From: a virus
Taxonomy: Duplodnaviria > Caudoviricetes
IMG/VR virus record: IMGVR_UViG_3300033070_001454
Span: 2,074 to 66,073 of that record
Direction: 5' to 3' (one strand)
Length of the DNA stretch: 64,000 nucleotides
Below, piece after piece: positions 1 to 64,000 of this stretch. Each line of letters starts with the position of its first letter. Position 1 is the first letter of the stretch. Both the position numbers and the translations under genes were made by a program. The notes under the pieces were generated by a model. The model saw only the letters and a list, made by a program, of their open reading frames with translations. It searched no databases and was not told the origin of the DNA.

Positions 1-858
1 AAATCCGTCAAGGTCAGCTCAAAGCAACCCACACAGAAGTCGATCGACTTGCAGCGTGTGCTCGAATCTTGCAGGTTCGATGGCGATCGTGTCAGCTGCT
101 TCCCGAACAGGAGGACCGTCATCAGCTACGATCTCAAGACGAACGAATGCTTCGTCAACGGTTCGAAGGCAGATCCAACGACCCTGAATTCCAGGCTGCT
201 GGCCAATGGCCTGGCCCGCCTGGATGAGATGTCGATGGTCGACCACTTCATGGAACTCGTCAGCGAGTCTGGCCCAATGACGGAGATCGACTTCGGCTAC
301 CGTGTCAACTCCAGCAATGGCAAACGCAGCGTTTCGGTCTACAAGGTTGGTGGGAACGTCTTCGTCCAGCGCAAGGATCGTGAGATGGGCAACTCGATCG
401 ACCAACTCGGTGTCAATGAATCCATCAAGGAAGTCCGTGAGTTCATGGAATATGACATCACGGAATCCGTCAAGGATCTGTTGCCGATCGAAGACAAGGT
501 GAAAGTCGATAATAGCGCAGAGATCAAGAAGCTTGAAGAGCGCATCGAATACGCCGAGAAGAAGCTTGACAGCCTATCCGCCATCGAGAAGAGCGGCACC
601 GTCAACGAATCCAACATCGAAAAGGCAAGGAAGCACCTGAGCGACATCGTCAACGAAAGCAAGGAGAGGATCACCAAGCTCCTGCTCAACGAGGAAGCCA
701 CCAAGGTCAGCGTCGATGACAAGGGCGAAGAGGTCAAGGCATCTGGCAAATCCGATCCTGATGTCAACGCCGGAGAAGAAGTCAAGCCGGCTGACAAGTC
801 AGTCCCAGAAGACATCGGCGAAGATGGCGCCAAGAAAGGCGAAGAGATCAAAGCTTAA
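1..858 (+). CDS. 5'-truncated Lys/Glu-rich protein, probable head core/internal protein
   Basis: Frame is open from base 1; carries VNES (three copies), ITES and LLNE motifs like the other putative protease-processed head proteins. Confidence 0.6.
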   Translation, partial: KSVKVSSKQPTQKSIDLQRVLESCRFDGDRVSCFPNRRTVISYDLKTNECFVNGSKADPTTLNSRLLANGLARLDEMSMVDHFMELVSESGPMTEIDFGYRVNSSNGKRSVSVYKVGGNVFVQRKDREMGNSIDQLGVNESIKEVREFMEYDITESVKDLLPIEDKVKVDNSAEIKKLEERIEYAEKKLDSLSAIEKSGTVNESNIEKARKHLSDIVNESKERITKLLLNEEATKVSVDDKGEEVKASGKSDPDVNAGEEVKPADKSVPEDIGEDGAKKGEEIKA

Positions 859-881
859 GCACACAGGAAACCAGCCGGTCT

Positions 882-1241
882 ATGCCAGACTACGTAAACA
901 ACAAGGAGCTCTTCGCTGAGATCTGCAAGTGCTTGCCAGCGAAGAAGCTTTCGCCGACGGCGGAAAAGATGCTCATGCTGATAGCCGAAAGGGCCATCGG
1001 AAAGCTGACATACGCCGACGAGATGGACAAAGAGGATTGCATCGCATTTGCGAAGCTCGAGCTCATGAGATACTGGGATCGGTTCAACCCTACCAAGTCC
1101 AAGAACGCGTTCGCTTACTACACCCAGATTGCCAAGCATGGGTACGCAAAAGGCTGGAACATCCTCCACCCCGCAAAATACGCTGGCACAGTCTCGATCA
1201 CCAGCCGAAACGACGAGACTGACGGCATCTTTAGCCTCTGA
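882..1241 (+). CDS. gp55: T4 gp55-like late sigma factor (minimal, 119 aa)
   Basis: YVNNKEL, MLIAE and F-x-x-TKSKNAFAYYTQ match remembered T4 gp55 motifs. Confidence 0.88.
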   Translation: MPDYVNNKELFAEICKCLPAKKLSPTAEKMLMLIAERAIGKLTYADEMDKEDCIAFAKLELMRYWDRFNPTKSKNAFAYYTQIAKHGYAKGWNILHPAKYAGTVSITSRNDETDGIFSL

Positions 1242-2512
1242 TGAGACGAGTACTGCATTTCAATGAGTTCATGGCCTTCGACCAATTGAGGGCCGAGATC
1301 GACCGTTCCGAAAGGATGGTCAACGAGAGCTATGTAGACGAGCTCATCGAACAGGACCTGTTGAACGAGGCCCTGTCCTCCGGTTTCCTCAGGTCGATCT
1401 TCGACGGGATGCCGACCGACGCCAATGGGAAGTCCCTTGGGGTACCTTTCGGACAGATCTTCTACAACTCGTTCAAGGTCTCACTGAACGACATCACTGA
1501 CAGCGACTTCGTTCAAAGGAGCGATGTTGGAGTCGCTTTCTCAGAAGGCAAGAAGAGGCCGAACACCTTCTACTTCATGATGTGTGACAACCAGGCCACC
1601 ATCGATGAGATGAGGAAGCTCGGTGCAACACAGCTTCCTAACCCGTTCCTGGTCGCGGTGATCCGTGGAGGCAAAGGAGTCATGGCATCTGATTCGGCAA
1701 CCGATTCAGTCTCGACTACTCCCAAGGGCTCGAGGTACAGCAGCAGATGGCAACGTCAATCGGAGAACGACCGCGTCGGTTGGCTCTCCAACAAGGGCAA
1801 CGTGATGGGCCGAGTCATCTCGAAGATGCAGGGCAAGGACCCATACGCGAGCGATAGCATCTCGGTCAACCAGACCAGGATCAAGGAGATGTCGACATTC
1901 TGCTTCGAGCTCGATGTGGATGCTCTGATCGCTAGGCTCGGAACCACAGCTGACATCCGGAAGCAGCGTTACGAGCAGAAACAAGGGAATTTGGTGTGGA
2001 AGCCAGGAGATGAGGCCGAGCTCAAGCGCATCAGGCAACGAAACGCTGACAACTATAAACTCATTCTGAGCCAGAAGGTCAGCATGCGCGATCTTGTTGA
2101 CATCTACGGAGAGATCGAAAAGACTGGCAACGGTGCGATCGAGGATTTCCTGATGAAAGCCGACTTCACATCGCCGGAATCAGTGGCGCAAACCCTCGGT
2201 TTTGGAGATGGATGGGCCAATAAGCCAAGGTTCCTGGATCGTTCATTCCGAGAGATCAGGAACGTGATGAACAACGCGCTCGATGTTCTTGGCCGGGCGC
2301 TCGATTTCTGCTATGAGTACTACCGTTCATGGGACAGAGCGCAAGGCCTGATCAGGAGCCTTGAGACCGAACAAGACCCTGAAAAGGCGATCAAGATCAA
2401 GACCGAAGTCGATTGGTACCAGGACAGCAACCAAAAGGAACTCAAATCCTTGGTTGAGTTCAAGACTCAGCTGCTGAGGTACCAGAACGACATGAACAAA
2501 GCCATCGCATGA
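1241..2512 (+). CDS. Hypothetical protein, putative capsid-internal protein
   Basis: 423-aa ORF; N-terminus RVLHFNEF followed by VNES and LLNEA. Confidence 0.7.
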   Translation: MRRVLHFNEFMAFDQLRAEIDRSERMVNESYVDELIEQDLLNEALSSGFLRSIFDGMPTDANGKSLGVPFGQIFYNSFKVSLNDITDSDFVQRSDVGVAFSEGKKRPNTFYFMMCDNQATIDEMRKLGATQLPNPFLVAVIRGGKGVMASDSATDSVSTTPKGSRYSSRWQRQSENDRVGWLSNKGNVMGRVISKMQGKDPYASDSISVNQTRIKEMSTFCFELDVDALIARLGTTADIRKQRYEQKQGNLVWKPGDEAELKRIRQRNADNYKLILSQKVSMRDLVDIYGEIEKTGNGAIEDFLMKADFTSPESVAQTLGFGDGWANKPRFLDRSFREIRNVMNNALDVLGRALDFCYEYYRSWDRAQGLIRSLETEQDPEKAIKIKTEVDWYQDSNQKELKSLVEFKTQLLRYQNDMNKAIA

Positions 2513-2763
2513 GGCTGAAGAGGTATCGCCACTTTCTGTTAGAATCGCTGTCCGCGTCGGACTTCAACAACACGTTCGACCTTGATGGGACGTGGTGGGA
2601 GAAGTGGAAGAAGGCGCATGGTGATGAGCATGATATCAAGAAGAACGAGTTTCAGAACACGATGGAGGTGCGCAAGAAGGGAACGGACAAGATGGAATTC
2701 ATCTTCGACATCGAACGGAACAAGGTCTTCTCGAACCACGATCTGGACTTCTTCACATCTTAA
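2509..2763 (+). CDS. Small hypothetical protein with capsid-targeting-like N-terminus
   Basis: ATGA overlap with the upstream ORF; begins MRLKRYRHFLLES. Confidence 0.65.
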   Translation: MRLKRYRHFLLESLSASDFNNTFDLDGTWWEKWKKAHGDEHDIKKNEFQNTMEVRKKGTDKMEFIFDIERNKVFSNHDLDFFTS

Positions 2764-2777
2764 GGGACCCTATCCCT

Positions 2778-2785
2778 GATACATA
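2778..2785 (+). promoter_or_regulatory. Putative late promoter (GATACATA)
   Basis: ATANATA motif 4 nt before the GTG start at 2790. Confidence 0.65.
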
Positions 2786-2789
2786 GTTT

Positions 2790-3860
2790 GTGAAGAAGCA
2801 CTTCTATGTCTACCGGTTGACTAACCGAGAGACTCAGGAATTTTACATCGGTCGAAGAACATGTAAGTGTTCTCCTGATCAAGATGTAGAGTACCTAGGA
2901 TCGATGATGACATGGAAGCCAAATTTAGCCCTTCTGGATAAGGAGATCATCCAAGTCTTCGATGATCCAACCGAGATGGCAGACTTTGAAACTGTCATGA
3001 TCCAACAGTTAATCAACGATCCACTTAACCGGAACTATCATGTTCCAGGAATAGGATTTGGAGTAAATGGCACAGTCGCGGTCAGAGATAAAGCCGGCAA
3101 GGTTCTAAGGGTAGCTGTCGATGACCCTAGATATGTGTCAGGTGAATTGGTTTTTGTGCGAACTGGTTTGATCTCGGTACGAAATCCATTAACCGATTCG
3201 ATAGAAACCGTTTCCACTGATGATCCAAGGCTCAAAACCGGAGAATTGGTATACCAGTGGAGTGGTAGAGTGGTTGCTAAGGACTCGGAATCAAAAATTC
3301 ACTTCGTCAGAACTGATGATCCAAGATTGGTTACTGGAGAGCTTCGAGGCCATACCTCAGGTAGAATCACAGTCAAGGACAAAAACGGTAATTGGTTAAG
3401 CGTTACTCGTGATGATCCAAGATATCAATCCGGTGAACTGGTAGCTTGGGGCAAAGGTAAAACAGTTGTTACCGACGGCGTTAGAACATTTTCAGTCGAT
3501 TCTAGCGATCCTCGAATTGAATTTGGCGAACTGATCCCGAGGGCCAGGGGCTGGGTTACTGTTCGTGACTCAGATGGAAAGTGTTTCAACGTTCGGAAAG
3601 ATGATCCAGACTTCAAAACTGGAAAACTAGTCCATAATTGTAAAGGCTTTGTAACTGTTTGGAATCAAGATGGCGCTAAATTTCGAGTTCGAAGCGGTGA
3701 TCCTAGAATCCAATCAGGAGAATTACGAACTCACACGAAGAATTCTATCTGGATCAGTAATGGATCGATCAATAAGCGAATCGATGCAGCTCTAAAGGAT
3801 CAGTTTCTTAGTTCCGGTTGGATTCTCGGAAGATTGCCACTCAAGCCGAGGTCCAAATGA
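2790..3860 (+). CDS. GIY-YIG (Seg-like) homing endonuclease with C-terminal tandem repeats
   Basis: N-terminal FYVYRLTN...FYIGRR...YLGS; DNA looks AT-richer than its neighbours. Confidence 0.8.
   Translation: MKKHFYVYRLTNRETQEFYIGRRTCKCSPDQDVEYLGSMMTWKPNLALLDKEIIQVFDDPTEMADFETVMIQQLINDPLNRNYHVPGIGFGVNGTVAVRDKAGKVLRVAVDDPRYVSGELVFVRTGLISVRNPLTDSIETVSTDDPRLKTGELVYQWSGRVVAKDSESKIHFVRTDDPRLVTGELRGHTSGRITVKDKNGNWLSVTRDDPRYQSGELVAWGKGKTVVTDGVRTFSVDSSDPRIEFGELIPRARGWVTVRDSDGKCFNVRKDDPDFKTGKLVHNCKGFVTVWNQDGAKFRVRSGDPRIQSGELRTHTKNSIWISNGSINKRIDAALKDQFLSSGWILGRLPLKPRSK
3066..3745 (+). repeat. Seven ~33-aa protein repeats, G-x-V-x-V-x-D...V-x-x-D-D-P-R-x-x-x-G-E-L
   Basis: Seven DPR/DPD...GEL/GKL cores at regular spacing in the translation. 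Confidence 0.85.
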
Positions 3861-4333
3861 ATATCAAGCAGAATAAGCCTAATCCTAGGTCTCAATTCAA
3901 ACAGGGCTATTTCAGAATTGATGAGTGTTTGAAATACCGAGGGAAAGCTCCAGTGATATACCGCTCCTCATGGGAGAAGATGTTCTGTGAGTACTGTGAG
4001 AGGAACCCAGACATCAAATGGTGGTCATCGGAATCGGTGGAGATAAGGTACTACAACCCTATCACTAAGAAGCACCACACGTACTACCCTGACTTTCTGC
4101 TCCGCATGGCCGATGGATCCACCATCATAGTCGAGATCAAGCCGAGCTTCCAGCTCATCAGGCCGGATCCGCCGAAGAGGAGGACCGACCAATCGGTCAA
4201 GAGGTTCATGCGGACCATGAAGGACTATGCGACCAACATGGCCAAGGCGAAGGCCGCCAAGGAGCTCGCAGCCCAGAGGGGCTACAAGTACTTGCTGGTC
4301 ACGGAGGACTTTTTCAAACCCACTAACCGATGA
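3857..4333 (+). CDS. gp4: Head completion nuclease (T4 gp4, TnsA-like)
   Basis: YRSSWE...WSSE...YYPDF...VEIKP motifs; start placed at ATG 3857, overlapping the upstream stop. Confidence 0.88.
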   Translation: MNIKQNKPNPRSQFKQGYFRIDECLKYRGKAPVIYRSSWEKMFCEYCERNPDIKWWSSESVEIRYYNPITKKHHTYYPDFLLRMADGSTIIVEIKPSFQLIRPDPPKRRTDQSVKRFMRTMKDYATNMAKAKAAKELAAQRGYKYLLVTEDFFKPTNR

Positions 4334-5061
4334 TCGGTGGACTGATCGCGATACTGAAGGAGCTCGTCCAGCTGGCTAGGGTTGCGGTCTCCACCCAGGA
4401 TCCAGAGGATGACAGCCACCTGAGCGCGTACGAGTGGCTGATCAGGGAGATGGAGAGCGGTACCAGCACCAGGGTCCAGCTCGTCCCAAACCGGAAGCTG
4501 GAACCGGGCAAGATCTACATCTTCAAGTACAACGCCAAGACCAAGGACACGCTCGAGTACTGGGACATGCACCCGGTCATGTTGTTCATAGGCACGATCA
4601 AGGTCGGCAAGCACCTGTTGGACATGGGCGTGAACATCACATGGTGGCCGCCCAAGTTCCGAAAGCTGCTCGTGTCCAGGATCAGGGCGCTCTACCGCTC
4701 ACAGTACGAGGCAGCCATCTCAAAGGCGCCGATGTCGGCGTTGGAGCAACGCCGAGTGAAGCTCGACATCTACGCTCTTCGATACGCGTTCGACCACCTC
4801 GGTTTCACGTTCGCGATCCGACACTACTACCGGCAACGGATGAGCCAAGAGGTCTATGTCGTCGATTACGAGTCGTGGGACCGTGTGTCTGATCTCAACG
4901 TCCCGAAGGTATTCCCGATGCTGAAAGGCGAGCTCAAGCTCTCAGAGATCTACAAGCGCCATCTCGATTTCATCCAGAAGGTCAATAAGGATCGCAACGG
5001 CCACATGAAAAGGATCCAGGAGCGGAGGCAACAGAGGTATTACGCGTTCGTGTCCCAATAG
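4330..5061 (+). CDS. gp2: DNA end protector protein (T4 gp2-like)
   Basis: YIFKYNAKTKDTLEYWDMHP...GVNITWWPP..R resembles gp2; adjacent to gp4. Confidence 0.75.
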   Translation: MIGGLIAILKELVQLARVAVSTQDPEDDSHLSAYEWLIREMESGTSTRVQLVPNRKLEPGKIYIFKYNAKTKDTLEYWDMHPVMLFIGTIKVGKHLLDMGVNITWWPPKFRKLLVSRIRALYRSQYEAAISKAPMSALEQRRVKLDIYALRYAFDHLGFTFAIRHYYRQRMSQEVYVVDYESWDRVSDLNVPKVFPMLKGELKLSEIYKRHLDFIQKVNKDRNGHMKRIQERRQQRYYAFVSQ

Positions 5062-5064
5062 ATA
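5057..5064 (+). promoter_or_regulatory. Putative late promoter (AATAGATA)
   Basis: ATANATA motif 6 nt before TTG 5071; upstream of the portal. Confidence 0.6.
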
Positions 5065-5070
5065 AGCTTC

Positions 5071-5739
5071 TTGAACGACTCCTACGTATATCTGCACATC
5101 CATCATGACACTGGCTATCCGGTGATCTTCTACGTCGGAAAGGGCCGGCTCAAAAGAGCCTGGACCACGAAGAGAAATCCACACTGGGTCAATGTCGTGA
5201 ACAAACATGGATACTCGGTTGAGATCCATAAGTCCGGTCTATCGGATGACGAAGCCACGAAGCTCGAGATCGCTCTCATCTTGGCCATCGGCCGTCGGGA
5301 TCTTGGGACTGGCCCTTTGGTCAACATGACACCTGGAGGCGATGGCCTGTCTAATCCAAGCCCAGAAATTAGGGCTAAGATGTCTGCTGCGAGCAGGGGT
5401 AGAAAGGCCAGCCCCGAGACCAGGGCTAAGATGTCCGAAGCTCATCGGAACATCTCAGATGAGACTCGAGCTAGGATTTCTGCTGGAGGCAAGGGACGAA
5501 TCCATTCACCCGAGACTAGGGCGAAGATCATCGCTGCCAACAAAGGAAAGGTCAAAAGTCCAGAAACTCTAGATCGTATCAAATCTGCACTTGCGGCCAG
5601 ATCTCCAGAAGCAAAAGCTCAAACTATTGCCAAGCGAAAGGCTTCGATAGCGGCTCGGTCTCCTGAAGTGGTTGCTGCAACAATTCAGCAGATTCGTGAA
5701 TCTCGGATTCGAAATCGAACGCTAAAACTGAATAGCTGA
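5071..5739 (+). CDS. GIY-YIG homing endonuclease with NUMOD3-type repeats
   Basis: VYLH...FYVGKG..KRA; GRRDLGTGPLVNMTPGGDG; repeated S-P-E-T-R-A-K-M/I. Confidence 0.85.
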   Translation: MNDSYVYLHIHHDTGYPVIFYVGKGRLKRAWTTKRNPHWVNVVNKHGYSVEIHKSGLSDDEATKLEIALILAIGRRDLGTGPLVNMTPGGDGLSNPSPEIRAKMSAASRGRKASPETRAKMSEAHRNISDETRARISAGGKGRIHSPETRAKIIAANKGKVKSPETLDRIKSALAARSPEAKAQTIAKRKASIAARSPEVVAATIQQIRESRIRNRTLKLNS

Positions 5740-7391
5740 TGTCTGGATTTGTCGATGTTCAAAACCGCAAGCTGAGTCGTCGGATTGGCAAAGCGCTAAA
5801 GAGTTTGAGCTCTTTTGGCATGCAATATGATGACATGGTCCTCAAGCAGTCGTTCGCGATCGGCGTCAACGAGGACCGTTTCGGTTGGAAGTTCGATCCG
5901 ACCAACGCGGCTGGCGGAGACTACGACGAGTATGGTCTCCTGGCCAACCTCTCGATGGCCGACATCGGGATGCGGAAGAACATCTCGTTCTTCGACAAGT
6001 CATACCGTAAGAAGCGAGAGGAGCTCAGGAGATTCGCTGTCCAGGACGAGATCGAGGAGATCCTCGACATCCTCTGCGATGAATCCATCGTCTACGACGA
6101 CAAGAACTACTTCTGTGAGCCGATCGTCTTCGACGGCGACGACCTCAAACCTGACGTCGCCACTCAGATCAAGTCGAAGCTGCTCGTCAACTTCAAGCGC
6201 GTCTACCAATACTTCGGCTTCCACGACAACAACGCGGCTTGGTCGATCTTCAGGCAATGGTTGATCGATGGCTACATCTCGTACGAGATCATCTACAACG
6301 AGAAGCAGGACACGATCATCGGGTTCAAGGAGCTCGATCCGATCACCCTGCAGCCTGGTGTGGACAAGGACGGAAAGAAGATCTGGACACAGTTCAAGGG
6401 CGATCCGAACAAGGAGAGGGAGATGGTCGATTCACAGATCATCTACATCTCGTCGAGCCTGAATGGCATCAGCCGGGTGTCATACGTCGAGAGGCTCATC
6501 AGATCATTCAACCTCCTCAGGATCATGGAGCACTCCAGGATCATCTGGGCGGTTGTCAACGCGTCGTTCAAGACGAAGTTCATCATCCCAGTGTCCGGGA
6601 AGAACAGGATCAGGGCCAGGCAGAGCTTGTCTAGCATCATGAACCAGTACCGCGAGAACGTCGAATACGATTCCAACTCAGGAGAATTGCAGATCAACGG
6701 TAAGCCGATGATGCCGTTCAACAAGGAGTACTGGATCCCTAAAGGCGAGAACGGCGAGCCCACGATCGAGACGTTCGGAAACGAAGGTCCGGACCTCTCC
6801 GACACCAACGCCCTGAAGTACTTCAGGAACAAGCTCAACAAGGTGTCCAAGATCCCAACCTCCAGGTTCGATAGCGGAGACAACGAACAGGGTCCTACCT
6901 GGCAGCTCAACGCCGAATCGATCCAACGTGAGGAAGTTCGGTTTTCCAGGTTCATTACTCGAATCAGGTCGATTTTCCAGGAGATCCTGGTCAAGCCGCT
7001 CTGGCTCCAGATGTGCTTAGACTTCCCCGAGCTCAAGGAAGACGACTCGTTCAGATCCCAGGTGAGCATCCGTTACAACAAGTACAACTACTTCGATGAC
7101 ATGATGGAGATCGAGGTAGCCACCAAGCGACTCGACTTCGTGACCAGGATGAAGGAAGGATTGGTCGACGTGGATCCGAACATGAACGAGCAGAAGTACT
7201 TCTCGAACGAGTTCCTGATCAGGCGTTACATGAAGTTCGGCCAAGACGACATCAACGAGAACAAACGTCTCAAGGATGCCGAGAACAAGAAGATGGCGAA
7301 GGACGCGAAGGAGAACCTGCCACAGATCCCAGGCCTCAATGGAGGTTTTGGAAAGAATCCGAGCTTCCCTAAGCCGAACTTTGGGAAGTGA
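5739..7391 (+). CDS. gp20: Portal protein (T4 gp20-like)
   Basis: 550 aa; FRQWLIDG, ELDP, LRIMEHSRIIW, EYWIP..E.GEPTIET, YFRNKL..VSKIP.SR, I.REEVRF.RFI.RIR..F. Confidence 0.93.
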   Translation: MSGFVDVQNRKLSRRIGKALKSLSSFGMQYDDMVLKQSFAIGVNEDRFGWKFDPTNAAGGDYDEYGLLANLSMADIGMRKNISFFDKSYRKKREELRRFAVQDEIEEILDILCDESIVYDDKNYFCEPIVFDGDDLKPDVATQIKSKLLVNFKRVYQYFGFHDNNAAWSIFRQWLIDGYISYEIIYNEKQDTIIGFKELDPITLQPGVDKDGKKIWTQFKGDPNKEREMVDSQIIYISSSLNGISRVSYVERLIRSFNLLRIMEHSRIIWAVVNASFKTKFIIPVSGKNRIRARQSLSSIMNQYRENVEYDSNSGELQINGKPMMPFNKEYWIPKGENGEPTIETFGNEGPDLSDTNALKYFRNKLNKVSKIPTSRFDSGDNEQGPTWQLNAESIQREEVRFSRFITRIRSIFQEILVKPLWLQMCLDFPELKEDDSFRSQVSIRYNKYNYFDDMMEIEVATKRLDFVTRMKEGLVDVDPNMNEQKYFSNEFLIRRYMKFGQDDINENKRLKDAENKKMAKDAKENLPQIPGLNGGFGKNPSFPKPNFGK

Positions 7392-7406
7392 CTCCATCCG
7401 GCTCAT

Positions 7407-7414
7407 GATACATA
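7407..7414 (+). promoter_or_regulatory. Putative late promoter (GATACATA)
   Basis: ATANATA motif directly upstream of the protease-capsid genes; the true protease start may be a downstream ATG. Confidence 0.6.
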
Positions 7415-9244
7415 ATGAAAATCGAGTTCTGCATGCCGCTGAAGCCATATCTCGTCTGTGAACGCTCGAGTTCTGAACTGAACTCTACGGTCCAGGACAA
7501 CAAGTACGTTCTGGAGGGCATCTTCACTGAATTTGGCGTGAAGAACAAGAACGGTAGGATCTACGAAGAGAGCGAAGTCATCCCTCACATCGAGGCGATG
7601 CAGAAGAGGATCTCCGAGAGGAAACTCGTCGGGGAATTGGACCATCCGAAGTCGTTCGACGTATCTTACAAGAACGCGTCCCACGTCATCGAAGAACTCC
7701 GTTATGACAAGGAAAAGCAGCAAGTCATCGGCCGCATCCGGCTTCTGGATACCAGCAATGGTAAGGAAGCACAGGCTCTCTGCGACGCGGGCATCCCTCT
7801 CCACATCTCCAGCCGGGCGGCAGGTGTAGTGGAGAACAACGGCAAGGTGAGGATCAAGAAGATGTTCACCTATGACCTGGTAGCGGATCCCGGTTTTGAG
7901 AACGCAACACTCAAGAGCGTGAACGAGTCGTTTGGATTCGATCCAAACAGCCTCATCCAACTCTACGAGGTCGAAAACGTCCCACAGGATCTCCTTGAAG
8001 AGGGCGACAAAACCAACAAGAAGGAAATGTCCGAGACCAACGAACAGTTCGTCACTGTCGCCGATTTCAACAAGTTCACAGAGATCCTCAAGTCAAGCAG
8101 GAGCAAGGAACTCGGCCTGATCAAAGAGGAGCTCAAGAAGCTCGTCGAGAGCGCAAAGCCTGTCTCTGAATCGACTGGAGATTCCTCCGTCTATGAGGCT
8201 CGCATCGCTGAACTGGAGAAGAAGAACACCGAGCTGCTCGAGAGCATCAGCAGCATCGAAGGATTCATGGACTATGTAGTCGAGCACCTCGAGAAGGCCA
8301 TCGATTACTCCGATCTCATTTCCAAGACTGTCAATGAGAGCGCCGTCGATAGGACGGAGTTCGACAAGGCGGCCTCTTACCTCAAGCTTGTCGCTGAGAC
8401 GGTCGACACCGGTATCGAATACCAGAAGAGAATCGTCAGCGAGAACAACAGCCGTTGGCGCTACCAGACAAGGATCAACGAGCACACCGATGCTCTCATC
8501 GGTCACTCTGACATGATCGTCGAAGCAGTGGATTCCTTCCAGCGCTTCGGTGACCACCTTGCGACGGGCCTCAATGCCGCCATCAAGTCCCAGGACGAGA
8601 TGTTCGAGAGCATCAAGGCCCTCAACGAAGGCAAGGCGCCCAACACAGCAAAGGCCCTCAACGAGAGCGTCGAGACCATCGAGACCGAAGAGGTCAAGAT
8701 CGATCGCATCAGCGAGGACAACAAAGACATCGATGCTGACATTGACAGCATCCTAAACGAAAACGCATCTGCTAAGGAGCAAAAGGCAGACCATTCCAAA
8801 CACCCATTCTACGGATTCCTGAACAAGGATCACCGTGAGAAGTTCGATTCCCTCGATGAGAAGGAGACGGCAAGGGTCGTGGAAGCATTCTCAAAGAACA
8901 AGTACTTCGGATCACAGGACGTTGCCAGGATCTTCGAAGCGACCATGAATCCGGTCGCTCCATCCCTTGATTGGTTACAGGACATGCCGTCGGAATTCCG
9001 CCCAATTTGGGAGAATCTGAACATCGACATGAAGCGTGCCATCAAGTCACAGGCCAGCATCCGTTCCTTGGATACGGAGTACAAGATCAGGAACTTCTGG
9101 GAAACCAGGGATCTGAGGTCTCTCCGAGTGAATGCTCCAGACATCAAGCCGATCCCAATCAACGAGGACAACTCGAGCTTCGAGACCGACGATTCCTACA
9201 TGGAATCCGTGAAAGCGGGGTTGAGGAAGCGCTTCAACAAATAA
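7415..9244 (+). CDS. gp21: Prohead protease (gp21-like) fused to a coiled-coil scaffold region
   Basis: VLEGIF, KNKNGRIY, GELDHP (His), ISSRAAG (Ser), TYDLVADPGF; about 430 further helical residues with many x-N/x-E-S motifs. Confidence 0.9.
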   Translation: MKIEFCMPLKPYLVCERSSSELNSTVQDNKYVLEGIFTEFGVKNKNGRIYEESEVIPHIEAMQKRISERKLVGELDHPKSFDVSYKNASHVIEELRYDKEKQQVIGRIRLLDTSNGKEAQALCDAGIPLHISSRAAGVVENNGKVRIKKMFTYDLVADPGFENATLKSVNESFGFDPNSLIQLYEVENVPQDLLEEGDKTNKKEMSETNEQFVTVADFNKFTEILKSSRSKELGLIKEELKKLVESAKPVSESTGDSSVYEARIAELEKKNTELLESISSIEGFMDYVVEHLEKAIDYSDLISKTVNESAVDRTEFDKAASYLKLVAETVDTGIEYQKRIVSENNSRWRYQTRINEHTDALIGHSDMIVEAVDSFQRFGDHLATGLNAAIKSQDEMFESIKALNEGKAPNTAKALNESVETIETEEVKIDRISEDNKDIDADIDSILNENASAKEQKADHSKHPFYGFLNKDHREKFDSLDEKETARVVEAFSKNKYFGSQDVARIFEATMNPVAPSLDWLQDMPSEFRPIWENLNIDMKRAIKSQASIRSLDTEYKIRNFWETRDLRSLRVNAPDIKPIPINEDNSSFETDDSYMESVKAGLRKRFNK

Positions 9245-9254
9245 GAACACTCTG

Positions 9255-10913
9255 ATGAAATTCATCAACGAATCGGAGATCATCGCCAAGTGGGCCCCTG
9301 TAATCGAGGCCGCAACGACGATTTCTGACAAGGGCCGGCTCACTTGGATGTCCAAGATGTGCCACGTCCACGAGCTGTTCGAGAATGGTCTCCTTCTGGA
9401 GAACAACTCCTACGCTCAACTTACCTCTGTGAACGGCATGGGTGATACCAGGTTCCCTGGCAACCCAACCACACAGGCAAACTTCAGGAACCAGACCCCT
9501 GGCTCCGGTGACAAGGCTACCCTCCTGCCTCTCGCAATGCAGGTCGCAGCTCAAACGATCGGCTTGGACCTCGTCCCTGTCGTTCCGATGGGTTCGCCGA
9601 TCGGCATCCACACCTACATGGACTATGTCTATGCTGGTGGTAAGACGGCTGGAACGGGCACCGACATCCCTCTGATGGTCAAACTGAACTATGGCACGAC
9701 TGCTACACCTCCTACCTTCACGCAAGGTGCGACGTCTGCAACGTCCAACGGTATCAGCTTCTCTGTCATCGGTGTGTCGAGGATCGATGGTTTCCCCATC
9801 CTCCATGTCCGCGGATCGCTGACCTCTGGCTCGGTCCTGTCGAACGCACAAACCATCCTGAACTCCGGTCCTGGTATCGGCGTCGGTGGTGCTACCGGTA
9901 CGACCGGCGGTAACGCGTTCACGATCGATCTCGTGAAGGCTCTCGAAGACCACGTCGTCGGATTCTCCGGCGACGCCCTCGCTAACCTGACTTACACCGG
10001 TGAGACCTTCACCCCGTACAGCAGGCTGCAAGGTGAGACGACGATGGACAACGTGATGGGCCTCCAGCTCTTCAACAAGTCCGTCGAGGCTAAGACCTTC
10101 CAGGTTGCAGCCGCTGTGACCCGTGAACAGGTCCAAGACCTGAAGCAGTTCGGTATCGATGCCATCGCGCAAGTCGAGTCCGTCCTGATCAACGAGGTGA
10201 CGCAGTCGATCAACAAGAACATCCTCGGCAGGCTGTTCGAACTCGGCGAAAGGAACCACGTGAAGGTCATCCGCACGCAAGGCACCAACTTCTTCGTGAA
10301 CTTGGGCGCTACTGCTGTGACTGTGACGGCCTCTGCGTCCCTGAACACCGCAACCGCTTTCGGTAGCTACATCAACGACACCACCCTGTTGGCGACGACG
10401 ATGCCTGCGACCGAGAACGTGAACTCGGCCTCCGAGAACCTCCACACCCGTCAGAGGAAGATCATGTCCAAGATCCTCGCGATCTCCAACATGATCGCTA
10501 CCCGCGGTAGGCGTGGACCTGCGACGTTCGTCGTCACGAACGCGCAAGTGTGCTCGGCCCTGCAAGACTGCGCCGGTTTCGTCGCAGCCCCAATGGCCAA
10601 CACGATGAACCAGATGGGCGGTTCCCTCTACCCAGTGGGTACCCTCGCTGGCCTCGCGGTCTACAGCGACCCGAACATGGCCTGGAACGACACCCGCTTC
10701 TGCGTGGGTAGGAAGGGCACCGGCGACGAGCCTGGTGTGATCTTCATGCCTTACCTGATGGCGGAGAGCGTCCAAGCCATCGTCGAAGGCACCATGTCTC
10801 CGAAGATCGCCGTCAAGTCGAGGTACGCCCTCGTCGAGGCTGGCTTCTTCCCAGAGACGATGTACCTCACCTCCGGTGTGTACATGGGAGCACAGTTCGG
10901 TGCACTGGTCTAA
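9255..10913 (+). CDS. gp23: Major capsid protein (T4 gp23-like)
   Basis: KWAPVIE, DLVPVVPM..P, TREQVQDLK.FGIDA...VES.L.NE..Q.IN, GRRG.A.FVV, FMPY, PKIAVKSRYAL. Confidence 0.96.
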   Translation: MKFINESEIIAKWAPVIEAATTISDKGRLTWMSKMCHVHELFENGLLLENNSYAQLTSVNGMGDTRFPGNPTTQANFRNQTPGSGDKATLLPLAMQVAAQTIGLDLVPVVPMGSPIGIHTYMDYVYAGGKTAGTGTDIPLMVKLNYGTTATPPTFTQGATSATSNGISFSVIGVSRIDGFPILHVRGSLTSGSVLSNAQTILNSGPGIGVGGATGTTGGNAFTIDLVKALEDHVVGFSGDALANLTYTGETFTPYSRLQGETTMDNVMGLQLFNKSVEAKTFQVAAAVTREQVQDLKQFGIDAIAQVESVLINEVTQSINKNILGRLFELGERNHVKVIRTQGTNFFVNLGATAVTVTASASLNTATAFGSYINDTTLLATTMPATENVNSASENLHTRQRKIMSKILAISNMIATRGRRGPATFVVTNAQVCSALQDCAGFVAAPMANTMNQMGGSLYPVGTLAGLAVYSDPNMAWNDTRFCVGRKGTGDEPGVIFMPYLMAESVQAIVEGTMSPKIAVKSRYALVEAGFFPETMYLTSGVYMGAQFGALV

Positions 10914-10933
10914 GCCAGAAAACGCAACAAACG

Positions 10934-10966
10934 GAACGGCGGCCTTCGGGTCGCCGTTCTTGTTTT
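10934..10966 (+). terminator. Intrinsic terminator after the capsid gene
   Basis: GAACGGCGGCC-TTCG-GGTCGCCGTTC: 11-bp stem with a cUUCGg loop, followed by TTGTTTT. Confidence 0.9.
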
Positions 10967-10994
10967 CCGGGCATAGGAACGCCATGTCGAAAAG

Positions 10995-11141
10995 GTGTTG
11001 GCCATCCTCGCCACACAGTTGAAGGAGATCAAGCAGAATGGGCCAGACGATAACCATCCGAACCCGTATGTGAAGGTGCCAATCGACCGCGACCTTGTGA
11101 AGTTCATGGTCTGTAAGGTGCTCAGCGAGTACCTAGTTTGA
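10995..11141 (+). CDS. Possible small ORF (48 aa, GTG start)
   Basis: Open frame filling the gap, with phage-like codon usage; not in the ORF track. Confidence 0.35.
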   Translation: MLAILATQLKEIKQNGPDDNHPNPYVKVPIDRDLVKFMVCKVLSEYLV

Positions 11142-11152
11142 CCGATACCAGG

Positions 11153-11175
11153 GTCCAACAGATTGTGTATGTTTG
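11153..11175 (+). promoter_or_regulatory. Bacteroidota-type -7 promoter element (TATGTTTG) in a duplicated 23-mer
   Basis: GTCCAACAGATTGTGTATGTTTG; near-identical copy at 11580-11602. Confidence 0.7.
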
Positions 11176-11181
11176 CCGACC

Positions 11182-11565
11182 ATGAGAAAGGCAGCTCGCA
11201 TAGTCTATGACCGCAGTTACGGTTTGCCAGGTCACATCGTCTTGCGTGGACAATCGAGCGATATGAAGCTCGCCAATGAGCTCTCGATCGAACTCGTGAT
11301 CCTGAGCAAATTCATCTGGGGCCGGGGCGCATCTGCCAACTCGATCTTCAATACGGGCTCGATCATGATCAAGTTTCAGGCTGATGCCGAGACGAACAGC
11401 CGGCGTGCGAGAACATTGGCTTGGGCTTGGCGGCTTGCGAAGGCCCAAGGGATCGACATTCACAAGCTTCCGACTTACAGTTCCCAGAAGGCAGCGGCCG
11501 AGGATGGCATGTTCACTGAGGATCGGTACACGATTTCCTCAAGGCTCTCGAAGTTCATATCCTGA
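11182..11565 (+). CDS. Hypothetical protein
   Basis: ORF starting just after the promoter element. Confidence 0.55.
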   Translation: MRKAARIVYDRSYGLPGHIVLRGQSSDMKLANELSIELVILSKFIWGRGASANSIFNTGSIMIKFQADAETNSRRARTLAWAWRLAKAQGIDIHKLPTYSSQKAAAEDGMFTEDRYTISSRLSKFIS

Positions 11566-11579
11566 TTGGATTTCTCCGA

Positions 11580-11602
11580 GTCCGACAGATTGTGTATATT
11601 TG
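11580..11602 (+). promoter_or_regulatory. Bacteroidota-type -7 promoter element (TATATTTG), second copy
   Basis: GTCCGACAGATTGTGTATATTTG, 2 mismatches to 11153-11175. Confidence 0.7.
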
Positions 11603-11623
11603 TCCATCCAAACATCCACAGGA

Positions 11624-12049
11624 ATGGCACACATCACGTACGACTGGTCCTCCATCGAGGCCTCGTTGGATTCTGGCGACAACACCGCTCAGGATGAGCT
11701 CAACGCTCTGCAGCACCTCTTCACCCAACGGCGCAAGCGCAAGAACGCTGAGCGGATCGCCAATGACAAGCTTGCCCGAATCAAAGCGCTGAAGGACGCC
11801 GAACCGAACACTCCGATCTACTACAAAGGAGCGACGCCTGATCTCTGGGGCAAGAATCTGGAATGCATGCTCAAGTCCGGCGATGGACGCACTCGCATGA
11901 AAGTCCAAGTCAAATCGAAAGGCGGACAGTTCCGTGAGTGGACCATCCCATACGAGTCCATCTCTTTGGACTATCGAGACCAGACCGATCACATCGATCG
12001 AACTGCTGGATTCAGCCTCCAGTTCCGTATGAGTGAGAAGAAGTGGTGA
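11624..12049 (+). CDS. Hypothetical protein
   Basis: ATG 11624 (MAHITYDW) follows the promoter; the longer ORF-track start overlaps the upstream gene. Confidence 0.6.
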   Translation: MAHITYDWSSIEASLDSGDNTAQDELNALQHLFTQRRKRKNAERIANDKLARIKALKDAEPNTPIYYKGATPDLWGKNLECMLKSGDGRTRMKVQVKSKGGQFREWTIPYESISLDYRDQTDHIDRTAGFSLQFRMSEKKW

Positions 12050-12074
12050 ACTGAGCCCTGCGATGCCCTGGCCA

Positions 12075-12082
12075 AATAGATA
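12075..12082 (+). promoter_or_regulatory. Putative late promoter (AATAGATA)
   Basis: 4 nt before ATG 12087; context CCAAATAGATAGGGC is identical at 32396-32410. Confidence 0.7.
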
Positions 12083-12086
12083 GGGC

Positions 12087-12623
12087 ATGCCAATGCGTAA
12101 CATCAAGCCCAGCCTGAGAGTGGCCGCGGCTAACGAGTGGGCCGACTACGCTCGGATCTGTGGCCGCTTCGGACACACGCCTACCGAGGAAGAGAAGCGT
12201 GAGATCCTGAAGTTCATCGTCCTGATGACCTCTTCTGGCAGCGCTACCCTCTGTGAATCAGACGTCACCGAATCGGTAGATCTGCTGATGGAAGGGCATG
12301 GGCATGACCATGAGGACTTCAAGTTCTTCGATGAGGATGGCCATGGTGGACATGGTGGTCACGCTGGTCACGCTGACGGCATCGAGATTGGGAAGTATGT
12401 AGCCTACATTTTCAAGAGACCCAGGATCATGGGGTTGTTCTCCGAGGAGATGAGGGACGAGTTCTCGAAGATCCAGAGCTGGTCCATCCTCCTCGAGAAG
12501 AAGAAGAAATTGGCTGAGCTGCGTGGAGACACATTCTCGGCAGGCGACTACCCGAAGATGTACTCTGGCCGTGGCGGAGATTCGATGAACATCTCATACA
12601 AACCAAAGCCACACGGTCACTGA
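12087..12623 (+). CDS. Hypothetical protein with His/Gly-rich segment
   Basis: GHGHDHEDFKFFDEDGHGGHGGHAGHADG; LCES and VTES motifs. Confidence 0.65.
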   Translation: MPMRNIKPSLRVAAANEWADYARICGRFGHTPTEEEKREILKFIVLMTSSGSATLCESDVTESVDLLMEGHGHDHEDFKFFDEDGHGGHGGHAGHADGIEIGKYVAYIFKRPRIMGLFSEEMRDEFSKIQSWSILLEKKKKLAELRGDTFSAGDYPKMYSGRGGDSMNISYKPKPHGH

Positions 12624-13573
12624 TGGCCAACGACAGAGTCAAATCCCAGATCGATCGCCTCAAGGAGACGAGGAAGAAGATCGAAGACGCCATCGCCAAA
12701 TACGATCAGACGATCGAGGCGATGAAGGGCAAGGAAGATCCAGGGTCCAAGAACAAGAGGAAGATGATCAATGGCGCGCTGGAGAAGCTTCGCGCGCAGA
12801 AGGAACAGGTCTCTTCCGAGATCGAGAAACTCGAGGGCCAGCACGCCACATCAGATGATCCGGATAAACTGGAGAAGGAGATCAAGGAGCTCCAGGATCG
12901 GCTCAGCCAGCAGAACGATGTGACCGACAAGAAGATCGGGAGCATCAGGGAAAGGATCGATCAACTGACCGAGGACAACGATCTGTTAGAGCACCTCATG
13001 GCCAAGGAGAGGCTCAAACTCAAGATCAGGTATTACCGTGAGGTCCAGAAGCACATCACTAACAAGAAGGACCGAGAGGAGATAGCCGCGAGGCTCCAAG
13101 AAGAGGATGTGAAGCTGAAGGATTGGGACGAGAAGTTCGCCGCCGTGATCAAGGAAGTCGACGACAAACACGGCGACGATCAAGAGGTCAAGGACGCGAA
13201 GGAGAAGGCCCAAGGCGAGATGGAGAAAGAGAAGGAGCGGATAGCCGAGATCTCGAAGCTTCACCAGGAATTGGAATCTGCCTACAGCGAACCGGCCAAG
13301 AAAGGGATCCAAGACCGAATCGATAAGCTCGAGAAGGAACGCCTCGAGTCCGACGTTGAGTCCGGCAAGAAGACCAAGGAAGAGGCGAAGGAGAGCAATG
13401 AGATCAAGGACCTCAAGAAGAAGATAGCCGAGTTGGAATCGGCGGAGAAGGACCTGGCGGATTCGAAGGAGAAGGGCTCGGCCGACAAGCTTGGCGCCGT
13501 GCAAGCGATCCTCAAAAACTACCGCAAGAAGCTGGAGGACGCACAGAAGGATACCAAGAAGAGCGACAGTTGA
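12623..13573 (+). CDS. Highly charged coiled-coil protein
   Basis: 316 aa dominated by K/E/D/L in heptad-like patterns. Confidence 0.7.
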   Translation: MANDRVKSQIDRLKETRKKIEDAIAKYDQTIEAMKGKEDPGSKNKRKMINGALEKLRAQKEQVSSEIEKLEGQHATSDDPDKLEKEIKELQDRLSQQNDVTDKKIGSIRERIDQLTEDNDLLEHLMAKERLKLKIRYYREVQKHITNKKDREEIAARLQEEDVKLKDWDEKFAAVIKEVDDKHGDDQEVKDAKEKAQGEMEKEKERIAEISKLHQELESAYSEPAKKGIQDRIDKLEKERLESDVESGKKTKEEAKESNEIKDLKKKIAELESAEKDLADSKEKGSADKLGAVQAILKNYRKKLEDAQKDTKKSDS

Positions 13574-14058
13574 GAAAGGCGCCACATGCTAAGGTCATCA
13601 AGACCAGCAACCCTTATAGCCGTTCGAAGCACGGTGTGTTGACGGAGGGCCTGAGCCGTAGGCACATGCGGGTTCTCGAGAGGAACTCCGAGCTCAGGGA
13701 TTGGACCGCCGACGAGATAGCCTGCGCGTTCGCCATCGCCGAGGCCAAGGTGCTCTCGAAGAGGAAGAAGAAGACCGCATTCCATACACTGGATGGCGAG
13801 GAGTATTTCTTCGTCTCGATGCCCAAACCGGAGTTCATGGTCAGGTGGAGGTGCGCGTATTGCACCAAATCGATCATCGCAAGGATCAATGACACCAGTT
13901 CGTTAGCGTGCAAGAGGTGCTCCCATCGGATAGCTACGAACGAGGGCCCGTTGATCTCTTCATTCGTCGATTTCATGAGCCACTGTAAGACGGCGATGAT
14001 GAGGCGTAAGCGTTACATACTAAAGTACATCAGGAAAAACCGAAAGCCCAACCAATGA
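13570..14058 (+). CDS. Hypothetical protein with two CxxC motifs (zinc-ribbon-like)
   Basis: CAYC...CKRC; overlaps neighbours at both ends. Confidence 0.55.
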   Translation: MRKAPHAKVIKTSNPYSRSKHGVLTEGLSRRHMRVLERNSELRDWTADEIACAFAIAEAKVLSKRKKKTAFHTLDGEEYFFVSMPKPEFMVRWRCAYCTKSIIARINDTSSLACKRCSHRIATNEGPLISSFVDFMSHCKTAMMRRKRYILKYIRKNRKPNQ

Positions 14059-15497
14059 ACGAGTTTCTTCTCACTGAAGCGAAGTCCACAAAGCTTCAGC
14101 TCGTGGTGCTCTCGAATGTCAAGGCCTCCTCCAGCACAGTTGAGGCCATCGAGAAGGAATGCTCCAAGCGTGGAGTCAAGTGCAGGGCGATCAACATCAA
14201 TTCGTTCAAGATCAAGCCGCTCAAGGGCGGATCCAGTTTCAGCCTCGACGATGACAAGCAGAAACCGATCGTCATCGACCCCGACGACACTGTCATACTC
14301 TGTAGGGCAGCAGTGGCACAGAACACCCGTTCCATGTCGCTCGTATCCTTGCTCGAGGATAACCGGTTCTATGTGGTCAACAGCTTAGCGTCGATCACAG
14401 CGTGTAGGAACAAGTACGTCACGACGAAGATCCTACAGGACAACAAGATCGACGTTCCAAGGACCACCCTTCTAACGGAAGAGGACCAGATCACGGATGC
14501 GGTCTCCGAAGTCGGTGGCAAGTTCCCTATCGTGATGAAGCTGCTAGATGGCACACACGGTATCGGCGTCTCCATCGTCGAGTCAGAATCATCGCTCAAG
14601 TCGATCCTTCAGACGATTTGGAAGCTCAAGCCAGGAACCGAGATCATCCTTCAAGAGAAGATCGAATCGAAGTTCGACCTTCGCATCCATGTGCTCTCGA
14701 AGAACATCGACCCTAAGCAGAATGGCGACACCGAGGTGATCGCAGCGATGAAGAGGAGCAGGGTCAAGAAGGATTTTCGGACCAACTACTCACTCGGCGG
14801 ATCGGTCGACAAGGTGAAGATCACCGAGGAACAGGAAGAGATGGCCAGAAGGGCCGCCACTGCGATAGGTTGCCAGTGGTGTGGAGTGGACATCATCGTC
14901 GATTCCAAGACTGGTAAGAACTATGTCCTGGAGATCAACTCCTCGCCTGGCACGAAAGGGATCACCCAAGCCTCAGGGATCGATGTGCTCGGCCTTGTCC
15001 TCGATTTCATCCTGGACAAGTCCAATTGGATCTCTTCGAAGCGCAGGGTCGCTGGCTTCCGTGAAGTGATCACTGTCCCTGGCATCGGCAATCTGGTGGC
15101 GAAGCTGGACACCGGCAACGGCTCTGTGGCCTGTTCGATAACGTACGACACCGCGGAGCAGGACGGCAAGTTCATGAACTGGACCGTTGGGAAGAAGAAG
15201 ATGCGGAACAAGTACGTCGGTATGAGCCAGACCGAGGTTGGCTCCGAACAGCAGAAGAGGAAGATGATCGAACTGGACATCGTCTTCGCCGGCAAGCTCT
15301 ACAAGAAGGTGAACGTGGCATTGGTGCAACGCACGAACAAGAGCACGCCATTCCTGATCAATCGGCAGTTCCTACAGAGGATCGGCTGCACAGTGGATCC
15401 GCTCAAGACCTTCCTGTTATCTGACTCCCCGAAGGGATACACTCCAATGGACGCCAAAGCTGACGCTTACGGCGGCATCGAATTCATGGAGGATTGA
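14055..15497 (+). CDS. rimK: RimK-family ATP-grasp ligase fused to a C-terminal retropepsin-like (RimB-type) protease
   Basis: NKYVT..IL...I.VPRT, PIVMK..GTHGIGV, QEKI, DLRIHV, FRTNYSLGG, GVDII, LEINSSPG; C-terminal AKLDTGNG and FLINRQFL. Confidence 0.85.
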   Translation: MNEFLLTEAKSTKLQLVVLSNVKASSSTVEAIEKECSKRGVKCRAININSFKIKPLKGGSSFSLDDDKQKPIVIDPDDTVILCRAAVAQNTRSMSLVSLLEDNRFYVVNSLASITACRNKYVTTKILQDNKIDVPRTTLLTEEDQITDAVSEVGGKFPIVMKLLDGTHGIGVSIVESESSLKSILQTIWKLKPGTEIILQEKIESKFDLRIHVLSKNIDPKQNGDTEVIAAMKRSRVKKDFRTNYSLGGSVDKVKITEEQEEMARRAATAIGCQWCGVDIIVDSKTGKNYVLEINSSPGTKGITQASGIDVLGLVLDFILDKSNWISSKRRVAGFREVITVPGIGNLVAKLDTGNGSVACSITYDTAEQDGKFMNWTVGKKKMRNKYVGMSQTEVGSEQQKRKMIELDIVFAGKLYKKVNVALVQRTNKSTPFLINRQFLQRIGCTVDPLKTFLLSDSPKGYTPMDAKADAYGGIEFMED

Positions 15498-15538
15498 TCT
15501 CGGCAAAGGACATACGAAGCCTGTAGGCCGTTTAGTGT

Positions 15539-15546
15539 TACATTTG
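15539..15546 (+). promoter_or_regulatory. Bacteroidota-type -7 element (TACATTTG)
   Basis: TAnnTTTG upstream of the clamp-loader/exonuclease gene run. Confidence 0.6.
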
Positions 15547-15549
15547 TCG

Positions 15550-15693
15550 ATGAAGAGGCTCCTGAAGCTTCGTTGGACCATGGCTTTTGCCACCCTCGCT
15601 CTCATCTCGGTCGATTCTTTCGGCTCATGGGCGCTTGGGGTGATGTTCACCATCGTCTCGTCCGTGACCGTCTTCAGGGCCTTCAAGCGCTGA
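15550..15693 (+). CDS. Small membrane protein (47 aa)
   Basis: MKRLLKLRWTMAFATLALISVDSFGSWALGVMFTIVSSVTVFRAFKR; below the ORF-track cutoff. Confidence 0.55.
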   Translation: MKRLLKLRWTMAFATLALISVDSFGSWALGVMFTIVSSVTVFRAFKR

Positions 15694-15696
15694 TCA

Positions 15697-15921
15697 ATGG
15701 ATTACCTTAGCCAGTTGCTCCTAGACCAAAGGATCAGGGAGTTAGCAGACCAGTTCAAGGAGGAGAAGAAGCTCGCGACTGTAGAGCTGTCCGACATGGC
15801 CGATGAGTTCGGCCTCAAGTACTTCACTGCCTTCCAACAGTTCAACGAGAACTACAGGCAGCTCAATGAGCCAGACCACATCTATCGGATCAACATCGGC
15901 AAAAACATAGAAACGAAATGA
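15697..15921 (+). CDS. Hypothetical protein
   Basis: ATGA overlap with the clamp loader. Confidence 0.6.
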   Translation: MDYLSQLLLDQRIRELADQFKEEKKLATVELSDMADEFGLKYFTAFQQFNENYRQLNEPDHIYRINIGKNIETK

Positions 15922-16865
15922 TAGACAACCTCATCTGGACTGAGAAGTACAGGCCAAAGACGCTCGATGACCTGATCCTTCCTTCGAGGATCATCGACAA
16001 GCTCAAGTCTGGCCCATACCAGAATTTCCTGTTCTATGGCGCTCCTGGAGCTGGCAAAACGTCAGCGGCCAAGGTGCTGGCGATGGGTGTGTCTAGCAAG
16101 TTCATCAACTGCTCGTCGGAGACTGGAGTCGACAACGTCAGGAACTCAATCACCGATTTCTGCTCAACCGCCTCGGTCTTCGCCGAGGAAGGCACGCATA
16201 AGGTGGTCATCCTCGACGAGATCGAGGGCGTTAGCGAGGCCTATTTCAAAGCGCTGCGTGGCACGATCGAACAGTTCCATTCAACGACCAGGTTCATCGC
16301 CACGACTAACAACTTCGCGAAGATACCAGAGGCCATCCAATCCAGGTTCGAGTGCATCTCGTTCGACTTCGACAGGGAGGAATCCGAGGAGATGGAGAAG
16401 CGGTGTTACCGCCGAGTCTATGACATCATGAAGTCGGAAGGCATGAGTGCGACCAAGGAAGGCCTGGTCGAGCTCGTCAAGCGCAACTTCCCAGATCTCA
16501 GGCGAGTAGTGAGCACCCTCCAAGGCCTCAAGCAGCAAGGCATCACCAAGCTGACCGAGGACGATGTGTCGAAGTACAGGGGCACCTACACCGAGGTCTT
16601 CGATCACATCCTGGCGGGCCCAGACACAGTCTCGAACTACAAGCTCATCGTCGGTTCCTACTCTAACCAGATCGATGAGATCATCTTGGCCTTGGGCCGC
16701 GATTTCTTGGAACACATCGAATCCTCGAAGCCCGAGCTCACAAAAAAGTTGGGTGAGATCCTCTGGGAGGTAAATTTGCACTCGTACCAGTCGCGATTCG
16801 CGTTGGATCCATTGGTGACTCTTCTGTCTCTCATGCACAGGATCCAAATCATCATCGCCAAATGA
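15918..16865 (+). CDS. gp44: Clamp loader AAA+ subunit (T4 gp44/RFC-like)
   Basis: WTEKYRP, Walker A GAPGAGKT, Walker B ILDEIEG, IQSRF, FPDLRR. Confidence 0.93.
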   Translation: MIDNLIWTEKYRPKTLDDLILPSRIIDKLKSGPYQNFLFYGAPGAGKTSAAKVLAMGVSSKFINCSSETGVDNVRNSITDFCSTASVFAEEGTHKVVILDEIEGVSEAYFKALRGTIEQFHSTTRFIATTNNFAKIPEAIQSRFECISFDFDREESEEMEKRCYRRVYDIMKSEGMSATKEGLVELVKRNFPDLRRVVSTLQGLKQQGITKLTEDDVSKYRGTYTEVFDHILAGPDTVSNYKLIVGSYSNQIDEIILALGRDFLEHIESSKPELTKKLGEILWEVNLHSYQSRFALDPLVTLLSLMHRIQIIIAK

Positions 16866-18088
16866 GCTGCACCGTCCTCTTCGATGGCAACAACTTCTTG
16901 CACCGCACGTTCCATGTCTCCGCTAGGATCAAGGAGTCTTTCTCCAAGGTGCCACTCGATTTCAACGGCGATCCAGAGACCGACCGGAACATACTCCTTT
17001 CCAAGCTAGCGACTGACTTCGTGTCCGAGGCGAGGAAGTTCTCAAAGGTGGCCGACCAGATCGTCTACTGTATCGATGCGCAGTCCTGGCGCAAGCTCGC
17101 GTTCCCATTGGAGGCCTATAAGGGCACCCGCAAGCGCGAGGCCTCCATCAACTGGAATGGGGTCTTCGACGCCCACGAGCAGTTCGTTGCCTCCTTAGCC
17201 GAACACGGCGTCCATATCTCAAGGGCACAGGGCGCCGAGGCCGACGACCTCATCTTCAACTGGTGCAACAGCCTTAATCACTGGGGCTCACGTAACTGCA
17301 TCATCATCTCCGGCGACAACGACCTTCTACAGCTCGTCTCGAAGGACGATTCCAGCGGGCACTGGACGATCTACTACAACAAATTCGATCGCTTCTTCAA
17401 GGTCTTCCCATCGTTCAACTCATGGTTGGCTGAGCAGCCGAAGCCAGGCTCCCTCTTCGACCTTGGCACATTCGCTAAGGACGAGCGCGAGGATCTCCAG
17501 CTCATCATCAAGGGCGAATCTGGCATCGACACGATCAACGCGACCGAGTACATCTTCTCCAAAATCCTTCTCGGCGACAGCGGCGACAACGTCCCACCAG
17601 TTTACTCCAGGACCAAACAGACCAAGGCCGGTGAGAAGACATTCAAGTTCTCTGACAAGATGGCCCGTGAGGTCCTCAACGATTTCAAATCCAAAGCATC
17701 GACAGTCTTCGTCAACCAGTTCCACCTGTTCGACGACCAGTGCATCAGGATGATAGCCGAGCTGGCCATCCAGAAGATGAAGATCGATGATCGCACTGTG
17801 GATGAGCTGATGGAACGCTGGAAGACCAACCGTGACATGCTCTTCCTCCACCACAAGTGCATCCCATCGTATGTCCTTGAGAACATGAACAAGGACTATG
17901 AGGCTGGCAAATCGTCCAGGATCAACAAGTCGATGACCAAGGAATCGGTCCTGGCTAAGACTGATTGGTTCGATTGGCAAGCGGTAGGCGGACCCATCAA
18001 GACCTCGAACGAACCTGACACTGTCATAAAAGAGGAACACGATCCCAAGGGCGGCTTCGATCGCTCCAAATGGGACCTGTTCAAATGA
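16862..18088 (+). CDS. rnh: 5'-3' exonuclease / T4 RNase H (FEN1 family)
   Basis: LFDGNNF, SWRK...YKGTR, EADDLI, ISGDNDLLQL, LLGDSGDNVP. Confidence 0.9.
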   Translation: MSCTVLFDGNNFLHRTFHVSARIKESFSKVPLDFNGDPETDRNILLSKLATDFVSEARKFSKVADQIVYCIDAQSWRKLAFPLEAYKGTRKREASINWNGVFDAHEQFVASLAEHGVHISRAQGAEADDLIFNWCNSLNHWGSRNCIIISGDNDLLQLVSKDDSSGHWTIYYNKFDRFFKVFPSFNSWLAEQPKPGSLFDLGTFAKDEREDLQLIIKGESGIDTINATEYIFSKILLGDSGDNVPPVYSRTKQTKAGEKTFKFSDKMAREVLNDFKSKASTVFVNQFHLFDDQCIRMIAELAIQKMKIDDRTVDELMERWKTNRDMLFLHHKCIPSYVLENMNKDYEAGKSSRINKSMTKESVLAKTDWFDWQAVGGPIKTSNEPDTVIKEEHDPKGGFDRSKWDLFK

Positions 18089-18312
18089 CAGAACAAGAGA
18101 GATTCCGCTATGCGATCGAGGCCCTGTCGGCCGAGATCCAGGGCCTTCGAAAGGACCTCAAGGCCAACACGAAAGCCATCAACGAGAGCGTCAGGATGGA
18201 ACGGTTGGCCGCCTTCAGCGAGCAGTACATCTCCGAAGAGACATTGAAGGAGATCTCGAAAGACATCGACGACGAAGACAAGGTTGAAGACAAGGTTGAA
18301 GAGGAGGAATAA
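18085..18312 (+). CDS. Small acidic coiled-coil protein
   Basis: ATGA overlap; acidic tail with a short EDKV duplication. Confidence 0.55.
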   Translation: MTEQERFRYAIEALSAEIQGLRKDLKANTKAINESVRMERLAAFSEQYISEETLKEISKDIDDEDKVEDKVEEEE

Positions 18313-18317
18313 GGAAC

Positions 18318-18728
18318 ATGCAGCTGTTTGACCTCATCAAGGTGATGTTCACTGATCCTAGGGCGTACTCTGGGATCTCCTGGAACGATAGGGCAAAGAA
18401 CCTGTTCATGGTCCAGAGGATCATGAGCATCACATTTCCGAGCGCGGCGCAAGCGTTCAACCGTGTTGGCACGAACCCAGCTGGAGTGGTCGATCACTGG
18501 CAGCGACAGGCTGCCATCCATGGCAGGGTGCCAGGATGGGTGTTCACCAAGACCAAGAAGGCGGATAAGGACAAGGACAAGACTTGGGTGCCAGACAAGC
18601 AGGCTGCGCTAGAGTGGATGCGGCACAACCAACTGGGACAGAGGGACCTCGACATGGCCATTGCTCAGGATCCAGTTGCGATGAAGGAGCTGCTCCAGAG
18701 CATCACAAAGACAATGAAGCCAGAATGA
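18318..18728 (+). CDS. Possible clamp loader small subunit (gp62-like)
   Basis: Size, proximity to gp44 and pattern LFDLIK...FMVQRIMS...W..TKTKK loosely resemble gp62. Confidence 0.45.
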   Translation: MQLFDLIKVMFTDPRAYSGISWNDRAKNLFMVQRIMSITFPSAAQAFNRVGTNPAGVVDHWQRQAAIHGRVPGWVFTKTKKADKDKDKTWVPDKQAALEWMRHNQLGQRDLDMAIAQDPVAMKELLQSITKTMKPE

Positions 18729-19381
18729 GCGACTTCATCCTCATCAACCCAATCATCCTCAAGGTCTTCCTCTACCGGAACGATTACACCGATAGGAAGA
18801 TACTCACGGAGCTCAAGAAGATGAATGCGGTCTATGTGGATCCGAAGTCCACAGGATCGTTCTACATCAAGCGTGATGAGATGAGCCATGTGGTCAGGTC
18901 GGTGTTCGCCAAGGACCTCATGATGCAAAGGCAATTGCCGGTCGAGAAGCTCTCTGCCTCCGCATCGACTCTCTATTTCCTGGACAGCCTCATCGAGCAG
19001 TACAAGCGGGTCAAGCACTTCCACGTCCTCGTCGTAGAGGACGAGCAGTTCACCCGACTTGACACCGACGGCGAGATCATGTTCGAGTTCAAGATCGACA
19101 TGTCCAAGATCGATCTGTCGACCGCCATCGAAGTCCAATACTTGGGCTATTTCAAATCGGCTTTCAAGTCGATTGGGGTGTACGACTACACCCAGCCGTA
19201 CTACAACCGAGCGCCGTACTTCGAGATCTACACCAGGGAATTGGTCTCGAAGCTGGAGAATTTTGCGGCCCAATTCCCAGATGGGTCTGACGAGAACACG
19301 AATCTCCGCAACATCCTGTCGTTCTTCACCAACAAGTTGCAGCAGGACAACTCCCAGTTGCTCATTATCATGGAGAGGTAG
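18725..19381 (+). CDS. Hypothetical protein
   Basis: ATG 18725 overlaps the upstream TGA; phage-typical codon usage. Confidence 0.65.
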   Translation: MSDFILINPIILKVFLYRNDYTDRKILTELKKMNAVYVDPKSTGSFYIKRDEMSHVVRSVFAKDLMMQRQLPVEKLSASASTLYFLDSLIEQYKRVKHFHVLVVEDEQFTRLDTDGEIMFEFKIDMSKIDLSTAIEVQYLGYFKSAFKSIGVYDYTQPYYNRAPYFEIYTRELVSKLENFAAQFPDGSDENTNLRNILSFFTNKLQQDNSQLLIIMER

Positions 19382-19401
19382 CCTGGAGCACCCAATGGGC
19401 C

Positions 19402-19409
19402 GATACATA
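19402..19409 (+). promoter_or_regulatory. Putative late promoter (GATACATA)
   Basis: ATANATA upstream of the TM-PAS, neck and terminase genes. Confidence 0.65.
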
Positions 19410-19425
19410 GTCCAAAACGGCTCCA

Positions 19426-20013
19426 TTGGACTTACAGACACTAGCGACAATCGTGTCGACTCTCGGAACCCTGGGATTCGGCGGATGGTTCCTCAAGTAC
19501 AAATCCGATTCTAGGAGAGCCAAGGCAGCTGACCACGAGTCGCTTCTAGCGGATCTCGTGAGGATGACGGATGAGAGGGAGAAGGAATGTGATCGGAAGC
19601 TGAAGGCCCACCAGGAGCAGATCGATGTTCTACGAGCCAGGGTCAACATCCTGAATTTTTCGACTTCCGCCTCTTCACTTCCACATTGGTGGAAGGGTAT
19701 CGATGGTAGGTACCTCGAAGTCGATCGAGCTTTCGAGGTTTCGATAGCCGCACCGCTGGGAAAGAGGCGCGAGGACATCATCGGCAAGCTTGATTCCGAG
19801 ATCTTCGGCCCTGAACTCTCGGCCGCCCTCATGGAGGCCGAGAGAAGGGCCCTCTTGAGCACGACCAAGGCCGATATCACTCATGGGATCCAATTCCATT
19901 CTGGGTTGCCAACATACACGATCCTCAAGGAAGTCCTGACGTTCGATCACCTCGGCGGCCGAGTCGGGTATTCTGGGATCGCATACCCACAGTCGGCCGA
20001 TGATCAGTCCTGA
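19426..20013 (+). CDS. Membrane-anchored coiled-coil plus PAS-like domain protein
   Basis: N-terminal hydrophobic helix, coiled coil, then LPHWWKGIDGRYLEVDRAFE...EDIIGKLDSEIFG (PAS_4-like). Confidence 0.6.
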   Translation: MDLQTLATIVSTLGTLGFGGWFLKYKSDSRRAKAADHESLLADLVRMTDEREKECDRKLKAHQEQIDVLRARVNILNFSTSASSLPHWWKGIDGRYLEVDRAFEVSIAAPLGKRREDIIGKLDSEIFGPELSAALMEAERRALLSTTKADITHGIQFHSGLPTYTILKEVLTFDHLGGRVGYSGIAYPQSADDQS

Positions 20014-21806
20014 TGCGATACACGCTCCAGATCACAGGAAAGAACACGACTAGGGAGCCAGGCGAGACCCTCCTGATCGAGTTCAACAGCGCACTAGTCG
20101 CTTCAGCTTCGATCACATCGATCGACGTATCGTACTCGCCGCATCCTCTGCCAGTCAACTCATGGCACAACCTCGACCTGAGGTGGTCACATGACAAGAT
20201 GTCGTGGTCGGCCTGGGAGCCTTACACTGTCAATGGAGTCACAGACGATGCGACCCTGGCCAAGGCCACCGCTTCTGGGAAAGCGATCTATGTCCAGCTC
20301 AAAGCGACTCGAGCCGGCGTCTCATTCGCCGAGGTCGAGCTGACATCGGTTTCCATCAACTACACCGCGAGCGCTCCTCCAGAAACTCCGTTGGAATCCC
20401 CATTCAACGATAGCAACTGCGTAGCATCTTCCTGTTCCACCACCAACTTTTGCAACGGCTGCACAATATCATGCGATCCGTCAGAAATGTTCATGCCATA
20501 CGCCCACCTTGGACCGGCGGTGGCCATGTACCAGAACATGAACTGTGTTGCAGCGGAGATCTATGGCCACTGTGGCCGATATTTCAGGGTTGAGCCGCTG
20601 CAGGACTCGGGCGATGCTGTCCTCAAGGAGTACTCGATCTTCGATGCGACCGACGTCAAGGACATCAAGTTCATGGTGCCCAACAACGAGTTCCCAGACA
20701 ACAAGTTCAACTACACCGAGTTGGACATGGACTTCATGCAGGATGGGCTTGAGATCCAGGTCATCCCACAACACTTCGAGCGCGCATTCGGCAAGGGCAA
20801 GATGCCACAAGAGAAGGACTTCATCTACATCCCGCTCCTTGATAGGCTCTTCGAAGTCAACTCGTCATACCTCTTCCGTGGGTTCATGGCTTCGCCTGCC
20901 TACTACAAGGTCATGCTCTTCAAGGCCGATAACAACGCCAATGTCCTGAAAGACAGGGCCAGGCCTGAGATCGGTGAGGCGTTCGACGAGATGACGACGG
21001 ACTTCGAGGAAGTCCTGAGAGAGGACTTGGACAAGGAGACCGAGCGTATCATCAAGCCACTCCAATACCGAGCGATCTCCATCGGTGGCAACGACCACGT
21101 CAGGTCAGCCATCAATGTCGATCTCCACATCGAGGAACAGGACATCTACAATTACTTCACGCTCCTTTCCAGGTACCACTACGACATGGCCAGCGTGCCA
21201 CACGACGAGCTCGGCGTTAGGTACAAGGCGAAGATCCCATCATCGACCAGGTCCGCGTTGACCTTCTGGATCCAGCCGAAGAAAAGCGCGCTCACTGAGC
21301 CGTTGGACAATGTGGTGACCAACGCGACTGGCGCCAGCGGCATGACGCTGAGCTTCACATACGGATCCACCGGTCCAACATCATCGCCTATCATCGCTCC
21401 CATCTCTTCGACTCTCACGATCGGTTCCACGTCGTTCACCTTTCCAAATCTCACGATGCTACCAAACGAATGGTATGGGTGTGTGTTGAACATGATGCCA
21501 GAGTTTGGGCAGGTGGAACTCTCCCTTTGGGCGATGAGGCCAAAGACCGAGAAATCGAACGAGCTCAGGTTGGTCTATGACCTCACGCTCGATTGTCCAG
21601 CAGACCTCGATGTCTCATCGACCGAACCAATCTCCCTTCCAGGATCGGATTGCAACATCACGAGCATCCGGCTTTGGAAGTCCAGCATCGAGGAAGAGAA
21701 GCAGCCGATACTCCTCAACCAGCACCTTATCACGGATTCACACATGACGATCATGGCAGACGATTGCGTTCCGCCACTGAGACTCCCGAAACAATACACG
21801 AGATGA
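20013..21806 (+). CDS. Neck protein (T4 gp14-like core with N- and C-terminal extensions)
   Basis: Central EIYG...YFRVEP...D.VL.E...FERAFG...PQEKDFIYIPL..RLFEVN...YKV.L pattern. Confidence 0.6.
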   Translation: MRYTLQITGKNTTREPGETLLIEFNSALVASASITSIDVSYSPHPLPVNSWHNLDLRWSHDKMSWSAWEPYTVNGVTDDATLAKATASGKAIYVQLKATRAGVSFAEVELTSVSINYTASAPPETPLESPFNDSNCVASSCSTTNFCNGCTISCDPSEMFMPYAHLGPAVAMYQNMNCVAAEIYGHCGRYFRVEPLQDSGDAVLKEYSIFDATDVKDIKFMVPNNEFPDNKFNYTELDMDFMQDGLEIQVIPQHFERAFGKGKMPQEKDFIYIPLLDRLFEVNSSYLFRGFMASPAYYKVMLFKADNNANVLKDRARPEIGEAFDEMTTDFEEVLREDLDKETERIIKPLQYRAISIGGNDHVRSAINVDLHIEEQDIYNYFTLLSRYHYDMASVPHDELGVRYKAKIPSSTRSALTFWIQPKKSALTEPLDNVVTNATGASGMTLSFTYGSTGPTSSPIIAPISSTLTIGSTSFTFPNLTMLPNEWYGCVLNMMPEFGQVELSLWAMRPKTEKSNELRLVYDLTLDCPADLDVSSTEPISLPGSDCNITSIRLWKSSIEEEKQPILLNQHLITDSHMTIMADDCVPPLRLPKQYTR

Positions 21807-22420
21807 TTGACGACACAAGAGGCTCGACTGCTTCAGACGAGATCGACGCTATCCTGAGGGATTCCGCCGAGCTCATCATGGCAATAGAGCCGACAGACAT
21901 TGCGACCGGCCCAACATCACAGGCCCTGTCACCGTTCCTCGAGATCAAACAAATGGACTATGATACGGAGCAGCAACGCGCCAGGAAGAGCGCGAAGAAG
22001 GCAATGGATTCGCTGCTCAAGTTCTATCTGAGCGAGGATGTCATCAACAAGAACGAGTACGCTAGGGCAAGGGCCAAACTCGCGGCCGAGGATCTGGGCG
22101 TCCTCATGTTCCAGCTCAAGCATTCCGAACAGACTATCCTCACGTTGGTGAAGACGATCCATGCTGGGAACGCGGCACCGAGGATGTATGAGGTGTTGGC
22201 CACCATGCAGAAGGCCATACTCGACAACATCAAGACGCAAGCCTTGACTCTGTTAGCGACCGAGGAGACCATGAAACGTATCAGGACAGAGAGCCAGTCG
22301 ATGCGTGAGATCGGCACGGTCTCGATCCAAGCGACCCAATCCAAGATGACCCGTGGCACGAGGGATCTGATGAAGGGCATCCAGGACGAGCTGTCAAAAG
22401 AAGAGGATTTCGATGTTTGA
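21803..22420 (+). CDS. Probable terminase small subunit (gp16-like)
   Basis: Immediately upstream of the large terminase; helical; PRMYEVLATM and C-terminal GTRDLM resemble gp16 motifs. Confidence 0.6.
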   Translation: MIDDTRGSTASDEIDAILRDSAELIMAIEPTDIATGPTSQALSPFLEIKQMDYDTEQQRARKSAKKAMDSLLKFYLSEDVINKNEYARARAKLAAEDLGVLMFQLKHSEQTILTLVKTIHAGNAAPRMYEVLATMQKAILDNIKTQALTLLATEETMKRIRTESQSMREIGTVSIQATQSKMTRGTRDLMKGIQDELSKEEDFDV

Positions 22421-24260
22421 TGACAGTAACACAGGGTCGAAGACTTCATTCGGCGATGAATCCGGCAGGGTCATTTGGACGACTAAGAAGGTCGAACAGG
22501 CGTTCAGGTCTTTCGAAGAGGGATATGAGCTGAAGGAGAGCCCGTTCTACGAGCGGAAGACCGATTACCGTAAGGGCAACCTGGTCTACGAGTACACCGA
22601 CGAGGAAATGGCGGAGATGAGGCGATGTGCCAAAGACATCGTCTACTTCGCCGACAAGTACTGCAAGGTGATGACCGACGAGGGGTACAAGAAGATCGAG
22701 CTTCGGGATTACCAGAAGGAGATCCTCCTCAACTACAAGAACCACCGGTTCAACATCCTGTTGGCCTCTAGGCAGATCGGAAAGACGATCACGACTGGCA
22801 TCTTCCTAGTCTGGTACATGCTCTTCAACTTCGATCGCAACGTCCTGCTCATGACTAACAAGGGCGAGACGACGATCGAGGTCATCGACAAGATCAAGGC
22901 GATAGTGGAGGGCTTGCCGTTCTTCCTCAAGCCAGGCATCCTGAAGCTGGATGTCTTCAAGATGAGGTTTGACAATGGGTGCAGGCTCATCGGCCAGAAC
23001 ACCACCAAGCGCGGCGGTATCGGTTTCACGATCCATCTCCTGTTCCTGGACGAGTTCGCCCACATCCACGAGAGCATCAAGGACGAGTTCTATGAGAACG
23101 TTTACCCTGTGCTATCGTCGTCTAAGGTCTCAAAGATTGTGATCACGAGCACCCCGAATGGGCTCGATAAGTTCCACGACATCTACATGGGGGCCGAAGA
23201 GGGCTCAAACGAATACCACTCTTACCGTGTCGACTGGTGGCAGGCGCCTGGCCACGATGAAGCATGGAAACAGCGCCAGATCGCTAACCTTGGCTCAGAG
23301 GAATCGTTCAACCAACAGTTCGGCAACCAGTTCCTCTCTTCGGATCGGTTGCTTCTCTCGAAGTCCGAGATCGAAAGGATCATGGCCGACACCAGGGAAT
23401 TCATCTTCCATGAGTTCGATGCATTGGACGACCTCCAGTTGGATTACACTGGCCTGAAGTGGGATCCTGAGTTCGACATAGACGAGCTGGATTCTTCCAA
23501 CTTCGTCGTGTCGGTAGACATAGCCGAAGGCATAGGCCGGGATTTCAGCGTCATCAACATCTTCAGGGTCCAGCCAATCGCCGACGAGGAAGTTGACAAG
23601 CTAGAATCCCCGGCCTCGATCTATGAGTTCTTCACTCTCGACCAGGTGGGCGTCTACAGGTCCAACAGGCAAGACCCAGATGACTTCGCGAAGATCCTGT
23701 ACACGATCCTGGTCAAGGTCCTGAATCAGGACAACACCCGATTGGTCATAGAGTACAACACCTATGGCAGGGAGCTCATCAAGAACTTGTTCACGATATA
23801 CCCATCGTCCAACCAGTTGGACGAGGAGATCATGGTGAAGTATCTGCATAGCGTATCATCAGTCAACAAGAAGGTTGGTGTCAGGTTGAACGTGGAGAAC
23901 AAGAAGGTGTTCTGTGAGAAAGCCAAACGAGCCGTTCGGGATGGAAGGCTCAGGATCCACGACAAGAACACGACAAATGAGTTCAAGATGTTCGGCAGGA
24001 TGAAGAACGGAACGTACTCCGCCCAAGGAGGACACGATGATCTCGTGATGACGTGCATCGAGGTGGTCACGTTCATGGACACCGCCGATTTCAGGGACAT
24101 TGCAGACGATCTCTTCGAGAGCATGGACACGGAGAAAAGGGATCGGATCATGAAGCGGGTTGACGAGTTCGACTTCAACTCCGAGGACAGTGCCCTTGGC
24201 ATGGACGATTTCTTCGATCCGAACTACAAACCGGATGGCGACGATTTCGGCATAGTCTGA
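22413..24260 (+). CDS. gp17: Terminase large subunit (T4 gp17-like)
   Basis: LRDYQ, ASRQIGKT, LFLDEFAH, ITSTPNG, FNQQF, VDIAEG.GRDFS, HDDLVM. Confidence 0.96.
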   Translation: MFDDSNTGSKTSFGDESGRVIWTTKKVEQAFRSFEEGYELKESPFYERKTDYRKGNLVYEYTDEEMAEMRRCAKDIVYFADKYCKVMTDEGYKKIELRDYQKEILLNYKNHRFNILLASRQIGKTITTGIFLVWYMLFNFDRNVLLMTNKGETTIEVIDKIKAIVEGLPFFLKPGILKLDVFKMRFDNGCRLIGQNTTKRGGIGFTIHLLFLDEFAHIHESIKDEFYENVYPVLSSSKVSKIVITSTPNGLDKFHDIYMGAEEGSNEYHSYRVDWWQAPGHDEAWKQRQIANLGSEESFNQQFGNQFLSSDRLLLSKSEIERIMADTREFIFHEFDALDDLQLDYTGLKWDPEFDIDELDSSNFVVSVDIAEGIGRDFSVINIFRVQPIADEEVDKLESPASIYEFFTLDQVGVYRSNRQDPDDFAKILYTILVKVLNQDNTRLVIEYNTYGRELIKNLFTIYPSSNQLDEEIMVKYLHSVSSVNKKVGVRLNVENKKVFCEKAKRAVRDGRLRIHDKNTTNEFKMFGRMKNGTYSAQGGHDDLVMTCIEVVTFMDTADFRDIADDLFESMDTEKRDRIMKRVDEFDFNSEDSALGMDDFFDPNYKPDGDDFGIV

Positions 24261-24280
24261 TCCGGTGTTCGGCCCGGAGA

Positions 24281-24288
24281 GATACATA
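24281..24288 (+). promoter_or_regulatory. Putative late promoter (GATACATA)
   Basis: Intergenic, 20 nt before the sheath ATG. Confidence 0.7.
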
Positions 24289-24308
24289 CGCCAAAATAGT
24301 GGCACTTC

Positions 24309-27300
24309 ATGGCAATCTCCCCTAGCCTGGCAAAGTTCGTTTCGAGCGGCGTGTACAGGCTCGTTATCGATCGCAGCCAGGTCATCAATAACATTTCCCA
24401 GACCCTCAGGCTGATCATCGGGTTCTCCAAGAAAGGGCCTTTCAACACCCCAGTCTTCGTCCAGGATTCGGTATTCTTCCGAGCCATCTTCGGCGACGTC
24501 GACACCCAACTCGAGCGCAAGGGCTCGTTCTTCCACAGGTCGGTATTGACCTGCCTGGAGCGTGGGCCAGTGGTCGTATTGAACCTCCTGAACCTCGATG
24601 ATGACCAGGACACGGCGGACTTCAGGTCCATCTCGACTGCGACGTGGCAAGCGAACTCCGCTCGCGTCAACACCGCAGTATCGAGCTTCTTCAACAAAGA
24701 CAAGTTCTGGTTCTCAGATCCGAAGGCCCTGATCTCCACGGCCACTGACACCGATGTCCAGAGCGCGGCCGCTAACCGGTTGCTGAATGTCGCCAACGTC
24801 GGCCGCAAGACCATCTCGGTGATCACCAAGAAGTCCGACATCCTCGGCTTCGATGCGATCGCGAAGGATTACTTCGGTGCAGGACAGGTTCCAGAGTTCA
24901 TGCGGGACAACGACTACATCTACGATTTCCTCGTGGACGTGATCGTCGTCGAAGGAGACTTCTCCGACTACATCGCGCTCTCGCTTGACCCAGTGTTCGG
25001 TCCATTCTTCGATTCGACCGGACTCAAGAAGACGTACGTTGACCAGTTCGGATTCACCCGCGATGGCCTCGACGCCTTCCTTTCGCTCGAGAACGTCAAC
25101 GTCCTTGGCGTTTACACCGGAGCCCTGATCCCTGACTTCATCACGAAGACGAACGAGCAGCTCTACATCGAAGACATCGTCAACCGCGAGACTTCGAAGA
25201 CTGGACTTCTGCTCTCCGTCGACCGTCAGGTGTTCGACGACGCTCCAGAGACGATCTCCGGTGACAGGCTCGACCTCGTCGGCCACACGCTCGAATCTGA
25301 GCAGCCAGGGATCCTCGATTTCATGTCGTACTACGGCACGATCTCTGGCACGGCTGGCTTCACTGGTTCAACCGGCATCACAAGCCTCATCGTTGGCGCA
25401 ACTGCAGGTCTCTCCGGAGCCCAAGCTCTCCTGAGCGCCTCTACTGCGCTGCAAGCTGCAGCCGGTTGGACGGTCGGCCGCTATGACACGATGACAATCT
25501 ATGGCCCGTCGGCTTCCCTGCCTTCTGGCTACGTCTCCGCCTTCGCCACCCCGGCCCTCATGTCAGCGTTCGTCGCAGACATCTCGACCTCGACCTCATT
25601 CGTCAAGGTCGGTGCCTCGGCTACGACAGGCGCATCCGCTAACTTCTCCAACGTCAACTCGGCGGTCTACTCCGCAGCGGCTGACACCTTGACCATCAAG
25701 GTCGCGTACCTCGTCGATCCTGCTGAAGGTGTGACTGGCCCAACGGCCAACGTCAACGGCTTCATGCATATCCTTGCGACCGGTGCAACGCCGAACGGCG
25801 GTACCGCATCGGTTCCGATCATCAAGGACATCGACTTCGTCTTCGCAGCTGGCGGTTGGATCTACGCTGGTAAGGACAGCACACTCTACCAACAGAACCT
25901 CGACGGCACGCTGACGGACGGTGATGGTGTGATCGTGAGCGGTGCTTCATACGGTTACGCACAGTTCAACCGTGTGCAGACCCATGACTTCTCTGGAGCG
26001 ACCTTCTCCGGTGTCGCAGCCTTCGGCGCAGAGACGCCGATCTTCACACAGAAGAAGAACTACGCTACGGTCAGGGCCTACGACAACAACGATTTCACCG
26101 GCGCAACTTCCATCGCGGTAGCATCGTCCTACATCTTCAGGACCTTCTCCGGGGATCTCAACGAGTCCTTCGAGGTATGGGGCGGCACATCGTACCCAAC
26201 TCCGACGAACACTGTCTACTTCGACAACGGTTCGACCGGTCCTCTTGGATTGGATGGGTTCACGGGCCAGATCCGCAAGGGCCAAGGCCTGGTGATGAAC
26301 TTCGGCGGAACCGGTGGAGCAACGACCATCGATCCTCTGACGGGCAAGAGCCGCCTGACCAAGATCGTCTCCGTGACGGAGATCGTCGACCCAACTTCCG
26401 CCCTCTACAAGAAGGTGAAAGTCGTGACTGTCGATCCGATCTACATCAGCGGATCCAATGAGGTCGAGCGCTACAAGCGGGTCATCGACTTCGTGGAGCA
26501 CTACCGCTTCCATGTCCTTCGCGGTTACACGCTCAGGACCGAACAGATGCCGGACGGCACGGCCACCAGGGAGAACGAGATCCTCCAGGTCCTGTACGAC
26601 ACGGGCATCGCTGACGCCCTGTACGACAAGGAAGTTGTGCAGTTCAGGTACCTCGTCGATTCCTTCCAAGGAACCATCGAGCCAGGCTCCAAGGTCCGCC
26701 TCGCTAGGTTGGCAATGAACCGCCAGAACGTGTTCGCGATCGCAAACATGCCATCGGTGGAGCAGTTCCGCGAGAGCACCAACCCGCTCTTCAAGTTCGA
26801 CACGAGCTCAGGCTTCGAAGCCCGCTACGTGAAGGACGGCGGTAACCTCGACCTAAACCCAACGAACACGTTCAGCCTCCCAGGCATCAACGACGGTTCC
26901 AACTTCATCGGATTCTACGGGCCTAACCTCCTGGTCCGTGACGGTGGAAAGAACATCTCGATGCCACCAGCGGCACACGTGTCGAATCTGTTCATCGACA
27001 AGTACAACCTCGCCCTGCCATACGCGATCGTCGCCGGCCCAAGGCGTGGTGTGATCGGCGGCGTCGGGGTCGCTGGTGTCGAATACAACTTCGACCGCAC
27101 CGACCTCGACTACATCGAGCCGTTCGGTTACAACTCGATCCTCAACAAGCGTGGGTTCGGCCTGGTCATCAACTCGAACCAGACCGCACAGCAGAACGTG
27201 CTCTCGGCCCTCAGCCAGATCCACGTCCGTGAGCTGGTGATCTACATCCAGGAAGGTATCGAGGCGATCCTCAAGAACTACGTGTGGGAGTTCAACACCC

Positions 27301-27539
27301 CGCAGGTCAGGCTCGAGATCAAGACCCTGGCTGATGGCTTCATGAAAGGCGTCCTCGCCGATCAAGGTGTCTACGACTACCAGAACGTGATGGACAGCTC
27401 CAACAACACCGACGAGGTGATCCAAGGTGACACTGCCATCCTCGATACCTACATCGAGCCGGTACGAGGCATGGGCAAGATCATCCACAGGACCATCCTT
27501 CTCAAGAAAGGAACCATCAAAACTGGGAATTTTCTCTAA
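24309..27539 (+). CDS. gp18: Tail sheath protein (gp18-like) with a large Ala/Gly/Ser/Thr-rich insertion
   Basis: SSGVYRL..D.S, GFSKKGPFNTP, MPPAAHVS, VAGPRRG, QTAQ..VLSALSQIHVREL, FNTP..RLEI, IEPVRGM.KI. Confidence 0.93.
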   Translation: MAISPSLAKFVSSGVYRLVIDRSQVINNISQTLRLIIGFSKKGPFNTPVFVQDSVFFRAIFGDVDTQLERKGSFFHRSVLTCLERGPVVVLNLLNLDDDQDTADFRSISTATWQANSARVNTAVSSFFNKDKFWFSDPKALISTATDTDVQSAAANRLLNVANVGRKTISVITKKSDILGFDAIAKDYFGAGQVPEFMRDNDYIYDFLVDVIVVEGDFSDYIALSLDPVFGPFFDSTGLKKTYVDQFGFTRDGLDAFLSLENVNVLGVYTGALIPDFITKTNEQLYIEDIVNRETSKTGLLLSVDRQVFDDAPETISGDRLDLVGHTLESEQPGILDFMSYYGTISGTAGFTGSTGITSLIVGATAGLSGAQALLSASTALQAAAGWTVGRYDTMTIYGPSASLPSGYVSAFATPALMSAFVADISTSTSFVKVGASATTGASANFSNVNSAVYSAAADTLTIKVAYLVDPAEGVTGPTANVNGFMHILATGATPNGGTASVPIIKDIDFVFAAGGWIYAGKDSTLYQQNLDGTLTDGDGVIVSGASYGYAQFNRVQTHDFSGATFSGVAAFGAETPIFTQKKNYATVRAYDNNDFTGATSIAVASSYIFRTFSGDLNESFEVWGGTSYPTPTNTVYFDNGSTGPLGLDGFTGQIRKGQGLVMNFGGTGGATTIDPLTGKSRLTKIVSVTEIVDPTSALYKKVKVVTVDPIYISGSNEVERYKRVIDFVEHYRFHVLRGYTLRTEQMPDGTATRENEILQVLYDTGIADALYDKEVVQFRYLVDSFQGTIEPGSKVRLARLAMNRQNVFAIANMPSVEQFRESTNPLFKFDTSSGFEARYVKDGGNLDLNPTNTFSLPGINDGSNFIGFYGPNLLVRDGGKNISMPPAAHVSNLFIDKYNLALPYAIVAGPRRGVIGGVGVAGVEYNFDRTDLDYIEPFGYNSILNKRGFGLVINSNQTAQQNVLSALSQIHVRELVIYIQEGIEAILKNYVWEFNTPQVRLEIKTLADGFMKGVLADQGVYDYQNVMDSSNNTDEVIQGDTAILDTYIEPVRGMGKIIHRTILLKKGTIKTGNFL

Positions 27540-27563
27540 CTGATTGATTAACAACCAGCTTCA

Positions 27564-27806
27564 GTGGCAAGATGCGAAAATGACCGGTGTGTCTATCTCC
27601 ATGTTCATCATCGAGATGGATACCCGGTCATATTCTACGTAGGCAAAGGCAATTTTCATCGAGCCCACTCAGAATTCTGGAAGGGCAAACCCAAATCCGA
27701 ACAGACCAGGGCGAAGATGCGCAAGCCACACTCCATCGAGCACATCGCGAACCGAGTCGCCGCAAGGAAGAGAAACAAGGAAACGAGATTGGCGCTCGTT
27801 TCGTAA
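27564..27806 (+). pseudogene. Internally deleted GIY-YIG homing endonuclease remnant
   Basis: VYLHVHHRDGYPVIFYVGKG is close to the 5071 gene, then jumps directly to a NUMOD3-like KGKPKSEQTRAKM. Confidence 0.7.
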
Positions 27807-27818
27807 GAAACCAATGCA

Positions 27819-28289
27819 ATGGGAAACCGATTAGAGCCAGGCATCAACCACAGCTATCGCGGGATGGAATTCCGTACCGGCGATCTCGTCATCACACCAG
27901 ACGGCGAGGAAGGCGTGGTGCACCAATCGAGCCAATACGAGCACATCGATCCACACAATCCCGATAGCCCATACCACATGGTCTACCGAGTGAAAGTGGC
28001 CACTGGCCCAGGCCAAGTCCACATCTCCGAAGTCATCGGCGAGGGCAGACTCAAGGCCTTCGATTGGAAGACCTTCAGGTGGTACCGGAACCCAGAATCC
28101 ACCCACATGAGCGTCGGCAAGACGCGGGGCTGGATGGCCATCCTGATCCACATCTTCTCTCTCATCATCTTCGGGTGTGGCTTCACAGTCGTTGGTCCAT
28201 GGAAGATCGCTCCGTTCGTCCTTGGAGCTGGCACCATCGGCCTCTTCTGGCTCGGCACGTGGAAGAACTTCAAGAAGCAATGGGTATGA
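27819..28289 (+). CDS. Hypothetical protein with C-terminal hydrophobic helices
   Basis: Beta-rich N-terminus; two hydrophobic segments at the C-terminus. Confidence 0.6.
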   Translation: MGNRLEPGINHSYRGMEFRTGDLVITPDGEEGVVHQSSQYEHIDPHNPDSPYHMVYRVKVATGPGQVHISEVIGEGRLKAFDWKTFRWYRNPESTHMSVGKTRGWMAILIHIFSLIIFGCGFTVVGPWKIAPFVLGAGTIGLFWLGTWKNFKKQWV

Positions 28290-30244
28290 TCAAACTCAAG
28301 TACATCGGCCAAGACGATTGGAGCCAGGACCTTTATCAGGGCCCAGATCGAAAGAAGTATGTGTATGTCGATGGATCGATTTACACGATGACCAAGGAAG
28401 GAGAGCCATTGGCCAAGGTGAATTTCGAATACGAGCTCGAAAGGCCAAAGAACGAATCGAACGACGAAAGCACAGCGATCCAAGCCCAGATTATAAGCAT
28501 CATCTGTGGTACCTTCGAGCGAGATGGCTCGATCAAATCCTGGAAACGGAAGGAGAAGGATCCGATGGCTATGCCAGAGTTCGAAGTCTGTGAGGAATAT
28601 GACTTTGATTCGGTCATCATAAGGGCCACCAAGAGATTCAGCGTCAAAGGCGATCGGCTCATTGAAGATCTCCTCGAAAGGATCGGCAAGGGCGAAGTGA
28701 CAATCACCGAGGCGGCTGAACGCATCATCGAATCCGATGTCATCACGCCGCCAATGATCGCAGTCGATCCGCCAGAAGCCTTTGGAATCGATCGCAAAAC
28801 ATTGGGCTCTCGGTTCACAAATGGAGAGTTGAACGAATCCTCAGCTCCACACTTCGCGGCCAGGCTAGAGGCCTTCCTCGATGCCCCATGGCAGGAGGAC
28901 CAGGAGATCTACTTCGTGAGCGATCTCAGGGCCGCTTTACAGAAGGCTGGCATCAACGACCTCGGAGCCGCTCATCCAGACAAGGCAAAGGCCGTCGTCA
29001 GGAACATGAACAGCGGGATCGCTGGCATCAGGCTCCAATTCATGGGCGACCGATTCCTTGACTCTCTGACATCGATCTGTGAGTCCAATGGACACCTCCA
29101 ACCGGTCAGCGACGACATCATCACTGCCGCGATCGAGATCGACCTCAAGCCGAATCTCTTCGTCCACACCATCAAGCAAGACGGCGTGCACGTCGAGTTT
29201 GGAGCCAACGTCAAGATGTCAACCATCGAGGAATTGGCCGAAGAGCTCAGGAAGATGGGACGTGATGTGAAAGCGACTCGTGGACAAGCCAGCATCGTGG
29301 TGAACGAATCTCTCTTGGCTGAGGGTACGACAGAGGAGCTTACCGCAAAGCTGATAGACGCTGGCTTGCCATCTGACGCTTTCAGTATCGTTTACGCTCC
29401 TGATTCTCGAAAGTTCGCTGCGATCGTCCAAGATGGCCACAGGAGAGAGGCCGAACAGGCTCTGACTAAAGCGAAGATCAGGTACACCCAAAAGGCTCGA
29501 GGCCGCTTCGTGCTCAACGAATCCTCCAATGAGATGACCGATGATCAGATCATCCGTTGGATCAAGGACCTCGACATGCCGAAGCAGAAGACAGACCGCG
29601 TCATCGGACATGCGTTGGAATACCACCCGAAACCGAAAGGGCCGAGCGAATTGAAGGAGATCGTCGACGATGTGCTCGCGAAGATGGGCGAGAAACAGTT
29701 CAACGAATCGCTGATCACCGAAGCTGCATCCGGCGCCACCTGCATGGTCTACTGCGAGCAGTGGAGAATGGAGACTGACCAGATGACGGTTCAATCACCC
29801 TCTGGAAAGGAGGTCAGGTTCAACCCGAACTTCGCCCATAGGGGTCCAAACTCGGACCTCGTTGGTGGGGTCAAGGGTCGTTATTGGAACGCGTACCATG
29901 CCCACAAGAACTCCGGAGGCTCGACTGTCAATCGCAAGGATTGTGTCCTTCCACTCTGGCTCACGCGTGAGGAGATGGAAGCGTGCAAGGCCGAGGCAGC
30001 TAGGCAAGGCAAACCGATCAGGGAATCGCTCATCAACATCCCATCGTTCGAGGTCTTCGAAGCCAGGGTTCTGATGCCTAACGCTAGCCCCGAGACTTTG
30101 GCCAGAGACACCGAGGAGAGTGACCAGAAGTACATCAAGCAGAGGCAGAAGCGGGACGCGAAGGCGAACGAGCTATTCGGCAAGAAGTACAGCGAGCTCA
30201 CTCCGATCCAAAGGAGCAAAATCAAATCTCTCCTCAGCAAATGA
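28286..30244 (+). CDS. Putative capsid-internal polyprotein
   Basis: ATG 28286 overlaps the upstream TGA; x-N-E-S-type motifs every ~60-130 aa. Confidence 0.7.
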   Translation: MIKLKYIGQDDWSQDLYQGPDRKKYVYVDGSIYTMTKEGEPLAKVNFEYELERPKNESNDESTAIQAQIISIICGTFERDGSIKSWKRKEKDPMAMPEFEVCEEYDFDSVIIRATKRFSVKGDRLIEDLLERIGKGEVTITEAAERIIESDVITPPMIAVDPPEAFGIDRKTLGSRFTNGELNESSAPHFAARLEAFLDAPWQEDQEIYFVSDLRAALQKAGINDLGAAHPDKAKAVVRNMNSGIAGIRLQFMGDRFLDSLTSICESNGHLQPVSDDIITAAIEIDLKPNLFVHTIKQDGVHVEFGANVKMSTIEELAEELRKMGRDVKATRGQASIVVNESLLAEGTTEELTAKLIDAGLPSDAFSIVYAPDSRKFAAIVQDGHRREAEQALTKAKIRYTQKARGRFVLNESSNEMTDDQIIRWIKDLDMPKQKTDRVIGHALEYHPKPKGPSELKEIVDDVLAKMGEKQFNESLITEAASGATCMVYCEQWRMETDQMTVQSPSGKEVRFNPNFAHRGPNSDLVGGVKGRYWNAYHAHKNSGGSTVNRKDCVLPLWLTREEMEACKAEAARQGKPIRESLINIPSFEVFEARVLMPNASPETLARDTEESDQKYIKQRQKRDAKANELFGKKYSELTPIQRSKIKSLLSK

Positions 30245-30309
30245 TCAACCTGCCAGAATTCGACGAGTTCGATCGCCTCGTCGAGAACCAGAAGTACTAC
30301 TGGAAATGA
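30241..30309 (+). CDS. 22-aa micro-ORF (MINLPEFDEFDRLVENQKYYWK)
   Basis: ATGA overlap with the upstream gene; sequence matches the capsid-targeting-like motif. Confidence 0.5.
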   Translation: MINLPEFDEFDRLVENQKYYWK

Positions 30310-30326
30310 TCAGTCCGTGAGGGCCT

Positions 30327-30334
30327 GATAGATA
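30327..30334 (+). promoter_or_regulatory. Putative late promoter (GATAGATA)
   Basis: Intergenic, upstream of the tail tube gene. Confidence 0.65.
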
Positions 30335-30386
30335 CCATCGCCAGCCACATCGAGGCTAGCCTAAGAAGAAACAAACCAACGCCACA

Positions 30387-30941
30387 GTGCCAGGGTTACC
30401 CCACTTCCTTAACAATCGGGCAGCTTCGAAGCTGTTCGAGCCGGTCTACCAGAACAACTTCGAGGTGACCATCATCCCGCCCAGCTCTGTTGCAGGTGGG
30501 GAGATCCTCTTGGAGCACGTCAACAAGATCGGCGGCCTCGATTCCGACAAGGGCTCGGCCCCTGTCGATCAGAAGTACAAGTTCGCCAAGCGTTCGTACG
30601 CCAGCGGCGAACCGACCGACACGGTCACCGACCTGACGATCGACTTCTCGTTGAACTTGAACAACAACAACGAGATGTACGTCTACAAGACGCTTCGCGA
30701 CTGGTCCAGGCTGATCTACGATCCGCTGTCCGGTAGGCAGGGCCTCAAGAAGGACTACGTCGGCACGATCATCGTACAGAACTACACCCGTGACGGGCAG
30801 ATCTTCTGGCAGAGGACCTTCCACGACTGCTTCATCACTGGCAACATCCCAGCGCTCGATCTCACCTACGAAGGCGGCGCGGTGCTGGAACTCCCAGGCG
30901 TAGCGTTCCGATGTGACTGGTTTGAAGAAGCTATGCTCTGA
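30387..30941 (+). CDS. gp19: Tail tube protein (gp19-like)
   Basis: 184 aa; EPVYQNNFEV, LRDW..LIYDPLSG.QGLKKDY.G.IIV, F..CF; GTG start. Confidence 0.85.
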   Translation: MPGLPHFLNNRAASKLFEPVYQNNFEVTIIPPSSVAGGEILLEHVNKIGGLDSDKGSAPVDQKYKFAKRSYASGEPTDTVTDLTIDFSLNLNNNNEMYVYKTLRDWSRLIYDPLSGRQGLKKDYVGTIIVQNYTRDGQIFWQRTFHDCFITGNIPALDLTYEGGAVLELPGVAFRCDWFEEAML

Positions 30942-30983
30942 TAGATCAATGGTTTAACTAATCACAGTTAAACTAATTTAGAT

Positions 30984-31011
30984 TCCAAGCTCCCAGCAAT
31001 GGGAGCTTGGA
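30984..31011. promoter_or_regulatory. Perfect 12-bp stem-loop with GCAA tetraloop
   Basis: TCCAAGCTCCCA-GCAA-TGGGAGCTTGGA; no U-tract on either side. Confidence 0.7.
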
Positions 31012-31025
31012 GCATAAAGACGGCT

Positions 31026-31820
31026 ATGAATCGAGTGCACATTAGCCCAACGGAATCGATCTATTGCGTCTACTTTCATCTCAAGAAGAATTCCGACGAA
31101 GTGTTCTACGTTGGAATTGGGACTCTTTCCAGAGCCAAGGATCTAACAGGAAGATCCAAATTTTGGAAACACGTCTATGAGAAACACGGGTGTGACATTC
31201 AGATCAAACACGAAGGTCTCACCTGGATTGAAGCATGTGATCTTGAAAGGATTTACATCGCAGAATTTGGAAGGCGTGATATTCAAACTGGTACATTAGT
31301 TAACCACACTGATGGTGGTGAAGGAAACTATGGCTGGGTGCCGACCGATGAACACAAGATCAAACTCTCTGAAGCGAACAAGGCCAACCCAAAGCTGATC
31401 GCCTCGCTCACCGGCCGCAAGCTTACCGACGAGCACAAGGCCAACATCGGCAAGGGCCAACTCGGGATCCCAACCTCAGACGAGACCAAGGCCAAACAGT
31501 CAGCGGCTTTGATGGGCCGCAAGTTCGACGATGGACGCGGAGACAAGATCGCTGCCAGACTCAGGGCCTACAACTCCAAACGCCGAGTCGATAAGCTCTT
31601 CGCCAACCTCCAGGGCCTCGGGCTCCAGGCCACGATCGACGTGCTGCTCAAGCACCTCGAGGAGTGGTCCAAGAAGGGCCTATTCGAGAGCGTCGATGCG
31701 GTCCTCGAAGATCCAAGGCTCTTCGACCTCTCTGGGCGTTTGGGCTTCGCGGTCATCACCCCACTCGAGCAACTCTTCGTCGAGAAGGCCATGCGGGACG
31801 AGGTGACCATTGGCGCATAG
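31026..31820 (+). CDS. GIY-YIG/NUMOD3 homing endonuclease with an unrelated C-terminal extension
   Basis: CVYFH...FYVGIG..SRA, GRRDIQTGTLVNHTDGGEG, NUMOD3-like repeats, then ~70 aa of helical sequence. Confidence 0.8.
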   Translation: MNRVHISPTESIYCVYFHLKKNSDEVFYVGIGTLSRAKDLTGRSKFWKHVYEKHGCDIQIKHEGLTWIEACDLERIYIAEFGRRDIQTGTLVNHTDGGEGNYGWVPTDEHKIKLSEANKANPKLIASLTGRKLTDEHKANIGKGQLGIPTSDETKAKQSAALMGRKFDDGRGDKIAARLRAYNSKRRVDKLFANLQGLGLQATIDVLLKHLEEWSKKGLFESVDAVLEDPRLFDLSGRLGFAVITPLEQLFVEKAMRDEVTIGA

Positions 31821-31866
31821 GACATCGCATGGAAGAGAACCTCAATCATTCGCTATTCTCCGATCG

Positions 31867-32136
31867 ATGAGCTCAGTAGACCTATGGACCGCCATCGGTC
31901 TCTTCTTCCTCTACATCGTAGTTGATGTCATGTACGCGTTCTACACGCTAGCTGTCACGGATCTCAAGCCGTGGCGTTCGGCCACGATCGGTGCATTGAT
32001 GTACGTGCTCCTGGCAGCTGGAGTCATCAGTTACTCGTCTAACCCATGGTACCTGATCCCTATCGGGATGGGATCGTGGATCGGAACGTACATAGCCGTC
32101 TCGATCGAGAAGAAACGAAAAGCCAAGAACCCATGA
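31867..32136 (+). CDS. Small multi-pass membrane protein
   Basis: Three to four hydrophobic segments; start uncertain (31810 possible). Confidence 0.6.
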   Translation: MSSVDLWTAIGLFFLYIVVDVMYAFYTLAVTDLKPWRSATIGALMYVLLAAGVISYSSNPWYLIPIGMGSWIGTYIAVSIEKKRKAKNP

Positions 32137-32381
32137 ACACATACGTCCTCGTCAGCCGGAAGGACCGGATGAAGTGTCCGGTCTGTGGAGATCTTCGGAT
32201 CGGAAGGAAGAAGGCTCCGGCCAGGTACCGAGGCAAGATGAAGTACAACGAGGCCAAGGGCAAGATGGTCTGTGACGTGTGCGATTTCGAATTCGCCTTC
32301 AGTGAGCTCAAGCCCAAGAAGGAGTTCTTCCAAGCGGTCGCTGCGATGGATTTGGTCGCTGACCTGCCTCGTCGGAAATGA
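32133..32381 (+). CDS. Zinc-ribbon protein
   Basis: CPVC...CDVC; ATGA overlap. Confidence 0.6.
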   Translation: MNTYVLVSRKDRMKCPVCGDLRIGRKKAPARYRGKMKYNEAKGKMVCDVCDFEFAFSELKPKKEFFQAVAAMDLVADLPRRK

Positions 32382-32383
32382 GT

Positions 32384-32391
32384 TATCTTTG
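32384..32391 (+). promoter_or_regulatory. Bacteroidota-type -7 element (TATCTTTG followed by CA)
   Basis: TAnnTTTG-CA, in tandem with a late motif 7 nt downstream. Confidence 0.7.
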
Positions 32392-32398
32392 CACTCCA

Positions 32399-32406
32399 AA
32401 TAGATA
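32399..32406 (+). promoter_or_regulatory. Putative late promoter (AATAGATA)
   Basis: 6 nt before ATG 32413. Confidence 0.7.
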
Positions 32407-32412
32407 GGGCCC

Positions 32413-32871
32413 ATGAAGAACATCCCATCCTACGAAGAGTTCCAGCCAATCAACGAACACGCAGGTGGCGCCACATGGGAGAACCATGACAATGGATTCG
32501 TGCGACTCAGGCTGTGCGCATCCTCCGCTAGCAGGGTCATCGAGAAATACGGCCTCAAACCCACCGATCCGACCAAGAGCCTTGGCAACTCCTACGGCAA
32601 GACATACGATGAGGTCTATTTCGAAGGCCAGTCCGATGTCTCGGTTGCTATTCTGAGCGGCGCGGCATACGTGATCTGTCCGCCTAGCAAGGTGAAGGAG
32701 ATCGATCGCATGGACCTGATCACCGTTCCGAATGGCCTATACACCGTTTCGCGTGCCATCATGGACTATGAAGCGGAGAAGTCTCCATCTTTCAAGAGGA
32801 AGCTTCCAGAGCTTTATGCGCTCCTGAGAGGAAGGGGACAAGACGCTGACGCCTCGAAGTACAACTACTGA
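32413..32871 (+). CDS. Putative capsid-internal protein
   Basis: Begins MKNIPSYEEFQPINE (T4 capsid-targeting-like). Confidence 0.7.
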   Translation: MKNIPSYEEFQPINEHAGGATWENHDNGFVRLRLCASSASRVIEKYGLKPTDPTKSLGNSYGKTYDEVYFEGQSDVSVAILSGAAYVICPPSKVKEIDRMDLITVPNGLYTVSRAIMDYEAEKSPSFKRKLPELYALLRGRGQDADASKYNY

Positions 32872-32874
32872 TCC

Positions 32875-33072
32875 ATGGGCCGCACTGATTCGATCCTGCT
32901 CGGCATCACCGCGATCTCGGCCATCGTCATCCTTGCGGCCTTCGCTGTCAACTCGGATGATCTTCCAGACAGGCGAGCGATCGAGCTCGCTATGTACGCG
33001 GCCGCAGACGCCGAGGAGTACGAATTGGCCGCGAAGCTGCGCGACGAAATACGACACATAGATAGAGCATGA
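32875..33072 (+). CDS. Small membrane-anchored protein with UVR (UvrB/UvrC) motif
   Basis: Hydrophobic N-terminus; AAADAEEYELAAKLRDEI. Confidence 0.6.
   Translation: MGRTDSILLGITAISAIVILAAFAVNSDDLPDRRAIELAMYAAADAEEYELAAKLRDEIRHIDRA
33057..33064 (+). promoter_or_regulatory. Putative late promoter (CATAGATA)
   Basis: 4 nt before ATG 33069. Confidence 0.6.
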
Positions 33073-33350
33073 ACCAATGGAAGATCCTACTCAGCTTCAT
33101 GCCGGATGGTGGTGCTGGTCTTTATCGTGAGATCCCAGAAGAGCTCCAGAAATTCGTCGAACCGTTCCTCAAGACGATAGCGAAGGGCGCCGAAGAGAAA
33201 GCGGCCGTCAAACGCGTGATCAAGAGCACTGGACCTAGCTCGAGGTACAGCTATCCAGTCACCATCAAGGGAAAGAGGAGCCCATGCAGGTCTACTCTGC
33301 CAATGGAGTTTATCGGACCGGCAGCTTCACGAGCTACAGTTCTTTCGTAG
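33069..33350 (+). CDS. Hypothetical protein; possibly the N-terminal part of a frameshift fusion with 33284-34864
   Basis: Overlaps the next ORF in the -1 frame across GGGAAAG. Confidence 0.55.
   Translation: MNQWKILLSFMPDGGAGLYREIPEELQKFVEPFLKTIAKGAEEKAAVKRVIKSTGPSSRYSYPVTIKGKRSPCRSTLPMEFIGPAASRATVLS
33269..33275 (+). other. Candidate -1 slippery heptamer G-GGA-AAG
   Basis: X-XXY-YYZ in the correct phase; the -1 frame reads GGG AAA GAG GAG CCC ATG into the 33284 ORF. Confidence 0.5.
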
Positions 33351-34864
33351 AGGAGACGTACAACGCCCTCATAGAGGACCTCAAAAATATGGGTTCGATG
33401 AATGAATCAGCCGAACCCAAGAACAGAATGAACCACCTACCCACATACGACGACTTCCGCCTCTTCGAGAACGCCGGTCCTTTGGCATCCGCGTTCAAGA
33501 AGGTTGGATTCGAGGAGATGACCAAATCCGACCAGGAAGGGTTCGGCGGAGTCCAGGACGGTGGCCTCATGTACACCGGCGATGATTTCATCGTCCTCTA
33601 TGGATTGGGAGATGGCTCTAAGCCGATCGTCTCGGTCATGTACGGAGACGGCGTCGATGACCAGATCGAGGCCCACATCCTCAACCAGGCCGAACAGAAG
33701 GCCTTCGTCGCCAAGCTCGAATCTTTCTCCAAGGAGATGGATCGGCTCTGTGCCTTAGGAGCCGGAACCGAGAAGTCGGAAGGCATCAAGTCGTGGCTCC
33801 GGAAGTTCGGCTTCCAGGTCATCTCTGGCTCAGTGGCCGAATCAGTCGACAGCAGCCTCGAGTGGAAGGATGTGAAGATGGGAGACAAGCTGGAGATCGA
33901 GTGGGAAGGCCCATCGAACGTGATTGTCTCGAACGTCCATGGAAAGACGATCACGCTCAGGCGCCTCGGCAAGGATGGCAAGCCCAACATGAGCAAGGAC
34001 ATCCACTATTGGCTGGAGTTCGACGTCGACGAGAAGGGCTATGAATTGCCACTCATCAACAGGCGTGTGAACGAATCAGAGATCAACGAGGCAAGCAAAT
34101 ACTCGAAGTTCGGTCTCAACGAGTCGACCGACACCAACTACGTGATGCAGCTTGTGAGCAAGCTGTCATCGATCATGGATCGGCCGACTAACGCCTTCTC
34201 GAAGTTCGTCCAGAAGCCAGATGGCCGAATCGACTACGATCTCTGCATCTATGGTCACCAGATCAACCTGCCGAAGAAGAAGTTCGTCATCAGTGTGACC
34301 ATGCACCCTTACGCTGGCAAGAACAGCAAGGATGATCCTACCGACCACACGATCAACTACTACGCCGAGATCGATTTCGATGAGAATTTCAAGATGATCG
34401 GCGGCCTGATGGACAGGTACGGCGAAAAGCTCATCAAGGTCAATGGATCAGGAAAGGGACTCCGTGAGCTGAAACATGTCGTCGAGGCCCACTATCAGAC
34501 CGTGAAATCTCAAACGAACAATCACCTTTCTGGTTCCGAGCCAACCAACTACTACATCAACGGTTGGTGTCCGGTGGAAGCCGATTCCATCGAGCAGGAC
34601 GAGGATGGCACAATCAAATACGCGATGAAGCAGCTAGGTGTCAGGAAACCTACCGATCTGGTCTATGCAAGCGATGTTGACGGCGATGATGAACCCTATG
34701 GAAAGGTCATGAAGGCGATTCTCGCCACAGGCAAGGTGACGAAGACAATGAAGGATCCTGGCTTTGTGAAGGTCGAGATGAGATTCTTCAATGGATACGA
34801 CACTCTCGTCGTCTACGATTACGGCGCGAACTCAGCTTTTGCTCGTAAGAAAGATGTGAAGTGA
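33284..34864 (+). CDS. Putative capsid-internal polyprotein
   Basis: MNES, VAES, VNES, INEA and LNES junctions; internal MNHLPTYDDFRLFEN. Confidence 0.7.
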   Translation: MQVYSANGVYRTGSFTSYSSFVEETYNALIEDLKNMGSMNESAEPKNRMNHLPTYDDFRLFENAGPLASAFKKVGFEEMTKSDQEGFGGVQDGGLMYTGDDFIVLYGLGDGSKPIVSVMYGDGVDDQIEAHILNQAEQKAFVAKLESFSKEMDRLCALGAGTEKSEGIKSWLRKFGFQVISGSVAESVDSSLEWKDVKMGDKLEIEWEGPSNVIVSNVHGKTITLRRLGKDGKPNMSKDIHYWLEFDVDEKGYELPLINRRVNESEINEASKYSKFGLNESTDTNYVMQLVSKLSSIMDRPTNAFSKFVQKPDGRIDYDLCIYGHQINLPKKKFVISVTMHPYAGKNSKDDPTDHTINYYAEIDFDENFKMIGGLMDRYGEKLIKVNGSGKGLRELKHVVEAHYQTVKSQTNNHLSGSEPTNYYINGWCPVEADSIEQDEDGTIKYAMKQLGVRKPTDLVYASDVDGDDEPYGKVMKAILATGKVTKTMKDPGFVKVEMRFFNGYDTLVVYDYGANSAFARKKDVK

Positions 34865-34885
34865 TAGAACCCCATCCCCTACATA

Positions 34886-34938
34886 CACCGCTGGCGGGCT
34901 CATGAGAGTGGGCCCTTTGGCTTTTGCCGCTAGCAGTG
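34886..34938 (+). other. Predicted branched RNA structure in an intergenic region
   Basis: CACCGCTGGCGG pairs with CCGCTAGCAGTG (12 positions, 1 mismatch, 1 G-U) and encloses a GCTCA/TGGGC helix. Confidence 0.4.
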
Positions 34939-35011
34939 CATATTGGCTCCACCTCCGTTCCAACGCTGCCAACAAAGATGTTGACACTGAGCCCGGATTC
35001 AACTGTTTGTT

Positions 35012-35019
35012 TAGATTTG
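35012..35019 (+). promoter_or_regulatory. Bacteroidota-type -7 element (TAGATTTG)
   Basis: 8 nt before the topoisomerase ATG at 35028. Confidence 0.65.
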
Positions 35020-35027
35020 CTGCCCCA

Positions 35028-36875
35028 ATGACACCAAAACACGCTTCCGACAAGTTCCAGCTGCTCGATGAGATCGAGCACTGTCTCCTGAGGCCAGGCA
35101 TGTTCATCGGATCCACGAAGCAGCACCCTTCCACGGAGTACCTGCTCCGCGATGGCAAGTTCGAGCGCATCGAGGTCCAACACGTCCCTGGACTCATGAA
35201 GATCTTCGACGAGATCATCACCAACTCGGTAGACGAGCACAAGCGCAGCAAGGGCCGGCTCAACTCGATCAAGGTCAAGATCGACCGATCGACCGGCGAG
35301 GTGACGATCCTCGACAACGGCGGGATCCCCGTGATCGAGCACTCGCAACACAAGGTGATGGTGCCCGAGCTCATCTTCTCGAACCTCAGGGCTGGCTCCA
35401 ACTTCGACGACAGTGAGAAGCGCCACGTGGCAGGCACACACGGGTACGGCTCCACGCTCACGAACATTTTCTCCTCACGCTTCTCGATCGACACCTGCGA
35501 TGGCCGCAACCGTTTCCGCCAGGTCTTCGAGAACAACATGCGGAACCGTAAGAAAGCTGTGGTCACACCAGACCACAGCAAGGGCTACACCGAGATCTCG
35601 TTCATCCCAGACTTCAAGCAGTTCGGGATGACGGGATGGGACGAGACCCACATCGAGCTCATCCGCAAGCGTTGCATCGACCTCGCGGCCTGCAACCTCG
35701 GCCTCCAGATCCGCTTCGAGGACGAGAAGTTCAAGTTCACCAGCTTCAAGCAGTACGCCGAGCTCTACGTCGATCAGGCGTTCTTCGACGAGGACGACCG
35801 TTGGCAGATCGCATTCGGCCACTCAAAAGATGGACACCAAGTGGTCTCATTCGCCAACTCGGCGGAGACCAAGGAAGGCGGACGGCACGTCGACTACATC
35901 GTCTCACAGATGGTCGAGCAGGTGCGCGAGATGATCCGCAAGAAGCACAAGGTCGAAGTCAAGCCAGCGGAGATCCGCAACCACATGTTCGTGGTCATGA
36001 GCGCGGTCATCGACAACCCTTCGTTCTCCTCACAGACCAAAGAGAAGCTCGTCACCGAGACGAAGGACTTCGGCACCACGTTCGAGGTGACACAGAAGCT
36101 CGCCAAGCAGGTCTTCGGCTCGGAGATCATCCAATCGATCCTCGACTGGATCCAACAGAAGCAGGACGCCGAGGAGCGCGCTGCACTCCGCAAGCTCAAT
36201 GCGAACCTCACCGGATCCAAGGTCGAAGGGCTCATCGATGCGAAGGGCAGGGATCGGAAGAACTGCTCTCTCGGCATCTTCGAGGGAATGTCGGCGCTCA
36301 ATGGTGTCAGGCCAGTCCGAGACGCCAACACCTTCGGTGCCTTCCCACTGAGAGGCAAGTTCATCAACATCTCGGAGATGAGGCCAGCCGAGATCATCCA
36401 GAACCAAGAAGCCGTCAAGCTGATGGCTTCCATCGGCCTCAAACTCGGAGAGGAACCCAATGACCTCCGCTATGGCAAGATCATCATCTACACTGATGCC
36501 GACGTGGATGGCCAATCCATCTTCTGCCTGTTGCTCAACTTCTTCGCCAGGTTCTGGCCAGAGCTCTTCGACAAGGGCTTGATCTACCGAGCGATGACAC
36601 CGTTGGTGGTAGCGAAGAAGGGCGACAAGTCGCTCAACTTCTACACCGACGCGGAGTTCAGGGAGTGGCTCGGCGCGGAGAGGAAAGGATGGGAGCTCGA
36701 GTACAAAAAAGGACTTGGCAGCTTGGAGGACCCAGAATTTGATGCGATCATTAACAACCCAGTGTTGGTTCGCATTGATAAGGACGACTTCTACAAGCAA
36801 TCACTCGAAGCTTGGTTCGGCAATGATTCGACCCCACGCAAGGAACGCATGTTGCGCCAAGAGGAAACCGTATGA
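35028..36875 (+). CDS. gp39: Type II DNA topoisomerase ATPase/TOPRIM subunit (gp39+gp60, GyrB/ParE-like)
   Basis: EHCLLRPGMFIGS, EIITNSVDE, DNGGIP, GTHGYGS, EGMSA, FPLRGK, TDADVDG, YKKGLGS. Confidence 0.95.
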   Translation: MTPKHASDKFQLLDEIEHCLLRPGMFIGSTKQHPSTEYLLRDGKFERIEVQHVPGLMKIFDEIITNSVDEHKRSKGRLNSIKVKIDRSTGEVTILDNGGIPVIEHSQHKVMVPELIFSNLRAGSNFDDSEKRHVAGTHGYGSTLTNIFSSRFSIDTCDGRNRFRQVFENNMRNRKKAVVTPDHSKGYTEISFIPDFKQFGMTGWDETHIELIRKRCIDLAACNLGLQIRFEDEKFKFTSFKQYAELYVDQAFFDEDDRWQIAFGHSKDGHQVVSFANSAETKEGGRHVDYIVSQMVEQVREMIRKKHKVEVKPAEIRNHMFVVMSAVIDNPSFSSQTKEKLVTETKDFGTTFEVTQKLAKQVFGSEIIQSILDWIQQKQDAEERAALRKLNANLTGSKVEGLIDAKGRDRKNCSLGIFEGMSALNGVRPVRDANTFGAFPLRGKFINISEMRPAEIIQNQEAVKLMASIGLKLGEEPNDLRYGKIIIYTDADVDGQSIFCLLLNFFARFWPELFDKGLIYRAMTPLVVAKKGDKSLNFYTDAEFREWLGAERKGWELEYKKGLGSLEDPEFDAIINNPVLVRIDKDDFYKQSLEAWFGNDSTPRKERMLRQEETV

Positions 36876-37147
36876 CAATGGAACAGCGCATAACAGAGGC
36901 TCTGTTGCCCATCACTGGCCAGATCCCGATGCCACCGGTCAAACTCCAGAGGCTCCCATTCGAGTGGCTAGTCGCCCAATTGACCTTGGCACAGGAGAGC
37001 GACGAGTGCGGTTCCTGGTGGTTCAGCTTGTCAGGCGATGCCAAGGCAGCCATCGTTTGCTCGGTGCCAGTGTGCGAGGGAACGATCGATCAACATCTTA
37101 GGCGCTGTCGGATCGCAGTCGAATCGGTTCAACGAATAGCATCATGA
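36872..37147 (+). CDS. Hypothetical protein between the topoisomerase subunit genes
   Basis: ATGA overlaps at both ends. Confidence 0.55.
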   Translation: MTMEQRITEALLPITGQIPMPPVKLQRLPFEWLVAQLTLAQESDECGSWWFSLSGDAKAAIVCSVPVCEGTIDQHLRRCRIAVESVQRIAS

Positions 37148-37551
37148 AGACACAGGATCTAGCAGCAGGAATGAGAGTCAGCACCAGATCGAATCTTCTC
37201 AGGGCCAATTCCAGTCTGGCCGGCTATTACAAGTACCATGGTGGTAGCCCAGAACGAGTAGATTACAACTACCGGGAGACTCCATACAAAAGGATCACGC
37301 CCGAGAGCCTGAGGTTGATGCGCCATGCGTATGATCGCTTGGAGCAATTCACCCGCATGCCGAAATCGTTCACTGTGCTACATCGGAATGCTAATTCGGT
37401 GGCCATCATCACTGATGAACCGCTCTACTATGGAGCTGTGCCGGTTGATGTCAACGGAACAGCGTTGGCCAGCGTCGAAACCGAGATCAGGACCCTCACG
37501 ATACCATTCAACATAAACAGCAGCGTCGAGTGGGACCTCGTGTCCGACTAA
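37144..37551 (+). CDS. Hypothetical protein
   Basis: ATGA overlap; fills the gap to the gp52 promoter. Confidence 0.55.
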   Translation: MKTQDLAAGMRVSTRSNLLRANSSLAGYYKYHGGSPERVDYNYRETPYKRITPESLRLMRHAYDRLEQFTRMPKSFTVLHRNANSVAIITDEPLYYGAVPVDVNGTALASVETEIRTLTIPFNINSSVEWDLVSD

Positions 37552-37556
37552 AGTGT

Positions 37557-37564
37557 TATGTTTG
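37557..37564 (+). promoter_or_regulatory. Bacteroidota-type -7 element (TATGTTTG followed by CA)
   Basis: 10 nt before gp52 ATG 37575. Confidence 0.7.
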
Positions 37565-37574
37565 CACCATCCAC

Positions 37575-38909
37575 ATGAAGCAACACAAGAGCATCTCAGA
37601 GGCCCTGGACACCGAGTACAAGGAGTATGCTTTGTACACTATCCAGAACCGGGCCATCCCATCCGTGATCGACGGGTTCAAACCGACCCAACGCAAGGCC
37701 ATCTACACGGCCACCCAGGTCTGGAAGAACGGCAACGAGAAACCGATCCGTGTTGGCCAATTCGCTGGCCGTATGGCTGCCGATTGCGCCTACCACCACG
37801 GCGACGCATCTTCCGCCATCGCTGGCCTTGCACAGACGTTCAAGAACAGCATGCCGCTCCTCGAGGACCTCGGCCAGTTCGGTACCCTTCGATCGCCTGA
37901 GCACAGCGCCCCAAGGTACATCAGCACGAGGCTCTCGAAGAACTTCAAGCTCCTCTACAAGGACCATGACCTGACCGAGCCCAAGTTCGAGGATGGGCTT
38001 CAAATCGAACCCAAGTTCATGCTGCCGATAGTCCCAGCTGTGCTGCTGAACGGCTCATCTGGCATTGCAGTCGGTTTCTCCACGAACATCCTCAACCGGG
38101 ATCCCAAGGTTCTCATCGAGTCTTGCCTCTCTGTCCTCAACGGCAAGCGGTTCATCGATCCGCTCCCTTGGTGGCGCAACTGGAATGGCATCGTTGAGAA
38201 GACGGGCCCCAGCTCCTTCAGCCTCGCTGGCCTCTGGCGCCAGAAGGACACGAGCACAATCGAGATCACGGAACTCCCGCCCTCGATGACCTACGTCAAG
38301 TTCGAGGCGGTGCTCGAGAAGCTGATCGAACGCGGCACAATCAAGTCGTACGAGGACAACTGTGCGAAGTCGATCCACTACACGATCAAGCTCCCACGCG
38401 AGACGCTCCGCGATCTCATGGCCGAAGGCAAGGTCGAGCAGACCTTCAAGCTCGTCGAGAACGAGACGGAGAACCTCACGTGCATGGACGAGAACGACAG
38501 CCTGATCGAGTTCGACACCACCGAGGAGATCGTCAGGTACTTCATCGACTTCCGGCTCAAGTACTACGACAAGCGCAAGGCGCTCATCATCTCGAAGCTC
38601 ACGGACAGGATCTCGTACCTGAGCAACCGTGCAAGGTTCATCAAGATGATCATGGACGGCGAGCTCAAGATCAACAAGCGCGCCAAGGCCGATGTGCTCG
38701 CAGACGTGGAACGGCTCAAGTTCAGCAAGCACAACGACAGCTACAACTTCCTGCTCGACATGCCCATCCACTCCTTCACCAAGGAGACCTACGAATCGTT
38801 GCTGAACGAGGTGACCGAGACCAAGACCGAGCTCGACGTCATGAAAGGAACGGAGCCCATCGACATGTACCGCACTGACTTAAAGAGCTTGCTTCACAGC
38901 CTCAAGTAG
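37575..38909 (+). CDS. gp52: Type II DNA topoisomerase breakage-reunion subunit (gp52, GyrA/ParC-like)
   Basis: RAIPSVIDGFKPTQRK, YHHGDAS, GQFG, APRY (catalytic Tyr), LLNGSSGIAVGFST. Confidence 0.95.
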   Translation: MKQHKSISEALDTEYKEYALYTIQNRAIPSVIDGFKPTQRKAIYTATQVWKNGNEKPIRVGQFAGRMAADCAYHHGDASSAIAGLAQTFKNSMPLLEDLGQFGTLRSPEHSAPRYISTRLSKNFKLLYKDHDLTEPKFEDGLQIEPKFMLPIVPAVLLNGSSGIAVGFSTNILNRDPKVLIESCLSVLNGKRFIDPLPWWRNWNGIVEKTGPSSFSLAGLWRQKDTSTIEITELPPSMTYVKFEAVLEKLIERGTIKSYEDNCAKSIHYTIKLPRETLRDLMAEGKVEQTFKLVENETENLTCMDENDSLIEFDTTEEIVRYFIDFRLKYYDKRKALIISKLTDRISYLSNRARFIKMIMDGELKINKRAKADVLADVERLKFSKHNDSYNFLLDMPIHSFTKETYESLLNEVTETKTELDVMKGTEPIDMYRTDLKSLLHSLK

Positions 38910-39437
38910 TTTGAGGATTCGTTTGATCTTCTTAGTCTGTGAGATTTTAGCTTTCACTGCTTCAGATCTAGGTTTACCGGTAATAGCGTTAAGCAGTTTC
39001 TGCTTGTGTTCCGGATCCATTTTTCTTCCGGTGTGTCTAGCGATACTTGCCGAGATCAATTTCTTGAGGTGGTCTGGGCTTAACACCTTTCCTTTGGCCG
39101 CGGCAGAAATCTTAGCTTTAGCTTCATTGGTATGTTGAAATCGGACTCCTATCCGTCCAGTTACACCTTCTCCACCATCGGTCATGTTCACAAGAGTTCC
39201 AGTTCCAAGATCCCTGCGTCCATATTGAGCTATGAGTCGTCGTTCGAGCTCGTTAGCTTCTGACTCCTTCAATCCCTTTTTGACGATCGATACTCCAACC
39301 CCATGTTTCTTGGCTACCGAATGCCAGAACTTGGAACGCTTCTTCATGTCTCGAGCTCTGTTTCGGATTCCCTTCCCAACATAGAAAACGATTCCATCGT
39401 CGGCTCGAAAGTGAATATAGACACAATGGTTTCCCAT
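38880..39437 (-). CDS. GIY-YIG/NUMOD3 homing endonuclease on the opposite strand
   Basis: CVYIH...FYVGKG..RA, GRRDLGTGTLVNMTDGGEG; overlaps the gp52 3' end by 30 nt. Confidence 0.85.
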   Translation of the reverse strand: MGNHCVYIHFRADDGIVFYVGKGIRNRARDMKKRSKFWHSVAKKHGVGVSIVKKGLKESEANELERRLIAQYGRRDLGTGTLVNMTDGGEGVTGRIGVRFQHTNEAKAKISAAAKGKVLSPDHLKKLISASIARHTGRKMDPEHKQKLLNAITGKPRSEAVKAKISQTKKIKRILKLLEAVKQAL

Positions 39438-39441
39438 AGGC

Positions 39442-39448
39442 TATCTAA
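39442..39448 (-). promoter_or_regulatory. Putative late promoter variant (TTAGATA, minus strand)
   Basis: 4 nt before the minus-strand ATG of the endonuclease; one mismatch to ATANATA. Confidence 0.45.
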
Positions 39449-39473
39449 TTGATCCTGGCAAACGCTGAACCCG

Positions 39474-39497
39474 ACGCCTGATGTTCGCATCAGGCGT
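39474..39497. promoter_or_regulatory. Perfect 10-bp stem-loop with TTCG loop between divergent genes
   Basis: ACGCCTGATG-TTCG-CATCAGGCGT. Confidence 0.7.
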
Positions 39498-39514
39498 TCT
39501 GGCATAGGAGAGCC

Positions 39515-39628
39515 ATGGTACTTTTCGAGATCATCATCCCGATCGTGCTGACGCTCATCATGTTCAGGGCCATGGAGTGTAGCATGAACAACAAGACCTT
39601 CTGGACTGGCAAGCCTGAGAAGCGATGA
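39515..39628 (+). CDS. Small membrane peptide (37 aa)
   Basis: MVLFEIIIPIVLTLIMFRAMECSMNNKTFWTGKPEKR; AGGAG upstream; ATGA overlap downstream. Confidence 0.55.
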   Translation: MVLFEIIIPIVLTLIMFRAMECSMNNKTFWTGKPEKR

Positions 39629-40038
39629 AGCCTCACGTCTCACACGCCGAACACATGTGTGTTGGAATGGCAGAAGAAGTCCATGAAGCGGTCAAATCGT
39701 TGGCTGGAACGAGGTGGCAGGTCTATGAGTTCGGTAGCGGCAACAGCCCTTTCATCCTCCATGGGAAGAGCTTTGAGCCCGAACCAGAGGAGATCAAACG
39801 GCCGTTCTTTTCCGAGACCATCGTCCACCGATCGGGCGATGCATCGGTGCGAATCAGGGCGGTGAGGTATCCGGACATGGACACCTCGGGGGTGCATTCC
39901 AGCGTGCTCTTCGTGTACATCACCTACTTCGACGGCTACATGATCCATTCGAAGGAAGGCCTGTTCCGAGCCGAATCGCTGCGTTTCATCTTTGACATCG
40001 ATCTGGGCGAGCGTTACCTTGGGTCGATTGCACAGTGA
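39625..40038 (+). CDS. Hypothetical protein
   Basis: Overlap-coupled ORF. Confidence 0.55.
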   Translation: MKPHVSHAEHMCVGMAEEVHEAVKSLAGTRWQVYEFGSGNSPFILHGKSFEPEPEEIKRPFFSETIVHRSGDASVRIRAVRYPDMDTSGVHSSVLFVYITYFDGYMIHSKEGLFRAESLRFIFDIDLGERYLGSIAQ

Positions 40039-40265
40039 TGGAAGCCGATGCACTGCTATCCAGGGTGTCGTCGCACCTGATGGATTGGTTCTGGTCCGAG
40101 GATGAGAAGCCGCAACACATCTCGATCCTTGACGCATGGCACATCGTCGAGGCCAAGCGGAAGTGCATCGAGAACGAAGCAGCGTTGAAGCGCTCTTTGG
40201 ATAGGTTCGAACGGCTCATCCAGATGCCAACTGTCCCGTTGACGATACATACGACTCCATGCTAG
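40038..40265 (+). CDS. Hypothetical protein
   Basis: TGATG overlap. Confidence 0.5.
   Translation: MEADALLSRVSSHLMDWFWSEDEKPQHISILDAWHIVEAKRKCIENEAALKRSLDRFERLIQMPTVPLTIHTTPC
40244..40251 (+). promoter_or_regulatory. Putative late promoter (GATACATA)
   Basis: Upstream of the gp26-like gene. Confidence 0.6.
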
Positions 40266-40346
40266 CCGGAAACGAGTTATCGGCCACCGCCACCTCCTAT
40301 CGGAGGCATAAGAATGCGGAACGAGCCGAAACAAAGACAGTTTTGA

Positions 40347-41345
40347 ATGACAGACAGCATGGAATCCGCTATGAGCTCTGACCTCGAACAGAGGGAGCAC
40401 AAAGCAACGCAACCCACACAGGCTACGCCACCGGCTCAGCCAGCACCTCCGATCCCCGATAAGCCGAGGTCGTTGGGTACGGCCTCCCACATGAGGGATG
40501 TGGAAGCCAACGATGGGCCAGGTGTGCCGCATGGCTACATGGAGATCTTCCCTGACGCGTTCCCTACGCAGGGCCTCTTCTATCCATCGAACACGAGGTT
40601 CTTCGTTCGGGCCGCGACGGTCGAGGCGATAAGGCACTTCTCCACGATCGATGAGACATCTCCGTTCTCTGTGAACGAGGGCCTGATCGATGTGATCAAG
40701 ATGTGCTTGCTCATCAAGACGCAAGGCAAGCCACTCACCTACAAGGACATCAAGGACGATGATCGCATCCACATCATCCTAGCGATCCGTGAGGTCACCT
40801 TTGTCAGGGGAGAGAACAAGCTCGCCGTCAAGGTTGAATGCAGCTGTGGAAAGGAGAATGAGATCGAGGTGAGGAACTCGTCTTTCCGTCGAGCGGATCC
40901 AGTCGATGAGATCATGCGCTACTACGATGAGAATGGCAAGAGGTTCGTCTTCAAGACGAAGTCCTTCGGCGACATCATCATCACACCGCCTTCAATCGGC
41001 ATCGCAACGATCGTGACCGATTACATCCAGAAGCTAGGCGCTGAGGGCAAGACCAAGGCCAAGCAGATGGACATGTCCTTCATCAAGATGCTGCCCTTCC
41101 TGGTCCAGGATTACCGCATGACTGACGAGAAGGCGATCAAGCGGATGCACGTGGAATTCCTGAGCTGGGGCCCAGAGAAGTTCCAGTTCATGAACGCCCT
41201 CGTCGAGAAGATCAGGCTAGGGGTGAAGGAGACCCTATTCTCCAGTTGTGAACAGTGTGGTGAGGAGATCACCACTCCGGTCACGTTTCCCGGAGGAATC
41301 CGCTCTCTTTTCGTTGTTTCAGATCTCTCTGGAGAACTCATTTAA
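40347..41345 (+). CDS. Baseplate hub/tail assembly protein (T4 gp26-like)
   Basis: LP.QG.FY-like N-core, DRIHIILAIRE.T, CSCG, C-terminal CEQC..E...P....GGIRSLF; precedes the tape measure gene. Confidence 0.7.
   Translation: MTDSMESAMSSDLEQREHKATQPTQATPPAQPAPPIPDKPRSLGTASHMRDVEANDGPGVPHGYMEIFPDAFPTQGLFYPSNTRFFVRAATVEAIRHFSTIDETSPFSVNEGLIDVIKMCLLIKTQGKPLTYKDIKDDDRIHIILAIREVTFVRGENKLAVKVECSCGKENEIEVRNSSFRRADPVDEIMRYYDENGKRFVFKTKSFGDIIITPPSIGIATIVTDYIQKLGAEGKTKAKQMDMSFIKMLPFLVQDYRMTDEKAIKRMHVEFLSWGPEKFQFMNALVEKIRLGVKETLFSSCEQCGEEITTPVTFPGGIRSLFVVSDLSGELI
41305..41312 (+). other. Candidate -2 slippery site CT-CTT-TTC
   Basis: Zero-frame CTT TTC re-pairs as CTC TTT after a -2 slip, entering the gp51-like frame; GGAGG ends 10 nt upstream of the CTT codon. 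Confidence 0.45.
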
Positions 41346-41604
41346 GAACGACGTCTACCTCGGCTACCACAACCGGTTGCAGCCGTCGGAGATCGAGCGG
41401 ATGCCGTACTACAAGTACGAGTACTATGTGCAGCACCTGAGCACCCTGCTGCAGGAGAAGAAGGAGGCCGAGGAAGGGCAATCCAAGTCCTACCAACAGG
41501 ACCAACCTTCGATAAATAAGACGATGGCAGACGCAAGGCGAATGATGCCGTCCATGGGTTCGATGCCAAAATTCCCTGGGATGCCTTCAGGGTTCAAAAT
41601 CTGA
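41314..41604 (+). CDS. gp51-like/gpT-like tail assembly chaperone (TTG start, or C-terminus of a frameshift product)
   Basis: FQISLENSFK...LQPSEIERMPYYKYEYYVQHL..LLQE resembles gp51-like small chaperones. Confidence 0.6.
   Translation: MFQISLENSFKNDVYLGYHNRLQPSEIERMPYYKYEYYVQHLSTLLQEKKEAEEGQSKSYQQDQPSINKTMADARRMMPSMGSMPKFPGMPSGFKI
41511..41518 (+). promoter_or_regulatory. Putative late promoter (GATAAATA)
   Basis: Closest match to T4 TATAAATA; upstream of the tape measure gene. Confidence 0.6.
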
Positions 41605-41612
41605 CCTGATGG

Positions 41613-44600
41613 GTGGCCGGACCAAAGAAACAGGGTAGCTCAATTGACACGCTCCAGTCGGTCCTAGATCGGCTGGAGCGTATGGTCAATTACGCGGCGG
41701 ACGCTTCTGACGAATCCGCCAGAATGTTGGGGTCGATCGAGACGCAGATCAGGACCTCAGTGACGAGCGAACTCCGAAAGCAGTCCAAGATCCTCTCGAG
41801 CATCGAATCGAGGCTCGCCAAGCTCTCGTTCGACGCAGGTTACAAGGCGATCGCCGGTGAGCTGGCCTTCATGGCCAAGTCCCAGACTGAGATGGCCCAA
41901 GGCATCGACCGAAGGTTGGATGCCCAGAATTTGGCCATGGGCGCAATGAAAGCTGGGCAAGATGCGTATCATTCGCTATCGTTCGACCAAAACCAGGAGC
42001 AAACTGGCATCCTCAAGGGCATACTGGGCGCCCAACTCTCTGCGAAGGAATCCCTGGTAGCCATAGAGCGGAAGGACGAGAGGCCCATCGTCAAGACGCT
42101 GACCGAGTGGTTGGCCTCGGAGTTCAAGGAGACTAAGGCCTTCCAATCAGCGGCCATCGGCCAGCTGAGATCTATCCTGGAGGCCACCAAATCCAAGGGC
42201 GAGGGATGGGGTGAGCTGACTCTCAGCGAGCTCATCGAGCACGGCGCCACACTGAAGAACATACTCGGTGAGATCGGCCTGATGAGGAAGGCCGCCGAGG
42301 ATTCTAAAGGGAAGGACCTCAGTCAGGGCCTCAATTCGGTCATCGACGACACCAAGGCCATCAGGGTCTTCCTCGAATCGATCGAGAGCAAGCTCCAAGC
42401 CCAGACCGATGCGTTCAAATCCGCGTTCCAGGGCAAGTCCAACGAGGAGATGGCCAAGAAGCGCATAAGCGCGAAGGATGCCAGCAAATTCACCAAGGCG
42501 TTCGGAGCCCTGGCAGATGAGATCACCAACCTATTGGACGTTGTCGATGCCGCCGGCCAGAGTGGAGAGAACGTCAAGAAATTCCTGGTCTCGATAGCCG
42601 ACGGCGTGGTCGAGTTCTCGGAGAAAGTCGATCCGAAGAAGATGTCAGAGGTCAGGTCGATGCTGATCTCGTTCTCGAAGTTCGCGCTGGTCTGGGGCAT
42701 CATGTTCTCGGCTGCCATCCCTTCGTTGGCTCTGAGTGTGAGGGGCGCGACCCTCTTCTCCACTGCGATCTCAGCGATGATGGAGGGCCTCAAGGCCGTC
42801 GAACAGGACAAGGTCGAATCGGCAAGGCAAGTCGTCTCGCTAGGAAACCTGGCGGCCCTGTTCGGAGCAAGCTTGACACTGTTCTTCCTCACCGGCAAGG
42901 AATCCATCGCTGGGGCCCAGATGTTCGTCTCAGCGTTGGAGACACTGACGAAGGGCCTCCAAGACGCGAGGGATCCTAAGGCGATTGAGTACGCCGAGCA
43001 GGTAGTCGCGTTGGCCCACAGGTCAGTGATGTTTGGGGTGACCCTTTCGCTGTACAACAAGGTCTCCAAGGGAGCGGTGTCGGGCGTCAACGCCTATGCC
43101 AACTCGCTCGATCTCCTGATGTCGGTGATCCAGGAGGGCAAGGATCCCAAGGGAATCGAGTACGCGGAGAGGATCATCAAGCTGGCCCATAAGGCTGTGC
43201 TGTTCGGAGCTGCGTTGGCCATCTACAACAAGGTAGCCAAGGAATCCAGTTCTGGCGCCGAGCAGTTCGGATCGGCCCTCAAGAAGCTGATCGAATCGGT
43301 CCAGAATGGAAAGGATCCGAAGAGCATCGAGCACGCGGAGAGAGCGATAGAGCTGGCCAACCATGCGATCTCGTTCGGGCTGAGGATGTCGATCCTCAAC
43401 AGGATGGGATCGTCCGTCTCCTCTGGCACCGAACTCTACGTCAAGACGCTGTCCATGCTCGTGGACGGCCTCTCTTCGGCCAAGGATCCTGGCTCGTTGA
43501 AAGCGGCGGAGACTGCGTTGGGCCTCGCTAACCGCTCACTCGCATTCGGCATGTCGATGGTTGCCTTCGCTGCCATCGGAAAGGCCGCATCGCTCGGCTC
43601 TGACATGTTCGTCAGGTCGCTCAACTCCTTGTTGGATGGACTATCCGAAGCGAAGGATCCGAAGGTCATCGAGCATGCGGAGCGATTAGTGGCTTTAGGC
43701 CGCAGTTCGCTCCTGTTCGGCCTCAGCCTTGCTGCCTTCGCGGTCATCTCTCCGTTGGCCCTGATCGGCGCTCTCACCTTCACACTTTCCATAAAGGCCC
43801 TCATCCTCTCGTTGGACAGCGTCGACAAGGACAAGGTCGACAACATCAAGAACCTGATGACCCTGACTAGGGGCATCCTTTGGTTCGCTGCCTCGTTGGC
43901 CATCACTTCCCTGGTGTGGGATAAGGTCCTGCTTGGTGCCTTGGTCTTCTCTGGCACGATCATGCTGTTGGGCTTGGCGCTCGATTTCCTCGATGGCAGA
44001 GACATCAACAAGGGCATCGGCTCGCTCTACAAGCTGTCGTTGGGAATCGTCGCGTTGGGGCTTGGGATGCTGGCCTTCTACGTCCTAGCGCCTCCTGAAG
44101 TGGCTCTCCAGGTGATCCTCTCGGTCGGAGCGATGGCACTCACCTTTGCGGTGGTTGGCGAGTTCTCAGAGGACATCGGTCAAGGTGCGATCGCTATGGC
44201 CCTTGTGGCTGGAAGCTTGCTCTTCGTCACGATCTCCATGTTGATCTTCAAGGCGACAGGGCTTGGGATGGAGGATGGCTTCAACATCGCCGTCACCGTT
44301 GGGTTGTTGGCGCTTCCATTCATGCTTGCTGGCATCGAACCGATCGCAGAGTGGATCGTCGACGGAGCCATCACCCTTGCGATAGCAGCAGTTGCGCTAT
44401 CCGCGATCTCGATCGGGTTGCTCATCTTCAAGGCGTCCGAGTTCACCGTTGACGATGGGCACACGCTCGCCGCGACGATCGGTGGCATGGGCCTCGTGTT
44501 CGCTTTGGTAGGCATCCCAGTCGTGGCGATCGCCATCATCCTAGGTTCCATCGCGCTCGCTGTGGCTGGCATCTCATTGGGAATCATCTCGCTCGGGATG

Positions 44601-46727
44601 GCCGCGTTCAAGGCTGTGGACTTCGACGAGTCAGACGGCGAGAGGCTCAAGGTCGCCCTCGGGTCCATGGTCTATGGCTTCCTAGGCGGAGAGCCGGAAG
44701 GCGGGTTGCTCAGCAGCTTGGCCTTCGCTGGCAAGCTCGCCGCTAGGACCGCGCTGCTCTTCCTGGCCGTTCCGCCGATGATCATGGCCGCCGGCGCCCT
44801 GGCTCTGATCAGCACTGGCCTCATGAACTTCAAGAAGGCCAACTTCGGACAATCCGACGCTGATGCCATGGAGTACTCCATCGGCTCGCTCGTCAAGGCT
44901 TTCTCCATCGTCGTAGACAAGAAACGCCAACAGGAGCTGGGCATCGACATCGACCCCATCTCGATGTGGCTCGCGGTGAAGTCCCTCTCCGACATCGGAA
45001 GCGTGGTCTTCGAGCTTGGACGAGGAATCCAATCGATAGCCAACCTTGAGATAGTCGAGTACGAGGTGCAGAACGGCAAACTCGTCGCTAAGTCAGTCAG
45101 GAAGCTCAACGACTCGGACTTCAACAAGGCCGGTGAGAACATCTCGAAGATCCTATCGGCGCTTGCCATCCCATTGGCACAGATCGGGATGCTCGAGAAG
45201 GAAGGATCGTCCGGCAACGCTCTCTTCGATTCCATCTTCTCCAACGGTTACATCTCGACTGGTATCAGGGCCATCAGTGATCTCGGTGAGACCATCGCTA
45301 ACCTTGGCCGCGGGATCAAGGACTTCGCTAACCTCCAGATCGTCGAGTACGGCGTCAAGAATGGCAAGCTGGTCCCGATCAAGTCGACTTTGATGACGGA
45401 CACCGATTTCGTCACAGCGTCGATGAACATCGGCCGTGTGACAGGATTCCTAGCCATGGAATTCGCCAAGATCGGGAAGATGGAGGATGACAGCTCCGGC
45501 TGGTTCTCCGATGGGTATGTTACTAACGGTGTAGAGGCTATCGCTGGGATGGGCGAGAACCTGAGCGAATTGGCCAAGGCCGTGGTGGCGATGGCCAGAA
45601 TGGAGGTCGTTGAGCACACCATCAAGGACGGTAAGTTGGTGCCGAGCAAGGTCATCGCCGTCGGCAACGAGCAGCTATCCGCCGCATCCACGAACATTGG
45701 CCTGATCCTCGGCTTCCTGGCCACCGAGTTCGCTAAGATCGGCCGCATGGAGGACGAGGGAAGCGGATGGTTCTCCGATGGAATGGTGACCAAGGGCCGT
45801 GATGCAATAGTTGGCATGGGCAAGGACATCTCTTCTGTCGTCGACGCGATCGTCAAGATCGCCACCTCGGAATTCACGACATTCGCGGTCGTGAACGGCC
45901 AATTGGTGCCGACTGCCACGAGGAAGCTCAACGCCAACGACCTCAAAGCCGCATCGCAGACCATTGGAATGGTCCTGAACGTTTTCGCTGCCAACATCGC
46001 TGCGGTGGGCTCGTACATGGAGAACAAAGAGGATCAGATCAAGATCGCGACGAAGTACCTGCCGAAGATCTCTGAGCTCCTCAGCGCAAGCGCAGATTCG
46101 CTGAACAAATGGGCCCAGATCCCAGATCCGAAGGCCAGGGTGCTTTCGCTGACGGAGTTCCTGAACTCCACCAAGTCGGTGTTCGACTCGGAGAAGGATA
46201 AGAACCTGGGCCTCAAGCTCGAGTACTTCGGCATGTTCTCCAAGCACATGGAGACCCTTGCTTCATCGAGCACTGGCCTTGATGCCGCGGCCAAGAGCCT
46301 TGAGAGAGTGGAGAAGTCCATGAAGGCCATCAAGGAGAGCGTCAACGGGATGGACCTCAAGAAGCTCACCACGACCGATTCGCTGGTCAAATCGTTGGCC
46401 ATCATGTCAAAGTCGCCAGAGGCAACAGCCAAAGCGATCAAGGAATCGATCGAGGATGCGTTCGAGAAGTTCATAGAATCCTTGAAAGATGTCACAGGTG
46501 ATATCAAGGGAGACTCGTCGTCAGGGCCGACGATCATTCAGACCCAAGCGCCTGCTCCGGCTGCCGCCGCGCAGCAACAATCGAACGCCATCATGATGGC
46601 CCAAACCCAAGCCAACCAGGCCAGGATGGACATGTCGAAGATGATGGAGAGGTTCAAGGAAGAGATCATCGATGGACTCAGCTCCGTCGAGATGAAAGTC
46701 CGTGTAGTCAACAACAACTTTGGATAA
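41613..46727 (+). CDS. Tape measure protein (1704 aa)
   Basis: Long Ala/Leu-rich helical protein with a central hydrophobic block and internal repeats; follows the chaperone pair. Confidence 0.88.
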   Translation: MAGPKKQGSSIDTLQSVLDRLERMVNYAADASDESARMLGSIETQIRTSVTSELRKQSKILSSIESRLAKLSFDAGYKAIAGELAFMAKSQTEMAQGIDRRLDAQNLAMGAMKAGQDAYHSLSFDQNQEQTGILKGILGAQLSAKESLVAIERKDERPIVKTLTEWLASEFKETKAFQSAAIGQLRSILEATKSKGEGWGELTLSELIEHGATLKNILGEIGLMRKAAEDSKGKDLSQGLNSVIDDTKAIRVFLESIESKLQAQTDAFKSAFQGKSNEEMAKKRISAKDASKFTKAFGALADEITNLLDVVDAAGQSGENVKKFLVSIADGVVEFSEKVDPKKMSEVRSMLISFSKFALVWGIMFSAAIPSLALSVRGATLFSTAISAMMEGLKAVEQDKVESARQVVSLGNLAALFGASLTLFFLTGKESIAGAQMFVSALETLTKGLQDARDPKAIEYAEQVVALAHRSVMFGVTLSLYNKVSKGAVSGVNAYANSLDLLMSVIQEGKDPKGIEYAERIIKLAHKAVLFGAALAIYNKVAKESSSGAEQFGSALKKLIESVQNGKDPKSIEHAERAIELANHAISFGLRMSILNRMGSSVSSGTELYVKTLSMLVDGLSSAKDPGSLKAAETALGLANRSLAFGMSMVAFAAIGKAASLGSDMFVRSLNSLLDGLSEAKDPKVIEHAERLVALGRSSLLFGLSLAAFAVISPLALIGALTFTLSIKALILSLDSVDKDKVDNIKNLMTLTRGILWFAASLAITSLVWDKVLLGALVFSGTIMLLGLALDFLDGRDINKGIGSLYKLSLGIVALGLGMLAFYVLAPPEVALQVILSVGAMALTFAVVGEFSEDIGQGAIAMALVAGSLLFVTISMLIFKATGLGMEDGFNIAVTVGLLALPFMLAGIEPIAEWIVDGAITLAIAAVALSAISIGLLIFKASEFTVDDGHTLAATIGGMGLVFALVGIPVVAIAIILGSIALAVAGISLGIISLGMAAFKAVDFDESDGERLKVALGSMVYGFLGGEPEGGLLSSLAFAGKLAARTALLFLAVPPMIMAAGALALISTGLMNFKKANFGQSDADAMEYSIGSLVKAFSIVVDKKRQQELGIDIDPISMWLAVKSLSDIGSVVFELGRGIQSIANLEIVEYEVQNGKLVAKSVRKLNDSDFNKAGENISKILSALAIPLAQIGMLEKEGSSGNALFDSIFSNGYISTGIRAISDLGETIANLGRGIKDFANLQIVEYGVKNGKLVPIKSTLMTDTDFVTASMNIGRVTGFLAMEFAKIGKMEDDSSGWFSDGYVTNGVEAIAGMGENLSELAKAVVAMARMEVVEHTIKDGKLVPSKVIAVGNEQLSAASTNIGLILGFLATEFAKIGRMEDEGSGWFSDGMVTKGRDAIVGMGKDISSVVDAIVKIATSEFTTFAVVNGQLVPTATRKLNANDLKAASQTIGMVLNVFAANIAAVGSYMENKEDQIKIATKYLPKISELLSASADSLNKWAQIPDPKARVLSLTEFLNSTKSVFDSEKDKNLGLKLEYFGMFSKHMETLASSSTGLDAAAKSLERVEKSMKAIKESVNGMDLKKLTTTDSLVKSLAIMSKSPEATAKAIKESIEDAFEKFIESLKDVTGDIKGDSSSGPTIIQTQAPAPAAAAQQQSNAIMMAQTQANQARMDMSKMMERFKEEIIDGLSSVEMKVRVVNNNFG
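42960..43790 (+). repeat. Five 57-aa repeats in the tape measure protein
   Basis: Asp codon of the DP motif at 42972, 43143, 43314, 43485, 43656 (exact 171-nt spacing). Confidence 0.85.
45030..46020 (+). repeat. Four 89-96-aa repeats in the tape measure C-terminal region
   Basis: N/D-G-K/Q-L-V cores at 45072, 45360, 45627, 45894; repeated FS(D/N)G...G..AI. Confidence 0.8.
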
Positions 46728-46729
46728 GC

Positions 46730-47434
46730 GTGACGAAGAAGAAAAGTGAGAAGGCGATTGAGCACGTCCAATTGGGCCCGCTCGATGGAATCAGAGTGGA
46801 ACTCAAGTACAAGAACAAACCACAGCGCGAGTTCGCTGACCTGATCAGAGACAAGGAGATCACGATCTGCAGCGGATCACCAGGCACAGGCAAGACCATA
46901 GTCTCCTGCTTCGAGGCCCTGAAACTCCTCAAGACACAGCCAGACGTGTACAAGGAGATCGTCATCGTCAAGTCGGTGACCCAGCTCCAGGGTGAGGACC
47001 TAGGTTACCTCAAAGGAACGTTGGCTGAGAAGATGGAGCCTTTCATTTTCTCCTTCATCCACAACTTCGAGAAGATCGTCGGCAGGGATGCAGTGAGAAG
47101 GCTCAGGGACCTTGGGATGATCAGGACGATGCCGATCGCCATGATGCGAGGAATCAACCTCGACAACTGCGTGGTGTTGGTAGATGAGGTCCAGAACATC
47201 ACGATCCAGAACGCGCACACCATCCTCACTAGGATCGGTTACAACTGCAAGATGATCCTGCTCGGCGACGAACAGCAATCAGACATCAGGAACAAGAAGG
47301 ATTCGTCCCTCTCCATCCTGAAGTCCATCTTCGCCAGCGATTCCGAGATCGGGACCATCCACTTCGGAGACGATTGCATCGTCAGGAATCCGCTCATCGC
47401 GAAGATCGAGGAGAGGTTCCGAGAGCTAGCATAA
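46730..47434 (+). CDS. phoH: PhoH-like ATPase
   Basis: GSPGTGKT, MRGINLDN...DEVQN, TRIG...LLGD..QSD, VRNPLI. Confidence 0.93.
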   Translation: MTKKKSEKAIEHVQLGPLDGIRVELKYKNKPQREFADLIRDKEITICSGSPGTGKTIVSCFEALKLLKTQPDVYKEIVIVKSVTQLQGEDLGYLKGTLAEKMEPFIFSFIHNFEKIVGRDAVRRLRDLGMIRTMPIAMMRGINLDNCVVLVDEVQNITIQNAHTILTRIGYNCKMILLGDEQQSDIRNKKDSSLSILKSIFASDSEIGTIHFGDDCIVRNPLIAKIEERFRELA

Positions 47435-47441
47435 GAGTTTG

Positions 47442-47999
47442 ATGAAGGTCTTCGTGACGAGTGATCTCCTCTTCGGTCGCCAGAAGGCAGCTGAGGACCG
47501 TGGGTTCGGCACCGCGGATGAGATGGAAAAGGTGCTGATCGATCGGTGGAACTCCTCGGTCGGCGTCAATGATCTGGTGTACCACCTTGGCAACTTCTCA
47601 TGGGATCCGATCTCAGCGGAAACCGCCCTGCCATACCTCAATGGGAAGATAGTGTTCGGATCTGGAATGTATGATCGCCACATGGCCGACATCTCACAGG
47701 TCCTACTGGGCAAGCACTCCATCCTCAAGCACTCGATCAATGTCCTGAGGGACATCCCGATCTCGAAGAAGAAGAAGTTCGACGTTGTGATGTCATATTG
47801 GCCTCTGATCGATTGGCCAGGCAAGGAGAACGGGATCATGCACATCCATGGAGGATCGATCGCTTCGAACCTCGAGGATGGCCACCGGTTCAGCGCGTCA
47901 TGTGACCGTTGGGATCTCAAGCCAGTAGAGATCGAGCTGCTGTTCGACGTAGCCAAGGATCACTCGGCTGGCAAGGACAAAGTTTTGGACAAGCACTGA
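47442..47999 (+). CDS. Calcineurin-like phosphoesterase fold protein with degenerate metal ligands
   Basis: VTSDLLFG, LIDRWNSSV..NDLVYHLGNF, LNGK...GMYD, HIHGG. Confidence 0.75.
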   Translation: MKVFVTSDLLFGRQKAAEDRGFGTADEMEKVLIDRWNSSVGVNDLVYHLGNFSWDPISAETALPYLNGKIVFGSGMYDRHMADISQVLLGKHSILKHSINVLRDIPISKKKKFDVVMSYWPLIDWPGKENGIMHIHGGSIASNLEDGHRFSASCDRWDLKPVEIELLFDVAKDHSAGKDKVLDKH

Positions 48000-48057
48000 G
48001 CCGTTCACGGTTTCGGTTATTTTAGGGAAGCAACAAACCAAATTTACAGACAAGCGC

Positions 48058-48759
48058 ATGAGTGAGGTGAAAGACATCAGGGAACTTGGGCTGGAGTTCA
48101 AGGAGACCAGGAGCGAGCGAGCATTCGTGAAACTATACAATCGAATTGCACCGGGCTTAGAATTGTACCTCATGAAGATCATGCGTGACAAGGATCTGGC
48201 CGGGTACATGCTCACGAAGACGATGGGCAAAGTCTACCAGAGCATCGATCAGTACAAGCCGGAATACCAGATCTCGACTTGGATCTACCGTATCGCGTTC
48301 ATCAATGCGTGCTTTGAGCTACGCGCGATGAAGAAGAAGAAGATCAATTACATGAGCGACTTCGATTCGGAGAACAAGAATCAACTCTCCAAACTCGAAT
48401 ACGAGCAAGCAGTGGAGAACATGGAAGTCGACGATACGCTGTTGGAAAGGCACACAACTGATGAGATCGCCGACGCAGTCCAACTGCTACCAGAGTATGA
48501 GCTCAAGTTGGTGATGGATCGGTTCTACGAGGGCATGGACTTCAGGACGCTTGCTGTCAAGCATGGCATGGATGTCTCTAGCGCCAAGAAGGCGGTCAAC
48601 AAGGCCAAGAAACTGCTCAAGGGCATCATCAGGGCTGAGCGCAACCGATTGAACGAGTTGACCGGTCAAGAGACACAGGAATTCGATGTTGTCTCTGACG
48701 ACAGGGACGACCAAGAAGTGGAGATCGACGCGGACGAGGTCGAATGTGAGTTGGCCTGA
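48058..48759 (+). CDS. ECF/sigma70-family RNA polymerase sigma factor
   Basis: AFVKLY, region 2 Y.PEYQISTWIYRIA.N, region 4 HTH RFYEGM....LA...G.......KAVNKAKK.L. Confidence 0.82.
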   Translation: MSEVKDIRELGLEFKETRSERAFVKLYNRIAPGLELYLMKIMRDKDLAGYMLTKTMGKVYQSIDQYKPEYQISTWIYRIAFINACFELRAMKKKKINYMSDFDSENKNQLSKLEYEQAVENMEVDDTLLERHTTDEIADAVQLLPEYELKLVMDRFYEGMDFRTLAVKHGMDVSSAKKAVNKAKKLLKGIIRAERNRLNELTGQETQEFDVVSDDRDDQEVEIDADEVECELA

Positions 48760-48781
48760 TCCGGCAGCATAGAAACTTTCC

Positions 48782-49321
48782 ATGAGAGAAAGAGACATCG
48801 AGAAGATCGAGATGCCAGAGGTCGTAGCCAGGATTCCATGGTACGATTTCTGGTCGACTCCAATCGGAATAGTAGAGGAGCTCAGGTACTGGTGGATCTG
48901 GAGGAAGGAAGTCATCAAGGACGCCAACGAGAAGGTGTTCATGGCTCACGATCCGCAGGTGAGGATCGATTGGCTAGGTAGGCTGTACACAGTGGTCAAC
49001 CTGCCAGAGGAACTCTATCCGGAGGAGAATGCTGCCATGCGAAGGCCTTTCGTGCTGGATTACCTCAGCCACCTGGATCACCTCTTGATGAAGATGAGGT
49101 TGAACGATCTGGTCTATCCAGAGATCAGGGAAATACCCAACCGGTTCTCATACCTCATCATCCTATCGCCTTTCAAAGGCGAGTTCCTCAACTTCGGCCG
49201 CATCGTGATGTGGTTCATCAAGGCCGCCGCATTTGTCGCTATTTGGTCATTGGCCGATCGGATGTTCATCCGTTTCTCTGGCTTCGGCATAGTGGACAAC
49301 ATCAAATCACTGTTTGCATGA
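48782..49321 (+). CDS. Hypothetical protein with a C-terminal membrane segment
   Basis: Hydrophobic IVMWFIKAAAFVAIWSLA. Confidence 0.65.
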   Translation: MRERDIEKIEMPEVVARIPWYDFWSTPIGIVEELRYWWIWRKEVIKDANEKVFMAHDPQVRIDWLGRLYTVVNLPEELYPEENAAMRRPFVLDYLSHLDHLLMKMRLNDLVYPEIREIPNRFSYLIILSPFKGEFLNFGRIVMWFIKAAAFVAIWSLADRMFIRFSGFGIVDNIKSLFA

Positions 49322-50055
49322 GGACTATCACTGGTAGCGACGGGACTGGCAGGTTCTACATCGTCGATGAGGCCAAGAAGCTAGCGTTGCCATCGGTGAC
49401 AACTGTGCTCGGCAAGATGTCAGAGAAACAGGGCCTCGAGGAGTGGAAAAAACGGATAGGCGAGAAGAAAGCAGCCGAGGTCTCGAGGTTCTCGGCTAAC
49501 CGCGGCACTTTCATGCACCTCATGCATGAGAAGACGTTGGACCTGCGCTTCAACAAGGGCATGACCGAGGGAGTCATCAAAGAAGCGTACGCCGAGGCCC
49601 TCAACGAGACCAAGGACATGACGAAGGAGGAGCAGGAGTGCGGTCGTCGCCTCTTCTTCAACTTCTATGGGACTGACTTCTACTCTCGGATCAACCGGAT
49701 CGTGATGCAGGAGAGCCCAGTCTGGTCGATGCTGGGCGGCGGTTACGCTGGCAGGTTGGATCTCCTGGTCGAGGATGACCTTAGCCAGATCAAGCTCGTG
49801 GACTTCAAGAGCTCGAGGAAACCCAAGAAAAGGGAGTGGATCAGGAACTATGAGATGCAAGCCGCTGCCTACTCGGTCGCTTGCAACGAGCAGTTCGGTT
49901 TCTTCCCAAAACGGGCCGAGATCTGGATCTCGTGTGAGACAGGCGACATGCAGGAATTCGTGATGACGAGGTCGGAGCTCATGGAAGCGTTCAAGGAATT
50001 CCACTCGCTCGTCAAGGGGTTCCATGCCAAATTCAAGGCTCCAGAGGTAAGATGA
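49318..50055 (+). CDS. PD-(D/E)XK exonuclease (T4-like phage family)
   Basis: LPSVTTVL, RGTFMH, YAGRLDL, VDFKSS.K.K, Y.MQ..AY. Confidence 0.85.
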   Translation: MRTITGSDGTGRFYIVDEAKKLALPSVTTVLGKMSEKQGLEEWKKRIGEKKAAEVSRFSANRGTFMHLMHEKTLDLRFNKGMTEGVIKEAYAEALNETKDMTKEEQECGRRLFFNFYGTDFYSRINRIVMQESPVWSMLGGGYAGRLDLLVEDDLSQIKLVDFKSSRKPKKREWIRNYEMQAAAYSVACNEQFGFFPKRAEIWISCETGDMQEFVMTRSELMEAFKEFHSLVKGFHAKFKAPEVR

Positions 50056-50729
50056 AAGTGATCAAGGCCAGTGAGGTGCCATTGCCTCCGCGCATACCAA
50101 AGATCATCCACCAGGTGTGGATAGGCCCTAAGAAGATGCCGAGGAGGCTGATCGATTCATGGATCGCGCTCAACCCATCGTGGGAGCATAGGCTCTGGAC
50201 GGAGAGCGAGCTCGTAGGGTTTGGCCTGAAGAACCAACGCCAGTTCGACGAGATAGAGGAGTGGGCGGGCAAGGCCGATGTCCTACGGTATGAGCTGTTG
50301 CACAGGTTCGGCGGTTTCTTCTGTGACGCAGATTCGCTCTGCATCAAGCCTCTCGACGATTTCCTCATCGAGCGCGACTCGTTCGCCGTGTTCGAGAACG
50401 AGCAGGTGAGGGCTGGCCTGGTCGCAAACGGCTACATTGGGGCCACCAAGGGCAACGCACTGATGAGGCAACTCATCGATGGAATCTCGATCAAAGAGGT
50501 GTCACAGGCGAAGACCGGGAAGATGGCATGGCAGAACGTTGGCCCGGTCTACTTCACCGAGACCATCTCAAGGACCAAGCATCCGATCAGCATCTATCCG
50601 TCCTGGCTATTCATACCCGAGCACTATAGCGGAGTGGTGCATAATGGACCAGGAGAGCCGTACTGCAAGCAGTTTTGGGGCTCCACCCACGAACTCAGCG
50701 ACCCAGAGTACTACAACAAAATGCAATGA
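50052..50729 (+). CDS. Glycosyltransferase, GT32/DXD (OCH1-like) family
   Basis: IPKIIHQVW, ADVLRYELLHRFGGFFCDAD, GPVYFT. Confidence 0.88.
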   Translation: MKVIKASEVPLPPRIPKIIHQVWIGPKKMPRRLIDSWIALNPSWEHRLWTESELVGFGLKNQRQFDEIEEWAGKADVLRYELLHRFGGFFCDADSLCIKPLDDFLIERDSFAVFENEQVRAGLVANGYIGATKGNALMRQLIDGISIKEVSQAKTGKMAWQNVGPVYFTETISRTKHPISIYPSWLFIPEHYSGVVHNGPGEPYCKQFWGSTHELSDPEYYNKMQ

Positions 50730-50730
50730 C

Positions 50731-50988
50731 ATGCCAGCAGATTTCATGGTGAGGCTCCAAACCGAAAAACAGGAGCTCGAAGAAAGGGTAGATAAGCTCG
50801 AAGGATTCATGTTGAGCCCTGAGTTCGGAAAGCTCAGTCTCGCTAATCGTCTGCTCCTAGAGACCCAATTCCGGGCAATGGGCGAATACCTGACGATCCT
50901 ATACATCAGAACTGACCTGATCAAGGCTGAGAGTTTCGTAGCCTCACATAAGAAGGCATCCAAGCCCAAGATCAAGCGAAAGAAATGA
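50731..50988 (+). CDS. Small coiled-coil phage protein (crAss001_48-like pattern)
   Basis: RLQTEKQELEERVDKL..F...LL..Q..AM.EY..IL..R. Confidence 0.6.
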   Translation: MPADFMVRLQTEKQELEERVDKLEGFMLSPEFGKLSLANRLLLETQFRAMGEYLTILYIRTDLIKAESFVASHKKASKPKIKRKK

Positions 50989-51698
50989 GCGTCTCGTTCC
51001 TCATCCCAGTGTTCCGGGTCGAGCTCGACTGGTTCAAGCAAGCGATGTCATCCGTCTTCAGGGAGCTCGATCAGACGAAGGCTCCTGGCTACGAGGTGGT
51101 CATAGTCAACGATGGCACGGAGCAACAGGACCTGATCGAATACCTGGCTGAGCTCGAGAAAGATGATCGGGTAGTAGTGGTCGATTCTGGAAAGAATCTC
51201 GGCGTCGCTGGGGCCCTGAACCTTGGGATCGAGCACTGTAAGAACGGGTTGATCGCTAGGATGGATGCCGACGACATCATCCTTCCTGGCCGATTGAAGA
51301 AACAGATTCACTACATGAACATGAACCGGGAAGTTGCGGCTCTTTCCACTGGCCTCAACTACCTCATGTTCTACGGCGGCCAATGGGGTGTGGCTGAACC
51401 GCCGGTGATACACCCACCGACCATCACCAAGGAGATCGCCAAGTCCTCGTTCTGGTTCATGAACCATCCCACTGTCATGTTCAGGAAGAACATGCTCCTG
51501 GACGCTGGCATGTACGACGATTCACTCAAGGGCTTCTCAGAGGACTATGAGCTCTGGATCAGGATGCTCAGGCTTGGCATGAGGCTCGACAACCTACAGG
51601 AATCGACTCTGCTGCTGCGCATCAACCCTAACAGCGCGACGAAGAGCTTCAACCAAGCGAACCAGGAATTCCTGGCCAAAACACAGGCTTCCCTATGA
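50985..51698 (+). CDS. Glycosyltransferase, GT2 family
   Basis: SFLIPV, EVVIVNDG, NLGVAGALNLG, IARMDADD, HPTVMFRK, EDYELWIR. Confidence 0.92.
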   Translation: MSVSFLIPVFRVELDWFKQAMSSVFRELDQTKAPGYEVVIVNDGTEQQDLIEYLAELEKDDRVVVVDSGKNLGVAGALNLGIEHCKNGLIARMDADDIILPGRLKKQIHYMNMNREVAALSTGLNYLMFYGGQWGVAEPPVIHPPTITKEIAKSSFWFMNHPTVMFRKNMLLDAGMYDDSLKGFSEDYELWIRMLRLGMRLDNLQESTLLLRINPNSATKSFNQANQEFLAKTQASL

Positions 51699-52510
51699 GG
51701 CATTTCGACTTAGCAGATTCCTGCTTCGCGCACTGCAACTACAGCAACAATCCGTTACAGGAGGCAAGGGAGCTCAGGTGGAACAGGGATCTAGCTAACC
51801 CAGCTTCGAAGACGATCTTCATCACCGACCGCACGATCCCACACTTCGCTGGACTGCAGGGAAGGTTCAAGGTCGCTTGGTTGCTGGAGCCTCGCGAGCT
51901 CAATCCAGCGCTGTACGATTGGGTCATCGCTAACCACGGGATGTTTGATGTCGTCATGTCCCATGATGTCGATGCGATGTCCCACCTTCCGAATTTCCTG
52001 TGGGTCCCTTTCGGCGGATGCTGGATTCCAGAATCGAATTGGGGCTATCCCGGAGATAGGACTGGGGTCTCGATCGTCGCATCTGAAAAGCGACAGACCA
52101 TAGGCCACTGCCTGATGCACACTGTCATAGCAGAGAACAGCGGGCTTGAGGTGATGGGCCGAGGATACAAACCCATCAATTCGAAGCTCGAATCGATGAA
52201 GACTGGCTTCCAAGTGGTCATTGAGAATTCGAGCCGCAACGGGTATTTCACAGAGAAGCTGATAGACTGCCTCATCACTGGCACAGTTCCCATCTACTAT
52301 GGGTGCCCTAACCTCGAGGATTATGGCTTCAACATGGGTGGCATCCTGCACTGCTCCGACAAGGAAGCCATCAACGCTTCGATATCGCTGGCGCTGATTT
52401 CTGACCCAGTCCTCCTTGCGATCGAAATTGCCGACAACATAAGAGTAGCTCAGCGCTACATCCTAGCCGAGAACTACATCTACGACAAGTACAACAATCT
52501 ACTCCCATGA
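51695..52510 (+). CDS. GT10-like (alpha-1,3/4-fucosyltransferase family) glycosyltransferase
   Basis: C-terminal FQVVIENS...YFTEKL.DC..TGTVPIYYG motif. Confidence 0.75.
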   Translation: MRHFDLADSCFAHCNYSNNPLQEARELRWNRDLANPASKTIFITDRTIPHFAGLQGRFKVAWLLEPRELNPALYDWVIANHGMFDVVMSHDVDAMSHLPNFLWVPFGGCWIPESNWGYPGDRTGVSIVASEKRQTIGHCLMHTVIAENSGLEVMGRGYKPINSKLESMKTGFQVVIENSSRNGYFTEKLIDCLITGTVPIYYGCPNLEDYGFNMGGILHCSDKEAINASISLALISDPVLLAIEIADNIRVAQRYILAENYIYDKYNNLLP

Positions 52511-53115
52511 TACCACAGTTCAACCAGTTCTTCGCGGAGAACGGTGAAGCCAAGAGGACCGATTACCCTGAGCTCGGACCAGACTCGATCGTCTTCGACG
52601 TCGGAGCCTTCAAGGGAGAATTCGCGGATCGGATCCACAACAAGTACGGATCTCTCGTCTACTGCTTCGAGGTAGCTCCAGAGTTCATCGTCGGTCTCAA
52701 CAATAAGTACAAGGACCACGAGAAAGTTTGGGTGTACCAACACGGACTCGGCGACAAGACCGCGAACTTCAACATCAGGCACGCACAGAACGCGACCTCC
52801 ATCTTCGGACAGGAACAGAACAAGAAGGGCGAGGCCGAGGTGATCGCCATGTCGGAATTCATGGCCAAGGAGATGAAGGACGACCAAATGATCGACCTCA
52901 TCAAGATCAACATCGAAGGCCCAGAGTACGACCTTGTGGACCACATGATCGACACTGGGATCGTCAAACGGTTCAGGAACATCCAAGTCCAATTCCACAA
53001 TTTCGTTCCAGACGCCGAAGCAAGGCTGACGTCGATCAGAGAGAAACTGAAGGAGACGCACGATCAGGTGTGGAACTATGATTTCGTATGGGAATCATGG
53101 AGGCTAAAAAGCTGA
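52507..53115 (+). CDS. FkbM-family methyltransferase
   Basis: VFDVGAFKGE, YCFE, GLGD, DLIKINIEG.EYD, IQVQFH. Confidence 0.85.
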   Translation: MIPQFNQFFAENGEAKRTDYPELGPDSIVFDVGAFKGEFADRIHNKYGSLVYCFEVAPEFIVGLNNKYKDHEKVWVYQHGLGDKTANFNIRHAQNATSIFGQEQNKKGEAEVIAMSEFMAKEMKDDQMIDLIKINIEGPEYDLVDHMIDTGIVKRFRNIQVQFHNFVPDAEARLTSIREKLKETHDQVWNYDFVWESWRLKS

Positions 53116-53336
53116 CCGGCGGTTGCACCTGGAACCAGAACGGTGTCAGGTGTGGGCTAGATGCGACCCATGATTGCGTGGCCAAGACTGGCGAGGTGTG
53201 GGCCAGGCTCTGCGATGAGCATAACAACATGCTCTCCGAATCACTGAAGGACCCATCAAACATGCGGAAGATGCTGTCCAATTGGGTCAGTGCTGGAGGC
53301 GGGCCAGCGATCATGTCGAAAAGAACTAACAGATGA
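53088..53336 (+). CDS. Small Cys/His-containing hypothetical protein
   Basis: C..C..H.C...C..H pattern; overlap-coupled. Confidence 0.5.
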   Translation: MGIMEAKKLTGGCTWNQNGVRCGLDATHDCVAKTGEVWARLCDEHNNMLSESLKDPSNMRKMLSNWVSAGGGPAIMSKRTNR

Positions 53337-54250
53337 TGGAACGAACGCTCGTTACCGGAGGTTCCGGGTTGGTGGGATCCCACCTCAGAAAGCTGATGCC
53401 GACCGCGGCTTTCGTGTCGAGCCGTGACTACAACCTCATGGACCAGTTCGACGTCGATCGCCTCATGATGCGAGGCTGGGATCGGGTAATCCACATGTCG
53501 GCAAGGGTTGGTGGGATAGTGGACAACCAATCGAACCAATTGGCCTATCTGGAGGAGAACATCCTCATGAACACCTACTTCCTGAGAAAGGCCAGGGAGC
53601 TTAGGATTCCAAGGCTCACTGGGATCCTCTCGTCGTGCATCTGTCCCACGAATTGGAACCGATATCCGATGATCGAGGAGGATCTCCTCATGGGCGAGCC
53701 CAATGAGTCGAACTACACCTATGCGATGGCCAAAAGGATCATGGCGAGGCAGATCGAACTGTCCAACCAATCTGGCCAAGACATCAAATGGAATTACTTG
53801 GTCCCATGCAACCTGTACGGTGAGGGAGACAAGTCAGACCCATCGAAGAGCCACTTCGTGACCGCCTTGCTCCATAAGATCAAGGATGCGGTCGCGCTAG
53901 GGAAGGACCACATCGAACTCCTGGGCGAAGGTTATGAGCAGAGGCAATTCATGCACGCCGGAGACCTGGCAAGGGTGATCAAGGAGGTCTGTGATCGTGA
54001 CATCCATGTCTCTTTCAACGTCGCTCCACCCGAGAACCTGACCATCCACAACATTGCGGATGTGGCATTGGAAGCTACCGGCAACACCCACCTTGGGATT
54101 CGGTTCCAAGGAGGATACGGAGGCGAGGTGAGGAAAGACATCAGCAACAAGAGGATGATGGCCCTGATCCCAGATTTCAAGTTCACAAGCCTGCGAGATG
54201 GGATGCGCTCAGTGTACTCCTCCATCGATCAAAAACCAGTCGAAGCATGA
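53333..54250 (+). CDS. fcl: GDP-L-fucose/GDP-L-colitose synthase (Fcl/ColC family epimerase-reductase)
   Basis: TGGSGLVG, ARVGGI, SSC, YAMAK (YxxxK), PCNLYG.GD, SHFV.AL, RQFMHA.DLA. Confidence 0.9.
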   Translation: MMERTLVTGGSGLVGSHLRKLMPTAAFVSSRDYNLMDQFDVDRLMMRGWDRVIHMSARVGGIVDNQSNQLAYLEENILMNTYFLRKARELRIPRLTGILSSCICPTNWNRYPMIEEDLLMGEPNESNYTYAMAKRIMARQIELSNQSGQDIKWNYLVPCNLYGEGDKSDPSKSHFVTALLHKIKDAVALGKDHIELLGEGYEQRQFMHAGDLARVIKEVCDRDIHVSFNVAPPENLTIHNIADVALEATGNTHLGIRFQGGYGGEVRKDISNKRMMALIPDFKFTSLRDGMRSVYSSIDQKPVEA

Positions 54251-55074
54251 TCACTGCAAGGCTAATGGGCGGGTTAGGCAACAACCTGTTCCAGATAGCG
54301 AACCTGATGGCTCGGTCGAAGGAGAGCGGGTACGTCGCTAAGGTGCTCCCTCACGTCGAAAGGTACCACTATGGGAAGCTCAATGGCTCAGTGGTCCTCG
54401 AAGTAGAAGACATCTTCGAGGACACCTCCTACATGACCAACGACCTGTCGAAGGAGAGGTTCGTCTACTATGGCCACCCTGACATGGGCGGTTATTTCGG
54501 CTACACGAAGCCTCCTGTGTTCGATGGGATACTCTACGATGGGTATTTTCAATCGCACAGGTATTTCGAATCGATAGACCACCGATCACTGTTCGCTATC
54601 AAGGGTTCTCTACAACAGCGTGTCAGGTCAGAGCACCGCCTCCAAAGGAACAGCGTCGCTGTCCATTGCCGGTTCGCCGGCGATCGGCTTAAGCCTGAGA
54701 CCCTGCCATACCATGGGGTGGTCTCGATGGGATTCTATAAGCAGGCGTTGGAACGGATCCAAGACATCCTCGAGGAGACGCTCAGTGTCTATGTCGTGAC
54801 CGACGATCCAGACGCTGGCAAGGTGGAGCGCATGTTCGCTGACATCTGTCCCACCGCTGAGATCTCTGTGGTGAACGGAGACATGCAATCGTCATTCGCC
54901 CTGATGGCGATGTGCTCACACAGTGTCCTTGGCAACTCGACGTACTCCTGGTGGGCGGCAATGATCAACCCTAACAACCCGATCGTGGTCGCCCCGAACA
55001 CTGAGTGGTTCGGTCCGTTGAACTCCCATATCCATAAGGGAGACCTATTCCCATCCGATTGGATACTGATCTGA
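54247..55074 (+). CDS. GT11 (alpha-1,2-fucosyl/colitosyltransferase family) glycosyltransferase
   Basis: GGLGNNLFQ, GYFQS..YF, VAVHCR..GD, C.H.VLGNSTYSWWAA. Confidence 0.88.
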   Translation: MITARLMGGLGNNLFQIANLMARSKESGYVAKVLPHVERYHYGKLNGSVVLEVEDIFEDTSYMTNDLSKERFVYYGHPDMGGYFGYTKPPVFDGILYDGYFQSHRYFESIDHRSLFAIKGSLQQRVRSEHRLQRNSVAVHCRFAGDRLKPETLPYHGVVSMGFYKQALERIQDILEETLSVYVVTDDPDAGKVERMFADICPTAEISVVNGDMQSSFALMAMCSHSVLGNSTYSWWAAMINPNNPIVVAPNTEWFGPLNSHIHKGDLFPSDWILI

Positions 55075-55105
55075 TCGTCGGACCCAAGCTGGGCATACGA
55101 TCGAC

Positions 55106-56329
55106 ATGTCTGAACCGAGAGTCGCACTGACCGTCGAGACCATCTCCAAGCAGGAGATCGATTCGCTGAGGGATTGGCTTGGCACCTACCCGAGGCTGAC
55201 GAAGGGCCAGGTCACGTTGGATTTCGAGAAGAAATGGTCCCAAACGGTTGGGATGCGCCACTCGACTTTCGTGAACTCCGGAAGCTCAGCGATCCTGCTA
55301 GTCCTATCGGCGATGATAGCCATGGGCAAGATCGACGTAGACGATGCGATCGTAGTTCCAGCCCTGAGTTGGCTGACCGATGTCTCGAGCCCAATGAACT
55401 TGGGCCTGAGGCCCATCCTTTGTGACGCTAACCGAGAGGACCTTTCATTGGACCTCGATAAGTTCGAACAGATAGTCGTGAAGGAGAGCCCAAAGGTGGC
55501 CATCGTGGTCTCTGTTCTGGGACTCAGCCCGAACATGGAGAGGCTCAAGCGCATCTGTGACCGGTATGGGGTCCTTTTGATCGAGGACGTGTGCGAGTCT
55601 CTTGGCACCGACTTCGATGGCGAGTGGCTGGGCACGTTCGGTTACGCTTCACTGTACTCGCTCTACTACGGGCACCACATATCCACCATCGAAGGCGGCA
55701 TGGTCTGCACCGACGATGCCGAGCTAGATGCCGTGGTGAGATCGATGCGATCGCATGGTTGGAACAGGGATTGGAGCCCAGAACGGGCCAAGAGGATGGA
55801 CGAGAAATGGCAGATCGACCCATTCCAATCCAAGTACACCTTCTTCTATCCGGGTTACAACCTCAGGGCAACCGACTTACAAGCCTTCATCGGGCTCAAA
55901 CAGGTCGATCGGATAGGAGAGATCTCAGAGAAGAGGCACGACAACTTCATCCTCTACGAGAGCCTGTTGGGCGACATCAACACCGGGATAGACCTGAGCG
56001 CAGCCATCAGACGCTCTAACCGGATCTCGAACTTCGCGTATCCTATCGTCTTCCACGACTCAAAGGAACGATCCTTCGCTGCCACGCTTCTCGATTACGC
56101 CGGGATAGAATCCAGGCCTCTCATCGCTGGATCAATGGCGAACCAGCCTTTCATGAAAAGGGCCCATGCCATCCAAGATTTCTCGAGCCCGTACTCCTTG
56201 GCAATGGCAAACTACGTCCACACATGTGGCATGTACCTTCCTAACAACCACACGATGGGCAAAGAGGAAATCGAATTCGTGGCAAGCGTGCTGGATCCGA
56301 TCCGGCAATCGCGCAAGAGGAACGCATAA
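55106..56329 (+). CDS. colD: ColD-type GDP-4-keto-6-deoxymannose 3-dehydratase (DegT/DnrJ family with His at the PLP-lysine position)
   Basis: FVNSGSSA, IEDVCESLG, SLYYGHHISTIEGG, RSHGW, GYNLR. Confidence 0.8.
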   Translation: MSEPRVALTVETISKQEIDSLRDWLGTYPRLTKGQVTLDFEKKWSQTVGMRHSTFVNSGSSAILLVLSAMIAMGKIDVDDAIVVPALSWLTDVSSPMNLGLRPILCDANREDLSLDLDKFEQIVVKESPKVAIVVSVLGLSPNMERLKRICDRYGVLLIEDVCESLGTDFDGEWLGTFGYASLYSLYYGHHISTIEGGMVCTDDAELDAVVRSMRSHGWNRDWSPERAKRMDEKWQIDPFQSKYTFFYPGYNLRATDLQAFIGLKQVDRIGEISEKRHDNFILYESLLGDINTGIDLSAAIRRSNRISNFAYPIVFHDSKERSFAATLLDYAGIESRPLIAGSMANQPFMKRAHAIQDFSSPYSLAMANYVHTCGMYLPNNHTMGKEEIEFVASVLDPIRQSRKRNA

Positions 56330-56355
56330 GAGACCATCCAAACAAAGGAAACGAG

Positions 56356-56940
56356 ATGTCAGAGACAAAGACCAAGAAGGTGAAAGCGGCCGACGTGCCA
56401 GCGGCCCAAGTAGTGCCAGTTTCTGGCGCAAACATCCAAGCGCCGACCGGCCAACGGACAGTCGATGCGGCCAAGGTCGCCGAGCTGGAAGTCAAATGGG
56501 ACCAGATCAGCGATAAGCTCAGCAAAAGCATCTACGTCGCGACGATGAGCAGGGAGCTAGCGTTGCACTTCAGGGACGTGGTGGTCGAAAGCTTCTCGTG
56601 GAAAGGCCCACAGTGCTTGATCGTCGAGAAGATCTTCGAGAAACTCGACGCTTGCATCGATGGCCAAACGACGCCCGAGATCTCCATCGACTTCGACCAC
56701 GATCTGCTCGAGGTGCTGACGGTCCTGATCAACAGCTACGTTTCGCACGGGAAGACGAACACGATCTCGTTCAGCAAGATCACCGAAATCCTGTCGGTGC
56801 CGGTTCAGGAACTGCAGAACAACCGCAAGGCTCTCCGTGAGGTCTCGATGGAACTCGAGGCTGCAAGGCAGGGCATGTCCCTCGAGGACTTCATCCTCAA
56901 GATGCAGGAAGCGCAACGCCAACAGTCCCAACACCAATGA
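56356..56940 (+). CDS. Hypothetical helical protein
   Basis: 194-aa ORF after an A-rich leader. Confidence 0.65.
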   Translation: MSETKTKKVKAADVPAAQVVPVSGANIQAPTGQRTVDAAKVAELEVKWDQISDKLSKSIYVATMSRELALHFRDVVVESFSWKGPQCLIVEKIFEKLDACIDGQTTPEISIDFDHDLLEVLTVLINSYVSHGKTNTISFSKITEILSVPVQELQNNRKALREVSMELEAARQGMSLEDFILKMQEAQRQQSQHQ

Positions 56941-57254
56941 ACCCAACATTGCAACCGAAGCTGACGATGGGTGGATTGGCGCTTGTGCTCGTCCTCTGCC
57001 TGATGCAGACCTGCAACTCCTGCAGCACATCCACTCAGCTCTCGAAGATGACCAAGAGGATCGATGCCCTCGATTCCACTACATCGACCAAGGCATCTGT
57101 CTCCGAGACCGAAAAGATCATCAAGCTCGAAGGGCTTCGGATCTCGAAGCGCAACCTCTACGATCAGAACGCGATTGTCAGGACAGCCATCAGGCCAGAC
57201 GATCGGATGAACGAGTACGACGCTGAGATCGATTCGATCCAACGGAATAGATAA
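56937..57254 (+). CDS. Membrane-anchored coiled-coil protein (possible spanin-like lysis protein)
   Basis: N-terminal hydrophobic helix with Cys residues, then a coiled coil; function inferred only. Confidence 0.5.
   Translation: MNPTLQPKLTMGGLALVLVLCLMQTCNSCSTSTQLSKMTKRIDALDSTTSTKASVSETEKIIKLEGLRISKRNLYDQNAIVRTAIRPDDRMNEYDAEIDSIQRNR
57246..57253 (+). promoter_or_regulatory. Putative late promoter (AATAGATA)
   Basis: Overlaps the end of the upstream ORF; no ORF follows before the terminator. Confidence 0.5.
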
Positions 57255-57310
57255 GGACCTTCCGAAGCCTAGCAACTTCGTGCTGCTCCGGCGAGTTCCT
57301 CTCCGGACCC

Positions 57311-57344
57311 AGGGCCGGCCAGAAATGGTCGGCCCTATTTGTTT
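57311..57344 (+). terminator. Intrinsic terminator
   Basis: AGGGCCGGCCA-GAAA-TGGTCGGCCCT: 11-bp stem followed by ATTTGTTT. Confidence 0.85.
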
Positions 57345-57396
57345 GACAGTAGTTAAGTCACTGAAGTAGAAATTTCGGAGATCGAGGAATAGCACT

Positions 57397-58248
57397 CTAT
57401 TTCTTGGCCGATCGAGTCCGCATTTGTTTGGCTCGAAGAGATCGAAGCTTACTGAGGACTCCTTGTTCAAGTTTAGGTTCTGTTGGATGGAGCTTGACAA
57501 TCTGATGACAGATCCAAATGAATGAGCTCAGATCAAGATCCCATTTGATCTGGTTGATGAATTTGTGGACCCACTGGACATTGTCTTTAGTGTAACCCTT
57601 GTTCGAGTCGATTCTGTCGATAGAAGCAGTTGATTTGCCTTTGGAGAATCCTCCACAGCTATCTGAGACCGAGATCGTAAGTCCTGAGATAGCACATTTG
57701 CTCTGTTGTTGCTCGAAGAGTTCTCGCATGAACTTTTCATCGATGTCAAATTCCCTTTTGTGTTTCTTGGCTCTGGCCCAAGCCCCATCGATGTGCTTGT
57801 GAAATGCATCCTTCTTCCGTGGATCAATCCGGCATGATTTGCAACCACCTTTGACGATGATAGCAAAATCTCGGCCACTGAACAGCTTCTCGAATCCACA
57901 TTCACATCGAGTTCTCCATTTCAATCTTCTGGTACCGTTATCGAATCGAAGAAATTCACGGCCAACCACTTCCCATTTGCCAAATTTCTGGCCTGTGAGA
58001 TCAGGAGCATTCTTGTGCAACTGATCATCGGGCAATTTCTTGCTACAGGATCGGCATGTTTGTCCGCTATGGTTTCCAAACACGGCGCCACAGCTATCCC
58101 ATTTCTCTTTACCGCATTTACAGCGATACAAAGCCTTACGCTTCGTGACTCTGACCTCGACTACTGTCCAGGTTCCATAGACTTGTCCTACCATAGGAAC
58201 TTTGACTCGTCTATTCGTCTTAGGGTTGAGAATGTGTTGGTGATTCAT
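57397..58248 (-). CDS. HNH-type homing endonuclease with duplicated N-terminal Cys-containing DNA-binding modules
   Basis: Two G-Q-x-F/Y-G-x-W-x-V...C-x-CG...C-x-x-C modules; C-terminal CAISG...SIDRIDSNKGYTKDNVQWV..IN..K; start placed at ATG 58248. Confidence 0.8.
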   Translation of the reverse strand: MNHQHILNPKTNRRVKVPMVGQVYGTWTVVEVRVTKRKALYRCKCGKEKWDSCGAVFGNHSGQTCRSCSKKLPDDQLHKNAPDLTGQKFGKWEVVGREFLRFDNGTRRLKWRTRCECGFEKLFSGRDFAIIVKGGCKSCRIDPRKKDAFHKHIDGAWARAKKHKREFDIDEKFMRELFEQQQSKCAISGLTISVSDSCGGFSKGKSTASIDRIDSNKGYTKDNVQWVHKFINQIKWDLDLSSFIWICHQIVKLHPTEPKLEQGVLSKLRSLRAKQMRTRSAKK

Positions 58249-58253
58249 CATGC

Positions 58254-58260
58254 TATATAT
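58254..58260 (-). promoter_or_regulatory. Putative late promoter (ATATATA, minus strand)
   Basis: ATANATA 5 nt before ATG 58248. Confidence 0.55.
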
Positions 58261-58311
58261 GCGATAGAATCTGTTAAACTTCAAACAGCAAGAAGGCTTC
58301 GATCCGATTAC

Positions 58312-58319
58312 TATACATA
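58312..58319 (+). promoter_or_regulatory. Putative late promoter (TATACATA)
   Basis: 18 nt before ATG 58338. Confidence 0.65.
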
Positions 58320-58337
58320 GCCAAACAGCAACTACCA

Positions 58338-59240
58338 ATGCCACATCCAAAGCTTTTCTTAGAGGGAGTTTGCGTCTGTGTAAACTACGGCGACTTCCTC
58401 GCGGAGACCCTCTCGGCGAATAAGACCCAGTTTAACCGGCTGGTAGTCGTGACGGACACCAATGACAAATGGACCAAGACGGTGTGCGAGTACCACCATG
58501 TCAAGTGCGTGCAGACGGATGTCTTCTACGAGAACGGCGACACGTTCAACAAGGGAAAGGGGATCAACGAGGGCCTGAAGCACCTCACGAACGAGGGATG
58601 GGTAGTCCAGCTCGACGCGGACATCTACCTTCCTCCAATGACCAGGGCAATCCTTGAGAAGATCGAACTCGATCCACAGACCATCTACTCGATGGACAGG
58701 CTTATGTGTCCAAGTTACCCTGAGTGGAGGCGTTACATGAGCAAACCAAAGCCAATCCATGAGGCCCACATCTACGTACACCCCGAAATCGGTGGATCTA
58801 AGCCGTGGCCGATCGGCGTCAGGATAGCCGAGTACATGAACAAGGGGTATGAGCCTATCGGTTACTTCCAAATGTGGAACCCTTTGCACTCTGGAGTCCA
58901 CCAATACCCAATCGAACACGGCAAGGCCGATAGGACGGATGTCATTCACGCCAAGAAGTTCTCCAGGATCAAACGACAGCTCCTGCCTGAATTGATCTGC
59001 ATCCACCTCGATTCGGAAGGCCTGAAGACCAACCAGATGGGTAAGAACTGGAACGGACGAAAGACTCTGCCATTCACAATCGATTATCTGATGGGCACCC
59101 AAGGTTACGGTCCATCTTGCTGGGTCCTCTTCTGGATGTACATTTGCGGCTGGTTCAGTCACCTCTGGTGGAGGCTCTTCGGTTGGACTGGCCTGGTAGA
59201 ACGCCCAGAGCCGCACCAGCCTGATCCGGAGCAGTGCTGA
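58338..59240 (+). CDS. GT-A-fold (GT2-like) glycosyltransferase with a Trp-rich C-terminal tail
   Basis: VCVNYGDFL, VVVTD..D, FNKGKGIN.GL, QLDADI (DxD). Confidence 0.75.
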   Translation: MPHPKLFLEGVCVCVNYGDFLAETLSANKTQFNRLVVVTDTNDKWTKTVCEYHHVKCVQTDVFYENGDTFNKGKGINEGLKHLTNEGWVVQLDADIYLPPMTRAILEKIELDPQTIYSMDRLMCPSYPEWRRYMSKPKPIHEAHIYVHPEIGGSKPWPIGVRIAEYMNKGYEPIGYFQMWNPLHSGVHQYPIEHGKADRTDVIHAKKFSRIKRQLLPELICIHLDSEGLKTNQMGKNWNGRKTLPFTIDYLMGTQGYGPSCWVLFWMYICGWFSHLWWRLFGWTGLVERPEPHQPDPEQC

Positions 59241-59261
59241 TCCTTGCGCATAAGATGCGCG

Positions 59262-60353
59262 ATGATCACATTCAACAACGTCCAAGCCAATAACAACGGG
59301 ATCGCTGGAATCTCTATTGGTGGAAATCTGTCTCCGCAACCCACATCTACTATCGATAGCCAATACTGTCGGTTATTGATGACCATCATGAATGAGGGCC
59401 GCCAGAAGGGAGACCGAACTGGCACCGGCACAGTGGCCACTTTCGGCCACATGCTCAAGGTGAACGCCGATCCAGATAAGTTCCCTATCCTGTTGGGCAA
59501 GAAGATGTTCTTCAGGGGCATTGTGGAGGAACTGCTCTGGTTCATCAGCGGTGGCACCAACATCAGGCCTCTCGTCCAGAAGGGCATCCACATCTGGGAC
59601 GGCGACGCCTACAAGAAGTATGTCAAAGACACATCCGGGTATAACTTTCAATCCGATCTGGTTGGGCTCTCCATGGAGCAATTCGTCGAGAAGATCAGGG
59701 ACGATGAGGCGTTCGCGAACCGGTTCGGCGACCTCGGTCCAGTCTACGGCAAACAGTGGCGGGATTGGGAGGACACAGACGCCCATGGGACCGGCCACTT
59801 CGACCAGTTCAGCGATGCTATCGAGACCCTGAGGAAGAACCCAGACTCGAGGCGTATCATCGTGAACTCATGGAACCCGGCCCTCATCGCTGAGATGACG
59901 CTGCCGCCGTGCCACTACTCCTACCAGTTCCAGACCGAGGAACTCACCGAGATGGAGAGGCGAGCGATCTGGGAGGCCAAGCTGACGGAGCGCAAGGAGA
60001 TGCCGAGCGATTGGCCGACTCGGAGACTCAACCTCGCGATGAGCCAACGGTCTGCCGACACGTTCCTTGGGGTACCGTTCAACATCACCTCGTACGCGTT
60101 GCTCCTCAACCTGGTGGCCCGCGAGGTGAACATGGTCCCTGGCGAGCTCACCATCTTCTTCGGCGACCTGCACCTCTACAACAACCACCTTGAGCTGGCG
60201 AAGGAGTTCCTTTCACGTGACACTTCGTCGCTCCGGTATCCCAAGCTCAAGATCAAGCCAGGCTCTGGAATCTTCGATCTCCGATCTGAGGACATCAAAC
60301 TCGAGGGCTATGACGCCCTACCAAACTGGAAGGATGTCCCACTCTCGAACTGA
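59262..60353 (+). CDS. thyA: Thymidylate synthase
   Basis: DRTGTGT, ELLWFISG, IW, LGPVYG.QWR, SRRII, PPCH, QRSAD.FLGVPFN, GDLHLY.NH. Confidence 0.96.
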   Translation: MITFNNVQANNNGIAGISIGGNLSPQPTSTIDSQYCRLLMTIMNEGRQKGDRTGTGTVATFGHMLKVNADPDKFPILLGKKMFFRGIVEELLWFISGGTNIRPLVQKGIHIWDGDAYKKYVKDTSGYNFQSDLVGLSMEQFVEKIRDDEAFANRFGDLGPVYGKQWRDWEDTDAHGTGHFDQFSDAIETLRKNPDSRRIIVNSWNPALIAEMTLPPCHYSYQFQTEELTEMERRAIWEAKLTERKEMPSDWPTRRLNLAMSQRSADTFLGVPFNITSYALLLNLVAREVNMVPGELTIFFGDLHLYNNHLELAKEFLSRDTSSLRYPKLKIKPGSGIFDLRSEDIKLEGYDALPNWKDVPLSN

Positions 60354-60509
60354 TTTTTGGAGCTGGTTCAGGTGCCAGCCGAGCGAAAGGCTCAGGCCAC
60401 TCATGCGAGGGTATCCTACATCTACCCAACCGAACCCAAGGCTGTTGAGGGCCTATCGCTTCGACGTGCTCCTCGATAAGTGGCCACTCATCAAACCGAT
60501 CAACGGATC

Positions 60510-61025
60510 ATGGCTATAGAAGTAAAACCGGATGGCCAAAAGTCGGGCCTCAAGAACCCAATCAAGCTCTTCCTCGCCGGATCTATCGAACAGGGCAAAG
60601 CCACACTCTGGCATTCGAAGGTGATGGATGCCATAGCTGGGTTCGACGACTTCATCGTCTTCAACCCAAGGCGAGACAACTGGAACCCGGATTGGGAGCA
60701 GAGCATACAGAACCCGGAGTTCGTGGCCCAAGTGAATTGGGAGCTCGACAGGATCGAAGCGTCCGACGTCGTGTTCTTCTACTTCGAGCCAGGCACAATG
60801 TCGCCGATCTCCCTGTTGGAGCTTGGTCTGTGTCTGAAAGGTAAAGCTGGCATCCAGGTTGTGATCTGTTGCCCGAAGGAGTTTTGGCGATCTGGTAATG
60901 TCGAATTGACAGCCAAAAAGTTCGGGCATGGGTATTGGTTCTCGGCTAGCCTGGACACCGCAATTGAAGACCTGGTTGAGCTGTTGTCAGGCCTCTCGAT
61001 TCCGCCTAGGAGCCCGATTGGCTAG
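60510..61025 (+). CDS. Nucleoside 2-deoxyribosyltransferase-like protein
   Basis: LFLAGSI, NPRR..W, QVNWELD..E.SDV..FYF...T.SPISLLELG. Confidence 0.8.
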   Translation: MAIEVKPDGQKSGLKNPIKLFLAGSIEQGKATLWHSKVMDAIAGFDDFIVFNPRRDNWNPDWEQSIQNPEFVAQVNWELDRIEASDVVFFYFEPGTMSPISLLELGLCLKGKAGIQVVICCPKEFWRSGNVELTAKKFGHGYWFSASLDTAIEDLVELLSGLSIPPRSPIG

Positions 61026-61031
61026 CTCTAG

Positions 61032-61039
61032 AATACATA
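61032..61039 (+). promoter_or_regulatory. Putative late promoter (AATACATA)
   Basis: 7 nt before ATG 61047. Confidence 0.65.
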
Positions 61040-61046
61040 GAGTAGA

Positions 61047-61883
61047 ATGGAATCGTTCTACTATGTGTATTTTCATCTGAAACCCAAGTCTGAGGAGGTT
61101 TACTATGTTGGAGTTGGACATGGTAATCGCGCCTATTCAGTAAAGCCAGCCAGAAATCCATTCTGGAAAGCCGTCTATGACAAACACGGCATCGATGTAG
61201 TCATCATGCATGATGATTTGTCCTTATCAGAGGCATTTCAGCTCGAACGAGCCTACATCATTTCGATCGGAAGACGTGACTTAGGGACTGGCACGCTTAC
61301 CAACTTGACGGATGGCGGAGATGGGCTCACGAATCCTAGCCTTAAAACCAGGACGAAGATGTCAGAGAAAGCCAGCATCAGTGGAATTCGACGTTTCCAG
61401 AATCCAATCGAAAGGGAAAGGGCCAGTGCGAACATGGCTAAAATGTGGAATCGATTGAGTCCGGAAGAAAGAGAAGATCGGATTCGTCGAGTCCAAGCCT
61501 CATTCACTCCGGAAGTATGTGCCAAAATCGTTGAGAAGATCAAGCTTCATTACTCTAATCCCATGAATCGTGAAGCTCACTCTGTTCGAATGAAACGCAG
61601 TTGGGATGGCAATTCAAACAGAAAGGCTGCGCTTGCTGATAGGAGCACAAAATATTGGACTCCTGAGCACCGAAAGGAACAGTCCGAAAAGATCATCAAG
61701 TTCTATTCCGACGAAGAAAACAGAAAGATGATCTCTGAGCATACCAAAACTCAGTGGCAGAATCCGGAAGTCCGAAAGAAAAGGTCTGATGGCATTCGAA
61801 AGAGATGGACTGATCCGGAATATCGCCGCAAACAATCTGAACGACAGAAGGCTTACTGGAAAAAGAAAAGATCGACGCAATGA
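61047..61883 (+). CDS. GIY-YIG homing endonuclease with a basic helical repeat tail
   Basis: YVYFH...YYVGVG..RA, GRRDLGTGTLTNLTDGGDG; repeated W/Y..PE.R..K.S. Confidence 0.85.
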   Translation: MESFYYVYFHLKPKSEEVYYVGVGHGNRAYSVKPARNPFWKAVYDKHGIDVVIMHDDLSLSEAFQLERAYIISIGRRDLGTGTLTNLTDGGDGLTNPSLKTRTKMSEKASISGIRRFQNPIERERASANMAKMWNRLSPEEREDRIRRVQASFTPEVCAKIVEKIKLHYSNPMNREAHSVRMKRSWDGNSNRKAALADRSTKYWTPEHRKEQSEKIIKFYSDEENRKMISEHTKTQWQNPEVRKKRSDGIRKRWTDPEYRRKQSERQKAYWKKKRSTQ

Positions 61884-62518
61884 ACAGAATTCAGAAATGG
61901 GTTGTCGGCGTTTTCGTGACACTGTACCTTCTTACTGGGGGCATTTCGACAATCCATTCCATCGATTTCTTCAGTTTAGCTAATCCGAATTGGTTAGCAA
62001 TCACTCTTGCGATCGCGTTTGAAATAGGAGCCATGGCATGCTTGGCAGCGATCATAGTCATGGATAAGACTGTTCGATGGATGGTTTGGTCTCTTTTCTG
62101 CCTAGTGACCAGCGTCCAAATCGTTGGAAATATGTACTACTCCTATTCTCACCTGTCCAATTTTTCGAAGTGGTCAGAGCTTTTCGGCCTATCCGATCAA
62201 GAACCCATGCTCCAAATGCGAATTCTCTCGGTAATCATCGGCGGCATCATCCCAATAGTTGCATTAGGCTTCATCAAATCACTGGTTGATGTAGCGAGAC
62301 CAAAGTCTAAACAGAAGCAAGTTGAATCTGGACCATCAATCGAAGCAGATCCAACGCCAATTGAGGATGAGTTGGAGGCTCCAAAACCTGAGCTTAAAGC
62401 CGAGCCAGATCCAATCCCACCAACCGTTTCGGAATCGCAACCTGATTCCCAGATCCAGGCCCCAGAGCCCGATACATACGTAGAGCCAGTACCTCCACCG
62501 AGGTTCGGCCCTATGTAA
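61880..62518 (+). CDS. Multi-pass membrane protein with a Pro/Glu-rich tail
   Basis: About four hydrophobic helices. Confidence 0.7.
   Translation: MNRIQKWVVGVFVTLYLLTGGISTIHSIDFFSLANPNWLAITLAIAFEIGAMACLAAIIVMDKTVRWMVWSLFCLVTSVQIVGNMYYSYSHLSNFSKWSELFGLSDQEPMLQMRILSVIIGGIIPIVALGFIKSLVDVARPKSKQKQVESGPSIEADPTPIEDELEAPKPELKAEPDPIPPTVSESQPDSQIQAPEPDTYVEPVPPPRFGPM
62471..62478 (+). promoter_or_regulatory. Putative late promoter (GATACATA)
   Basis: Upstream of 62520 and the fibre-like gene. Confidence 0.55.
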
Positions 62519-62519
62519 A

Positions 62520-63044
62520 ATGGGCAACGTCATAACCACCGAGTCTGTCTTCTCAAAAGCCTTTCTGGACCTTCAGAAGGACTTCTGTTGCAATGACACG
62601 AATGATGTTCGCTTGATCAGATGGATCGGGTGCACTCCAGCGGTCTACAAGGGCGCTAAGACTATTTTCAGCTCGGATGAGCTGTCGCTGTGTAGGTTCT
62701 TCCAGGCGATCGACACCTACCAATTCAGTGAACACGAATTGGCCCCTGGTGAAACGGCCGAAGCGGCGCTAGACGCTAAGTGGCTCATGATCAAGGTGAA
62801 ATGGCCAAGGATCGATACCCTGTTGGAATCGGAGAAGATCATTGAGATAGGTCTCAACGGTCAAGCCGGTTACATCGGCATGACGATCCCGTTCAACATC
62901 GAATTGCCTGATCCAGAAGTCTACTACTACACGGTCATCAAGGACTTGTTCATCATGAACACGGAATCGAACCTTGCACCCAAGCTCAAGCTCAACAACA
63001 TCTCGAACTACACTGTAGACATCGGCGTGTTCGCTGCGAAGTAA
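62520..63044 (+). CDS. Hypothetical (beta-rich, possibly structural) protein
   Basis: 174-aa ORF in a late unit. Confidence 0.6.
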   Translation: MGNVITTESVFSKAFLDLQKDFCCNDTNDVRLIRWIGCTPAVYKGAKTIFSSDELSLCRFFQAIDTYQFSEHELAPGETAEAALDAKWLMIKVKWPRIDTLLESEKIIEIGLNGQAGYIGMTIPFNIELPDPEVYYYTVIKDLFIMNTESNLAPKLKLNNISNYTVDIGVFAAK

Positions 63045-63047
63045 TCC

Positions 63048-63596
63048 ATGGAGGAAACAAACCTAGGAGAGATGGAAAGAGAGGGAGAGGATTGCTTCTG
63101 TAAGACGGCTTTCTTCCATGCGAAGTTCCCGTCCGATACGAACCTGGTTCTGGAGACTTCGCCAAACAGCAGGGTCTTCCCGCTGCACGACAACGTCTTC
63201 ACCAAATCGAACTCATCGATCTACGTCGTGGACCCGAGCAACGGGTGCCTCTACATCAAGAAGCCTGGCACCTACATGTGCCACATGGACATCGATGTGG
63301 CTGGGATCGATGGGGATTGGGTACAATCGGCGATGTGGGCGTACGCTCTAGCTGAGACTCCAGAGGGGTACACACCGGTGCAGAGCCAACTCGTGCCCCT
63401 TCTCGTTGAGACGATCAACGAGGAGATCATCGATTACAGGCGCGCGAGGTTCCACTCGACCGTCGTGCTCCACGTCGGTGACGCGACCTACGGCATCGAT
63501 AGCCCATCGGCAAAGGTGAGCTTCAGGACCGAGACAGAGGGAGATTTCAGCTTCGTGACCCAACGGCTCAACCTCACCATAACGAAAATCGGATAA
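63048..63596 (+). CDS. Hypothetical beta-sandwich-like protein
   Basis: KKPGTY..H.DI.V pattern suggestive of a C1q/BclA-like domain; weak. Confidence 0.55.
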   Translation: MEETNLGEMEREGEDCFCKTAFFHAKFPSDTNLVLETSPNSRVFPLHDNVFTKSNSSIYVVDPSNGCLYIKKPGTYMCHMDIDVAGIDGDWVQSAMWAYALAETPEGYTPVQSQLVPLLVETINEEIIDYRRARFHSTVVLHVGDATYGIDSPSAKVSFRTETEGDFSFVTQRLNLTITKIG

Positions 63597-63599
63597 GGC

Positions 63600-64000
63600 A
63601 TGGCAATTCAAGGTAAATCAGCCCTGAGCGACCTGTTCGTTGCAGGATCGCAACTTACAGAGGAAAAACTTCAAAACCTCATCGAATCGAGCCACAATGT
63701 GGCCGACGATTCCGTGCTCCTTGGGCCAACCGGGCTCACTGGTCTGGCTGGAGTCTTCTTGGGCGCTGGCGCTTCGGTCCCAACATCATGGGACGGTAGC
63801 ACCGGGTTCACGGGCCAAATATCACTATTTGGAACATCTCTGATGATCCATAATGGCGAGTATTGGACAGTTTTCGGTGGATCGACTACACTGGACAGTC
63901 CACAGCTCGGTCCGACAGGTCCGACAGGCCCAACTGGACAAAACGGCACACAGGGCGTCACAGGCCCAACTGGACAAAACGGCACACAGGGCGTCACAGG
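63600..64000 (+). CDS. 3'-truncated collagen-like fibre protein
   Basis: ATG 63600, open to the window end (MAIQGKSALSDLFVAG...GPTGPTGPTGQNGTQGVTG); absent from the ORF track because there is no stop. Confidence 0.8.
   Translation, partial: MAIQGKSALSDLFVAGSQLTEEKLQNLIESSHNVADDSVLLGPTGLTGLAGVFLGAGASVPTSWDGSTGFTGQISLFGTSLMIHNGEYWTVFGGSTTLDSPQLGPTGPTGPTGQNGTQGVTGPTGQNGTQGVT
63924..64000 (+). repeat. Exact 36-nt tandem repeat encoding Gly-X-Y collagen
   Basis: ACAGGCCCAACTGGACAAAACGGCACACAGGGCGTC twice, plus a partial third copy. Confidence 0.9.

Follow-up and report, generated by a model that had tools for sequence, protein, structure and literature searches.

The colitose cluster of Escherichia coli O55:H7 encodes Gmd, ColD (WbdK), ColC (WbdJ) and the GT11 enzyme WbgN, a proven colitosyltransferase that also accepts GDP-fucose and has glycolipids as substrates (PMC11987014). 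The genes for ColC and ColD overlap in this cluster. In phages, clusters for GDP-fucose and fucosyltransferases have been published: the T4-like cyanophage S-SCSM1 carries GMD, GDP-fucose synthase and several fucosyltransferases, which were described as genes for modifying the cell wall, and such cyanophage clusters have been read as GDP-fucose pathways (PMC9602691). The cultured Synechococcus phage ACG-2014f (NC_026927) harbours Gmd, an Fcl-like enzyme, a GHH-type DegT enzyme, GT11, a methyltransferase and further glycosyltransferases in one co-oriented run; the annotation of the cyanophage His-type enzyme is generic, just "aminotransferase". The literature search turned up no paper in which a phage colitose pathway is named.

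The locus analysed here lies in a stretch of 64,000 nucleotides (the window) of a 66-kb IMG/VR virus record. Judged from sequence, the gene run most likely serves to make colitose, a rare 3,6-dideoxy sugar, out of a precursor derived from GDP-mannose, and to transfer it to a small glycan. It shares with E. coli O55:H7 a His-type PLP/PMP-dependent 3-dehydratase without Fe-S cysteines, an adjoining Fcl-family epimerase-reductase and, within a single cluster, a GT11 transferase together with GT2-type transferases for the backbone. It differs from it by the low identity of its proteins (merely 24-29%), by the lack of gmd, manB, manC, wzx and wzy in the window, by the addition of GT10-like, GT32-type and FkbM methyltransferase genes, and by its phage carrier. 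Compared with the T4-like cyanophages, Gmd is missing in cis, and host and phage lineage (jumbo, wastewater) are different; the dehydratase is 33% identical to that of ACG-2014f and belongs to a different viral clade.

Organisation of the gene run

The following features were assigned, all on the plus strand:

50052-50729, +, GT32-type (DXD, GT-A) glycosyltransferase, 225 aa (PF04488 36 bits, cut-off 23; PF05704 25.6 bits)
50731-50988 (most likely extent), +, crAss001_48-domain protein of unknown function, 84 aa, between GT32 and GT2 (PF21825 E 3e-14; PHROG 774)
50985-51698, +, GT2 glycosyltransferase, 237 aa (PF00535 73.6 bits; EpsE and TuaG models matched weakly)
51695-52510, +, GT10-like (alpha1,3/4-fucosyltransferase-type) deoxyhexosyltransferase, 271 aa (PF00852 22.2 bits, just below the cut-off of 23.9)
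52507-53115, +, FkbM-family SAM methyltransferase, 202 aa (TIGR01444 48.5 bits, cut-off 37.7; PF05050 34 bits)
53088-53336, +, ORF of unknown function filling the FkbM-Fcl gap, 82 aa (without family match)
53333-54250, +, putative Fcl/ColC-type GDP-4-keto-(3,)6-deoxyhexose epimerase/4-reductase, 305 aa (PF01370 106 bits; human GDP-fucose synthase 8e-31)
54247-55074, +, GT11 (alpha1,2-fucosyl/colitosyl-transferase family), 275 aa (PF01531 58.9 bits, cut-off 23.9; PHROG 2644 4e-32)
55106-56329, +, putative ColD-type PLP/PMP-dependent GDP-4-keto-6-deoxyhexose 3-dehydratase of the DegT family, 407 aa (PF01041 200 bits)
55673-55675, +, CAC codon of His190, predicted catalytic His replacing the Schiff-base Lys (alignment to ColD)
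58338-59240, +, second, divergent GT2-like enzyme, 300 aa, 2 kb downstream (PF00535 28.9 bits, cut-off 23.3)

ORFs and families thus agree with the original prediction of a one-strand, mostly overlap-coupled run (50052-56329) of four glycosyltransferases, a methyltransferase, an Fcl/ColC-type and a DegT enzyme; the 84-aa and 82-aa ORFs come in addition to its list. Most junctions are overlaps of 4 nt. From the upstream exonuclease gene, whose stop is overlapped by the start of the GT32 gene, to the GT11 gene the junctions measure -4, +1, -4, -4, -4, -28, -4 and -4 nt. The start of the 84-aa ORF was placed at the ATG at 50731, 1 nt past the GT32 stop, the PF21825 match covering residues 88-146 of the longer 50479-50988 frame. 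For the 82-aa ORF, family searches, PHROG and Atlas gave nothing usable, and no homolog was found among the fetched viral loci. The surroundings consist of replication and regulation genes (PhoH, a sigma-like factor, the exonuclease, ThyA), outside the structural block. The score of the GT10-like protein is complemented by a profile of 17 homologs, which matches the H. pylori alpha1,3-fucosyltransferase 2nzw at 7e-17 and of which every member (17/17) finds PF00852.

The DegT-family enzyme

Peptide YYGHHISTIEGG of the DegT-family enzyme begins at residue 187, so that residue 190 is His. As predicted earlier, this His occupies the position of the PLP lysine: it aligns with His188, the catalytic residue of E. 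coli ColD, a position marked by the mutant structures 3b8x and 3gr9. In the same column, His is present in 162 of 179 aligned homologs and Lys in the other 17 (separate paralogs and ArnB). Among solved structures, E. coli ColD (2gms, 8.8e-49) is the closest, at an identity of only 29%, and on partial sequence the E1 and ColD scores are near each other.

E1 (RfbH/DdhC/AscC; CDP-6-deoxy-L-threo-D-glycero-4-hexulose 3-dehydrase) also has the DegT fold, His for Lys and C3 deoxygenation, and differs by a Cys-rich [2Fe-2S] motif and the requirement for the E3 reductase. The Cys-rich Fe-S motif is a feature of E1/SpnQ and not of ColD (PMC8987622), and it was looked for in the window enzyme and not found. 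On the RfbH model NF011936 (cut-off 423) true RfbH/E1 orthologs reach 670-736 bits, versus 201 for the window enzyme and about 200 for its clade. The phylogenetic tree has the Lys-type enzymes as outgroup and E1 as a single clade (SH-aLRT 93), while the ColD side (SH-aLRT 97) contains E. coli ColD, the ACG-2014f enzyme and the window enzyme. Among the alignment columns that the clade of the latter conserves, 19 are common to ColD only and 9 to E1 only. An identity as E1 was rejected on the missing motif, the score below cut-off and the position outside the E1 clade. The tree separates ColD from E1 and places the window enzyme with ColD, at a distance from the Lys-type aminotransferases; this supports the earlier reading of a His-type ColD-like 3-dehydratase and not an aminotransferase.

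The partner reductase and the probable sugar product

The pairing of the DegT enzyme with an Fcl/ColC-type epimerase-reductase was equally borne out. S100, C102, Y130, K134 and H174 of the Fcl-like protein align with S107, C109, Y136, K140 and H179 of E. coli Fcl; all five catalytic residues are retained, i.e. the Ser/Tyr/Lys triad and the Cys/His epimerisation pair. The protein scores 132 bits on NF047922, well below the 500-bit NCBIfam cut-off for Fcl. These data support an Fcl/ColC-type epimerase-reductase, ColC and Fcl not being separable from sequence. GT11 shows 24% identity to WbgN of E. coli O55 (E 1e-15). The original description of GT10 and GT11 as fucosyl/colitosyl-transferase families was right, WbgN being a colitosyltransferase of family GT11.

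A rather improbable alternative is that the cassette mainly yields GDP-L-fucose or another GDP-deoxyhexose for fucosylation, with the His-type enzyme acting on another substrate such as GDP-6-deoxy-4-keto-heptose, as in Campylobacter jejuni; the capping sugar would then not be colitose. Over part of its length, the Fcl-like enzyme indeed resembles Fcl (32%) slightly more than E. coli O55 ColC (27%), GT10 and GT11 are primarily fucosyltransferase families, the published cyanophage clusters were interpreted as GDP-fucose pathways, and the heptose is also a substrate of ColD-family enzymes (PMC10440746). However, a pure fucose pathway has no use for a conserved His-type 3-dehydratase which is coupled to Gmd in most relatives.

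Related modules and the source of Gmd

Hundreds of phage contigs contain the cassette, and its underlying chemistry is already known from bacteria. At least 585 IMG/VR stretches encode a relative of the dehydratase. Among 80 viral loci, 62 have Gmd no more than 10 kb from the dehydratase, and over the same distance 60 have an Fcl-like enzyme, 47 a GT10-like enzyme and 43 GT11; FkbM homologs occurred in 8 of the 80.

Two uncultured jumbo phages, G002 (IMG/VR 3300013005_000022) and G005 (3300009158_000031), whose TerL is 58-59% identical, carry the module at the equivalent syntenic position, with the o179-exonuclease upstream and o212-o174 downstream. They share the head-to-tail set of GT32, GT2, GT11, GT10, Fcl and ColD; the gene order differs from that of the window, GT11 having moved. 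GT11 is merely 26-27% identical to theirs, compared with 37-59% for the remaining genes (GT32, 57-59%; GT2, 37-38%). FkbM, the crAss001_48-domain ORF and the 82-aa ORF belong to the window's module only, and no counterpart of the crAss001_48-domain ORF was found in the relatives' modules (loci L003 and L007). G005 has FkbM and Gmd in a second island, together with a carbamoyltransferase and a GT25 enzyme. The window itself is a fragment of a very large (jumbo) wastewater phage.

The reported lack of Gmd in the window was extended to the whole 66-kb record, which represents about 24% of the genome (CheckV estimate). Gmd (TIGR01472, 312-511 bits; the CDP-glucose dehydratase model gives these ORFs no more than 106 bits) was detected in 35 of 45 viral records with a dehydratase relative, usually adjoining it or a few kb away. 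In G005 it is located 70 kb from the module, which makes plausible that part of the original prediction which placed Gmd elsewhere in the genome. Gmd would most likely be encoded in the three quarters of the phage genome that lie outside the record; alternatively, the host would supply it.

Proposed pathway and acceptor

The explanation as a whole, to which we give a probability of about 0.5, is a phage cassette for GDP-colitose synthesis, transfer by the GT11 and GT10-like enzymes, and a host lipid-linked envelope glycan as acceptor. What was observed is gene content, motifs, phylogenetic placement, synteny and co-occurrence, from which we infer chemistry and acceptor. By homology and context, the His190 enzyme would strip the 3-OH in the manner of ColD via PMP, without Fe-S cluster or partner reductase, its cofactor being regenerated from glutamate. 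The Fcl/ColC-like enzyme would then perform C5 epimerisation and C4 reduction to GDP-L-colitose, probably with some GDP-L-fucose from substrate escaping ColD. GT2 and the GT32-type enzyme may build a short backbone to which GT11 and the GT10-like enzyme would add 6-deoxy-L-hexoses. The FkbM enzyme probably O-methylates a sugar, and probably the terminal one.

No TM helices were found in the cluster proteins. The 66-kb record was searched for an initiating phosphoglycosyltransferase, a transferase of WecA type, Wzx and Wzy, and contains none of them, in line with what had been noted for the window. Five relatives, of which two are 99-100% complete, were likewise negative for initiating phosphoglycosyltransferase, Wzx and Wzy. 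With soluble enzymes and no such machinery in the record or in near-complete relatives, the likeliest acceptor would be a lipid-linked envelope glycan of the host (LPS, O-unit or capsule intermediate), to which the sugar is added on the cytoplasmic side before host machinery exports it; the acceptor is the weakest part of the explanation. The surface of the infected cell would thereby be altered. At the inner face of the membrane, lipid-linked intermediates of the host are accessible to soluble transferases and, once decorated, can be exported by the host flippase. The earlier conclusion from the missing flippase, polymerase and initiating transferase to a cytoplasmic acceptor therefore does not follow.

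The same sugar pathway could instead serve the phage's own virion proteins, a cytoplasmic self-glycosylation shielding or tuning the particle, for which glycosylated mycobacteriophages and giant viruses are precedents. The solubility of all cluster enzymes, the lack of initiating transferase, flippase and polymerase in cassette phages including 99-100% complete ones, the conservation of the glycosyltransferase set over long divergence in a lytic-looking jumbo phage lineage, and the Thr/Gly-rich insertions in virion proteins claimed in the original prediction are consistent with it. We consider it unlikely, since the cluster is situated amid replication and regulation genes, translationally coupled to the exonuclease gene and outside the structural block, and since bacterial GT10, GT11, GT2 and GT32 enzymes usually act on lipid-linked glycans, as WbgN does on glycolipids.

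DNA had also been proposed as acceptor. Transfer of the deoxyhexose to phage DNA (hypermodified bases) would fit the missing export machinery and a GT2-like gene immediately 5' of the ThyA-family gene, but is highly improbable. With 291 bits against a cut-off of 108, the ThyA-family protein matches the ThyA equivalog, and it retains the PPCH nucleophile and the FNI-motif Asn fitting dUMP; this neighbour being a canonical thymidylate synthase, nothing supports a DNA target. No hydroxymethylase-type or base-modifying enzymes were seen, and we know of no GT10 or GT11 enzyme acting on DNA.

Additional observations

The second GT2-like enzyme (58338-59240) may be part of the same glycan system. Two unknown ORFs and an HNH endonuclease gene lie between its gene and the cluster, and no homolog was found in the fetched viral loci. 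A further sign of conservation is that the indels in an activated-sludge variant of the region, +9 and +3 nt, keep the reading frame. In wastewater "RNA" libraries the region appears as long contigs of flat depth, which look like carried-over DNA.

Genomic context of the glycan cluster

The 66,073-bp IMG/VR record has a CheckV completeness of 24%, and nearly all long ORFs of the window lie on the plus strand.

Landmark genes of the phage fragment
5739-7391, portal
7415-9244, prohead protease
22413-24260, large terminase
24309-27539, tail sheath
34902-38909, topoisomerase II, split

The nearest relatives of the terminase are found in uncultured huge phages (LR756500, 41%), Tenacibaculum phage PTm1, Sphingomonas phage PAU and Lak phages. 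Together with the structural gene set, this kinship identifies the window as a piece of a jumbo myovirus genome. tRNA genes, which might have given a hint on the host, are absent. The region 46730-49321, ahead of an exonuclease gene, encodes a PhoH-like ATPase, a phosphoesterase (PHROG 547), a sigma-factor-like protein (region 4 / Q-like) and an unknown ORF. The glycan cluster is thus located in a setting of regulation and DNA metabolism, and not in a structural one. Just 5' of the PhoH gene, a 1704-aa ORF (41613-46727), regarded as tape measure protein in the original prediction, had no match to any Pfam or PHROG family.

The phage DNA of this stretch is contained whole in wastewater libraries, with copies that are about identical to the window across the glycan cluster. 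A variant with 95-99% identity was detected in activated sludge, whereas small-share runs from rivers, freshwater and viral metagenomes were left out of the evidence on habitat. Many transitions were observed in this variant within 52234-52519, while the only indels in the cluster are an in-frame insertion of 9 nt at position 51750 (in the GT10-like gene) and one of 3 nt at 52514 (at the FkbM start), so the reading frames are preserved. In wastewater runs of one study declared as metatranscriptomic, the whole stretch was recovered as well. These copies may be carried-over DNA, and they cannot demonstrate transcription of the cluster because the contigs are long, have a flat depth and span many genes.

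Organisation of the gene cluster

The ORFs and protein families of the run between 50052 and 56329 were recovered as originally described.

Genes of the glycan cluster and the gene preceding it
49210-50055, PD-(D/E)XK exonuclease, upstream of the cluster
50052-50729, GT32-type glycosyltransferase (PF04488, 36 bits)
50731-50988 (most likely), crAss001_48-domain protein, 84 aa
50985-51698, GT2 glycosyltransferase (73.6 bits)
51695-52510, GT10-like glycosyltransferase (PF00852, 22.2 bits, below the cut-off of 23.9)
52507-53115, FkbM methyltransferase (TIGR01444, 48.5 bits, cut-off 37.7; PF05050, 34.1 bits, cut-off 22.7)
53088-53336, orphan ORF, 82 aa (orf82)
53333-54250, Fcl-like short-chain dehydrogenase/reductase (SDR)
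54247-55074, GT11 glycosyltransferase (PF01531, 58.9 bits, cut-off 23.9)
55106-56329, DegT-family enzyme (PF01041, 200 bits)

From the exonuclease gene through GT11, the successive junctions measure -4, +1, -4, -4, -4, -28, -4 and -4 nt. A megablast search of the cluster against cultured phages gave no match. Directly behind the DegT-family gene, two orphan ORFs of 194 and 105 aa (56356-57254) are coupled by a 4-nt overlap. The N-terminus of the 105-aa ORF is hydrophobic and contains cysteines (LTMGGLALVLVLCLMQTCN), resembling a signal or lipoprotein leader, and its product may be targeted to the envelope and co-expressed with the cluster. Searching the ESM Atlas with the ORFs 56356-56940 and 53088-53336 returned only neighbours that were unnamed or below threshold.

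A predicted ColD-type dehydratase

The enzyme encoded by 55106-56329 belongs to the DegT/DnrJ/EryC1 fold-type I PLP/PMP family (residues 14-395 on PF01041) and has 49 solved relatives at E <= 1e-10. The best of these are ColD of E. coli, the GDP-4-keto-6-deoxymannose 3-dehydratase (2gms, 8.8e-49), followed by the CDP-sugar 3-dehydrase E1 (3bcx, 7e-44); perosamine synthetase reached only 3e-31. Residues 187-198 read YYGHHISTIEGG, where His190 is encoded by the CAC codon at 55673-55675. G189-H190-H191 align with S187-H188-H189 of ColD, the histidine replacing the Schiff-base lysine. The engineered ColD mutants 3b8x and 3gr9 flag the position aligned with His190, and histidine is invariant in this column throughout an alignment of dehydratase homologs (A1). 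All three known 3-dehydratases (E1, ColD and SpnQ) display His instead of Lys, and a four-cysteine [2Fe-2S] motif is present in E1 and SpnQ but not in ColD (PMC8987622). In the window enzyme, the region aligned to DCYCAPGCDNTC of E1 is free of cysteine and shorter by 4 residues, as in ColD. With the NCBIfam RfbH model, true orthologs from bacterial genomes scored 670-736 bits, against about 200 bits for the window enzyme and its clade.

A maximum-likelihood tree of 64 rows was rooted on the Lys-type enzymes. Its branches are long; an E1 clade (SH-aLRT 93) was recovered, and the Lys-type enzymes fall outside. ColD of E. coli O55, the enzyme of cyanophage ACG-2014f and the window enzyme form a ColD-side clade (SH-aLRT 97), in which the latter sits within a group of nine rows, the others all viral (SH-aLRT 100). 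A conservation of 90% or more within the clade was reached by 82 columns, of which 19 agree with ColD alone, 9 with E1 alone and 37 with both enzymes. The closest database proteins (P0002-P0005) are 55-65% identical to the dehydratase, while the identity to E. coli ColD is only 29%, so that membership is argued from clade and motif and not from close orthology. On this basis, the enzyme is predicted to be a ColD-type dehydratase; its position on the ColD side, apart from true aminotransferases, agrees with the original prediction. Residues R221, N252, R254 and R337 are conserved at the positions of ColD Arg219, Asn248, Arg250 and Arg331, which we take to be contacts of the GDP-sugar, and this conservation may serve as a lead.

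The partner reductase

Residues S100, C102, Y130, K134 and H174 of the enzyme encoded by 53333-54250 correspond to S107, C109, Y136, K140 and H179 of E. coli Fcl, and the same residues occur in ColC. By alignment, the Ser/Tyr/Lys residues would act in the reduction and the Cys/His pair as acid-base pair in the epimerisation, as expected for an extended SDR. The protein scored 132 bits on the GDP-L-fucose synthase equivalog NF047922 and did not reach its cut-off of 500. It is thus best described as a predicted divergent member of the GMER family and not as an Fcl equivalog. Identity to ColC is 27% over the full length (113 bits) and to Fcl 32% over 218 residues (100 bits), values from which the two functions cannot be told apart. 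E. coli O55 has overlapping ColC and ColD genes, with a GT11 gene in the same cluster.

Glycosyltransferases

GT11 aligns over residues 2-273 with positions 33-295 of the 298 in its Pfam profile. WbgN, the GT11 enzyme of E. coli O55, is a proven colitosyltransferase which also accepts GDP-fucose (PMC11987014). The GT10 assignment is weak for the single sequence and was firmed up by a profile of 17 homologs, which matched the alpha1,3-fucosyltransferase of H. pylori (2nzw) at 7e-17 over the donor-binding motif, and by the fact that 17/17 members of the profile match PF00852. In the C-terminal motif ENxxxxxY/FxTEK, residues E177, N178, E187 and K188 are invariant.

The combination of alpha1,2- and alpha1,3/4-type deoxyhexosyltransferases acting on a two-sugar backbone would lead to a Lewis-b/y-like determinant, and such a determinant bearing two colitoses occurs in Vibrio cholerae O139. 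A Lewis-b/y-like product of the GT11 and GT10-like pair is considered here as a lead and not as a result.

Origin of the nucleotide sugar

The absence of Gmd, the enzyme supplying GDP-4-keto-6-deoxymannose, had been noted for the window and holds across the whole 66-kb record (about 24% of the genome). The dehydratase family itself is large, with 5,963 database proteins at E <= 1e-20 and relatives encoded in 375 stretches of bacterial genomes. Scanning viral contigs with the single dehydratase protein gave no match; alignment A1 was substituted as query and retrieved at least 585 IMG/VR stretches encoding relatives with 41-51% identity.

A Gmd ORF was identified in 35 of the 45 viral records with a dehydratase relative (TIGR01472, 312-511 bits), mostly at a distance of a few kb and in some cases immediately adjoining. 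On the CDP-glucose 4,6-dehydratase model, the same ORFs scored at most 106 bits and none passed the cut-off. Within 10 kb of the dehydratase, tblastn analysis of 80 viral loci detected Gmd in 62, Fcl-like enzymes in 60, and homologs of the GT10-like and GT11 proteins of the window in 47 and 43, respectively. The co-occurrence of Gmd and Fcl, and the failure on the CDP model, tie the dehydratase family to the predicted GDP-mannose route. Involvement of the window enzyme in an E1/CDP pathway was considered and rejected on the missing Cys motif, the low RfbH score, the tree and the result obtained on the CDP model with the Gmd of its relatives.

Comparison with related jumbo phages

Two related uncultured jumbo phages of IMG/VR, G002 (160 kb) and G005 (254 kb, 83% complete), encode TerL proteins 58-59% identical to that of the window phage. 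In each of them, GT32-GT2-GT11-GT10-Fcl-ColD are arranged head to tail and occupy the syntenic site, flanked by the ORF o179 (unknown) and the exonuclease upstream and by the ORFs o212 and o174 downstream. Identities to the window proteins reach 57-59% for GT32, 50-51% for ColD, 39-42% for Fcl, 37-40% for GT2 and GT10, and only 26-27% for GT11. The position of GT11 differs between the window and these modules, and FkbM, the crAss001_48-domain ORF and orf82 are additions in the window phage.

In G005, Gmd is located 70 kb off the module in a second glycan island (242014-246781, or 6015-10782 of locus L175) together with an FkbM/RfbT-like methyltransferase, a NodU/CmcH-type carbamoyltransferase, an unknown ORF and a GT25. 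By analogy, the simplest expectation for the window phage would be a Gmd elsewhere, in the unsampled 76% of its genome. From this gene content, the glycan of this phage lineage may include sugars that are O-carbamoylated and methylated. ManC (TIGR01479) was not found in G002 and G005.

The stretch between ColD and o212 (with the ORFs o194 and o105, an HNH gene, a second GT2 gene, ThyA, o181 and o278) has no counterpart at that site in G002 and G005, so the segment from o194 to o278 looks like inserted material. The HNH/Endo VII-type endonuclease gene (57397-58350, minus strand) lies between the glycan cluster and the GT2-ThyA pair, and a second endonuclease, a homing-endonuclease-like ORF, is located downstream (61047-61883, plus strand).

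Possible acceptors of the glycan

As stated in the original prediction, neither an initiating phosphoglycosyltransferase, nor a flippase, nor a polymerase was detected: PF02397 (initiating phosphoglycosyltransferase), PF00953 (WecA-type), PF01943 (Wzx) and PF04932 (Wzy) are absent from the record. Five cassette-bearing phage records, among them some with 100%, 99% and 83% completeness, likewise lack PF02397, PF01943 and PF04932. The genes in the record thus do not make up a complete O-antigen or capsule cluster of the Wzx/Wzy type, as the initiating transferase, the flippase and the polymerase are all missing from it.

The lack of export and initiation genes fits equally well with an acceptor linked to a host lipid and with a cytoplasmic target. 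We lean towards host lipid-linked intermediates, which would be decorated by soluble phage transferases and then exported by the host. Bacterial members of the GT families of the cluster work on lipid-linked glycans, and the genes to which the cluster is coupled serve replication and regulation and do not belong to the structural block; both features argue for such an acceptor. No transmembrane helices were predicted in any cluster protein. Published cyanophage glycan clusters were likewise interpreted as devices of cell-surface modification (PMC9602691). Glycosylation of cytoplasmic targets such as virion proteins is less favoured: it is compatible with the absence of initiation, flippase and polymerase functions, but the cluster is found with replication and regulation genes and away from the structural block. 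It appears improbable, in particular, that the cluster represents a self-contained system of virion glycosylation, widespread but unrecognised in large aquatic and wastewater phages, in which structural proteins would be capped in the cytoplasm with a methylated, colitose-bearing, Lewis-like glycan without lipid carrier or export machinery.

DNA had also been proposed as acceptor. This was considered because a second GT2 gene (58338-59240) abuts a ThyA-family gene (59244-60353), and rejected because the latter encodes a canonical thymidylate synthase; the proposal is left without support. A T4-type base-glycosylation system was discarded on the TIGR03284 score of the ThyA-family protein (291 bits, cut-off 108) and its PPCH and FNI motifs. 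At 369 aa, the thymidylate synthase is of unusual length, with an N-terminal extension of about 35 residues and an insertion of about 28 residues (around 233-260) between the conserved halves, the catalytic motifs being intact.

A recurrent phage cassette

The 3,6-dideoxy sugar colitose is rare and has been found mainly in O-antigens of a small number of pathogens. Gmd, an Fcl-like enzyme, a DegT enzyme of the GHH type, GT11 and a methyltransferase are encoded by the cultured cyanophage ACG-2014f, where their annotations are generic. The window cluster is hence a further member of a recurrent and under-annotated phage cassette, another instance and no new principle; its distinctive features are a Gmd not encoded in cis and an unusually rich set of transferases and methyltransferase. 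Full-text literature searches found no paper naming a phage colitose pathway, while phage clusters for GDP-fucose and fucosyltransferases have been published (PMC9602691). Published labels such as "aminotransferase", "epimerase" and "fucose pathway" understate the predicted products of the cassette. The maintenance of a predicted colitose pathway with matching transferases in a jumbo phage lineage and in hundreds of phage contigs points to a heavy investment in a specific deoxysugar glycan, which could alter the cell surface against superinfection or grazing, or coat the virion.

Additional enzymes were observed in other phages. In many viral loci (L004, L009, L012, L015, L018-L020, L026, L027, L031, L036 and L054), the His-type gene is adjoined by a second DegT paralog with the normal lysine (motif NKTITCGEG) and a clade of its own. 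This paralog looks like an aminotransferase of the GDP-perosamine-synthase type, so some phages may also make an amino sugar from the same Gmd product. The huge phage LR756502.1 (642 kb; locus L163) encodes two His-type dehydratases (437592-438701 and about 445200-446250). One is ColD-like and adjoins an Fcl-like gene. The other has an E1-like Cys-rich motif and clusters with RfbH/E1, a hint that a phage may encode a pathway to a CDP-dideoxyhexose.
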